In this document: positions 1-32,000 of the stretch, piece by piece
Layout: every line of letters begins with the position of its first letter
Position numbering within the stretch: the first letter of the stretch is position 1
Assembly: GCF_000014785.1 (NCBI RefSeq)
Contig: NC_008340.1
Span: forward strand, 1,560,001 to 1,592,000
Source of the DNA: Alkalilimnicola ehrlichii MLHE-1
GTDB lineage: Bacteria; Pseudomonadota; Gammaproteobacteria; Nitrococcales; Halorhodospiraceae
Direction: 5' to 3'
Length of the DNA: 32,000 bases
Made by a program: the position numbers and the translations under genes
Notes under the pieces: model-generated
Databases searched by the model: none
Seen by the model: the letters and a program-made list of their open reading frames with translations, nothing else
Told to the model about the DNA's origin: nothing

Positions 1-855
1 CTCGGGGAGGCGCTCTCCCGCGAATCCGGTCATCGGGTGAGAGTGACCCACTCGGTGCGCAAGGAGCGCCGCCGCTGGCTTGAGATGGCGTTGACCAACG
101 CCCGCCACGCCCTGACCGCGCGTACCTCCACTCAGGCGATGGCCCTGCACCGCCTGGAGGCCTTACAGGATGCGCTGCAACTCCCGGCACTGCCGGAGCG
201 CATTGAGTGCTTCGATATCAGCCACACCCGGGGCGAGGCTACCGTGGCCGCCTGTGTGGTGTTCAACCAGGACGGCCCGCTGAAGTCCGACTACCGCCGG
301 TTCAATATCCGTGGTATCACCCCGGGGGACGATTACGCCGCCATGCGCCAGGCCCTCAGTCGGCGTTATCAGCGCTTGAAAAAGGGCGAGGGCGTGCTGC
401 CGGATATCCTGCTGATCGATGGGGGCAAGGGCCAGGTGGCGCAGGCCGAGGCCGTCCTGGAGGAGTTGCAGGTGGACGATGTCTACCTGGTGGGGATCGC
501 CAAGGGCCCGGAGCGGCGCCCCGGCGAGGAGACCCTGATACTATCTGATGAGGACGGACGCGAGAAAACCCTGGGACCGGATGCCCCGGCGTTGCAGTTG
601 TTGCAGCAGGTGCGGGACGAGGCGCACCGCTTTGCCATTGCCGGCCACCGGCAACAGCGGGGCAAGGCGCGGACCCGCTCGGCGCTGGAGGACATTCCCG
701 GGCTGGGCCCCAAGCGACGCCAGGCCCTGTTGCGCCACTTTGGAGGCCTGAAGGCGGTCGCCCGGGCCGGGGTGGAGGACCTGGCCCGCACCCCGGGCAT
801 CAGTCGGGCCCTGGCGCAGAAGGTCTACGATCATTACCACGGAGATAGCGGTTAA
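1..855 (+). CDS. uvrC: Excinuclease ABC subunit C (UvrC), C-terminal part; the gene starts upstream of the window
   Basis: Frame 1 is open from nt 1, so the track's M at 37 is internal. The endonuclease region (ECFDISH...GE) and the C-terminal helix-hairpin-helix (LEDIPGLGPKRRQALLRHFGGLKAV) are UvrC hallmarks. Synteny with pgsA, which starts 3 nt downstream. Confidence 0.9.
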   Translation, partial: LGEALSRESGHRVRVTHSVRKERRRWLEMALTNARHALTARTSTQAMALHRLEALQDALQLPALPERIECFDISHTRGEATVAACVVFNQDGPLKSDYRRFNIRGITPGDDYAAMRQALSRRYQRLKKGEGVLPDILLIDGGKGQVAQAEAVLEELQVDDVYLVGIAKGPERRPGEETLILSDEDGREKTLGPDAPALQLLQQVRDEAHRFAIAGHRQQRGKARTRSALEDIPGLGPKRRQALLRHFGGLKAVARAGVEDLARTPGISRALAQKVYDHYHGDSG

Positions 856-858
856 ACC

Positions 859-1410
859 ATGCAGTTGAACTGGCCCAACGCCCTGACCCTGTTCCGGATT
901 GCGCTGATCCCGGTGCTGGGGCTGTGCTTCTTGCTCCCGGCACCCTGGATGAACGTGCTGGCGGTGATCGTGTTCAGCGCGGCGGCCGTCACCGACTGGC
1001 TGGACGGCTACCTGGCGCGCCGGCTGCAGCAGACCTCCGCCTTCGGGGCGTTCCTGGACCCAGTGGCCGACAAGCTAATGGTCGCGGTCGCCCTGGTGGC
1101 GCTGGTCGCGGTGCATCCGGGGCCCTGGCTCGCCGTGCCGGCCAGCATCATCATCGGCCGTGAGATTGCCGTGTCCGCCCTGCGTGAGTGGATGGCGAAC
1201 CTCGGGGCCCGGGCCAGCGTGGCGGTGAGCATGGCCGGCAAGGTCAAGACGACCGCCCAGATGGCGGCCATCATCATGCTGTTATACGGTCAATCGCTGG
1301 GCCCGATCCCGCTCTTTGAGCTGGGCGTGGTGCTCCTTTACGTGGCGGCGGTGCTGACCGTATACTCCATGGCGCTGTATCTGAGGGCGGCCTGGGAGCA
1401 GCTCGCGTAG
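859..1410 (+). CDS. pgsA: CDP-diacylglycerol--glycerol-3-phosphate 3-phosphatidyltransferase
   Basis: 183 aa, multi-TM. CDP-alcohol phosphatidyltransferase motif DWLDGYLAR...G..LDP.ADK. Classic uvrC-pgsA-tRNA synteny. Confidence 0.92.
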   Translation: MQLNWPNALTLFRIALIPVLGLCFLLPAPWMNVLAVIVFSAAAVTDWLDGYLARRLQQTSAFGAFLDPVADKLMVAVALVALVAVHPGPWLAVPASIIIGREIAVSALREWMANLGARASVAVSMAGKVKTTAQMAAIIMLLYGQSLGPIPLFELGVVLLYVAAVLTVYSMALYLRAAWEQLA

Positions 1411-1456
1411 CGCCCCGCCGGGTTCGGCCCCCGCCACTGCGGCAGCGCAGCAGGGG

Positions 1457-1484
1457 TTGACACACCTTCAGAGGGCTGTAAAAT
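1457..1484 (+). promoter_or_regulatory. sigma70 promoter of the tRNA Gly-Cys-Leu operon
   Basis: TTGACA (1457-1462), 16-nt spacer, TAAAAT (1479-1484), followed by a GC-rich discriminator. It lies about 17 nt upstream of the tRNA-Gly 5' end. Confidence 0.6.
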
Positions 1485-1500
1485 ACGCACCCACAACGCA

Positions 1501-1576
<76 letters not shown>

Positions 1577-1583
1577 AACAGCC

Positions 1584-1610
1584 AGAAGCCCCGGCCAGTC
1601 CGGGGCTTCT
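1584..1610 (+). terminator. Terminator-like hairpin inside the tRNA operon spacer
   Basis: AGAAGCCCCGG-CCAGT-CCGGGGCTTCT, a perfect 11-bp stem with a 5-nt loop, followed by a weak T-containing tract (CTCGTT). It sits 7 nt after tRNA-Gly. Confidence 0.35.
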
Positions 1611-1704
1611 CTCGTTACGGCCGGGGTGGAGGGCCTCTCGCTCGGCCTCCGGGCCAGGTCGGGCCTCGCAATTTTGCGCCCAGGCTGTTAAGATCTCGCG
1701 CGAT

Positions 1705-1778
1705 GGCTAGGTGGCAGAGTGGTGATGCAGCGGCCTGCAAAGCCGTGTACCTCGGTTCGATTCCGGGCCTAGCCTCCA
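1705..1778 (+). tRNA. cysT: tRNA-Cys (anticodon GCA)
   Basis: 74 nt. Acceptor stem GGCTAGG/CCTAGCC, anticodon loop CTGCAAA, T-arm GGTTCGATTCC, discriminator T then CCA. Confidence 0.93.
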
Positions 1779-1829
1779 TCTCCCACGCCCCGGCTGCCCC
1801 GGCAGGGGCGACTCCCGCAGGACCATCCC

Positions 1830-1915
1830 GCCCGGATGGCGGAATTGGTAGACGCAGGGGACTTAAAATCCCCCGGCTTTAAGCCGTGCCGGTTCAAGTC
1901 CGGCTCCGGGCACCA
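1830..1915 (+). tRNA. leuZ: tRNA-Leu (anticodon TAA), class II with long variable arm
   Basis: 86 nt. Acceptor stem GCCCGGA/TCCGGGC, anticodon loop CTTAAAA, long variable arm, T-arm GGTTCAAGTCC, ACCA end. Confidence 0.93.
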
Positions 1916-1989
1916 GCCACGCCCTTTCCCCGCACCGTCCACCCCTGCGTGCAACCGCTGCCCCGACCGGGGTCAACCGCGGTACCCGC

Positions 1990-2670
1990 TCATCCATCAT
2001 CCTCCAGGCGTCGCCAGAGGTAGCGCCCCAGCCCCCAGGCACCCAGTAGCATCAGGGCGGTGACCAGTAACGCCCAAAAGGCCTCGCCGGCGGTTGGCAT
2101 GCGCGCGTAATGCAACAACACCTGGGTGATCACCATGATGACGAGCGTGGAGGGCAGCAGCCCCGCCGCCGTCCCGAGCAGGAAGTCGTGGAAACGCAGA
2201 CGCGTGGTGCCAGCCACCAGGTTGATCACGATATGGGGCAGCAGCGGGAAGAGATTGACCAGTATCACGCTGCGGACGCCGTGTCGGGCAAGCGCCCGGT
2301 TCAGGCGTTCAATACGGGGGCCGGCATGGCGCTGTACCAGGCCCTCCCCGAACAGCCGCCCGGCCAGGTAACCCAGCAATGCGCCGAAGACCGTGGCCGT
2401 GTAGGCGACCACGAAGCCCTGCCAGGCCCCGAGCAGGATAACGCTGAGCGCGACCAGCACCAGGTGCGGCAGGGCAAGCTGCTGCGCCACAACGATCAGG
2501 GCGAAGACCAGCCAGGGGAACCAGCCGGTGTCGGCAAACCGCTGGCCCAGCGCCTGCACCCGATCGGGGTGCCAGCCCTCCCCCGGGGACAGGAGGAACC
2601 AGAGGAGCGCAAGGGCGCCGACGGCCAGTAACAGCCCCAGCAGCAGGTGTGGCCGGCTAGCGGGCCGCAT
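1990..2670 (-). CDS. TVP38/TMEM64 (DedA-related, SNARE-associated) family membrane protein
   Basis: 226 aa, polytopic. The core sequence GYLAGRLFG...VILVNLFPLLPHIVINLVAGTTRLRF.DFLLGTAAGLLP is typical of the family. Its start overlaps the upstream gene by 14 nt. Confidence 0.8.
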   Translation of the reverse strand: MRPASRPHLLLGLLLAVGALALLWFLLSPGEGWHPDRVQALGQRFADTGWFPWLVFALIVVAQQLALPHLVLVALSVILLGAWQGFVVAYTATVFGALLGYLAGRLFGEGLVQRHAGPRIERLNRALARHGVRSVILVNLFPLLPHIVINLVAGTTRLRFHDFLLGTAAGLLPSTLVIMVITQVLLHYARMPTAGEAFWALLVTALMLLGAWGLGRYLWRRLEDDG

Positions 2671-3265
2671 GGGACCACCGAAGAAGATAGGTCACCAGCA
2701 GGTGGGTCGCGCCCCAGAGCAGGGTGCTGGCGGTTAACAGTGCGGCCAACCAAAGCCAGGGCGGCATTAGTTGCTGAGGCTCGCTGATCCCGAACACCCA
2801 GTTGATGTTCTGCTCCGGCGTGGACAGCAGATAGCTGGCCACCAGCAGTGTCCAGCCCACCGGTGGCCAGCAGAGGACGGCGCGCCGGTCGTAGCCAAGG
2901 CGCACCACCAGCCATAGGAGCAGGAAGGGCAACACCGCATGGTAGAGCGAGAGTGCGCGGATGAACGGTGGGATGTCCGGATCAAACATATAGGCGGTGA
3001 CGCCCAGCGGCGGTTCACCGCCCAGCACAAGACCGCTGAGGAAGCCCATAATCCAGCCCAGCTCCGGGACCAGAACGGCGATCAGCAGGCTGCTCAGGAT
3101 CAGCCGGTGCCCCAGCCAAACCCCAGCCAGTCCGAGGAGCAGCGCCGCGTTCGAGAACCAGAGGAAGTTGGCAGGGCCGTACCACCAGAAATAGGCTGGC
3201 ACCAGCACCGCGACGAAGCCCAGATAACCCCACTTCAGCCACCCGGGTATGGTGGATGACGGCAT
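2657..3265 (-). CDS. Hypothetical polytopic membrane protein (about 6 TM), family not recognised
   Basis: Coding-like codon usage and hydrophobic segments. I prefer the ATG at 3265 (MPSSTIPGW...) because GGAGGG lies 7 nt upstream; the track start at 3286 has no SD. Probably translationally coupled to the TVP38 gene. Confidence 0.6.
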   Translation of the reverse strand: MPSSTIPGWLKWGYLGFVAVLVPAYFWWYGPANFLWFSNAALLLGLAGVWLGHRLILSSLLIAVLVPELGWIMGFLSGLVLGGEPPLGVTAYMFDPDIPPFIRALSLYHAVLPFLLLWLVVRLGYDRRAVLCWPPVGWTLLVASYLLSTPEQNINWVFGISEPQQLMPPWLWLAALLTASTLLWGATHLLVTYLLRWSHAAR

Positions 3266-3459
3266 GCCTGCACCCTCCAGTACCATGACCGTGCCCGTGC
3301 CTCCGGCGGGAAGTGTCAGCGGCTATTGCACATACTGTGGCAGATACCGGCATCATAGCGTCGTGGGCGCTATCGCCCAATGCCCATTCCGTCCGGGCAC
3401 TACCAGGCTTCCGCGGCCGCGAGACCGGTGGTCGGCAGCCGCCGTCAGGGGAGGGAAAC

Positions 3460-4089
3460 GTGCTGGAACTGGCCACCATCGCCTTCGCCACCTTTTTCAT
3501 TACCATCGGTCCGGTGGACGTGGCCTTCGTCTATGCCGCGCTCACCACCCGGCTGAGCCTGGCTCAGCGCCGACGGATGGCCGTGCGGGGCACATTGATC
3601 GCCACTCTGATCCTGTTGCCCGTCCTGTTCTTTGGTGAGGCCGCATTGGCCTGGCTGGGGATCTCCTTTCCGGCGCTGCAGACCGCGGGCGGCATCCTGC
3701 TATTGCTGATTGGCATCGATATGGTCTTTGCCCGCATGTCCGGTGGCATTTCGACCACGGAGGAGGAGACCCGTGAGGCCCAGGGCCGGGACGATATCTC
3801 GGTCTTTCCACTGGCCACCCCGTTGATCGCCGGGCCGGGCGCCATGGGTGCCGCGGTGCTGATGGCCGGACGCGCTGGTGACGACTGGTGGGCCCAGGGG
3901 GTGGTGCTGGCGGCCCTGTTGGTGGTGCTGGCACTGATGCTCGTGTGCCTGCTGGTTGCGGTGCAGATTCAGCGGTTCTTGGGCACCACCGGGGCGCATG
4001 TGGTCACCCGCGTCTTCGGCGTGTTGCTATGCGCCCTGGCCGTGCAGTTTATTTTCGACGGTCTGGCGGACAGCGGTCTGGTGGGCTGA
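3460..4089 (+). CDS. MarC family (UPF0056) integral membrane protein
   Basis: Typical MarC sequences: FFITIGPVD, ISVFPLATPLIAGPGA and a C-terminal R.FG....A.QFI..G. I prefer the GTG start at 3460, preceded by GGGGAGGG. The track's 3313 start adds a non-hydrophobic, Arg/Pro-rich leader. Confidence 0.8.
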   Translation: MLELATIAFATFFITIGPVDVAFVYAALTTRLSLAQRRRMAVRGTLIATLILLPVLFFGEAALAWLGISFPALQTAGGILLLLIGIDMVFARMSGGISTTEEETREAQGRDDISVFPLATPLIAGPGAMGAAVLMAGRAGDDWWAQGVVLAALLVVLALMLVCLLVAVQIQRFLGTTGAHVVTRVFGVLLCALAVQFIFDGLADSGLVG

Positions 4090-4951
4090 GGGGGGTGCGT
4101 TCACTACGGGTAGCCCGGAGCAGCACGGCATCCATCCAGCGGGTGGAGAGCAGGCGACGGAGCAGCCCGAACAGGTGGGTGGGCACGGTCACGTAATAGC
4201 GCGGTCGGGGGCGGCGTGCCTCCAGGGCGTGGATCAGCTTGTCCACCACGGCATCGGCCCGCCGGGTGAAGGGCGTGGCCGCCCCCTCTCCGGCCAGGCG
4301 GGCGGCCACGGCCCGGTAGGTTTCGGCGTGGGCGCTGTGTTCGGTATCGATATGGCGTAGGAAGGCCTGATAGGCGTTGTCGCGGAAGCGGCTGGTGATG
4401 GGGCCAGGCTCGATCAGACTGACGTGAATACCGCTACCCCGGAGCTCCTGTCGCAGGGCGTCGGTGAGCCCCTCAAGCGCGAACTTGGAGCAGACATAGG
4501 CGCCCCGGAAGGGGAGGGCGGCAAAGCCCAGCACGGAACTGTTCTGCACGATGCGTCCGCCGCCCTGGGCCCGCATTACCGGGATGACGCGGCGGGTCAG
4601 CTCGTGGGTGCCCAGCACGTTGGTCTCCAGCTGTGCCCGCAGCGCCGCCCGGCTGAGGTCCTCAACGGCGCCCGGCTGGCCATAGGCGCCGTTGTTGAAC
4701 AGGGCATCCAGGCGGCCGCCGGTACGCTCGAGCGCCGCCGCCAGGCCCTTACGGATTGAGTCATCGTCGTCCAGGTCCAGTTGCTCCGCCTGCAGGCCCT
4801 CGCGGCGCAGTCGCGCCACGTCCCCGGCGCGACGGGCGCTCGCCACCACCTGCCAGCCCCGCCGGGCCAATCGGTGGGCAGCGGCATGGCCGATGCCGCT
4901 GGAGCAGCCGGTGATGAGAATGCTCGGCCGTATCGCGCTGTTCTCGTCCAT
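4049..4951 (-). CDS. Short-chain dehydrogenase/reductase (SDR) family oxidoreductase
   Basis: TGCSSGIGHA Rossmann motif, NNG, and S...YxxxK (YVCSKFALE) catalytic motif. The ATG at 4951 is preceded by GGAGG. The track's 5206 start runs into the upstream protease gene. Confidence 0.85.
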   Translation of the reverse strand: MDENSAIRPSILITGCSSGIGHAAAHRLARRGWQVVASARRAGDVARLRREGLQAEQLDLDDDDSIRKGLAAALERTGGRLDALFNNGAYGQPGAVEDLSRAALRAQLETNVLGTHELTRRVIPVMRAQGGGRIVQNSSVLGFAALPFRGAYVCSKFALEGLTDALRQELRGSGIHVSLIEPGPITSRFRDNAYQAFLRHIDTEHSAHAETYRAVAARLAGEGAATPFTRRADAVVDKLIHALEARRPRPRYYVTVPTHLFGLLRRLLSTRWMDAVLLRATRSERTPLSPPDRCPPDRRK

Positions 4952-4989
4952 GGATTCCTCCCTGTGGCTTCGCCTGTCGCCGCGGTCGC

Positions 4990-6117
4990 TCACTCCGGCC
5001 GCCTCAGCTCCATGTGCAGATCGATGGTATGCAGCAGTTGATGGCGGTCGATCCAACCCAACACGCGGCGCCCCTCCATCACCGGGAGCTGATTGAGGTT
5101 GTGCTCGGTGATCAGTTGTAGGACCTGGGCCGCGTCGGTCTCCGGCGTCGCACTGACCAGGGCCTCCGCCGGGGTCATGATGTCGTCGACGCGGGTGGTG
5201 GCCCACTGCGCCTGTGGCACCGCCCGGGCATCGGAGAGAGAGACCAGCCCATGGGCGTGCTCGCGATTGCCAACGATATGGGCGCGCTGCCCCCCCGGCA
5301 GCACCTGGTGATGGACCCAGTCACTGACGGCTGTCCCGGGCTCGACCTGGGGGATGTCGGGCCGCGCCAGATCGCGGGCCCGCACCCCGGAAAGGCGCTC
5401 GCGCAGGTCGAACATTCGCCCCTGGGCCTGGGCCATATTGAACAGGAACCAGGCGATCAGGGTGATCCACAACCCCCCGATTAGGTTGCCCAGCACCAGG
5501 ATGTTCCACAAGGCCAGGGCAAACAGCCCGTAGGCGACCAGCCGGCCACCCGCCACGGCGGCCTCGATCCCCTTGCGCGCGCTGCCGGTGAACTTCCAGA
5601 CCGCGGCGCGGAAGACCCGTCCGCCATCCAGCGGGAAGCCGGGGATGAGGTTGAACACGGCCACCACCAGGTTGATCACCGCCAACCAGCCCAGGGCCAC
5701 GGTCAGCGGCTCAAAAATCCCCGCCGTGATCTGGGCCAGGGCGGCGAAAAGCAGCGCCAGGGCAAAACTGACCGCGGGTCCGGCAATGGCGATCCAGAAC
5801 TCATCATCGGGGCTGTCGGCATCGCGGCTCATCTGGGCCACCCCGCCGAAGATGAACAGGGTGATGGCCTTGACCGGGACCCCACGACGGATGGCCACCA
5901 GGCTGTGGCCGAGTTCGTGGGCGACGATGGAGGCGAAAAAGGTGAGCGACGTGAACAGCGCCGTGAGTATGGCTACCGGCAGCGGCCAATGATCGTAGTG
6001 GTGGTGAAACCCGGCACTCATGGTGACCAGAAGCAGGGCAAAGATGACCAGCCAGCTGACGTGCACCTCCAGCCGGATGCCCCGGTAGTACCCCAGCACC
6101 AGCACTGATTTGAACAT
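4990..6117 (-). CDS. Site-2 protease family (peptidase M50) zinc metalloprotease with C-terminal CBS pair
   Basis: HELGHSLVA (HExxH) lies in a TM helix. NLIPGFPLDGGR is the second M50 motif. The C-terminal roughly 120 aa resembles a CBS pair. The ATG at 6117 (MFKSVLVLG...) is preceded by GGGAG. Confidence 0.85.
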   Translation of the reverse strand: MFKSVLVLGYYRGIRLEVHVSWLVIFALLLVTMSAGFHHHYDHWPLPVAILTALFTSLTFFASIVAHELGHSLVAIRRGVPVKAITLFIFGGVAQMSRDADSPDDEFWIAIAGPAVSFALALLFAALAQITAGIFEPLTVALGWLAVINLVVAVFNLIPGFPLDGGRVFRAAVWKFTGSARKGIEAAVAGGRLVAYGLFALALWNILVLGNLIGGLWITLIAWFLFNMAQAQGRMFDLRERLSGVRARDLARPDIPQVEPGTAVSDWVHHQVLPGGQRAHIVGNREHAHGLVSLSDARAVPQAQWATTRVDDIMTPAEALVSATPETDAAQVLQLITEHNLNQLPVMEGRRVLGWIDRHQLLHTIDLHMELRRPE

Positions 6118-6222
6118 GATCACACTCCCGGCCTCGGCTCCATGCCCCGATCTTACCGCCCGCTGTGCCCGCCTCATAATCTCCGACTATCCTCCAAGGG
6201 AGAGACTAAATCGGTATGACTA

Positions 6223-7143
6223 ATGCGATTTCCGATGGGACAAGCGGGTGCTTCAGGAGACGGGGTGCCGAGCTTCGCGGATACGGCCACATTGCGCTGG
6301 ATGGGGGATATCTCCCCCTACGCGGTGCTGCTGGTGGACGGCGACGGTGCCATCCGGCAGGCGAATGCCAAGGCCGGCACCCTGTTCGGCTACGGGGCCG
6401 AGGAGATGGTGGGACTCTCCATCGAAACCCTGGTACCGGAGGGCGATCGCCAGCGTCACGGTGAGTTGCGGGAGACTTACCTGGCCGCGCCCCGGGAGCG
6501 GCCGATGGGGGCCGGCCGGGAGTTGCAGGCCCTGCACCGCAGCGGTGAGGTGATCCCGGTGGAGATCGCGCTCGTGCCGGTGGACGTCGCCGGTACCCGG
6601 ATGGTGATGGTCTCCGCGATTGATCTCAGCGTGCGTAAGGCGCTGGAGGCGCAGCTGCACCATCAGGCCAACCACGATCCACTGACCGGGCTGGTCAACC
6701 GCTACCATTTCGAGGAACTGCTCGCGCGGGAGATCGAGCGTGGCCAGCGCTATGGTGGCGGCTTCGCGCTGATCATGCTTGACATTGACCACTTCAAGGC
6801 GGTGAATGACACCTACGGCCACCTGGAAGGTGATAAGGTGTTGCGGCGGTTTGCCGAAGAGCTGACCGGCAAGATCCGCGCCGCGGATACGCTGGCGCGC
6901 TGGGGTGGGGAGGAGTTCATGCTGCTGCTACCCGGTACCGACATCGCCGGTGCCCGGGCCCTGGCCGAGGCGATCCGGGTGGCGGTCAACGGCTGCCGGA
7001 TGCCGGTTCCGGGGCAGGTGACCGTCAGCCTCGGCGTCACCGGTTATCGGAACGGGGAATCGGTATGGGGGCTGCTCAAACGGGTTGATGAGGCCTTATA
7101 TGCCGCCAAGCTGGCAGGACGGGACCAGGTGGTGGTTCTGTGA
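6223..7143 (+). CDS. PAS-domain diguanylate cyclase (GGDEF)
   Basis: N-terminal PAS-like region (AVLLVDGDGAIRQANAKAGTLFGY...). GGDEF domain with DPLTGL.NR, LIMLDIDHFKAVNDTYGH and an active-site GGEEF. The exact start is uncertain (6223, 6235 or 6301). Confidence 0.85.
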   Translation: MRFPMGQAGASGDGVPSFADTATLRWMGDISPYAVLLVDGDGAIRQANAKAGTLFGYGAEEMVGLSIETLVPEGDRQRHGELRETYLAAPRERPMGAGRELQALHRSGEVIPVEIALVPVDVAGTRMVMVSAIDLSVRKALEAQLHHQANHDPLTGLVNRYHFEELLAREIERGQRYGGGFALIMLDIDHFKAVNDTYGHLEGDKVLRRFAEELTGKIRAADTLARWGGEEFMLLLPGTDIAGARALAEAIRVAVNGCRMPVPGQVTVSLGVTGYRNGESVWGLLKRVDEALYAAKLAGRDQVVVL

Positions 7144-7152
7144 GGAGGGCCA

Positions 7153-8949
7153 TTGACAGTCGCCGGGCCAAAACGCCTGGAGGCCCTTCGGCCGTTGCTG
7201 GCCTTCCTGCGCCGCTACCGGCTCCGGGTGACGGCGGCGGTGGCCGCGCTGCTGGTGGCTGCCGGCAGCGTGCTGACCTTGGGCCAGGCCCTGCGGTTGG
7301 TGGTGGACCGGGGCTTCCTCGGCGAGGACCCTGCGGAGCTGAATCGCCTGCTACTGCTGGCCATGACCGTTATCCTGATCATGGCCCTGGCCTCGGCGCT
7401 GCGGTACTACTTGGTCTCCTGGATCGGTGAACGGGTGGCGGCGGACCTACGCACGGCCGTGTTTGATCACGTCACCCACCTGGAGCCCGCCTTTTTCGAG
7501 TTGAACGGGGTGGGCGAGATTCAGTCCCGCCTGACCACCGACACCAGCGTGCTGCAGACCATCCTGGGCTCGTCCTTTTCGATCGCGGTGCGCAACCTCC
7601 TGCTACTCGCGGGGGCCGTGGTCATGCTCTTCATCACCAGCCCTCGCTTGACCGCCTTCGTGCTGTTGAGTCTCCCCCTGGTCCTGATTCCCATCCTCTA
7701 CTTCGGCCGGCGGGTGCGGCGGCTCTCCCGCGCGAGTCAGGACCGGGTGGCCGATGTGGGCAGCTATGCCGGTGAGACCCTGCACGCCATCCGCACGGTG
7801 CAGGCCTTCGGCCATGAGGCTGCCGACCGCAGGCGTTTCCGCCGCCATGTGGATGCGGCCTTCGCCACCGCCGTGCGCCGGGTGCGCCAGCGGGCCTGGC
7901 TGGTGGGCATGGCCATGATGCTCGCCTTCACCGCCGTGGGCATCATTCTCTGGCAGGGTGGCCACGACGTTCTCGCCGGGCGTATGAGCGCCGGTGAACT
8001 GGCCGCCTTCGTGTTCTATGCCGTGTTGGCGGCCGGGGCCACCGGTGCGGTCTCCGAGGTGGTCGGGGAGCTTTACCGGGCCGCCGGGGCGACGGAACGG
8101 CTGACGGAACTGTTGCGCAACCAGCCGCGCATCCGCGCCCCGGCACGGCCGGTGCCGCCGCCACAACCGCTGCGCGGTGCCATCAGCCTGGAGGGTGTCG
8201 CTTTCGCCTACCCGGGGCGGCCGCAACAGCGGGTGCTGGACCGGGTGGACCTGAGGGTGGCCGCGGGTGAGCGGGTCGCCCTGGTGGGGCCCTCCGGCGC
8301 CGGCAAAAGCACGGTGTTCGCGTTGCTGCTGCGTTTCTACGACCCGATTGAGGGCCGGGTGTGCCTGGATGGCGTGGACCTGAAGGCGATGGATCCGAAG
8401 GCAGTGCGCGCTGCGATCGGGCTGGTGGCCCAGGAGCCCACCCTCTTTACCGGGACGGCGTGGGAGAACATCCGCTATGGCCGGGAGGATGCGGACGATG
8501 CTGACGTCCGCCGGGCCGCGGAGGCGGCCCATTGCACTGAGTTCCTGCAGCAACTGCCCGAGGGGTTCGATACCCCCCTGGGACCGGGCGGGGTTCAGCT
8601 CTCCGGCGGTCAGCGCCAGCGCATCGCCATTGCCCGGGCCATCCTGCGCGACCCGGCGTTACTGCTGCTGGATGAGGCCACCAGTAACCTGGACGCCGAC
8701 AGCGAGGCGCGCATCCAGTCGGCGCTCGAGGATCTGATGCGCGAGCGGACCAGCCTGGTGATTGCCCACCGCCTGGCCACGGTACAGTCGGCGGACCGTA
8801 TCGTGGTGATGCAGTCCGGCCGGATCCAGGCGGAGGGCAGCCACCGTCAGTTGCTGCGCGACAGCCCGCTGTACGCGCACCTGGCGGCCCTGCAGTTCGG
8901 CAGTGACCCGGATGGAGGGTCTCCAGGGGCTGCACAGCCTGTGGGGTAA
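7153..8949 (+). CDS. ABC exporter, fused permease/ATPase (ABCB/MsbA-like half transporter)
   Basis: Six-TM N-terminal domain. Walker A GPSGAGKST, signature LSGGQRQR, Walker B LLLLDEATS, H-loop AHR. TTG start 4 nt after AGGAGG, 9 nt after the GGDEF stop. Confidence 0.88.
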   Translation: MTVAGPKRLEALRPLLAFLRRYRLRVTAAVAALLVAAGSVLTLGQALRLVVDRGFLGEDPAELNRLLLLAMTVILIMALASALRYYLVSWIGERVAADLRTAVFDHVTHLEPAFFELNGVGEIQSRLTTDTSVLQTILGSSFSIAVRNLLLLAGAVVMLFITSPRLTAFVLLSLPLVLIPILYFGRRVRRLSRASQDRVADVGSYAGETLHAIRTVQAFGHEAADRRRFRRHVDAAFATAVRRVRQRAWLVGMAMMLAFTAVGIILWQGGHDVLAGRMSAGELAAFVFYAVLAAGATGAVSEVVGELYRAAGATERLTELLRNQPRIRAPARPVPPPQPLRGAISLEGVAFAYPGRPQQRVLDRVDLRVAAGERVALVGPSGAGKSTVFALLLRFYDPIEGRVCLDGVDLKAMDPKAVRAAIGLVAQEPTLFTGTAWENIRYGREDADDADVRRAAEAAHCTEFLQQLPEGFDTPLGPGGVQLSGGQRQRIAIARAILRDPALLLLDEATSNLDADSEARIQSALEDLMRERTSLVIAHRLATVQSADRIVVMQSGRIQAEGSHRQLLRDSPLYAHLAALQFGSDPDGGSPGAAQPVG

Positions 8950-8956
8950 GGCGCAG

Positions 8957-11026
8957 TCAGCGCCACCAGTCGAGCCATTTCCGGCACTCGCGCAGGGCAT
9001 CGGCATAGAGCGTGTCGCGCTCACAATGGTCCACGCTCCACTCCCGGGACAAGCCATCGCTGGTGACATGCACGGTGGCAAGGCGGGGCCGTTCCGGCCG
9101 GCCGTGCAGGGCGGGGAAGGCGAATTGGGGACGTTGGTAGACCCGCCCCTGGGCCACATAGATCGGGTGCATACCGTGCTCGCCGGTGACACAGAGCTGC
9201 GCCCCGTCCCGCGTACGCTCGGCGTGGATCGGGTGCCCCTCCCGATTCAGCTCTTCTGCGACGGCCTGGAGCGCCGGGTAGACCGTCTCGTCCAAACAGC
9301 GGCGGACCGCCTCCTCGGCCTCATCCAGGACCTCCGCCGCCCGTTGACGGTCCTTGAACCGTTCCCGGCGCAGGAGCCAATGCTGGACCCGGCGCGGCCA
9401 GAGCTGTAACCACCGCCCCGGGGCGTGCAAGCCCGCGGCCTCGCCGGGCGGCAGCGCCCGGGCCCGGCGCTCGCGCAGGTAGCGGGATAAGCGGTCCAGC
9501 CCCGGCTCCGGCATGGTGCCAATCTCCTCGACCTGGGCGGCATCGGCTCGGAACGCGGTCCATAGGCCCCAGGCCATCAGGAGCAGGACCAGGGACAGGG
9601 GCAGGGCAGCGGTGAGCGTGGCCGTTTGCAGGGCCTGCAGGCCGCCGGCCAGCAGCAGCACCGCCGCCGCCGCGCCGGTGAGCAGGCTCCAGAAGAGTTT
9701 CAGCAGCAGCGGGGGGTTCGGATTGCCCCCGGAGGAGAGGATATTCATTACCAATGCCCCGGAGTCGGCGGAGGTCACGAAATAGCCGATGATCACCAGC
9801 GTCGCCAGCGGGACGGTCAGGGTGGCCAGTGGCATGGCCTCGAGCATGGCGAACAGGGCCTGGGCGACATCGGCCTGAACGATGCTGCCCAACTCGCCGG
9901 CCCGCATTTCCTGTTCCAGGGCCGAGACGCCGAACACCGTCATCCAGAGGAAGGTAAAGCCCGTGGGCACCAGTAGGGTACCGAGGATGAACTCGCCCAC
10001 CGTGCGCCCCCGGGATACCCGCGCAATGAACATGCCGACGAAGGGACACCAGGAGATCCACCAGGCCCAATAGAACAGGGTCCAGCTCGCCTGCCAGCCC
10101 TGGCCATGGAACACATCGGTGCGCAGGGTGAGGGCCACCAGCCCCTGCACGTAGTGGCCCACGGCCTGCAACAGGCCGTAGAGCATCATCACCGTCGGGC
10201 CCGCGGCGAACACGAACAATAGCAACAGGCTGCCGAGAAAGAGGTTGGCCCGCGAAATGATCCGGATGCCGTTGTTGAGGCCACTGAGCACGGAGAGGGT
10301 GGCAATCGCCATGATAAAGACAATCAGCAGGATCTGATTGTGGACGGAGACCGCCATGAGCCCTACGTGAGCCAGACCGGCGTTGACCTGCATCACGCCC
10401 AGACCCAGCGAGGTGGCCACGCCGAGCACGGTGCCGACCACCGCCAGGCTGTCCATGAGATCGCCGGCCGGACCGTTGATCCTATGGCCGATCAGCGGGT
10501 AGAGGGCGGCGCGCATCGACAGGGGGAGGTCGTGGCGATAGGAGAAAAAGGCGAGCGCCAGGGCCACGATGATGTAAATGGCCCAGGGGTGCAGGCCCCA
10601 GTGAAAGAAGGTCAGCCGTAGCGCCTCGTCGGCGGCGGCCGCCGTCCCGCCCTCGCCGTGGGGGGGCTCCAGGTAGTGCAGCAGCGGTTCGGCAACGCCG
10701 TAGAAGAGCAGTCCGATGCCCATGCCTGCCGAAAAGAGCATGGCGAACCAGGACAGGTAGGTGTATTCAGGCCGGGAGTCCGGCGGCCCCAGGCGCAGGC
10801 GCCGGAACCGGGGATGCAGTAGCACCGCCAGCACGAAGCCGAGCAGCAGGGCCACCACCGTGGTGTAGACCCAGCCGAAGTGCTGGATCAGCATCTGGTG
10901 CAACGATTCGAAGCCCCGGCCCAAGGGCTCGGTCCAGAGCGCGCCCCCCATCACCAGGGCCAGAACCACGGCCGCCGCCGGCAGAAAGACCCGCGGGTTC
11001 ACCGGCGCCCCCGGCGTTGCGAGCAT
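8957..11026 (-). CDS. betT: BCCT-family transporter, BetT-like (choline/glycine-betaine) with long cytoplasmic C-terminal domain
   Basis: BCCT signature WTLFYWAWWISWCPFVGMFIARVSRGRT. The C-terminal tail (TVYPALQAVAEELNREG...) aligns by eye with the E. coli BetT tail (TVCYPAMEEVAQELRLRG...). The start codon is uncertain because 11026 has no SD. Confidence 0.88.
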   Translation of the reverse strand: MLATPGAPVNPRVFLPAAAVVLALVMGGALWTEPLGRGFESLHQMLIQHFGWVYTTVVALLLGFVLAVLLHPRFRRLRLGPPDSRPEYTYLSWFAMLFSAGMGIGLLFYGVAEPLLHYLEPPHGEGGTAAAADEALRLTFFHWGLHPWAIYIIVALALAFFSYRHDLPLSMRAALYPLIGHRINGPAGDLMDSLAVVGTVLGVATSLGLGVMQVNAGLAHVGLMAVSVHNQILLIVFIMAIATLSVLSGLNNGIRIISRANLFLGSLLLLFVFAAGPTVMMLYGLLQAVGHYVQGLVALTLRTDVFHGQGWQASWTLFYWAWWISWCPFVGMFIARVSRGRTVGEFILGTLLVPTGFTFLWMTVFGVSALEQEMRAGELGSIVQADVAQALFAMLEAMPLATLTVPLATLVIIGYFVTSADSGALVMNILSSGGNPNPPLLLKLFWSLLTGAAAAVLLLAGGLQALQTATLTAALPLSLVLLLMAWGLWTAFRADAAQVEEIGTMPEPGLDRLSRYLRERRARALPPGEAAGLHAPGRWLQLWPRRVQHWLLRRERFKDRQRAAEVLDEAEEAVRRCLDETVYPALQAVAEELNREGHPIHAERTRDGAQLCVTGEHGMHPIYVAQGRVYQRPQFAFPALHGRPERPRLATVHVTSDGLSREWSVDHCERDTLYADALRECRKWLDWWR

Positions 11027-11136
11027 TGCCCGTGGCGGGTGGCCATTGCGGATCCCCTCTGCCGGATCGGCTGCGTCGCGGGGTCACGCGCACGCTGTGT
11101 GAGCCCCCGCGTACCGCCCAGCCCTGCTTCAGGACA

Positions 11137-12528
11137 CTATATGACCTTACTGTAGCGGGTTTTGCCGTTGTCGGCATTCAGGTAGGCGTCGAAGGCCATG
11201 GCCACGTGGCGCAGCAGCAAACGCCCTCGGGGGAGGACCTGTAACCGGTCGCTCTCGATTCGGACCAAACCATCCGACTCCATCCCCTGCAGCCGTTCCA
11301 GGGCGTCGCGGAAGTAGTCCCGGAAGTGGATCTGGTAACGCTCCTCCATCTCCCGGAAGTCCACCCGGGAGTGGCACATGATCTCAGTGATCACGTCGCG
11401 GCGCAGTTGATCGTCGGCGCTGAGCTCCACGCCCCGGAAGACCGGCAACCGGCCTTCATCCAGGCGGGCGTAGTAGGCCTCCATATCACGCAGGTTCTGA
11501 CTGTAGCTCTCGCCCACCTTGCCAATGGAGGTGACCCCCAGGCCCACCAAGTCGCACTCCGCACGGGTAGAGTAGCCCTGGAAATTGCGGTGCAGCGTCC
11601 CGGCGCGCTGGGCCTGGGCGAGCTCGTCCTCCGGCAGGGCGAAGTGGTCCATGCCGATGTAGACATAGCCGGCCTCGGTTAGCCGGCGGATGGTCAGCTC
11701 CAGGATGGCCAGCTTTTCGTCGGGCCCCGGGAGCTGCTCCTCGCGGATCTGGCGCTGGACTTTGAACAGGTGGGGTAGATGGGCGTAATTGTAGACCGCC
11801 AGGCGCTCGGGGCGCAGTTCCAGGGTCTGATCCAGGGTCCGGGAGTAGGTCTCTACGCTCTGCAGCGGCAGCCCATAAATCAGGTCGAGGTTGGTGGAAC
11901 GGAATCCGCAGCTACGCGCCTTTGCGATCACCCGGGCGGTGGTCTCGTAGGGCTGGATCCGGTTCACGGCCTTTTGCACCGCGGGATCGAAGTCCTGCAC
12001 CCCCACGCTCATGCGGTTGAAGCCCAGCTTGGCCAGCAGCTCGATCGTGGTCTCCCGCACGGCCCGCGGGTCGATCTCGATAGAGAACTCCCGTTGCGGC
12101 CCCCGCTCGAGGGTGAAATAGCGGGAGAGCATGTCCATTACCCGGATGAGATCCTCGTCACTGAGGTAGGTCGGGGTGCCGCCCCCGAAGTGCAGTTGCT
12201 CCACCCGCCGGTCGGCGTCGAACAGCTGGCTCTGCAGGGCAACCTCTTTCTCGAGGTAGTCCAGGTAGGTACCGGCGCGGGAGTAGTTACCGGTGATGAT
12301 CTTGTTGCACGCACAGTAGAAGCAGACGGTGTCGCAGAAGGGGACGTGCACGTACAGCGAAAGCGGCCGCGGGATGGGATCCTCGTTGCTGAGCGCGGCC
12401 ACCTCGGCATAGGCCTTGTCGTCGAAGCCCTCGTGGAACTGCGGAGCCGTGGGGTAAGAGGTGTACCGGGGGCCGCTGACGTCATACTTGGCCAGGATGG
12501 CCGGGTCGAATTGCAGTGTTTGGTCCAT
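11137..12528 (-). CDS. hemN: Oxygen-independent coproporphyrinogen III oxidase (radical SAM)
   Basis: YPTAPQF N-terminus, radical-SAM CDTVCFYCAC (CxxxCxxC), GGGTPT, and a HemN C-terminal domain. The ATG at 12528 gives 463 aa (E. coli HemN is 457 aa). Confidence 0.92.
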   Translation of the reverse strand: MDQTLQFDPAILAKYDVSGPRYTSYPTAPQFHEGFDDKAYAEVAALSNEDPIPRPLSLYVHVPFCDTVCFYCACNKIITGNYSRAGTYLDYLEKEVALQSQLFDADRRVEQLHFGGGTPTYLSDEDLIRVMDMLSRYFTLERGPQREFSIEIDPRAVRETTIELLAKLGFNRMSVGVQDFDPAVQKAVNRIQPYETTARVIAKARSCGFRSTNLDLIYGLPLQSVETYSRTLDQTLELRPERLAVYNYAHLPHLFKVQRQIREEQLPGPDEKLAILELTIRRLTEAGYVYIGMDHFALPEDELAQAQRAGTLHRNFQGYSTRAECDLVGLGVTSIGKVGESYSQNLRDMEAYYARLDEGRLPVFRGVELSADDQLRRDVITEIMCHSRVDFREMEERYQIHFRDYFRDALERLQGMESDGLVRIESDRLQVLPRGRLLLRHVAMAFDAYLNADNGKTRYSKVI

Positions 12529-12614
12529 GACAAATCGCACAATGCCGAGATTGGGGATGTGTGGCACGGGCACGTCCGATCCGGTGGCCGGGCCAGTGCT
12601 AGTAAATTAGGCTC

Positions 12615-12656
12615 AAAATAAGCGACCGGTCATGGGCTTGTCTTGATTCAGGTCAT
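12615..12656 (-). promoter_or_regulatory. Candidate class II FNR/ANR-dependent promoter of hemN
   Basis: On the plus strand, TTGATTCAGGTCAT (12643-12656) matches TTGAT-N4-(A/G)TCAA. On the minus strand a -10 TATTTT (12620-12615) sits exactly where a box centred at -41.5 predicts it. The box is about 120 nt upstream of the hemN ATG. Confidence 0.5.
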
Positions 12657-12744
12657 GAGACGGCCCGAAAACGAAAGTCGGCAGGTATGCCAGGGGGCAT
12701 ACCTGCCGTCGATCAAGATCCACCACCCCACGGGGTGGCGGCGC

Positions 12745-13962
12745 TCAGCCGTCGTACCGGCGGAAGACCAACGTGGAGTTGGTGCCGCCGAAGCCGAAGC
12801 TGTTGGACATGACCGTGTTCAGCTCAACGCCTTCGCGCGGCTCGGTAACGATCGGCATGCCTTCGGCCTCCGGGTCCATGGTCTCGATGTTGATGGAGGG
12901 GGCAATGAAGCCCTCCTCGAGCATCGCCAGCGAGTAGATGGCCTCCTGCACTCCGGCCGCCCCAAGCGAGTGGCCGGTCAGCGACTTGGTGGCACTCACC
13001 GGGGGCACCTGCTCGCCGAAGACCTCACGCATGGCCTTGAGTTCGGCCAGGTCCCCCACCGGGGTGCTGGTGCCGTGGGCATTGACGTAATCCACCGGCC
13101 CCTCCACCGTCTCCAGGGCTTGGCGCATGCACCGGGCCGCCCCCTCGCCGGAGGGCGCCACCATGTCGTGGCCATCGGAGGTGGCGCCGTAACCGACCAG
13201 CTCGGCATAGATCTTTGCGCCGCGTGCCAGGGCGTGGTCCAGCGCCTCAATGACCAGCATGCCGCCGCCGCCGGCGATCACAAAGCCGTCGCGGTCGGCA
13301 TCGTAGGTTCGCGAGGCCTTCTCCGGCGTCTCGTTGTACTTGGTGGACAGCGCCCCCATGCCGTCGAAGAGCATGCTCAGCGACCAGTGCTCCTCCTCGC
13401 CACCGCCGGCAAAGATCAGATCCTGCTTGCCCAGCTGGATCTGCTCCATCGCCGAGCCGATGCAATGGGCACTGGTGGCGCAGGCGGAGGTGATGGAGTA
13501 GTTCAGGCCCTTGATCCGGAAAGGCGTGGCCAGGCAGGCGGAGACGGTGCTGCCCATGGTGCGGGTGACCCCATAAGGCCCGATCTTGCGCACGCCCCGG
13601 TTTTTCAGGGTTTCTGCCGCCTGCACCACATTGGCGGTGGAGGCTCCGCCGGAGCCGGCAATGAGCCCCACCCGGGGGTTTGATATCTCATCGGCGCTCA
13701 GGCCAGCGTCGCGCATGGCCTGCTCCATGGCGATGTAGGAAAAGGCGGCCGCATCACCCATGAACCGCAGGGATTTACGCGGAATGTGATCGGAAAGATC
13801 GATGTCCACGGACCCCGCGACCTGGCTGCGCAGGCCCACCTCTTCATATTCGGGTTTATACTTGATGCCCGACCGACCGGCCCGCAGGGCCTCGGTGACC
13901 GTCTCCCGGTCGTTGCCGATGCAGGAGACGACTCCCATTCCAGTGACGACTACTCGACGCAC
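12745..13962 (-). CDS. fabB: Beta-ketoacyl-ACP synthase I
   Basis: 405 aa. KAS I/II fold with active-site Cys (SACATS), His-His ([14 protein letters not shown]) and C-terminal NSFGFGGTN. Called KAS I from its operon position downstream of fabA. Confidence 0.92.
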
Positions 13963-14016
13963 GGTAGACTCCTCGAACTGAATCAGTGGTGATTGAAATC
14001 GAAAACCGGCGGCGGG

Positions 14017-14547
14017 TTACCCCTGGCTTCTGCTGAGGTCACCCGGATCCTGGAAAAGCCCCACCTTCAGGTCCTTCGCCGTGTAGATCTGCTCGCCGTC
14101 CACGGACACCCAGCCATCGGCGATGCCCATCACCAGCCGACGGTTGATCACCCGTTTAAATGCGATCTCGTAAGTCACCTTTTTATGCTCGGGCAGGATC
14201 TGCCCAGAGAACTTAACCTCGCCGCAGCCCAGCGCCCGGCCCTTACCGGAGCCGCCGATCCAGCCCAGGTAGAAGCCCACCAGTTGCCAGAGGGCATCCA
14301 GACCCAGGCATCCGGGCATGACGGGATCGCCGGGGAAGTGGCAGCGGAAGAACCAGAGATCCGGGTCGAGGTCCAACTCCGCGATCACTTGCCCCTTATC
14401 ATACGCCCCGCCTTCCTCACTCATTTGGGTGATGCGATGAAACATCAGCATCTGCGGGGCGGGCAGCTGTGGGTTGCCGGGGCCAAAAAGCCTCCCGTGG
14501 CCACTCAACAGCAGTTCATCGAAATTATAGCTTTCTTGCCTCGTCAT
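14017..14547 (-). CDS. fabA: 3-hydroxydecanoyl-ACP dehydratase/isomerase
   Basis: 176 aa. Near-invariant FabA sequence [24 protein letters not shown].GFYLGW. Confidence 0.95.
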
Positions 14548-14622
14548 TCTCCCTACCTGTGGTCATGTGGCGGCTGGGTGCATATCGTACGTCATCGGGC
14601 AAGAAAGCCATACTACACGTAC

Positions 14623-14658
14623 AAAAAAACCGTGTCCCCCCCTGAGGGGGGAACACGG
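14623..14658 (-). terminator. Rho-independent terminator of the DUF4168 gene
   Basis: Minus-strand RNA reads CCGUGUUCCCCCC-UCA-GGGGGGGACACGG, with 12 bp paired and one mismatch, followed by U7. It starts 25 nt after the stop codon. Confidence 0.8.
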
Positions 14659-14683
14659 CTGGCCGCTCGGCGGCGGGTGGTTA

Positions 14684-15190
14684 TCAGCGGCGTTCCTGGA
14701 TCATGGCCGCCAGTTCATCCCGCAGCTCCGGGTCGGTGTCGAGCGCGGTGGCGATCTCGGAATACTCCGGTACGCTCAGGCCGCGGTTCTCGATCGCTTC
14801 GACCATCTCATCGTTGGCCTGCTGTTGCAGGTCCCGGGCCTGGTCTGGGTCCTCGGTGCCCTCCAGGCGTTGCGTGTAGTCCTCCTGGATCTCCGTAATG
14901 TCGATGTAGGCATCGGCGAACTGTTCCAGGCTCTGGTCATCGAAGTCGTGCTGGGGGGCACCTGCGCCCATGCCAGGCTGCTCCTGCATGCCGCCTTGCT
15001 GCTGCTGATCCATGCCGCCCTGGCGCTGCTGATCCATCCCGCCCTGTTGCTGTTGCTGCTGCTCCATCCCTTGCTGCCGGTCCATGCCTTGGGGATCGTC
15101 CTGCATGCCGGTTTGGCCGATGGCCATGCCGGAGGCGAGCAGCAGGGAGGAGAAGAGGGTCAACGTCGGTGCGAGCTTACGAATCGTCAT
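14684..15190 (-). CDS. Secreted DUF4168-domain protein with N-terminal periodic Met/Gln-rich repeat region
   Basis: Signal peptide MTIRKLAPTLTLFSSLLLASGMA. About 50 aa of (Q/R)QGGMDQQ-type repeats. The C-terminal roughly 85 aa (LEQFADAYIDITEIQEDY...EMVEAIENRGLSVPEYSEI...DPELRDEL) resembles Pfam DUF4168. SD GGAGG lies 5 nt before the ATG. Confidence 0.8.
   Translation of the reverse strand: MTIRKLAPTLTLFSSLLLASGMAIGQTGMQDDPQGMDRQQGMEQQQQQQGGMDQQRQGGMDQQQQGGMQEQPGMGAGAPQHDFDDQSLEQFADAYIDITEIQEDYTQRLEGTEDPDQARDLQQQANDEMVEAIENRGLSVPEYSEIATALDTDPELRDELAAMIQERR
14978..15097 (-). repeat. Tandem 24-nt (8-codon) imperfect repeats inside the DUF4168 gene
   Basis: Units start at 14978, 15002, 15026, 15050 and 15074. 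The two central units (15002-15025 and 15026-15049) differ at 3 of 24 nt. Each unit encodes one Met (plus-strand CAT GCC/CCC). Confidence 0.6.
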
Positions 15191-15237
15191 GTGGGCCTCC
15201 TGAGGCTTGCGATTGACAATGAATTCGGCCTGAGTTT

Positions 15238-15253
15238 TGCAAGCTTCCTGCCA
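15238..15253 (-). promoter_or_regulatory. sigma54 (-24/-12) promoter driving the DUF4168 gene
   Basis: The minus strand reads TGGCAGGAAGCTTGCA against the consensus TGGCAC-N5-TTGCW, matching 15 of 16 positions with correct GG-N10-GC spacing. It lies about 48 nt upstream of the ATG. A sigma54 activator is encoded divergently. Confidence 0.7.
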
Positions 15254-15364
15254 ACCAGGTGATGAAAACGGAACGGGAGGGTAAGTGACTGAACATAAAG
15301 GGACGCGTTTTCAGGGTCTCGTCGGGGCGCCGCCCTGGCGGCTAGGAACCCAGAACGGGGAGGG

Positions 15365-15400
15365 TGTGTCGTATAGGCACATGTGTCAGAAAGGACAGCA
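15365..15400. promoter_or_regulatory. Candidate enhancer (UAS) dyads for the sigma54 activator
   Basis: TGTGTC-N5-GGCACA (15365-15381) is immediately followed by TGTGTC-N6-GACAGCA (15382-15400). These lie 112-147 bp upstream of the -24/-12 element. By eye only. Confidence 0.3.
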
Positions 15401-15403
15401 CCC

Positions 15404-16903
15404 ATGACGCTGACCCGGTTCGTCAGACGGGCCTACAGCTTGCGACTGGCGCTCATCCTCCAGGTTCTGGTGCCCCTGGCGCTCCTGCTGGCGGCTGCCA
15501 CCTGGGTGGGCATGAAGGCATTGGAGTCGAGCCTGGAGGAACGCTTGGAGGAGGACGTCCAGCTGATCGCACGGGCAATACGGCTGCCGGTGAGTCATAG
15601 CCTCGAGCGGGAGGAGGAGGAAGCCGTGCGCCAGGCGCTGGAATCGGTCTTCACCATCGGCCGTGTCTATGGGGCCTACGTCTATGACCGACGAGGTGAG
15701 CAGGTGGCGGCGGTCGGCGCCGTGAAGCCCTCAGCGGCCGAACGCAATCGGCTTCAGGCCCTGGCCGAGGAGGGGCGGGATACCGGGGAGTACGAGTTGA
15801 TTGAGGGCCGCCAGGTTTACTCCTACTTCATCCCCCTGGTGGATACCGGCGGCCGAATCAGCGGGCTGCTGCAGGTCACGCGGCGGCAGAGCGACTTTGC
15901 CGATTACGTCAGTGGCATCCAGCGCCAGGCCGGTCTGGCCGCACTACTGACCACCCTGATCATCGGCGCCCTGGTGCTCGTGGGGCACCGTACCGCCATA
16001 GGGCGCCATATGGCGCAGCTCAGCCACAGCATGGCGCAAGTGGAGGCCGGCAATCGAGGCCACCGGGCCCGGGAGCAGGGCCCCCGGGAACTGCGCCAAC
16101 TCTCCGGGGCTTACAATCAAATGCTCGACAGCATCCAAAGAGCCGAACAGGAATTGCTGGAGCGGCAACGGCGGGAGGCGGAGCTTGAGCGGGCGCTGGC
16201 AAGCTCGAAGCGGCTGGCAGCGCTGGGGCGGTTATCAGCCGGTGTGGCCCACGAGCTGGGCACGCCCCTGAGTGTGATCGACGGTCAGAGCCAGCGCGGT
16301 TTGCGGGATCCTGATCTATCGCCGCCAGCGTCCAAGGCCTTCCGCCGCATTCGCAGCGAAGTGGATCGCATGAGTCAAATCGTGCAGCAGCTCCTGGACT
16401 TTGGCCGGCCATCGAACGGCGAGTGGCGGATGCTGACCGTGCGCGATCTGGTCCAACGCGTCGCGCACACCCAGATGGAGTCGGATCGGGCGCGCGGGGC
16501 CCGCATCGATTGGGTCCCGCCGGCCGAGGACGGGTTGATGGTCCGCGGGCACCCGATGCGCCTGGAGCAGGCCCTGACCAACTTGGTTCAGAACGCGATT
16601 CACGCGGCCAATGGGGGCTGCGTGCGCATCCGTTGGGGGCGGGTCGGAGACCGGGTGGCCCTGTGGGTCGAGGACGACGGGCCGGGCGTACCCGAGGGGG
16701 ATCGGGCGCGGCTGTTCGAGCCTTTTTTCACCACCAAGCCGGTTGGCGAGGGGACGGGGCTGGGTTTGGCGGTGGTCCATGGTATTGCACAGGAGCACGG
16801 TGGCGACGTGAGGCTGCTCCCCGACAGTGAGCTGGGAGGGGCCTGTTTCCGTCTGTCCCTGCCAGCGGCAGATGAGCAACAGAAGGATGAAGGGTCATCA
16901 TGA
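15404..16903 (+). CDS. Sensor histidine kinase (TM-periplasmic domain-TM-HAMP-HisKA-HATPase), ZraS/NtrB-class
   Basis: Two TM segments flank a periplasmic domain of about 150 aa. H-box GVAHELGTPLS, N-box LVQNAIHA, G1 DDGPGV, G2 GTGLGLAV. I prefer the ATG at 15404 (AAGGA 9 nt upstream) over the track's GTG at 15383. The stop overlaps the RR start (ATGA). Confidence 0.88.
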   Translation: MTLTRFVRRAYSLRLALILQVLVPLALLLAAATWVGMKALESSLEERLEEDVQLIARAIRLPVSHSLEREEEEAVRQALESVFTIGRVYGAYVYDRRGEQVAAVGAVKPSAAERNRLQALAEEGRDTGEYELIEGRQVYSYFIPLVDTGGRISGLLQVTRRQSDFADYVSGIQRQAGLAALLTTLIIGALVLVGHRTAIGRHMAQLSHSMAQVEAGNRGHRAREQGPRELRQLSGAYNQMLDSIQRAEQELLERQRREAELERALASSKRLAALGRLSAGVAHELGTPLSVIDGQSQRGLRDPDLSPPASKAFRRIRSEVDRMSQIVQQLLDFGRPSNGEWRMLTVRDLVQRVAHTQMESDRARGARIDWVPPAEDGLMVRGHPMRLEQALTNLVQNAIHAANGGCVRIRWGRVGDRVALWVEDDGPGVPEGDRARLFEPFFTTKPVGEGTGLGLAVVHGIAQEHGGDVRLLPDSELGGACFRLSLPAADEQQKDEGSS

Positions 16904-18321
16904 GTCGAACGGATATTGCCTCCCAGAGGATCCTGTTAGTCGAGGATGACCAGGGGCTTCGGGATCTGCTGCACGAGGAGTTCGAAGACAGCGGGGCGCA
17001 GGTGCAGGCGGTCGCCGCCGCTGAGCAGGCCGCACCCCTGCTGCTTGCTTGGGAACCGGATCTGGTGGTCAGCGACCTGCGCCTGCCCGGTGCGGATGGC
17101 ATGGCACTGCTGGCTCAGGCACGCGAGCTGCACGTGCCGCCGGCGTTCCTGATCATTACCGCGTTTGGCAGCATCGACCAGGCGGTGGAGGCGCTAAAGG
17201 CGGGGGCCGACGAGTTTCTCACCAAACCCCTCGACCTGGAGCACCTGATGCTCTGTGTCAACCGACTCCTGGACACCCGGCGGCTACGGGGCGAAGTGCA
17301 GCGCTTCCGGAAGCTTCTGGATGAGCCGGAGTTCCACGGCATGGTTGGGAACAGTCGCGCAATGCGGGTGCTCTGTGACCAGATCAAGCGGCTGGCCCGG
17401 GGCACGGGACCGGTGCTCATCCTGGGCGAGAGCGGCTCCGGCAAGGAATTGGTCGCGCGGGCGATCCATCAGGAGAGCGAGCGCGCAGCCGCCCCCTTCC
17501 AGGCCGTAAACTGTGCGGGTATCCCCTCGGAGTTGCTCGAGAGCGAGTTCTTCGGCCACGAGGCCGGTGCCTTCACCGGTGCCCAGCGGGCACACAAGGG
17601 GCTGTTCCGACAGGCGGACGGCGGCACCCTGTTCCTGGATGAGATCGGCGAGATGCCCCTGGCGTTGCAGGCCAAGCTCCTCCGGGTGCTGCAGGATGGG
17701 GTGATCCGGCCGGTTGGGGGGCAAAGGGACTATGCGGTGGACGTGCGGGTGGTCTGCGCCACCCACCGGGATATCGAGGAGCGGGTGGCGGAGGGCAGCT
17801 TCCGCGAGGACCTCTTTTACCGCCTGGAGACCTTTACCCTTCAAGTGCCCCCGTTGCGCGACCGTGAAGGCGATGCGGAGTTGTTGGCCATGCGCTTTCT
17901 CAGCCGCTTCGCTGCCCGTTTGGGGCGCGAGGAGATCACCGGTTTCAGCGGCGAGGCGCTCCAGCGACTGCGCGCCTACGATTATCCGGGCAACATCCGG
18001 GAGCTGGAAAACGCCGTGGAGCGTGCCGTCACCTTCTGCGACGGCAGTGAAATCCGCACCGAGCACCTGCCCGCCCGGATGCGGGCGGCGGGGCCCGCCG
18101 GCGTGCGGACCGGCGAGGGTGATGGCGCGCCGGGCGTCACCGGGGAGCACATCCTGCAGCAACTGGTTTCAGGAGGACCGGTCCTGCCCACGCTGCAGGA
18201 GTTGGAGCGCCGGTACATCGACTACGTCCTGGCGCAGGTGGATGGCAATAAACGGCGTGCCGCGGCCATCCTGGACATCGGTCGCCGCACCCTGTACCGG
18301 CGGCTGGAGACCGGGGATTAA
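16900..18321 (+). CDS. sigma54-dependent response regulator (REC-AAA+-Fis HTH), NtrC/ZraR family
   Basis: REC domain with DLVVSDLRLPG. Walker A GESGSGKE. The sigma54-contact loop GAFTGA is present (EAGAFTGAQ), as is FLDEIGEM (Walker B). C-terminal HTH is NKRRAAAILDIGRRTLYRRL. Confidence 0.93.
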   Translation: MSRTDIASQRILLVEDDQGLRDLLHEEFEDSGAQVQAVAAAEQAAPLLLAWEPDLVVSDLRLPGADGMALLAQARELHVPPAFLIITAFGSIDQAVEALKAGADEFLTKPLDLEHLMLCVNRLLDTRRLRGEVQRFRKLLDEPEFHGMVGNSRAMRVLCDQIKRLARGTGPVLILGESGSGKELVARAIHQESERAAAPFQAVNCAGIPSELLESEFFGHEAGAFTGAQRAHKGLFRQADGGTLFLDEIGEMPLALQAKLLRVLQDGVIRPVGGQRDYAVDVRVVCATHRDIEERVAEGSFREDLFYRLETFTLQVPPLRDREGDAELLAMRFLSRFAARLGREEITGFSGEALQRLRAYDYPGNIRELENAVERAVTFCDGSEIRTEHLPARMRAAGPAGVRTGEGDGAPGVTGEHILQQLVSGGPVLPTLQELERRYIDYVLAQVDGNKRRAAAILDIGRRTLYRRLETGD

Positions 18322-18388
18322 AGCCGTTTGCAGTGTTTCGCACCGGGTGTATGCTCGGCGTAAGGCGCTGGCTCATCGGGGAGAGGGA

Positions 18389-20374
18389 ATGGCCGCCACC
18401 TGGTATAAAGGGCTACTGTGCAGTCTGTTGCTGGCGATAGGCGCCGTCATCGCGGGGCCGGCGCCGGCTGCCGCGGACGACGAGGCGGAGTATAGGGAGC
18501 AGCGCGAACGCTTCCAGGAGGCCTGGAAGCGTTTGGTCAGCGGCCGGGAGGTGGACCTGGCGGCGGTGACATCCCGGCTGGGTGACTACCCGCTGGTACC
18601 CTACCTGCATTACCGCGATTTGCGTAATCGGCTCGACAACGCCCGGGCGGCGGAGGTACAGGCGTACCTGGACCGTTACGATCTCCCGGTCAACGGCTTC
18701 CTGCGCCGGGCCTGGCTCCATCAGCGTGCCGACGCCGGTGACTGGCAGGGCTTTATTGCCGCCTACGACCCCGGCCAGACCGATACCGCCCTCGAATGCC
18801 ACTATCTCGAGGCCCAGGCCCGAACCATCGGCCTGGACACCCATTGGCTGGACGAGGCCCGGGCATTATGGACCGTGGGCCATTCCCAGCCCGATACCTG
18901 TGACCCGGTCTTTGACCGCCTCTACGAGCGGGGCGTGCTGCGCTCGGACGACGCCTGGGCGCGGATCGACAAAGCCATGGAGAATGGCGAGCTCGGGCTC
19001 GCCCGCTTCATCGCCCGACGGCTATTGTCGGGCGATGAGCGGGCCCTGTTCGACGCCTGGGCGCGGCTTCACGAGCAGCCGGAACGGCTGCTCGACGACC
19101 CGACGATCCCATCGGGCGGCGAACGCGGCCGGACCATCCTCGCCCATGCCCTGACCCGCCTGGGGATCCGTGACCCCGACGAGGGTTGGGCGGCGCTGCA
19201 GCAGGTGGCGGAGGAGGGCCCCCTGAGCCAGGAGCGGGTGCATGAGCTGGCCCGGCATATCGCGCTGCGCGCCGCCTACGGCCACCGGGACTCCGCTGCC
19301 GACTACCTGGATCGCTTGCCAGCGGCCGCCGTCGACGATGAGGTCCGCCTCTGGCGGGCGCGGGTGGCCTTGGGCCGGGAGGATTGGCGGGGCCTGCAAC
19401 GGGCGATCGCCGATCTCCCCGCCGAGGAAGGGGCGCGGGACACGTGGCGCTACTGGGATGCGCGGGCGGACCTCGCCCTGGGACGGCTGCAGGAAGGCCA
19501 ACAGGCCCTCGCTGAACTTGCCGAACGTCGCAGCTATTACGGTTTTCTCGCCGCTGACCACGGCCTGCACGACTACCCCCTACCGCGCCGGGGCACGAGG
19601 CAGCCGGCGGCCAGCCTGGCGGCCATTGAGGCGCTGGCCGACCACCCGGGCCTGAAGCGTGCCCACGAGTTCTTCCGGCTGGGTATGTGGCCGGAGGCGC
19701 GCCGGGAGTGGCGCGAGGCGCTGACCCGGCTCCCGCCCCCGGAGCAGGAGGCGGCTGCCGAGCTGGCCCACCGCTGGGGGTGGCACGACCGGGCCATTTT
19801 CACCGCCCACCAGGCCGGGCTGCACGATGCGGTCGACCTGCGTTTCCCCACCCCGTTCCGGGATCGGGTCGAGTACCACGCGCGCGAGGCCGGCCTCGAC
19901 CCCGCCTTTGTCTTCGCCATCATCCGCAAGGAGAGCGCCTTCATGCAGGATGCCCGGTCGCACGCCGGCGCCCTGGGCCTGATGCAGGTGATGCCGGCCA
20001 CCGGGCGCGCCGTATCCCGGCGCCAGGGGCGGGCCTTGCCGTCCACCTATAGCCTGCTCGACCCGGAGGTGAGCCTGAGGGTGGGTACCGCCTATCTGGC
20101 AGAGATGCTGGCGCGTTATGACGGCAACCCGGTGCTGGCGGCGGCGGCTTACAACGCCGGTCCGCGCCACGTGGACCGCTGGTTCGAGGCTGCACCGGAC
20201 GCCAGTCCCGATGTCTGGGTGGAGCGGATCACCTTCCGGGAGACCCGCGGCTACGTCAAGGATGTGCTGGCCTGGACCAGTATCTTCTCCTGGCAACTGG
20301 GCCGGGAGCCGGTACGGGTTGCCAGCATGATGCGTGGTGGGGCGCTGTTTGCGGAACTCGACGACGAAGGGTGA
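18389..20374 (+). CDS. slt: Soluble lytic murein transglycosylase (Slt70-like)
   Basis: Signal peptide (MAATWYKGLLCSLLLAIGAVIAGPAPA). Superhelical N-terminal repeats. C-terminal SLT domain with catalytic ESAF, then GLMQVMP and AAYNAGP. The ATG at 18389 is preceded by GGGGAGAGGG. The track ORF start at 17714 overlaps the RR in another frame. Confidence 0.88.
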   Translation: MAATWYKGLLCSLLLAIGAVIAGPAPAAADDEAEYREQRERFQEAWKRLVSGREVDLAAVTSRLGDYPLVPYLHYRDLRNRLDNARAAEVQAYLDRYDLPVNGFLRRAWLHQRADAGDWQGFIAAYDPGQTDTALECHYLEAQARTIGLDTHWLDEARALWTVGHSQPDTCDPVFDRLYERGVLRSDDAWARIDKAMENGELGLARFIARRLLSGDERALFDAWARLHEQPERLLDDPTIPSGGERGRTILAHALTRLGIRDPDEGWAALQQVAEEGPLSQERVHELARHIALRAAYGHRDSAADYLDRLPAAAVDDEVRLWRARVALGREDWRGLQRAIADLPAEEGARDTWRYWDARADLALGRLQEGQQALAELAERRSYYGFLAADHGLHDYPLPRRGTRQPAASLAAIEALADHPGLKRAHEFFRLGMWPEARREWREALTRLPPPEQEAAAELAHRWGWHDRAIFTAHQAGLHDAVDLRFPTPFRDRVEYHAREAGLDPAFVFAIIRKESAFMQDARSHAGALGLMQVMPATGRAVSRRQGRALPSTYSLLDPEVSLRVGTAYLAEMLARYDGNPVLAAAAYNAGPRHVDRWFEAAPDASPDVWVERITFRETRGYVKDVLAWTSIFSWQLGREPVRVASMMRGGALFAELDDEG

Positions 20375-20415
20375 GGACCGAGCGCCTGATCGTTGCGGGG
20401 ATCGCCGGCACCGGC

Positions 20416-20982
20416 TCAGTAGGCGTAGGCCGCCTCTAGCATCTGGATGTCAAAGCCGTCGTTGTCGCTATGTAGACCGGCGTTGGAGGTGTGCTGGAGA
20501 CGGTAGGTGAGACTGAAGCCGGGGCTGGCCTGCCACCTCAGTGCCAAGTGGGAGGTGAACTGGAAGGGGCCGCCGAGGGCCCGCGAGCCGAGCCGGCGCC
20601 CGGAGATCAGCGTGGGTGCAGTGCCCAGCCCCAGGGCCAGCGGCAGGTCCCGGTGGCCGATCCAGAGGCCGGGTCCGGCACTGAGCTTGTAAAGGCGGTC
20701 GCCCTGGTAACTGACCCTGGCCAACTGCACCCCGCCGTAAGCCAGAACGGTCCACCCGGAGGCCGTCTCCATCAACGACCGTTGCCAGGGTCGCCAGTGC
20801 AGGCCGAAATAGCGGGCGCCGGATGCCCCCCCAAGCCCGCCACCCGCGCGCACACCCAGTTCCCCGGGATCGGCCGTCTGGGCGGTGGCGTCTCCGCTGA
20901 CAAAGATCAGGGCCGCGGCCAGCAGGCCGGCGGCGACGGTGCCCCGAAACGGCGCCCTGTAGCGCGTGTGAATCGCTCTCAT
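20416..20982 (-). CDS. Acyloxyacyl hydrolase / PagL-like lipid A 3-O-deacylase (outer-membrane beta-barrel)
   Basis: Signal peptide, alternating beta-strand pattern, conserved C-terminal HTSNAG (His...Ser catalytic pair) and a terminal aromatic residue. Confidence 0.75.
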   Translation of the reverse strand: MRAIHTRYRAPFRGTVAAGLLAAALIFVSGDATAQTADPGELGVRAGGGLGGASGARYFGLHWRPWQRSLMETASGWTVLAYGGVQLARVSYQGDRLYKLSAGPGLWIGHRDLPLALGLGTAPTLISGRRLGSRALGGPFQFTSHLALRWQASPGFSLTYRLQHTSNAGLHSDNDGFDIQMLEAAYAY

Positions 20983-21001
20983 AGGCTGGTGCGGTATCGT
21001 C

Positions 21002-21616
21002 TTATTGGTGGGTGAACACCGGCAGTTGCAGGTGCCAGCGGATGGCCGCCAGGCGCAGCAGCAGGGCCGCGAGCAGGCCGGACCAGATGGCCAGGGCGGT
21101 TGGCGCGGGCGTCAGCCCCACCCCGACATAGACCCCGGCGCCAAACAGTGCGGCGGTGGCATAGATCTCCTTTTGCAGGATCAGCGGTATCTCGCCGCAC
21201 AGCAGGTCGCGGATCATGCCGCCGAAACAGCCGGTCATCACCCCGGTGACCAGGGCGATCACCGGTGAGAAGCCGAGGCTGAGGGCCTTTTCGGCGCCGA
21301 TCACGGTGAACGTGGCCAGACCCAGGGCATCGGCCTTCACCAACAGCCCATGGGGGATCCGCTCCAGCCGTGCCAAGACCACGGTGATCAGCGCGGCGGT
21401 GCTGGCGACGATGATGTAGACCGGGTCGACCACCCAGAACACCGGGGTGGCACCCAGGGTGGCGTCACGTAGGGTGCCGCCGCCCACGGCGGTGACCAGT
21501 CCGAGGACGATGACCCCGAACAGGTCCAGGTTCTTGCGACCCGCCGCCAAGGCGCCGGAGATGGCAAACACGGCCGTGCCGAACAGGTCCAGCCAATAGA
21601 TGTAGCCAACGTCCAT
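21002..21616 (-). CDS. UPF0126 (YicG/YadS, TRIC-type cation channel family) membrane protein
   Basis: Two tandem Gly-transporter-type repeats (FGTAVFAISGALAA...TAVGGGTLRD and VIGAEKA...GVMTGCFGGMIRD). The ATG at 21616 is preceded by GGGAG. The track start at 21751 overlaps dxs. Confidence 0.85.
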   Translation of the reverse strand: MDVGYIYWLDLFGTAVFAISGALAAGRKNLDLFGVIVLGLVTAVGGGTLRDATLGATPVFWVVDPVYIIVASTAALITVVLARLERIPHGLLVKADALGLATFTVIGAEKALSLGFSPVIALVTGVMTGCFGGMIRDLLCGEIPLILQKEIYATAALFGAGVYVGVGLTPAPTALAIWSGLLAALLLRLAAIRWHLQLPVFTHQ

Positions 21617-21641
21617 CAGGATGCTCCCGGTTGCGCGGGCG

Positions 21642-23528
21642 TCAGCGTGACGCGCCCGGGAGGGTGTCGAGCCACCCCTGTAGACTGCGCTGAAGGCCGG
21701 CCTCGTCCAGGCCCACCTCGGCGAGCAGTTCCGCCGGAGTGCCGTGGTCAACGAAACGGTCCGGCAGGCCGAGGTGGCGCACCGGGACGTCCAGACCGGC
21801 CCGGGCCAGGTACTCGCTCACCCCGCTGCCGGCACCACCCGCCACCGCGTTCTCCTCCACGGTCACCAGCAGGTCGTGGGTGTCCGCCAGCTCACGGATC
21901 AGGGCCTCGTCAAGGGGCCGTACGAAGCGCATATCGGCCACGGTGAGGTCCAGGGCCTCGGCCACCGCCAATGCCGGTACCACGAGGGTGCCGAAGGCCA
22001 GCACCGCGATCCGCCGCCCGCGGCGACGACAAACACCCTTGCCAATGGCCAGCGGGTCCAGGTCCGCTTCCGGGAGTGCCGCGCCGGGGCCGGACCCGCG
22101 GGGGTAGCGCACCGCGAAGGGACCGTCGTGGTGGTAGCCGGTGCTCAGCAACCGCCAGCACTCCGCCTCGTCGGAGGGGGCGGCAATGGTCATATTGGGC
22201 ACGCAGCGCAGGTAAGAGAGGTCGAAGCTGCCGTGGTGGGTGGGGCCGTCGGCGCCCACCAGGCCGGCCCGGTCCACCGCGAACAGCACCGGCAGGTTCT
22301 GCAGGGCCACGTCGTGGACCAACTGGTCGTAACCCCGCTGCAGGAAGGTGGAGTAGATCGCCAACACCGGTTTCACCGACTCGCAGGCCAGGCCTGCCGC
22401 CAGCGTGACCGCGTGCTGCTCGGCGATGCCCACGTCGTGGTAGCGCTCGGGAAAGCGCCGGGCGTACTCGACCATGCCGGAGCCCTCGCGCATGGCGGGG
22501 GTGATGGCCACCAGCCGCGGGTCCTGTTCCGCCATGGCGCAGAGCCAACGTCCGAAGACCTGGTTGTAGGCCAGCGAGCCCCCGGATTTCTTCGGCAGCC
22601 CCTGCTCGGGATCGAACTGCCCGACCCCGTGGTAGGCGATGGGGTCCTGCTCCGCCGGCCGGTAACCCTTGCCCTTGCAGGTGACCACATGCAACAGGCG
22701 CGGCCCCCGTTGATGGGCCAGGTTGCCGAGCACCTCCACCAGGGCGTCCACGTTGTGGCCGTCCACCGGCCCGAAATACTGAAACCCTAACTCCTCGAAC
22801 AGCGTGCCGGGGACCACCATCCCTTTGAGGTGCTCCTCGGTGCGCCGGGCCAGTTCATGGACCGGCGGCGGCAGGCGGCGCAGCACCTCCTTACTGCCGG
22901 AGCGCAACTGGTGGTACCAGCGGCCCGACAGGATCCGAGTCAGGTGCTGGGAGAGGGCGCCCACGTTCTCGGAAATGGACATCTCGTTGTCGTTGAGCAC
23001 CACTAGCAGGTCCGCGCCCGCATCGCCGGCGTGGTTCATCGCCTCGAAGGCCTCGCCGGCGGTCATCCCGCCGTCACCGATGATGGCCACCGCCTTGCGC
23101 TGCTCCCCGGCCTGCCGCGCGGCCAGCGCCATGCCCAGGGCGGCGCTGATCGAGGTGCTGGAGTGGCCGACCCCGAAGGTGTCGTAGGGGCTCTCGGCGC
23201 GCTTGGGGAAACCCGCCAGGCCGCCGTATTTGCGGATGGTGCCCAGGCGCTCGCGGCGCCCGGTGAGGATCTTGTGCGGGTAGCACTGGTGGCCCACATC
23301 CCAGACCAGACGGTCCTCGGGGGTATTGAAGACGTAGTGCAGGGCCAGGGTCAGCTCCACGGCACCGAGTCCGGCCGCCAAGTGCCCGCCGCTACGGGCC
23401 ACGCTGTGCAGCAGGTAGTGGCGCAACTCTTTGGCCAGCGCCGGCAGGCGGTGGGCCGGCAGGGTGCGCAGGGCCTCAGGGTCGGGTACCTGGGCCAGCA
23501 GCGGGTAGTCGTCTATGGAAACGCTCAT
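21642..23528 (-). CDS. dxs: 1-deoxy-D-xylulose-5-phosphate synthase
   Basis: 628 aa. The N-terminus matches Dxs (LP..LR..L......GGHL...LG..ELT.ALH.VF..P.D...WDVGHQ.Y.HKILTGR). TPP motif GDG...G...EA.N. Confidence 0.95.
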
Positions 23529-23992
23529 TTGTCGTTATTTCCCGGGTGTAGTCGGGCGAATACCTGGTGGATCTGCCGGGCGGCCCGCGGGTCCTGTTCG
23601 GAGACCACCCGGCCACGCACGGAAATCCCCGCGCGGTGGACGCTCTCCGGATCGCCGGAGACCAGCGGATGCCAGTCGGCCAGGCCCCGCCCCTCGGCCA
23701 GGCGCCGGTACGCACAGGTCTCTGGCAACCATTTCCAGCTTCGCGCCCCCTCCGGCGTCAGCTGGGTGCAGTCCGGAACGAACTGTCGACGATCCGGGTA
23801 ACGGGTACAGCGGCAGCTTTGGGTGTCCAGCAGCTTACAGGCCACGGGGGTGGCGATGACTGCCCCGGTGTCCTCGTCCTCGAAACTGTGCAGGCAGCAA
23901 CGCCCGCAGCCATCGCACAGCGCTTCCCACTGTGCCTGGCTCATTTCCTCCAAAGGGAGATGCTCCCAGAACGGGCGCTCGGCTCCAGTCAT
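23525..23992 (-). CDS. ycgN: YcgN family (UPF0260) cysteine-cluster protein
   Basis: 155 aa. The pattern PFWE...L..M...QWE.LCDGCG.CCL.....DTG......VAC.LLD...C.C..Y..R...VPDC..LTP is the YcgN signature. Its stop overlaps the dxs start (ATGA). Confidence 0.85.
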
Positions 23993-24173
23993 AGCGGGCC
24001 ATCATACAAAGGCCGGCCCCCTTCAGGCCAGCGTGGCGGGTACGCGGGCGTCATCTTGCGGCCCGGCGCCGGGTTTCGGGCAGATTACAGAACTCTAACG
24101 CGGGTGTCAGTCTTGGGACAGCACCCGGTTCGTACAAGCGAACGGAACCTCCGCAAGGCGCTTGAGGTGGGGG

Positions 24174-26447
24174 TCAGGCCCGAGATCCTGCAGCCGATTT
24201 TCCCGCGGGTCTGCTCCGCTTGAGCAGCACCGAGTTACCGATCACCGAGAGTGAACTCGCCGTCATGGCAATGACGCCGATCATCGGGTGGAGCAGGCCG
24301 ATGGCGGCGATAGGGATGGCGGCGAGGTTGTAACCCCAGGCCCAGAATAGGTTCTGCACGATCTTGCGGAAGGTCAGCCGGGAGAGTTCCACGGCCTCGA
24401 CCACCTTGGTGAGTTCGCCGCTGACCAGCGTAACGTCGGCCGCTTCGATGGCGACATCCGCCCCGGCGCCGATGGCGATGCCCACGTTGGCCTGCTTGAG
24501 CGCCGGGGCGTCGTTGATGCCGTCGCCCACCATGGCCACGTGTTCGCCGTAGCGTGCCTGGAGTTGCCGGATGGCATCCACCTTGCCCTCGGGCAGCACA
24601 CCGGCCTGCACCTCGTCCAGCCCCACCTGCTCGGCGACCGCTTGGGCCGTGCGCTCGTTGTCGCCGGTGACCATGACGCAGACAATGCCGAGCCCATGCA
24701 GGGCCTCAATCGCTGCGGCTGAGTCGTCCTTGATGGTGTCGGCCACCGCCACGACGCCGGCCGGCCGATCGCCGATGGCCACCAGCATTGCGGTCTTGCC
24801 CGCGCCCTCGAGTGCGGTGAGCGGCTCCTCTAACGCGCTGATCGCCACGCCGTGCTCGGTGAGCAGGCGGCGGCTGCCGACCAGCACCCGCTCGCCGTCA
24901 AGCTGCGCCTCCACACCGCGGGCGGTGTGGGAATTGAAGCCGGTAGCGCTGCCAATGGACAGCCCGCGCGCCTTCGCGCCCTGGACGATTGCGTCCGCCA
25001 GCGGGTGGGCGGAGCCCGCTTCCACGGCCGCCGCCGCAACGAGCACCTGTTTCTCAGTGAACCCCTGCGCCGGCAGGGCATCGGTCAGGGCCGGCTCGCC
25101 TTTGGTGATGGTGCCGGTCTTGTCCAAGACAATGGCCTTGATGTCCTTGAGGCTCTGGATCGCCGAGCCGGAGCGGATCAACACCCCCCTTTCGGCCCCC
25201 ATCCCCGAGCCCACCATCAGCGCCGTGGGGGTCGCCAAGCCCAGGGCGCAGGGGCAGGCGATGACCAGCACCGCAATGGCGGCGAGCATGGCCAGGATGA
25301 TCGGCGGTTGGCCCGAATCCACCCAGGGCAGGAAGCCCTCGCCCCAGACGAGAATGGGGGAGAGCGGGCCGCTGAAAAACAGCCAGGCGATGAACGCGCC
25401 CCCCGCGATCACCAGCACTGCCGGCACGAAGCGGGCGGTGATGCGGTCGGCCAGTTCCTGCACCGGTACCCGCGAGCCCTGGGCCTCTTCCACGAGCCGG
25501 ATGACTTGCGCCAGGAAGGTGTCCTTGCCCACCCGGGTGGCACGCACCTTGAGCAACCCCTGCTGGTTGATGGTGGCACCGAGCACGGTGGCCCCGGCCG
25601 CCTTCTCCACCGGCACGGATTCGCCGGTGGCAATGGACTCGTCCACGGTGCTCTCACCCTCGAGCACCACACCGTCTGTGGGTACTTTCTCGCCAGGGCG
25701 CACAATCATCACATCGCCCGCATTGAGCTGCTTGACCGGCACCTCCACTTCCTCGCCATCGCGCTCCACGCGGGCGGTCTTCGCGCCCATGTCCAGCAAC
25801 TTCCGTATGGCCGAGGAGGCCTGCCCCTTGGCGCGGTACTCCAGATAGCGCCCCAGCATGTGGAAGGCCATGATCGTGGCCGCCATCTCGATGAACGAGG
25901 TCATCGGGTAGACAAACCCCACCAGACCGATGAAGTAGGGCGGCAGACTGCCCATGGAGATGAGCACGTCCATGTTCAGTTGCCCGGACTTCAGCGACCG
26001 CCACGCCGAGCGGTGGGTGGCCGCCCCGCCGGCCAGAAAAACCACGGGGAAAGCCAGCACCGCGATGAGGACGAGATACCCCGGGATGGGTTGCCAGAAC
26101 ATGTGGGGCATCATCAGAGTCATGATGAGGGTGGTGGGTACGGCGGCAATCCACAGTCGCTTCCATGCCTGGCTCAGGTAGGCTTCCTCGATTTCCGCAT
26201 CGTCCGCGGCATCGCTGCTGCCCTCCTCGCTGACCGAGGCGACGTCGTAGCCGGCGTCCTCTACTGCCCGGCGGATGCGGCTGCTGTCCAGCTTGTCGGT
26301 CTCGTAGCGGACCTGCACACGGTGCGCGGCGATGTTGGTGGTGACGTCCACCACCCCGTCGAGCTTCCGCAGGGACGTGGCAATGATTCCTGCGCAGTGG
26401 TCGCTGCCCATGCCGGGGACCGTCACTCGAAGCTCGCTGTTATCCAT
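24174..26447 (-). CDS. copA: Copper(I)-translocating P1B-1-type ATPase
   Basis: One N-terminal HMA-like domain. TGES, CPC in TM4 ([13 protein letters not shown]), DKTGT, TM5 YN (WGYN), TM6 M..SS (MTASS), GDGINDAP. Confidence 0.93.
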
Positions 26448-26487
26448 GGTGTAATCGCCTGTTCAACGGTGTTCGGGTAGACCGCGC

Positions 26488-26820
26488 TCATTCCCCCAGA
26501 TCCTGCTTTCGCTGCAGGTACTCCTCTCTGTCGATCTCGCCGCGCGCGTAACGTTGCTTGAGGATGTCCGGGGCATCAGACGCCTGCGGCTTGTCCGACC
26601 GCGAGTCGCCAGGGCCGCCCAGCCAGCGGATCAGCAGCACGATTAGGGCGATAACCCCACCCCAGAAGATGATCATCATCAGACCGCCGAACAGCATGTG
26701 ACCCCAGCCCGATGCGGGATGCCAGAAGCCAGGGTGGTCCACGAATCGTTGAGCGAGCGCGGGGGATGCCATCGGCGCGGTCGCCAGAAATGCGATGAGT
26801 GCGATCATGCGGTGTTTCAT
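26488..26820 (-). CDS. SHOCT-domain small membrane protein
   Basis: Signal peptide, short His/Trp/Met-containing ectodomain (HPGFWHPASGWGHM) and one TM. The C-terminus ILKQRYARGEIDREEYLQRKQDL is SHOCT (PF09851-like). The ATG at 26820 is preceded by AGGAGGAAG. It ends 40 nt upstream of copA. Confidence 0.75.
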   Translation of the reverse strand: MKHRMIALIAFLATAPMASPALAQRFVDHPGFWHPASGWGHMLFGGLMMIIFWGGVIALIVLLIRWLGGPGDSRSDKPQASDAPDILKQRYARGEIDREEYLQRKQDLGE

Positions 26821-26834
26821 CCCACTTCCTCCTG

Positions 26835-27323
26835 TCAGTGAGCAATTTGCCGGCGGACCAGCCATACAATCAGCGGCGGGAGCAGGATCCATTGCATCAC
26901 CGGCAGGACTCCGGTCCCCAGTATCGGCAACACAGGCATGTGGTCAGCATAAGCCCACCGCTGTGCGATCTCCGTGGCGTGCCATTCCAATACAAAGGTA
27001 ACGAGCAGCCCCGCAGCGATGAACACAGTGAGTTGTCGTGCTGCCGGGCGGCAAACCCACCAGCGGTTGCGCCATACTGCTGCGACCAGCCAGAAGCTGG
27101 ACAACGCGATCAGCGCGTCGCCGCCAGTCGCTCGCGTGCAGAAGAGGATCGCATCCCAGTGATTCGCCTCCGCCATCGATTGGAAAAATGGAACCTGCAG
27201 AAACTCCCATGGGTAGTTCAGCAGAAAGGCGAACAGCAGCACATTCAACTCCGGCTGCCGCGTGATGCGGTCCGCCAGGCCAGTGGCGTTCAGCCGGTGG
27301 TCCTTAGTGTTGCCTCCCACCAT
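26835..27323 (-). CDS. Hypothetical 4-TM membrane protein, family not recognised
   Basis: Four hydrophobic segments, coding-like codon usage, and 14 nt from the SHOCT gene. The start is uncertain. The ATG at 27323 overlaps the upstream gene by 20 nt with a tight SD. An internal GTG (LNVLLFAF) has GGAG 6 nt upstream. Confidence 0.55.
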   Translation of the reverse strand: MVGGNTKDHRLNATGLADRITRQPELNVLLFAFLLNYPWEFLQVPFFQSMAEANHWDAILFCTRATGGDALIALSSFWLVAAVWRNRWWVCRPAARQLTVFIAAGLLVTFVLEWHATEIAQRWAYADHMPVLPILGTGVLPVMQWILLPPLIVWLVRRQIAH

Positions 27324-27906
27324 GGCCTCCGTGGCGGTACATGTCGCCCCGCCGTTCGCCCATGCCTTCACGCATCCGCTCTCGCTGCTCGTCGGTGAGT
27401 ATGTCCTGCATGTCGTTCCGCAGGCGGATGCGGTCGACCATCATGTCGCCGTGGAGGTCCGCCATGCGGTCGTGCAGTTCACGGACGGCATCGGGGTCAG
27501 GGCGCTCTGCACCCAGGAGGGCCTGCATCTCTTCGCGCAGGTCCATCATCTCGGCCATGCGGCGGAACTGCTTGTGACGGTGCTCGCTGCGGCGCTCGCG
27601 CAGTTGAGCTTGCTGGTCTTCATCCAGATCCAACCCGCGCATCATGCCCACACCGCCGTGCATGCCCATACCACCCTGGCCACCGCCATGCATACCGCGA
27701 CTCATCGTGCCCTGCATGCCGCCGGACGCGCCGCCCATCATCGGGCAGTCCTGCATCATGCCCATGCCACCGCCCTGTATGCCTTGAGCGCCGTGGCCGC
27801 CGCCCATCATGCCTTGCATGCCCTGAGCGCCGGCGATGCCGACAACGCCTGCCCCAACGAGCAGGACCAGACCGAGTGCTGCCTTGTAACCGCGATTCAT
27901 CGTCAT
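27304..27906 (-). CDS. Periplasmic CpxP/Spy/ZraP-family protein with Met/Gly/His-rich N-terminal region and His-rich C-terminus
   Basis: Signal peptide. About 65 aa of GMQGMMGGGHG / GMGMHGG-type sequence. Two LTXXQ-type motifs (LDEDQQAQL and LTDEQRERM) in a helical domain. The tail is HGGHGGRQH. SD AGGAGAG lies 7 nt before the ATG. Confidence 0.8.
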   Translation of the reverse strand: MTMNRGYKAALGLVLLVGAGVVGIAGAQGMQGMMGGGHGAQGIQGGGMGMMQDCPMMGGASGGMQGTMSRGMHGGGQGGMGMHGGVGMMRGLDLDEDQQAQLRERRSEHRHKQFRRMAEMMDLREEMQALLGAERPDPDAVRELHDRMADLHGDMMVDRIRLRNDMQDILTDEQRERMREGMGERRGDMYRHGGHGGRQH

Positions 27907-28047
27907 TTTGAGCTCTCCTGAAGCGTGCGCTTCAACGGGTGGTGTGGACGCCGAAGGGCGTCGTTACGTCCTGGTTGAGTGGCAATACTGTCGGCGGCCG
28001 GGGAGTGCTGACAGCAACAGGTACGCACTGGCCGGAATGCGGGAAAA

Positions 28048-28467
28048 TCAGACGCGTAGGCGCTGGGTCAATAGATAGACCGGGACAGCGGGTAGTGCGG
28101 AGGTGGCAGGCGACCCGTGGCGTTTTGCACCAGGGTCTGGCAAGCGGGCATGTGCCGGGCCCAGCCGCGGGATGGCAACGCCATTATCGGCGGGTTCCAC
28201 CGACGCCGCTTCACGTGGGTCACCTAGCAGGGCCGGTCCCTTCGCAAGCGGCCCTTCATGATGGCAGAGCGGTATCTCGAAAGGACCGTGGGCACGCACG
28301 CTCGGGTCGTGTTCGGCCGTTTCGGGGGCAACGAAGGGGGCTGGCTCAGGGCATGCCAAAGCCAGGCCCATCGGCAGCAAGGCCAGCAGGATCAGCAACA
28401 CCAGCCGCCCGAAGGGCCTGGCTGGCGCTCCTCCCGCGACCGTTTCAGTGGGTTGCTGCACTTGCAT
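28048..28467 (-). CDS. Hypothetical secreted protein or lipoprotein (possible first gene of the copA-side operon)
   Basis: 139-aa ORF with GC3-rich codons. It has a hydrophobic leader ending LALAC, compatible with the PROSITE lipobox, and a PLCHHEGP motif. There is no clear SD and I recognise no family. The overlapping plus-strand ORF is Arg-rich antisense-type. Confidence 0.4.
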   Translation of the reverse strand: MQVQQPTETVAGGAPARPFGRLVLLILLALLPMGLALACPEPAPFVAPETAEHDPSVRAHGPFEIPLCHHEGPLAKGPALLGDPREAASVEPADNGVAIPRLGPAHARLPDPGAKRHGSPATSALPAVPVYLLTQRLRV

Positions 28468-28591
28468 GATGGATATCCGTCGGCCCTACACCTACCATAG
28501 CAGCGAAACGGGGCAAGCACTTGGTGGCCCGCCGGGTGGGCACCATGGTCACCCCCTCCCTGCGCCTTTCCTGGGGGTGCTGCTTGTTGTT

Positions 28592-28605
28592 TTGATCTCA
28601 ATCAA
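28592..28605. promoter_or_regulatory. Perfect FNR/CRP-family palindrome TTGAT-N4-ATCAA upstream of the cus operon
   Basis: TTGATCTCAATCAA matches the FNR consensus at 10 of 10 positions. It is centred 42.5 nt upstream of the CzcI-like ATG (28641). An extended -10-like TGTAAGACT lies at 28625-28633. The box sits in a locally AT-rich patch. Confidence 0.5.
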
Positions 28606-28640
28606 GTTTTCGCCGGCTGTGCCGTGTAAGACTCCCGATC

Positions 28641-28994
28641 ATGGCTCGATCCACCTTTGCCCACATTCTTGTTCCGCTGCTCGCCGTGGCGTTTCTGCTG
28701 CTACCCCTGCACCATGCCTGGGGCGCAGCACACCATGACCATGGCGGGGCCGATACCGCGTATGCCGATGCCGTGCCTATGGCATCCAGTGCGGCGGACG
28801 ACGGCTGTGGGCAGGCAGCACCGAACGGCCAGGCGGGTGACTGTGTCTTCTGTGCCACCTGTGTATCGGTACTGGCCGCCGACTCGGCCGAGCCCATCCC
28901 ACCCCTGCCGCTGTTGACCGCGCTGTCCATCGGGCAGTCGCCATCCCGGGCTCCTGCCCCAGAGCCCCGACCTCCCAGACTGCCTCTCGCCTGA
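28641..28994 (+). CDS. Small secreted His/Cys protein, CzcI-like (DUF2946-type) leader gene of the efflux operon
   Basis: Signal peptide ending HHAWG, His cluster AAHHDHGG, central CVFCATC, and a C-terminal PEPRPPR tail resembling the PERP tail of CzcI-like proteins. It sits upstream of the cusCBA-type genes on the same strand. No SD is present. Confidence 0.6.
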   Translation: MARSTFAHILVPLLAVAFLLLPLHHAWGAAHHDHGGADTAYADAVPMASSAADDGCGQAAPNGQAGDCVFCATCVSVLAADSAEPIPPLPLLTALSIGQSPSRAPAPEPRPPRLPLA

Positions 28995-29020
28995 ACGTAG
29001 GGCGGCGCCACGCCGTTTGA

Positions 29021-29044
29021 GCGCGGTGCATCAGTGCACCGTGC
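29021..29044 (+). other. Strong hairpin/palindrome in the CzcI-like to cusC spacer
   Basis: GCGCGGTGCA-TCAG-TGCACCGTGC forms a 10-bp stem (one G-U pair) with a 4-nt loop. The core GGTGCA-N4-TGCACC is perfect. No U-tract follows. Confidence 0.4.
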
Positions 29045-29155
29045 CCAGCCCATGCGCCGCCTTGTCCTGCCGAACCCCGTGGCGGTGGCAGGACGCCTAC
29101 GAACCCACCCGATAAAGGCGGGCCCGGGAAGGGCCCTGAGGCGAGGGATACCCGT

Positions 29156-30409
29156 ATGCATTTCTTGAGTCCGGGCAGGCCAAAAGGCCTGCTGTTTGGT
29201 GTGCTGCTGGCCGCCGTGCCCGTCCTGGCACCGGCCCAGCCCGCCCTGACCCTGGAAGCGGCCGAGAACATGGCCCTTCAGGAGGAACCGACCATCGCCC
29301 GTTACCGGGAGCGGGCCGCTGCCCGGGAGGAGGCCGCTGTGGCGGCGGGCGCCCTGCCGGACCCCCTGCTGATCACCGAGCTGATGGACGTGCCCGCGGA
29401 CCGGCCGCGGCTGGACGGGGACGAGATGACCCAGTTCAAGGTGGGGCTGCGGCAGGCCTTCCCGCGGGGCCAGACCCGCACTCTCCGCCAGGAGCGAGGG
29501 GGTCTGCGGGCGAGCCAGGCCCATGCCCGGGGCGACGACGCCGAACGGGCGGCGCTCAACGCGGTGCGTCAAGCCTACTTGCGGCTCTACAACCAGCGCC
29601 GGGCCGTGGCATTGCTGGAGGGCAACCGCAGTCACTTCGAAGAATTGCTGGAAATCACGGAGCGGGCGCTGGCCGCGGGTCGTGTCTCCCGCCAGGATGT
29701 GATCCGCGCCGAGCTGGAGCTGGAGCGGCTGGAGGACCGCCTGAGCGCCGCCCGGGCGGCAGAGGCCGACGCCGAGTCGGCCTTAGCCCGCTGGATTGGT
29801 CCCCAGGCCGCGCGGCGGCCGTTGCCGGATGCGCTGCCGGAGCTAGCGCTACCGGATGACAACGGCATTGACCATCACCCCCTGTTGCAGGCCCAGGACT
29901 TGGCCGTGGCCGACCAGCGCCGGGGAGTGGATCTGGCCCGGCAGGGCTACCGGCCCGAGTGGTCGGTGGAGCTGACCTACGGGATGGCCACCGGCAATGA
30001 CATGGATGCCCCGGATCGCCTGTCCGCCATGGTGGTGCTGGACCTGCCGCTGTTCACCCGCAATCGCCAGGACCGGGATGTGGCCGCCAGCCGGCGCGAG
30101 GTGTATGCCGCCAAGCACGACCGCGAGGTGCAGCACCGCACCCTTACTCAAGCCCTGGCCAGCCAGGCGGCCCGCTGGCAGCGCCTGCGGGAGCGAGAGC
30201 GGCGCTTCGAGGAGCGGCTGCTGATCCACGCCGCCGACAATGTGGAGGCAGCGGAACAGGCCTACCGGGCGGGCACCCTGGCGTTCACCGCACTGATGCA
30301 GGCCCGCATCACCTATCTGGAAACCCACCTGGATGCCGTTCAAGTGGCCACCGACCGCCGGATGGCCCAGGCGGAACTCCTCTATCTCTCAGGAGCGACC
30401 CGGCGATGA
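29156..30409 (+). CDS. cusC: Outer-membrane efflux protein (TolC/OEP family), CusC/CzcC-like
   Basis: 417 aa. Signal peptide without a lipobox Cys. Two OEP repeats with coiled-coil Ala/Arg/Glu-rich helices. Its stop overlaps the cusB start (ATGA). Confidence 0.85.
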   Translation: MHFLSPGRPKGLLFGVLLAAVPVLAPAQPALTLEAAENMALQEEPTIARYRERAAAREEAAVAAGALPDPLLITELMDVPADRPRLDGDEMTQFKVGLRQAFPRGQTRTLRQERGGLRASQAHARGDDAERAALNAVRQAYLRLYNQRRAVALLEGNRSHFEELLEITERALAAGRVSRQDVIRAELELERLEDRLSAARAAEADAESALARWIGPQAARRPLPDALPELALPDDNGIDHHPLLQAQDLAVADQRRGVDLARQGYRPEWSVELTYGMATGNDMDAPDRLSAMVVLDLPLFTRNRQDRDVAASRREVYAAKHDREVQHRTLTQALASQAARWQRLRERERRFEERLLIHAADNVEAAEQAYRAGTLAFTALMQARITYLETHLDAVQVATDRRMAQAELLYLSGATRR

Positions 30410-31914
30410 AGTTTGTGAGCCTATTCATTGCGTTATTGATCGGTTTCGGCCTTGGCGCGGGCGCATTGTGGTTCCACCAGGGGGGCACCGCGGGGCAGGG
30501 AGGCGGCAGCAGCGAACGGGAGGTCCTTTACTACCAGCATCCGCACAACCCCACGATCCGCTCGGACGAGCCGCGCAAGGATGAGATGGGCATGGACTAC
30601 ATCCCCATCTACGCCGGTGACGAGGGCCGGGACGATGACCCGGACGTGCTGAGAATCAGCCCGGTGGTCGTCCAGAACATGGGGGTGCGCACGGCCGAAG
30701 TGGAGCGCGGTGCGCTCCACCGGCAAATCAGCACCGTGGGCTTCGTCGAGGTAGACGAGGCGGCACAATCCCATGTCCACCTGCGCACCGAAGGCTGGAT
30801 TGAGGACCTGCGCGTACGCACCACCGGCGAGCGGGTGACCGCCGGTGAGGTGCTTTTCCGGCTCTATTCGCCGGCGCTGGTCAGCGCCCAGGATGAGTTG
30901 CTGCAGACCCTGCGTCGCAACGGTAACGCCGGTCCGGCCCGGGAGCGGCTGCGGGCGCTGGGTATGCCCGCCGATGCGATCCGTCAGGTCGAACAGCAGG
31001 GCCGGGCCCTGAACCTGGTGCCCGTGAAGGCGCCCCAGGACGGCGTCGTCCAGGCACTCAATGTGGCCGAGGGGATGTTCGTGCAGCCGGGCACCGAGGT
31101 GATGAGCATCGCCGATCTGTCGCGCATCTGGGTCATCGCCGATCTGTTCGAGCACCAATCGGACGCGGTGCGCGAGGGCCTGGATGCCGAGGTCCACTTC
31201 CCTTTCCGGCCCGGCGAGACGTTGGTCGGCAGCGTGGGCTACATCTACCCGACCCTGGCCTCACCGACCCGTACCATCCGGGCCCGGATCACCCTGGATA
31301 ACCCGGACGGGCGACTCAAGCCTGGCATGTGGACCGATGTGCATATCGACGGCGAATCCACCGAACCGGTGTTGCATGTGCCCGCGGAGGCCGTGATCCG
31401 CACAGGCCGTCAGGACCGCGTGGTGACGATGGAGGAGGAAGGCCGCTTCCGCGTGCACGAGGTGCGGGTAGGGCGGCGCGCCGGCGACCGGTTGGAGATC
31501 CTCGAGGGGCTGCAGGTCGGGGCGCGCATCGTCACCTCCGGCCAGTTCCTGATCGACTCCGAGTCCTCGGTGACGGTCAGCCTGGCGCGCCTGCAGGCCG
31601 CGGCGGAAGCCGATGATGGCAGCGTCGCCGCCGAGGGCCGCATCAACCACGTGGATCCGGAGGCCCGCCAGGTCAATCTGGACCATGAGCCGATCGCGGA
31701 ACTGGGTTGGCCGGCGATGACCATGGATTTCGAGGTGGCCGAGGACGTGGCGCTGACGGATCTTGAGCCCGGTGATCCGGTGATCATCCACATCCGCGAG
31801 CGTGAGGACGAAGAGTATGTCTACGAGCTGACCCACATCGAGCGGCTGGCCGATCCGACCGGCGAGACCGATGACGCCCCCGATCACGACGCCCACACGG
31901 GCCATGACCACTGA
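30406..31914 (+). CDS. cusB: Cu(I)/Ag(I) efflux RND periplasmic adaptor (CusB) with fused C-terminal CusF-like metallochaperone domain and His-rich tail
   Basis: N-terminal YYQHPHNPTIRSDEPRKDEMGMDYIPIY parallels E. coli CusB YWYDPMYPNTRFDKPGKSPFMDMDLVPKY. HlyD-type barrel-sandwich and beta-barrel regions are present. The C-terminal LDHEPIAELGWPAMTMDF parallels CusF IHHDPIAAVNWPEMTMRF. Confidence 0.9.
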   Translation: MKFVSLFIALLIGFGLGAGALWFHQGGTAGQGGGSSEREVLYYQHPHNPTIRSDEPRKDEMGMDYIPIYAGDEGRDDDPDVLRISPVVVQNMGVRTAEVERGALHRQISTVGFVEVDEAAQSHVHLRTEGWIEDLRVRTTGERVTAGEVLFRLYSPALVSAQDELLQTLRRNGNAGPARERLRALGMPADAIRQVEQQGRALNLVPVKAPQDGVVQALNVAEGMFVQPGTEVMSIADLSRIWVIADLFEHQSDAVREGLDAEVHFPFRPGETLVGSVGYIYPTLASPTRTIRARITLDNPDGRLKPGMWTDVHIDGESTEPVLHVPAEAVIRTGRQDRVVTMEEEGRFRVHEVRVGRRAGDRLEILEGLQVGARIVTSGQFLIDSESSVTVSLARLQAAAEADDGSVAAEGRINHVDPEARQVNLDHEPIAELGWPAMTMDFEVAEDVALTDLEPGDPVIIHIREREDEEYVYELTHIERLADPTGETDDAPDHDAHTGHDH

Positions 31915-31925
31915 GGAGGGCCGGC

Positions 31926-32000
31926 ATGATTGAACGGATCATTCAGTGGTCGCTGGACAACCGCCTGCTGGTGCTGCTGCTCACCGGCGTCTTCGTGGCC
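31926..32000 (+). CDS. cusA: Heavy-metal efflux RND pump CusA, N-terminal 25 codons (continues beyond the window)
   Basis: MIERIIQWSLDNRLLVLLLTGVFVA resembles the CusA/CzcA N-terminus (MIEWIIRRSVANRFLVL...). GAGGAGGG lies upstream, and it follows cusB by 11 nt. Confidence 0.8.
   Translation, partial: MIERIIQWSLDNRLLVLLLTGVFVA

What the first reader, a model, noticed from the sequence alone, without database searches (positions are those of the whole stretch)
14623..18321. zraP/zraSR-like divergent sigma54 envelope module whose output is a DUF4168 Met/Gln-repeat protein instead of a CpxP-fold ZraP
The layout copies E. coli zraP<>zraS-zraR. A periplasm-sensing HAMP histidine kinase (15404-16903) is translationally coupled to a GAFTGA-containing sigma54 activator (16900-18321). 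Both are divergent from a single small secreted protein gene (14684-15190). That gene has a near-consensus -24/-12 promoter and its own strong terminator, so it forms a self-contained one-gene output. The output protein is not a ZraP/CpxP/Spy homologue. It combines a domain of unknown function (DUF4168-like) with a periodic Met-containing repeat. As far as I know, no function or regulator has been assigned to DUF4168 proteins. The context predicts a signal-inducible periplasmic stress or metal-buffering factor.
Basis: partly seen in the sequence, partly recalled or inferred. Interest (0 to 1): 0.7.

Follow-up and report, generated by a model that had tools for sequence, protein, structure and literature searches.

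The report
Sigma-54 sensor module driving DUF4168 protein
A membrane sensor kinase and its sigma-54 activator sit beside one small secreted protein of unknown function (DUF4168), and the same three genes and DNA control sites recur in over 100 loci from other bacteria, which gives this orphan protein family its first predicted regulator.

Summary
The window is Alkalilimnicola ehrlichii MLHE-1. Gene 14684-15190(-) encodes a secreted 168-aa protein with a signal peptide, a disordered Met/Gln repeat and a confident four-helix DUF4168 domain. It has a TGGCAG-N5-TTGCA -24/-12 promoter, a strong terminator and a divergent HAMP histidine kinase/NtrC-type activator operon.

Orthologous kinase/activator pairs flank DUF4168 in 62 of 87 DUF4168-seeded loci examined. 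Fifty-seven of these carry a strong -24/-12 site, against 0 of 15 loci without the pair. A new 17-bp palindrome, TGTGYC-N5-GRCACA, lies 70-275 nt upstream of -24 in 54/54 promoters checked. Searching from the kinase sensor domain gave DUF4168 next door in 28/28 metagenome loci with complete flanks.

The output protein is unrelated to ZraP/CpxP/Spy by sequence, profile and fold. The kinase and activator are not ZraS/ZraR orthologues.

The Met repeat occurs in only 8 of 224 family members, with no MxxM or MxM motif and only one His in the linker (family median His = 0, Cys = 0), so metal buffering is not favoured. A true CpxP/Spy-family gene lies 9 kb away in a copper-resistance island.

Verdict: a real, conserved, uncharacterised ZraPSR-like module and a new variant of a known kind. 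Its signal and biochemical function remain inferred.

The parts
14628..14660 (-). Intrinsic terminator of the DUF4168 gene: a 15-bp G+C-rich stem, a 3-nt loop and a U7 tail. It separates the gene from fabA downstream.
   Evidence: the 76-nt stretch containing it folds at -37.6 kcal/mol, z = -3.7.
14684..15190 (-). Monocistronic gene for a 168-aa secreted DUF4168 protein (WP_011629119). This is the output gene of the module.
15116..15190 (-). Sec-type signal peptide, approximately residues 1-25 (MTIRK, a hydrophobic core, then AIG). There is no lipobox Cys.
   Evidence: Read from the translation. The same N-terminal pattern is seen across family members. The cleavage site is inferred.
14939..15115 (-). 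Disordered Met/Gln-rich repeat linker, residues 26-84 (GGMDQQQQ-type units). Part of it is encoded by a 24-nt tandem repeat at 14987-15052.
   Evidence: pLDDT below 60. Met spacing is 6-10 residues. Tandem repeat. The PGM-x-QQ-D repeat is conserved only in the Alkalilimnicola/Alkalispirillum/Halorhodospira clade.
14690..14938 (-). DUF4168 domain, residues 85-167. It is a four-helix domain (H85-110, H115-135, H140-152, H154-167), strongly acidic (net -20), with no Cys.
   Evidence: Pfam 63.5 bits. AlphaFold2 pLDDT 94-98. No PDB relative by sequence or by fold. Charge.
15196..15201 (-). Ribosome-binding site AGGAGG, 5 nt upstream of the ATG.
   Evidence: Read from the sequence.
15238..15253 (-). 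Sigma-54 (-24/-12) promoter TGGCAGGAAGCTTGCA, 47 nt upstream of the start codon.
   Evidence: Equivalent sites occur in 57 of 62 kinase/activator-linked loci and in 0 of 15 unlinked loci.
15365..15381 (.). Upstream activator sequence: the 17-bp palindrome TGTGTCGTATAGGCACA (consensus TGTGYC-N5-GRCACA), about 120 bp upstream of -24 and 22 nt from the kinase start codon. It is the predicted binding site of the adjacent activator.
   Evidence: Exact match in the window. Present with at most 2 mismatches in 54/54 promoter-bearing loci, centred 70-275 nt upstream of -24. Binding itself is inferred.
15404..16903 (+). Sensor histidine kinase of 499 aa: TM1, a periplasmic single PDC/Cache-like domain (approximately residues 45-165, with conserved motifs GRVYGAYVYD and VYSYFxPL...GLLQVTRR), TM2, HAMP, HisKA and HATPase_c.
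   Evidence: sCache_3_2 at E = 6e-4, below the cutoff. AlphaFold2 model. Foldseek top hits are the WalK extracellular domain (E = 2e-8, TM 0.74), KinD, DctB and CitA.
16900..18321 (+). NtrC-family sigma-54 enhancer-binding response regulator of 473 aa (REC, AAA+ with GAFTGA, HTH_8). It is translationally coupled to the kinase through an ATGA overlap.

Best explanation
This is a dedicated three-gene envelope signalling module. The kinase senses a periplasmic cue through a single PDC/Cache-type domain. It phosphorylates the co-translated NtrC-type activator. The activator binds the palindrome TGTGYC-N5-GRCACA about 120 bp upstream and uses ATP and its GAFTGA loop to open the sigma-54 closed complex at TGGCAG-N5-TTGCA. 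That switches on a single terminator-bounded gene.

The product is exported by Sec. The mature protein of about 14 kDa is very acidic and almost free of His and Cys. It carries a disordered Gln-rich tail (Met/Gln repeats in this clade) and a compact four-helix DUF4168 domain, and it acts in the periplasm. The most likely role is an inducible envelope-stress effector that may also feed back on the kinase, as ZraP and CpxP do in their systems, but built on an unrelated fold.

Shown here: gene content, domain architecture, fold classes, the promoter, palindrome and terminator, and their conservation and two-way co-occurrence. Inferred: that the adjacent activator binds the palindrome, sigma-54 dependence in vivo, the nature of the signal, the biochemical activity of DUF4168, and any feedback.
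For: Domains and motifs.

Conserved wiring: 62 DUF4168-seeded loci carry full-length orthologues next to DUF4168, with the activator 54-67% identical and the kinase 37-55% identical including the sensor domain. These come from Ectothiorhodospiraceae, Wenzhouxiangellaceae, Halomonadaceae, Thiohalobacter, Thioalkalivibrio, Arhodomonas, Saccharospirillum, Pseudohongiellaceae, a Lysobacteraceae MAG and Desulfurivibrio. Of the 62, 57 have a -24/-12 site scoring at least 6/7, positioned 36-80 nt upstream of the start codon in the loci where the start was called cleanly (mostly about 40-55 nt). None of the 15 loci lacking the pair has one.

The palindrome is present in 54/54 promoter-bearing loci. 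The gene order changes (51 divergent, 11 co-directional), yet the palindrome and promoter stay directly upstream of DUF4168.

Reciprocal test: starting from the kinase sensor motif, 57 of 72 metagenome loci have DUF4168 adjacent, including 28 of 28 with complete flanks.

No other gene is conserved in the neighbourhood.

The secreted, acidic, two-part nature of the product is supported.

DUF4168 also occurs without this kinase/activator pair (Halorhodospira, Marinobacter). In two related Hyphomonadaceae it lies divergent from an ECF sigma factor and an anti-sigma-like gene. This fits an effector with a function of its own rather than a mere kinase subunit.
Against: There are no expression, binding or phenotype data. 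The signal is unknown. The DUF4168 fold has no informative structural neighbour, so its activity rests on analogy and context. The conserved residues (F91, A118, Q122, A125, M129, Y143) look mostly like core positions, and no catalytic or ligand-binding motif was identified. Many loci come from related lineages, so the locus counts overstate the number of independent events. Two kinase/activator-linked loci (L035, L068) and three with weaker sites lack a strong -24/-12 match by my simple score. The ECF-sigma association rests on only two related genomes.
Confidence: 0.62

Rival explanations
1. DUF4168 here is a periplasmic soft-metal (Cu(I)/Ag(I)) buffer. The periodic Met thioethers of the repeat bind metal, and the kinase senses metal stress.
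For: There are seven Met residues at 6-10 residue spacing in a flexible tail, and Met is retained in the diverged repeat units of Halorhodospira relatives. A copper island lies 6-13 kb away in the same window: a CopA-type P1B-ATPase at 24174-26447, a CusC-like gene at 29156-30409 and a CusB-CusF fusion at 30406-31914.
Against: Only 8 of 224 family members have at least 4 Met in the linker. The usual linker is Q/A/P/G-rich. Most kinase/activator-linked orthologues lack Met repeats, whereas the Met-repeat proteins of Halorhodospira lack the pair and the sigma-54 promoter. There is no MxxM or MxM motif, only one His in the linker, and the family median for both His and Cys is 0. No metal gene is conserved within 6 kb in about 80 loci. 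The copper island has its own CpxP/Spy/Metal_resist protein at 27304-27906. The 24-nt DNA repeat and the length differences between close relatives (166, 168 and 193 aa) suggest repeat slippage rather than a tuned site.
Confidence: 0.1
2. DUF4168 is mainly an accessory or co-sensor subunit of the kinase, a periplasmic partner that sets or relays the signal. Known examples of this kind are YycH/YycI for WalK, QseG for QseE, or ZraP acting purely as a repressor. On this reading it is not a stress effector.
For: Co-occurrence is strict in both directions within this subfamily, and the three genes are the only conserved ones. The best structural match of the kinase sensor is the WalK extracellular Cache domain, which is controlled by accessory proteins. 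A regulator whose only evident target is one periplasmic protein suits a feedback loop.
Against: DUF4168 proteins exist without the kinase: Halorhodospira, nine Marinobacter loci, a second Aquisalimonas lutea copy, alphaproteobacteria and Bacteroidota-like contigs. Halomonadaceae carry two tandem copies. Being the inducible output rather than co-transcribed with the kinase is more typical of an effector. The WalK similarity is a generic PDC-fold match at 12-14% identity.
Confidence: 0.2
3. DUF4168 is an inducible periplasmic polyanion that buffers cations or protons (Na+, Mg2+, Ca2+, or pH) in saline and alkaline habitats.
For: The domain carries a net charge of -10 to -22 over 88 residues in proteobacterial members. 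The loci retrieved come overwhelmingly from haloalkaliphilic, hypersaline or marine organisms.
Against: The taxon bias is partly caused by the search patterns used. Acidic periplasmic proteins are normal in halophiles. No recognisable cation-binding motif was found. Distant members are much less acidic, at -5 to -7.
Confidence: 0.06
4. The adjacency is coincidental or merely syntenic. On this reading the activator controls other genes, and the -24/-12 match upstream of DUF4168 is non-functional.
For: Nothing positive. Sigma-54 consensus matches can occur by chance: 4 matches with at most 1 mismatch in the window against 1.8 expected.
Against: The promoter and palindrome are conserved across many families and across two gene orders, and absent wherever the kinase/activator pair is absent. 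The flanking genes are otherwise not conserved.
Confidence: 0.02

Closest known systems
ZraP-ZraS-ZraR of E. coli and Salmonella (zinc-associated envelope stress response)
   Same: A small secreted protein gene lies divergent from a kinase/activator operon. The small gene is driven by a sigma-54 promoter activated by the adjacent NtrC-family regulator. The system has an essentially one-protein periplasmic output (PMC4987338; E. coli locus fetched).
   Different: The output is unrelated to ZraP: no Metal_resist or LTXXQ hit, hhalign probability 1%, and no fold match. The kinase resembles ZraS only in the transmitter domain, at 34% identity over 250 aa, and scores 147 bits against the ZraS model cutoff of 479. 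The activator is 42% identical to ZraR and scores 332 bits against a cutoff of 760. The kinase/activator operon lacks its own sigma-54 promoter in 38 of 42 divergent loci, whereas zraSR has one. The product has no His-rich or Zn-type motifs.
CpxP-CpxAR and Spy-BaeSR/CpxAR (periplasmic stress adaptor or chaperone induced by an envelope two-component system)
   Same: The logic is the same: an envelope-sensing two-component system induces a small all-helical periplasmic protein, which in those systems protects the envelope and feeds back on the kinase.
   Different: Those systems use OmpR-type regulators and sigma-70 promoters, and their products have the CpxP/Spy LTXXQ fold. DUF4168 has a different four-helix domain plus a long disordered tail. 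A genuine CpxP/Spy-family gene exists separately in this window at 27304-27906.
PspF-PspA and GlrKR (QseEF)-QseG, which are sigma-54-dependent envelope-related circuits
   Same: A bacterial enhancer-binding protein (bEBP) with a palindromic upstream site activates a very small regulon linked to envelope status. GlrR recognises TGTC-N10-GACA (PMC4987338), which shares half-site letters with the palindrome found here.
   Different: PspF has no receiver domain and PspA is cytoplasmic. The GlrR targets are small RNAs and QseG is a lipoprotein co-sensor. The half-site spacing here is TGTC-N5-GACA within TGTGYC-N5-GRCACA, not N10.
WalK (YycG) extracellular Cache domain with the accessory proteins YycH and YycI
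   Same: It is the best structural match for the kinase sensor domain (Foldseek E = 2e-8, TM 0.74). It is a precedent for a single Cache sensor being modulated by extracytoplasmic partner proteins.
   Different: Sequence identity is only 12-14%. WalK belongs to a Gram-positive system with an OmpR-type regulator. There is no homology between YycH/YycI and DUF4168.

Membership tests
DUF4168 (Pfam PF13767) | Score above the Pfam gathering threshold across the domain | tested here: met
   63.5 bits against a cutoff of 25.8, residues 85-159 aligned to profile positions 2-94 of 95. A library search found 2114 clusters (at 50% identity) at E <= 1e-3.
ZraPSR system | The output protein belongs to the ZraP/CpxP/Spy (Metal_resist/LTXXQ) family | tested here: not met
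   No hit at E <= 10. hhalign probability 1% against E. coli ZraP. No PDB fold match with E < 1.
ZraPSR system | The kinase is a ZraS orthologue (NCBIfam NF007688 equivalog cutoff) | tested here: not met
   146.8 bits against a cutoff of 479, with only the transmitter domain aligned. BLASTP gives 34% identity over residues 251-497 only.
ZraPSR system | The regulator is a ZraR orthologue (NCBIfam NF007689 equivalog cutoff) | tested here: not met
   332 bits against a cutoff of 760. It is 42% identical to ZraR, whereas orthologues in DUF4168 loci are 54-67% identical.
ZraPSR system | Sigma-54 promoter in front of the small periplasmic-protein gene, next to the kinase/activator operon | tested here: met
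   TGGCAG-N5-TTGCA at 15238-15253(-). It is conserved in 57 of 62 loci. This is sequence evidence only.
ZraPSR system | A second, divergent sigma-54 promoter driving the kinase/activator operon (autoregulation) | tested here: not met
   The only GG-N10-GC site scoring at least 5/7 on the kinase strand in the window is a reverse-strand overlap of the DUF4168 promoter. Only 4 of 42 divergent loci have a strong site on that strand, and all four are similar overlaps.
ZraPSR system | Induction by zinc or envelope stress, and repression of the kinase by the small protein | not testable with these tools
   This needs expression and genetic experiments.
NtrC-family bacterial enhancer-binding response regulators | Receiver domain, AAA+ sigma-54 interaction domain with a GAFTGA loop, and a C-terminal Fis-type HTH | tested here: met
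   Response_reg 81.6 bits, Sigma54_activat 237 bits, AAA_lid_14 and HTH_8. GAFTGA is read in the translation. No named equivalog model reaches its cutoff.
Transmembrane class I histidine kinases with a periplasmic PDC/Cache sensor | Two TM helices flanking a PDC-fold domain, followed by HAMP, HisKA and HATPase_c | tested here: met
   Pfam transmitter domains. AlphaFold2 gives a helix, a five-stranded sheet and a helix. There are 150 PDB matches at E <= 0.001; the 50 listed are extracytoplasmic PDC/Cache-type sensor domains of kinases and chemoreceptors (WalK, KinD, DctB, CitA, Tlp/Mlp receptors). The Pfam sCache_3_2 hit is below its cutoff, at E = 6e-4.
Sigma-54 promoters | GG and GC dinucleotides exactly 10 nt apart within TGGCAC-N5-TTGCW, at a suitable distance from the gene | tested here: met
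   One mismatch to TGGCAY-N5-TTGCW, 47 nt from the ATG. Function in vivo was not tested.
Met-rich Cu(I)/Ag(I)-binding periplasmic proteins (SilE/PcoE, and the Met-rich loops of CopA/CueO type) | Clustered MxxM, MxM or HxxM-type motifs, usually with His | tested here: not met
   The linker has no MxxM or MxM, one His and no Cys. The Met repeat is present in only 8 of 224 family members. Which motifs define this class is taken from general knowledge.

The most novel reading that the evidence does not exclude
DUF4168 defines a previously unrecognised class of inducible periplasmic envelope-stress proteins. It would be functionally analogous to CpxP, Spy and ZraP but built on an unrelated four-helix fold with a disordered Gln-rich tail. 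It has been wired independently to different extracytoplasmic signalling systems. In Gammaproteobacteria and Desulfurivibrio it is served by a dedicated PDC-sensor kinase and sigma-54 activator with their own palindromic enhancer. In Hyphomonadaceae it is served by an ECF sigma/anti-sigma pair. The kinase/activator pair would then be a new, named envelope stress response with a one-gene regulon.
Probability: 0.35. Interest if true: 0.7.

Novelty: new variant of a known kind. Interest (0 to 1): 0.55.

Why it matters
DUF4168 is a sizeable orphan family, with more than 2000 clusters at 50% identity. It has no literature, no structure and no assigned regulator. This work gives it a specific and directly testable circuit: a defined sensor kinase, a defined sigma-54 activator, a defined 17-bp enhancer palindrome and a defined promoter, conserved across several bacterial families from saline, alkaline and marine habitats.

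It also shows that the ZraPSR logic, in which one small periplasmic protein is the private sigma-54 output of an envelope sensor, has arisen with entirely unrelated parts. That makes it useful for understanding how envelope stress responses are built. It also provides a compact, probably orthogonal, sensor-promoter pair for halophile genetics. The biochemical payoff depends on experiments that have not yet been done.

Tried and rejected
1. The search for related loci with the 80-sequence alignment A2 failed because no stretch was conserved enough. A 21-sequence alignment worked.

2. A PDB sequence-profile search gave only chance-level hits, with the best at E = 0.025 over a 30-residue stretch of a knotted Helicobacter protein. 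Foldseek of the DUF4168 model against the PDB gave nothing below E = 1. The top hits were encapsulated-ferritin hairpins and designed helical bundles, which are generic matches. No function could be drawn from the fold.

3. Literature searches for DUF4168, PF13767, IPR025433, 'Alkalilimnicola ehrlichii' with sigma-54, and guessed locus tags or accessions returned nothing relevant.

4. I looked for further conserved neighbours by clustering all ORFs in about 80 loci. Apart from clusters of out-of-frame ('shadow') ORFs overlapping these genes, only the kinase, the activator and DUF4168 are shared widely. fabA and fabB are lineage synteny within Ectothiorhodospiraceae.

5. I tested whether distant DUF4168 members are generally linked to regulators. 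Two related alphaproteobacteria have an ECF sigma pair. Five other contexts have no adjacent regulator. A family-wide 'always next to a regulator' rule is therefore rejected.

6. The sigma-70 promoter scan found no promoter for the kinase operon in the intergenic region, so that promoter remains unidentified.

7. I considered an IHF site between the palindrome and the promoter. A good YAANNNNYTGATW match exists in Wenzhouxiangella loci, but I saw no convincing match by eye in the window. This was not pursued.

8. The last homologue search, with the kinase sensor domain, returned only 13 mostly fragmentary proteins. The sensor model therefore rests on a shallow alignment (pLDDT 78).

Full report
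**Identity of the window and check of the observation**

The small protein is 100% identical to a 'DUF4168 domain-containing protein' of Alkalilimnicola ehrlichii MLHE-1 (WP_011629119). The kinase and regulator are annotated there only generically.

- 14684-15190(-), 168 aa.
- 15404-16903(+), 499 aa. The ATG at 15404 is supported over the upstream GTG by the matching N-terminus of the Alkalispirillum orthologue.
- 16900-18321(+), 473 aa. It overlaps the kinase stop as ATGA.

Pfam confirms DUF4168 at 63.5 bits against a cutoff of 25.8. It also confirms HAMP/HisKA/HATPase_c in the kinase and Response_reg/Sigma54_activat/AAA_lid_14/HTH_8 in the regulator. GAFTGA is visible in the translation.

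The -24/-12 element TGGCAGGAAGCTTGCA lies at 15238-15253(-), 47 nt upstream of the ATG, and an AGGAGG ribosome-binding site lies at 15196-15201. A 15-bp-stem terminator with a U7 tail follows the gene at 14628-14660. The 76-nt stretch containing it folds at -37.6 kcal/mol, z = -3.7.

The Met residues at positions 29, 36, 42, 52, 60, 68 and 74 form the periodic repeat. Part of it is encoded by a 24-nt tandem repeat of 2.8 copies.

A profile of close family members retrieved 80 genome loci. Further loci came from look-ups of individual proteins.

A tblastn search with the window's kinase and regulator shows full-length orthologues directly next to DUF4168 in 62 loci. The regulator is 54-67% identical. 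The kinase is 37-55% identical along its whole length, including the periplasmic part. The arrangement is divergent in 51 loci and co-directional (kinase, regulator, then DUF4168) in 11. By comparison, other sigma-54 activators (bEBPs) found in the same loci, and E. coli ZraR, are only about 40% identical.

The host taxa include:
- Alkalispirillum, Aquisalimonas, Ectothiorhodospira and Thioalkalivibrio-like organisms
- Wenzhouxiangellaceae
- Halovibrio, Salicola and Halospina
- Arhodomonas, Thiohalobacter, Thiohalophilus and Saccharospirillum
- Pseudohongiellaceae and a Lysobacteraceae MAG
- Desulfurivibrio, which is not a gammaproteobacterium

Of the 62 loci, 57 carry a -24/-12 site scoring at least 6/7. 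In the loci where the start codon was called cleanly it lies 36-80 nt upstream of the DUF4168 start, mostly about 40-55 nt. Three more have a 5/7 site. None of the 15 loci that lack the kinase/regulator pair has such a site. Those 15 are Halorhodospira, Marinobacter, a second Aquisalimonas lutea copy and others. Fisher's exact test gives p = 4e-12, not corrected for shared ancestry. The background density of such sites is 0.07 per kb per strand, true sites included.

**A new cis-element**

Aligning the upstream regions by eye revealed a 17-bp palindrome, TGTGYC-N5-GRCACA.
- It is an exact match in the window at 15365-15381. A search at one mismatch found two sites in 32 kb, against 0.37 expected.
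- It is present with at most 2 mismatches in all 54 promoter-bearing loci examined. It is centred 70-275 nt upstream of -24, mostly 72-145 nt.
- It keeps its position relative to the DUF4168 promoter whether the kinase operon is divergent or upstream and co-directional.

This is what is expected of the enhancer for the adjacent activator. In the window it lies only 22 nt from the kinase start codon. Binding there could also affect the kinase operon, but that is inference.

Unlike zraSR (PMC4987338), the kinase operon has no sigma-54 promoter of its own. Only 4 of 42 divergent loci have a strong site on that strand, and all four are reverse-strand overlaps of the DUF4168 promoter.

**Reciprocity**

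A metagenome scan seeded with the kinase sensor motif RVYGAYVY returned 72 loci. An HMM built from DUF4168 alignment A2 finds a DUF4168 gene next to the kinase in 57 of them, 52 divergent and 5 co-directional. All 15 exceptions are truncated on at least one flank where the gene would be expected. All 28 loci with complete flanks have DUF4168. Clustering all neighbouring ORFs shows no fourth widely conserved gene; the only other widely shared clusters are out-of-frame ORFs overlapping these genes. The unit is therefore a self-contained three-gene module.

**The output protein**

AlphaFold2 with a 79-sequence alignment gives a disordered N-terminal half (pLDDT below 60 through residue 84). It then gives a very confident four-helix domain (pLDDT 94-98) with helices 85-110, 115-135, 140-152 and 154-167.

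Nothing informative matches this domain:
- The PDB sequence-profile search has a best E of 0.025 over a 30-residue stretch.
- Foldseek finds no PDB match below E = 1, and the top hits are generic hairpins and designed bundles.
- Pfam finds no Metal_resist or LTXXQ hit even at E <= 10.
- hhalign against E. coli ZraP gives a probability of 1%.

Across the family the protein consists of a signal peptide, a Q/A/P/G-rich linker and the domain. It is usually 120-145 aa long and very acidic. The median pI is at the 4.05 floor of the calculation. The domain net charge is -10 to -22 in proteobacterial members. The median counts of His and Cys are both zero. Some proteins have two or three domains, and Halomonadaceae have two tandem genes of which only the first carries the promoter.

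**The Met repeat**

Only 8 of 224 sampled family members have at least 4 Met in the linker. They form one clade: MLHE-1, Alkalispirillum, and Halorhodospira with related MAGs.

In Halorhodospira halochloris the Met-repeat protein sits beside the same fabA-fabB-hemN genes but has no kinase/regulator pair and no -24/-12 site. Most kinase/regulator-linked orthologues, including 'A. ehrlichii' AK92 (L014), have no Met repeat. The repeat is therefore not tied to the regulatory module.

The linker has no MxxM or MxM motif and only one His. Repeat number differs between close relatives at 166, 168 and 193 aa, which is consistent with slippage of the 24-nt unit. I therefore rate the metal-buffering reading low. 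It is not excluded for this clade, because Met is retained in diverged repeat units and a copper island lies 6-13 kb away.

**The sensor**

The kinase periplasmic region has strongly conserved motifs: ARAIRLP, GRVYGAYVYD and VYSYFxPL...GLLQVTRR. It gives a sub-threshold but end-to-end sCache_3_2 match at E = 6e-4.

The AlphaFold2 model has pLDDT 78 and rests on a shallow alignment. It shows TM1 continuing into a helix, a five-stranded PDC-type sheet, and TM2. Foldseek gives 150 PDB matches at E <= 0.001. They are led by the extracellular Cache domain of WalK (E = 2e-8, TM 0.74) and followed by KinD, DctB and CitA.

The sensor is unrelated to that of ZraS. BLASTP aligns only the transmitter, and the NCBIfam ZraS model scores 147 bits against a cutoff of 479. 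No NCBIfam equivalog model reaches its cutoff for either the kinase or the regulator. The ligand or cue is unknown.

**How it most likely works**

Shown by sequence and comparison:
- a periplasm-facing PDC/HAMP kinase;
- a translationally coupled NtrC-type activator;
- a conserved palindromic enhancer and a sigma-54 promoter;
- one terminator-bounded gene for a secreted acidic protein.

Inferred:
- the cue activates the kinase, which phosphorylates the regulator;
- the regulator binds the palindrome and remodels the sigma-54 holoenzyme;
- DUF4168 is made on demand and exported;
- in the periplasm it acts as a stress effector and possibly as a feedback modulator of the kinase, by analogy with ZraP and CpxP (PMC4987338).

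DUF4168 occurs without the kinase in several lineages. In two Hyphomonadaceae genomes it lies divergent from an ECF sigma factor and an anti-sigma-like gene, with a shared GCAAC-N16/17-CGTCT motif upstream. This suggests that the protein has a function of its own that different envelope-signalling systems have recruited. That second association rests on only two related genomes, and five other distant contexts show no regulator.

**Comparison with known systems, and novelty**

The circuit works like ZraPSR, and more loosely like CpxP-CpxAR and Spy-BaeSR. It fails every membership test for ZraPSR except the architectural one (see the membership table). It is best described as a new variant of a known kind: a ZraPSR-like sigma-54 envelope module built from a different sensor domain, a distinct activator lineage with its own enhancer sequence, and an output protein of a different and uncharacterised fold.

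No paper in the searchable library mentions the family.

Interest is moderate. The regulatory prediction is strong and immediately testable, and it gives a sizeable domain-of-unknown-function (DUF) family its first regulator. However, the kind of system is familiar, and the biochemical function is still open.

Noticed in passing
window 27304-27906 (-): A genuine CpxP/Spy/ZraP-family gene of 200 aa with a signal peptide (Pfam Metal_resist 49 bits, LTXXQ 41 bits; weak NCBIfam CpxP/Spy hits). It sits inside a copper-resistance cluster. The genome therefore has a classical CpxP-fold protein as well as the DUF4168 module. No -24/-12 match was seen upstream of it.
   Followed up: partly
window 24174-26447 (-), 29156-30409 (+), 30406-31914 (+): A copper/silver resistance island 6-13 kb from the module: a CopA-type P1B-ATPase with an HMA domain, a CusC-like outer-membrane factor, and a CusB-like adaptor with a fused C-terminal CusF domain. 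A small His/Cys-rich secreted ORF at 28641-28994 (+) lies just upstream of the cusC-like gene.
   Followed up: partly
L085 3551-5417 and L088 3444-5411: In Hyphomonadaceae bacterium ML37 and an Oceanicaulis MAG, DUF4168 lies divergent from an ECF sigma factor and a 236-275-aa protein with a weak anti-sigma hit. Both upstream regions share GCAAC-N16/17-CGTCT, which looks like an ECF-type promoter. There are only two genomes and they are related.
   Followed up: partly
L001 6001-6534 (Halorhodospira halochloris): A Met-repeat DUF4168 gene sits upstream of the same fabA-fabB-hemN genes as in the window. Here prfC takes the place of the kinase/regulator pair, and there is no -24/-12 site or palindrome. 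It is unclear whether this lineage lost the pair or never had it.
   Followed up: partly
L062, L064, L065, L067, L068, L069, L074 (Halomonadaceae); L036, L042, L056: Two tandem DUF4168 paralogues follow the kinase/regulator pair. In the Halomonadaceae loci and L056 only the first has the sigma-54 promoter, which suggests a two-gene operon. In L036 and L042 both copies have their own site.
   Followed up: partly
window 15365-15403: The enhancer palindrome ends only 22 nt before the kinase start codon. The promoter and 5' end of the kinase/regulator operon must therefore overlap or flank the activator's binding site, so autoregulation is possible. No sigma-70 or sigma-54 promoter for this operon was identified.
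   Followed up: partly
L026-L077 (Wenzhouxiangellaceae loci), between the palindrome and -24: A conserved A/T-rich CAAGTCATTGATTT-type element matches the IHF consensus (YAANNNNYTGATW). It lies midway between the enhancer and the promoter. I saw no convincing equivalent by eye in the window.
   Followed up: no
window 18413-20374 (+) and 20416-20982 (-): Envelope-related genes lie directly downstream of the regulator: a soluble lytic murein transglycosylase (SLT_L + SLT) and a PagL-family lipid A 3-O-deacylase. Slt is also the neighbour in Alkalispirillum, but it is not conserved elsewhere.
   Followed up: partly
window 14987-15052; compare P0002 (166 aa) and P0003 (193 aa): The Met/Gln linker varies in length between close relatives and contains a 24-nt tandem repeat with 85% matches. 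The tail appears to evolve by repeat expansion and contraction.
   Followed up: partly
window 1501-1915 (+): A cluster of three tRNA genes: Gly-GCC, Cys-GCA and Leu-TAA.
   Followed up: no
L014 (record named Alkalilimnicola ehrlichii strain AK92): Its DUF4168, kinase and regulator are only about 56%, 53% and 67% identical to those of MLHE-1, and its DUF4168 lacks the Met repeat. The strain is probably not conspecific with MLHE-1.
   Followed up: no

Follow-up and report, generated by a model that had tools for sequence, protein, structure and literature searches.

In the E. coli CopA-CusF-CusCBA system, a P1B-1 pump with CPC, YN and MxxSS motifs hands Cu(I) over to a secreted Met-rich protein, CusF, folded as a beta-barrel. 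CpxP, Spy and ZraP, together with CnrX of the Metal_resist family, are secreted proteins tied to metal or envelope stress and are associated with two-component systems or ECF sigma factors. PcoE and SilE are secreted Met/His-rich metal-buffering proteins of copper and silver resistance clusters. In Alteromonas and other marine Gammaproteobacteria, MerR-CopA-cupredoxin-DUF2933-ICMT operons are already known (PMC8478169).

A locus of Alkalilimnicola ehrlichii MLHE-1 resembles each of these systems in part, and no published description of its gene set was found in the literature. It lies within the window, i.e. the whole 32,000-nt stretch that was analysed (NC_008340.1:1560001-1592000). With confidence only a little above even, we lean towards reading it as two modules that were fused into one Cu(I)/Ag(I) envelope-defence operon on a small island without a regulator; the operon would have been born from the joining of modules that are found separately in other halophilic Gammaproteobacteria. 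The features of the locus are as follows.

30406-31914, plus strand: cusB with a CusF domain fused at its C-terminus
29156-30409, plus strand: cusC
28641-28994, plus strand: p117, His/Cys-rich, with a weak DUF2946 match
28641-31914, plus strand: the divergent cus operon as a whole, from profile searches
28048-28467, minus strand: p139, 139 aa, 141 nt upstream of the LTXXQ gene
27304-27906, minus strand: CpxP-like (LTXXQ) gene, open reading frame of 200 aa
26835-27323, minus strand: TM4 gene, 162 aa from an ATG with GGAGG ahead of the start
26488-26820, minus strand: SHOCT gene, 110 aa from an ATG with GGAGGAAG ahead of the start
26448-26487, minus strand: SHOCT-copA spacer, 40 nt, from which cls (about 1.6 kb) is missing compared with the related locus L002
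24174-26447, minus strand: copA, open reading frame of 757 aa
24012-24032, minus strand: terminator-like hairpin of 8 pairs (6 GC), 142 nt past the copA stop and before ycgN

The four genes from LTXXQ to copA are tightly packed, with a 20-nt overlap between LTXXQ and TM4 (-20), 14 nt between TM4 and SHOCT, and 40 nt between SHOCT and copA. A terminator scan of the span found no terminator-like site at any of these junctions, the sole such site within the four genes being a weak 5-bp stem inside copA. The initial annotation had given the same junction lengths, which match the open reading frame coordinates exactly, and had likewise seen no terminator between the genes. The operon criteria applied here were a common strand, short or overlapping junctions and junctions clear of terminator-like sites, and all three were found; the spacing and the clear junctions suggest that the four genes are co-transcribed. 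Ribosome-binding sites are good and reading frames intact across the operon, and an independent gene caller returned genes of 200, 161, 110 and 757 aa in the Logan assemblies of A. ehrlichii. Relative to the closest relative, L002, dN/dS is 0.24 for LTXXQ, 0.25 for TM4, 0.42 for SHOCT and 0.22 for CopA, which indicates purifying selection and hence four real, constrained genes.

The surrounding island is bounded by ycgN-dxs on one side and prfC on the other, and its cop operon diverges from cusC-cusB(F)-cusA-cusF, with cusA and a free cusF located past the end of the window. The divergent cusCB(F)A genes, the P1B-1 pump and the secreted Met-rich protein are the points of likeness to the E. coli system. 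In contrast to that system, neither a MerR/CueR gene nor a free CopZ gene was found in the window or in the remaining island up to prfC, in agreement with the initial annotation, which had reported no CueR and no CopZ-type chaperone.

The motifs CPC, YN, MxxSS, DKTGT and TGES define the P1B-1 subgroup. All of them are present in the pump (TGES at residues 274-277, CPC at 398-400 in M4, DKTGT at 442-446, YN at 706-707 within GYNLAAIP at 705-712 in M5, and MxxSS at 728-732 in M6), so that Cu(I) export from the cytoplasm is predicted. CopA scores 533.3 bits against TIGR01511 (cutoff 397) and 604 bits against TIGR01525 (cutoff 346), contains E1-E2, Hydrolase and HMA domains (HMA, PF00403, E 1.8e-13), and has A. 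fulgidus CopA (3J09, E 1.5e-170) as its closest solved relative. Its motifs map as follows.

26388-26414, minus strand: motif GMGSDHCAG of the single HMA domain
25308-25367, minus strand: 20-aa insertion in the periplasmic M3-M4 loop
25248-25256, minus strand: CPC
25110-25124, minus strand: DKTGT
24312-24335, minus strand: YN
24252-24266, minus strand: MTASS

Two features distinguish this pump from E. coli CopA. In its HMA motif, the first Cys of the canonical GMxCxxC is replaced by Ser (SDHC rather than CxxC), so that the canonical site is absent; the same GMGSDHCAG occurs in every complete CopA read from LTXXQ-linked loci. The second is the extra periplasmic loop of 19-20 aa, with the pattern RPILxWGxxFLPWV, which is present in 15/15 aligned CopAs of the clade and absent from six CopAs of other TM4 loci, two of which have a canonical CxxC and four of which did not match the motif pattern searched. 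Identity to the window CopA is 67% or more for clade members and 36-49% for the others. These features mark CopA as a predicted P1B-1 Cu(I)/Ag(I) exporting ATPase of a distinct clade. The canonical GMxCxxC is not required for membership in the CopA transport class.

The first gene of the four encodes a secreted protein with the following parts, all on the minus strand.

Residues 1-27: signal peptide
27634-27825 (residues 28-91): Met/Gly/His-rich segment
27340-27633 (residues ~92-189): CpxP-like helical domain
27304-27339 (residues 190-200): tail attributed to DUF2933

The helical domain matches PF13801 Metal_resist (E 6.9e-13, 49.3 bits against a gathering cutoff of 29.2) and PF07813 LTXXQ (E 2.6e-10, 41.3 bits against 24.3), and a profile of its subfamily matches CpxP (3ITF, E 6.8e-10) and Spy (3OEO, E 5.9e-6), with ZraP (3LAY) reaching E 0.29 only. 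An exact LTXXQ-type motif, LTDEQ, begins at residue 170 and a variant, LDEDQ, at residue 94. NCBI labels the protein of A. ehrlichii MLHE-1 a "Spy/CpxP family protein refolding chaperone". As a member of the CpxP and Spy equivalog families it was rejected (NF009391, 49 vs 148 bits; NF007769, 48 vs 174; NF007687, 37.5 vs 160). Likeness to CpxP, Spy, ZraP and CnrX is carried by the C-terminal ~100 residues, whereas the preceding 64-residue arm sets the protein apart from them: Met, Gly and His make up 70% of the mature N-terminal 64 residues (15 M, 27 G and 3 H), and the CPMM motif is conserved across the subfamily alignment, as is RPDPDAV..LHG. The C-terminus is a His-rich tail, YRHGGHGGRQH. 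The CpxP/Spy fold, the long Met/Gly/His-rich N-terminal segment and the His-rich tail had all been proposed in the initial annotation and are borne out, and both families that it expected from profile searches, PF07813 here and PF09851 in the SHOCT protein, were obtained.

The composition of the Met-rich arm suggests that it binds Cu(I), and by analogy with PcoE and SilE a buffering role is plausible, although those proteins share no sequence relationship with the LTXXQ protein, in which the arm is joined to a folded CpxP-like domain. Its membership in the CpxP/Spy/ZraP and Metal_resist (CnrX-type) families also raises the prospect of a signalling accessory that modulates a sensor kinase or anti-sigma factor in the manner of CpxP, ZraP or CnrX. 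The island, which has no regulator of its own, would need some sensing input, and OmpR-type response regulators or kinases do lie near a minority of LTXXQ loci. Nevertheless, such a role appears rather improbable: the window has no adjacent kinase or regulator, the LTXXQ-CopA loci L103-L146 gave no response regulator, kinase or MerR matches, and the equivalog scores fall far under their cutoffs. A ZraP-type system was likewise discarded, as no -24/-12 sigma-54 match occurs at 27.9-28.7 kb, unlike upstream of zraP, which is under ZraSR-type sigma-54 control, and the island is without a regulator. In addition, a long Met/Gly arm resembles a metal-buffering segment more than a single sensing site. 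Unlike CpxP, Spy, ZraP and CnrX, the protein is encoded with a P-type ATPase rather than with a two-component system or ECF sigma factor.

This partnership recurs beyond A. ehrlichii. With the LTXXQ protein as the sole query, 54 usable metagenome loci were obtained; CopA is the next downstream gene in 23 of them and DUF411 in 13, although many of these loci are near-identical and the counts exceed the number of independent events. Among loci chosen through TM4, an LTXXQ gene lies within 1.5 kb of 9/14 CopAs of the clade and of 1/19 other CopAs (Fisher p = 4e-4). LTXXQ is also followed by CopA in Halomonas/Franzmannia loci (L021-L024, L042, L078), and the order in L004 is SHOCT-LTXXQ-CopA. On the other hand, three clade CopAs have no adjacent LTXXQ gene (L001, L014, L034), and Halomonas plasmid KO116 carries a subfamily gene between copCD and DUF411 without CopA. 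The gene order is not always the same, and the CpxP-like protein is best described, from these neighbourhoods, as a recurrent neighbour of this CopA clade.

In the two-module reading that we favour, the first module would consist of the Met-rich CpxP-like protein followed by the CopA with an SxxC-type HMA and an enlarged M3-M4 loop. The secreted CpxP/Spy-fold protein would bind periplasmic Cu(I) beside the pump through its Met/Gly/His arm with CPMM, and would buffer it or pass the metal on to CusF/CusCBA; it might additionally shield unfolded envelope proteins in the manner of Spy. Here the candidate partner of the pump has a CpxP/Spy helical fold rather than the CusF beta-barrel, and a handover between the two proteins is putative.

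The second gene encodes TM4, a protein with four predicted transmembrane helices (AlphaFold 2 model, pLDDT 86). Pfam and NCBIfam searches returned no family match, in keeping with the initial annotation, which had recognised no family for it, and comparison of the model with PDB folds gave no match at E<=0.001. Assignment to DUF2809 (PF10990) was rejected, as the window protein had no match and 6/28 relatives matched below threshold (best E 0.042). The family, which has no Pfam model, comprises 2433 cluster representatives at E<=1e-3, and 64 diverse members share the polar residues E40, Q43, C62, D69, E113, Y125, M129 and Q144, which, following the positive-inside rule, probably lie mostly in the periplasmic half. 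With a single Cys and a single Met conserved, TM4 does not offer a typical Cu(I) site.

Across 79 genomic TM4 loci, CopA occurs within 7 kb in 33. A multicopper oxidase is present in 20 of the loci, MerR in 18 and CusA in 17; Lgt is found in 8, and Cls forms an 11-locus cluster. The immediate neighbours are variable, including cardiolipin synthase, Lgt, an epimerase-VKOR-SPW protein, methyltransferases, MerR and histidine kinases. These distributions present TM4 as a putative general membrane component of copper and metal islands. Within the favoured scheme TM4 would form the second module, elsewhere usually arranged as Lgt-TM4-Cls or placed beside CopA; it may have a conserved polar pocket that opens towards the periplasm, and would either bind metal or help to maintain lipids or lipoproteins on the outer face of the inner membrane, without being a specific CopA subunit.

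A stronger form of the lipid connection deserves consideration, in which TM4 with SHOCT is a lipid/lipoprotein-maintenance module (Lgt-TM4-Cls) against copper damage, left over here after the loss of cls and with no mechanistic tie to CopA. Copper is known to impair lipoprotein acylation (PMC6538781). Cls directly follows TM4 in L021-L023 (with a 4-nt overlap), L024, L042 and L053, the two genes overlapping in Halomonas; the order is TM4-SHOCT-Cls in L001-L003; and Lgt lies upstream in six loci (L024, L042, L078, L117, L119, L123), with the complete order Lgt-TM4-Cls in L123. At the SHOCT-copA spacer of the window, cls is cleanly missing: aligned to L002, the 5' half of the spacer corresponds to the SHOCT end and cls start, and the 3' half to the cls end and copA start. 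We nevertheless consider this reading unlikely, if still one of appreciable weight, since TM4 is still intact and under constraint where no cls adjoins it, both Lgt and Cls are missing from many TM4 loci, and fold and profile searches reveal no resemblance to any known lipid enzyme.

The SHOCT protein comprises a signal peptide, a His/Trp/Met segment, HPGFWHPASGWGHM, at residues 29-42 (nt 26695-26736), one transmembrane helix and, at the C-terminus, the SHOCT domain (PF09851, residues 86-108, E 1.3e-8, 34.7 bits against a gathering cutoff of 27). It is probably bitopic, with the short segment periplasmic and the SHOCT domain cytoplasmic; the segment that the initial annotation had described as exposed to the periplasm is indeed present, its placement on that side following from the predicted topology. 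WHPASGWGH is conserved within Ectothiorhodospiraceae and Aquisalimonas in the SHOCT alignment. A SHOCT gene accompanies 12/79 TM4 loci, adjoining TM4 in three of these and on one plasmid, and 5/80 LTXXQ loci, which portrays the protein as an apparently lineage-restricted companion and an occasional neighbour only.

These counts bear on the suggestion that the CpxP-like, TM4 and SHOCT proteins form one dedicated periplasm-facing complex dependent on the CopA pump. The four genes are tightly packed and appear in the same order in L001-L003, which are close relatives, TM4 adjoins CopA in several unrelated lineages (directly after it in L027, L054, L061 and L067, where both share a strand, and convergent with it in L025, L026, L029 and L040), and SHOCT overlaps the TM4 start on Glaciecola plasmid pGLAAG01. 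However, CopA was not found within 7 kb in 46/79 TM4 loci (some on short contigs), TM4 is solitary in Aquisalimonas sp. 2447 and translationally coupled to Cls, not CopA, in Halomonas, SHOCT is scarce in both sets of loci, and gene order and content vary freely across lineages. Such a complex thus has a low probability. The initial annotation had proposed an accessory set for the pump and had named a gene order not conserved with copA in other genomes as evidence against it; this applies to TM4 and SHOCT, but not to the LTXXQ gene, whose link to copA is kept.

The exact four-gene order turned up in just three Ectothiorhodospiraceae MAGs, all close relatives (L001-L003), whose operon has in addition a small SHOCT gene, DUF2933, cls and a second HMA domain in CopA. 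Compared with these, the window operon is, as far as the alignments indicate, a reduced mosaic derivative, with a copA allele type that appears to differ from the rest of the operon; by parsimony, the small SHOCT gene, the DUF2933 gene, cls and the second HMA would have been lost in the window lineage rather than gained elsewhere. The 3' end of the lost DUF2933 gene was apparently fused in frame to the LTXXQ gene, leaving as relics the His-rich tail of the LTXXQ protein and the 20-nt overlap with TM4. The presumably ancestral L001-L003 form, which retains DUF2933, resembles the Alteromonas operons in carrying copA and small envelope proteins on a copper island, whereas the window operon has CpxP-like, TM4 and SHOCT proteins in place of cupredoxin and ICMT, no MerR, and DUF2933 reduced to its last codons. 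As the window operon differs from the L002-type operon in four respects, each of them a loss, the arrangement might be a decaying remnant in which the small genes have ceased to function and copA alone matters. This is very improbable, given the intact frames and good ribosome-binding sites, the low dN/dS of the three small genes and the in-frame nature of the DUF2933 deletion.

Upstream of the LTXXQ gene, p139 is a possible fifth gene that would stand first in the operon. It encodes a small protein, either secreted or anchored in the membrane, that has an HGP..P(L/I)CHH motif and, at its C-terminus, YLLTQRLRV. Pfam and NCBIfam searches gave no family match for it, and a search of 5.8 billion clusters returned an identical copy only. 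It is also called as a gene in the Logan assemblies, and L002 carries a homologue at the syntenic position (34% identity, E 8e-15).

The four minus-strand genes ending in copA were recovered at the spacing claimed in the initial annotation (-20, +14 and +40 nt between the ORF calls), with a Shine-Dalgarno-like sequence before each of the first three:

27304-27906, minus strand: LTXXQ gene, Met/Gly-rich CpxP/Spy-family protein, 200 aa
26835-27323, minus strand: TM4 gene, four-helix membrane protein, 162 aa
26488-26820, minus strand: SHOCT gene, bitopic protein, 110 aa
24174-26447, minus strand: copA, 757 aa

Pfam and NCBIfam agreed with the expected families, assigning the first gene to Metal_resist/LTXXQ, the third to SHOCT and the fourth to copper P-type ATPases. 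A terminator scan found none at any junction, as had been stated; besides a weak stem within copA, it detected a better hairpin 142 nt past the gene. The same four genes are called on public assemblies of A. ehrlichii, where TM4 starts one codon later and has 161 aa; an exact look-up of the 162-aa form found no record. All details of the initial observation that could be checked were borne out.

CopA, a predicted P1B-1 Cu(I)/Ag(I) exporter, carries the transport and catalytic motifs CPC, YN, MxxSS, DKTGT and TGES, and among solved structures it is closest to A. fulgidus CopA (E 1.5e-170). Its HMA domain has GMGSDHCAG instead of GMxCxxC, and the periplasmic M3-M4 loop ahead of the CPC helix contains 19-20 additional residues. 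These two features are markers of one CopA clade. The exact GMGSDHCAG string is present, once or twice, in every complete CopA read from Met-rich LTXXQ loci, and the loop sequence RPILxWGxxFLPWV(N/D)P is found in 15/15 aligned clade members. The insertion is missing in six CopAs from other TM4 loci, two of which have a canonical CxxC, while four gave no match to the searched motif pattern. Identity to the window protein is at least 67% among clade members, compared with 36-49% for other CopAs. A literature search found no paper containing the GMGSDHCAG string.

The LTXXQ protein consists of a signal peptide, a 64-residue segment that is 70% Met, Gly and His, and a helical domain. In a comparison of the subfamily profile with PDB sequences, the domain matched CpxP (3ITF, E 6.8e-10) and Spy (E 5.9e-6), with ZraP reaching just E 0.29. 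NCBIfam assigned it to neither the CpxP nor the Spy equivalog; a 100% identical A. ehrlichii MLHE-1 protein bears the NCBI name 'Spy/CpxP family protein refolding chaperone'. In 13 relatives the Met-rich arm contains CPMM, and the same 13 share the core RPDPDAV..LHG..MM, LTDEQR and an end rich in His.

The association of this subfamily with CopA was assessed in metagenome contigs sampled independently of TM4. Among 54 loci with enough downstream sequence, the next same-strand gene after LTXXQ encodes CopA in 23 and DUF411 in 13; many of the 23 are near-identical contigs, and the spacing classes point to about ten separate lineages. Across the 79 genome loci retrieved with TM4, 9/14 clade CopAs have an LTXXQ gene within 1.5 kb, compared with 1/19 other CopAs (Fisher p = 4e-4, with loci counted regardless of relatedness). 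Therefore, Met-rich CpxP-like proteins and GMGSDHC-clade CopAs form a real and recurrent pairing, and the proposed co-occurrence with copA holds for the LTXXQ part. It is not obligatory: exceptions include Halomonas plasmid KO116, where the LTXXQ gene lies between copCD and DUF411, and a locus with MerR ahead of a clade CopA (L034). None of 80 LTXXQ loci has a MerR gene.

The exit of Cu(I) from P1B pumps and its periplasmic handling are well understood in few systems, such as the CopA-CusF hand-over. By sequence, the operon products are a pump of the Cu(I) type, a CpxP/Spy-family protein that is secreted and bears a Met-rich arm, a four-TM protein under constraint and a bitopic SHOCT protein. 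In the proposed mechanism, CopA would drive Cu(I) out and the Met-rich CpxP-like protein would capture it near the pump exit, so that the metal could be buffered or handed to CusF/CusCBA. The CpxP-like protein would possibly dock on the enlarged M3-M4 loop, and may double as a Spy-like holdase.

The SHOCT protein retains an HG(F/M)WHPASGWGH segment across Ectothiorhodospiraceae and Aquisalimonas. SHOCT genes occur in 12/79 TM4 loci, adjoining TM4 in the closest relatives (Ectothiorhodospiraceae MAGs L001-L003), and on Glaciecola plasmid pGLAAG01 the 5' end of TM4 overlaps a DUF2078/SHOCT gene. On Roseobacter plasmids, homologues are located in metal islands behind a response regulator-kinase pair. 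In the published account of SHOCT, the function is left open (PMC3581485).

TM4 belongs to a large family comprising 227 close relatives and 2433 representative clusters at E<=1e-3. The family also appears in 121 plasmid records, among them ones from cyanobacteria, Deinococcus and roseobacters; all carry the name 'hypothetical protein'. No Pfam or NCBIfam assignment was obtained, and when 28 relatives were scanned against Pfam at E<=10, the only matches were to DUF2809, all below threshold. The AF2 model is confident (pLDDT 86) and has four TM helices following a short N-terminal helix; Foldseek against the PDB returned nothing at E<=0.001, with best TM-scores of ~0.2-0.4. Fusion partners were considered as a clue and set aside, as most of the longer representatives resemble mis-called ORFs and one carries a fused Mur ligase fragment. 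Two residues, E40 and Y125, are invariant among 64 diverse members, and W39, Q43, C62, D69, W89, E113, W123, M129, P130, Q144 and W145 are near-invariant. By the positive-inside rule, the termini and the R-rich 85-94 loop are predicted to be cytoplasmic, which would place the conserved polar residues within the bundle's periplasmic half and in the two periplasmic loops.

The TM4 neighbourhood is clearly a metal island: nearby genes in the 79 genome loci encode CopA (33), multicopper oxidase (20), MerR (18), CusA (17), two-component pairs (13), Lgt (8), a Cys-rich four-helix protein (8) and DUF411 (6). The immediate neighbours vary. CopA lies immediately upstream in L027, L054, L061 and L067 and is convergent in L025, L026, L029 and L040; Cls is next downstream in L021-24, L042 and L053 (overlapping by 4 nt in L021-23); and Lgt is upstream in L024, L042 and L078 and in metagenome loci L117, L119 and L123. 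Elsewhere, TM4 adjoins an 850-aa epimerase-VKOR-SPW protein, methyltransferases or nothing recognisable, and in Aquisalimonas sp. 2447 it sits by itself on the margin of a copper island. The idea of a dedicated CopA partner was not borne out for TM4, with CopA nearby in those 33 loci and such variable surroundings. Because its immediate neighbours vary and it can occur alone, TM4 is probably a general island component rather than a CopA subunit. It may bind metal in a polar pocket facing the periplasm, or act in a lipid- or lipoprotein-related step; the latter role would fit its frequent coupling to Lgt and Cls and the reported impairment of lipoprotein acylation by copper in E. coli (PMC6538781). 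The ~850-aa fusion of NAD-dependent epimerase, VKOR and SPW repeats is found repeatedly beside TM4, on Glaciecola plasmid pGLAAG01 (L083 8678-11230) and in L041, L050, L052, L055-57 and L079, spanning Alpha-, Beta- and Gammaproteobacteria.

Taken as a whole, the following proposal is speculative and rather doubtful: a dedicated, secreted CpxP/Spy-fold partner with a Met-rich CPMM arm would take Cu(I) directly at the exit of pumps from the clade with SxxC-type HMA domains (GMGSDHCAG), docked on their conserved, Trp-rich M3-M4 loop of 19-20 aa, and TM4 would separately represent a new, widespread family acting at the periplasmic face in metal stress. If true, this would constitute a novel pair of ATPase and periplasmic chaperone whose scaffold is that of a protein-folding chaperone.

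The closest relatives, MAGs L001-L003, share 87-90% TM4 identity with the window. The order in L002 is p139 homologue, small SHOCT, LTXXQ, DUF2933, TM4, SHOCT, Cls and a CopA with two HMA domains; L001 is without the LTXXQ gene, and L003 has it downstream of copA. Compared with L002, the window retains only a remnant of the small SHOCT gene, lacks cls with a clean junction within the 40-nt spacer, has a single HMA domain in CopA, and has LTXXQ joined in frame to the end of DUF2933. In DNA alignments, the LTXXQ gene follows its L002 counterpart as far as GACATG and thereafter aligns with the last codons of DUF2933; the tail YRHGGHGGRQH is therefore not native but comes from the DUF2933 3' end. 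Such an origin explains the 20-nt LTXXQ/TM4 overlap, as DUF2933 overlaps the TM4 start in L001-L003.

All four genes are under purifying selection (dN/dS 0.22-0.42 vs L002). Because dS to L002 varies by gene, from 0.14 (SHOCT) to 0.86 (CopA), and CopA shares more identity with the Aquisalimonas type (82%) than with L002 (72%), the operon is a mosaic; TM4 shows 87% identity to L002 and 63-67% to Aquisalimonas. The idea that the arrangement arose by simple cls deletion was accordingly softened, copA resembling Aquisalimonas while TM4 resembles L002, and the sequences make recombinational replacement and simple deletion equally possible causes of the cls loss. Elsewhere, LTXXQ-CopA and (Lgt-)TM4-Cls are separate and often convergent (L104, L112-L119, L123, L021-24), and the simplest reading is a fusion of two modules into one operon within the window's lineage. 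In L001 (3926-4450), the LTXXQ gene has seemingly been deleted, with Met-rich coding remnants fused behind the small SHOCT start. The pattern suggests that the region is prone to deletion between repeated Gly/Met/His-coding stretches.

The copper cluster is a short island composed of the cop operon and a divergent p117-cusC-cusB(CusF fusion)-cusA-cusF operon, and ends with a 202-aa gene before prfC. Housekeeping genes flank it (uvrC, pgsA, hemN, fabB, fabA, dxs, ycgN), the entire cop/cus cluster being located between ycgN-dxs and prfC, and GC content dips to 0.63-0.65 over 26-29 kb vs 0.67-0.73 in the flanks. The dip and the placement fit a horizontally acquired island; no integrase or repeat was seen at the cluster. 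CusB (30406-31914) carries a C-terminal CusF domain (PF11604, residues 407-474) and a free cusF follows cusA just past the window end (2484-2816 of the continuing contig L169), giving the Cus system two CusF domains in total.

No regulator gene lies in the copper island out to prfC, in line with the absence of CueR noted initially. No sigma-54 site was found upstream of the cop operon, nor a sigma-70-like site in 23.4-29.2 kb, which says little in a 67% GC genome. A perfect inverted repeat, TTGAT-TGAG-ATCAA (28592-28605), lies inside the 173-nt divergent intergenic region between p139 (28048-28467, minus) and p117 (28641-28994, plus), and could be a candidate operator for the missing regulator. 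These two small genes head the cop and cus operons, respectively, and both products share a hydrophobic N-terminal segment along with His/Cys motifs. A weak DUF2946 match (E 0.055) was obtained for p117; p139, with conserved HGP..PxCHH and a C-terminal YLLTQRLRV, belongs to no family. Their role is possibly regulatory or metal-binding.

Other copA operons likewise containing uncharacterised small envelope genes are on record, for example MerR-CopA-cupredoxin-DUF2933-ICMT in Alteromonas (PMC8478169); this kind of system is therefore already known, and the window genes are annotated in the public genome. Literature searches on copper links of SHOCT, LTXXQ, Met-rich CpxP and DUF2933, and on copper in A. 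ehrlichii, found no description of this gene set. Three points appear new: that a Met-rich CpxP-like protein pairs with a distinctive CopA clade, that TM4 represents a large metal-island family lacking a name, and that the window operon can be reconstructed as a two-module fusion in reduced form. If the small genes are dispensable, the locus is just one more variable copper island. The clade itself is well defined, and its unusual metal-binding domain and extra periplasmic loop offer a lead on Cu(I) exit, while the co-inherited Met-rich CpxP-like protein would allow hand-over from pump to chaperone to be tested in a second, unrelated scaffold. TM4 recurs, from Proteobacteria to cyanobacteria, in metal-resistance islands and plasmids, and often has Lgt and cardiolipin synthase as neighbours; this hints that copper stress may be linked to membrane or lipoprotein maintenance.

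Two further loci were observed in the window. A ZraPSR-like layout lies ~9 kb from the copper operon (14684-18321). It comprises a histidine kinase gene (15383-16903), one for a sigma-54-dependent response regulator (16900-18321) and, divergent from both, a gene (14684-15190, minus) for a secreted DUF4168 protein whose N-terminus is Met/Gln-rich. A sigma-54 -24/-12 element with 1 mismatch, TGGCAGGAAGCTTGCA (15238-15253, minus), lies 48 nt before the DUF4168 start codon. Unrelated to the copper operon, a PagL lipid A 3-O-deacylase gene (20416-20982) is located between lytic transglycosylase and glycine-transporter-family genes.
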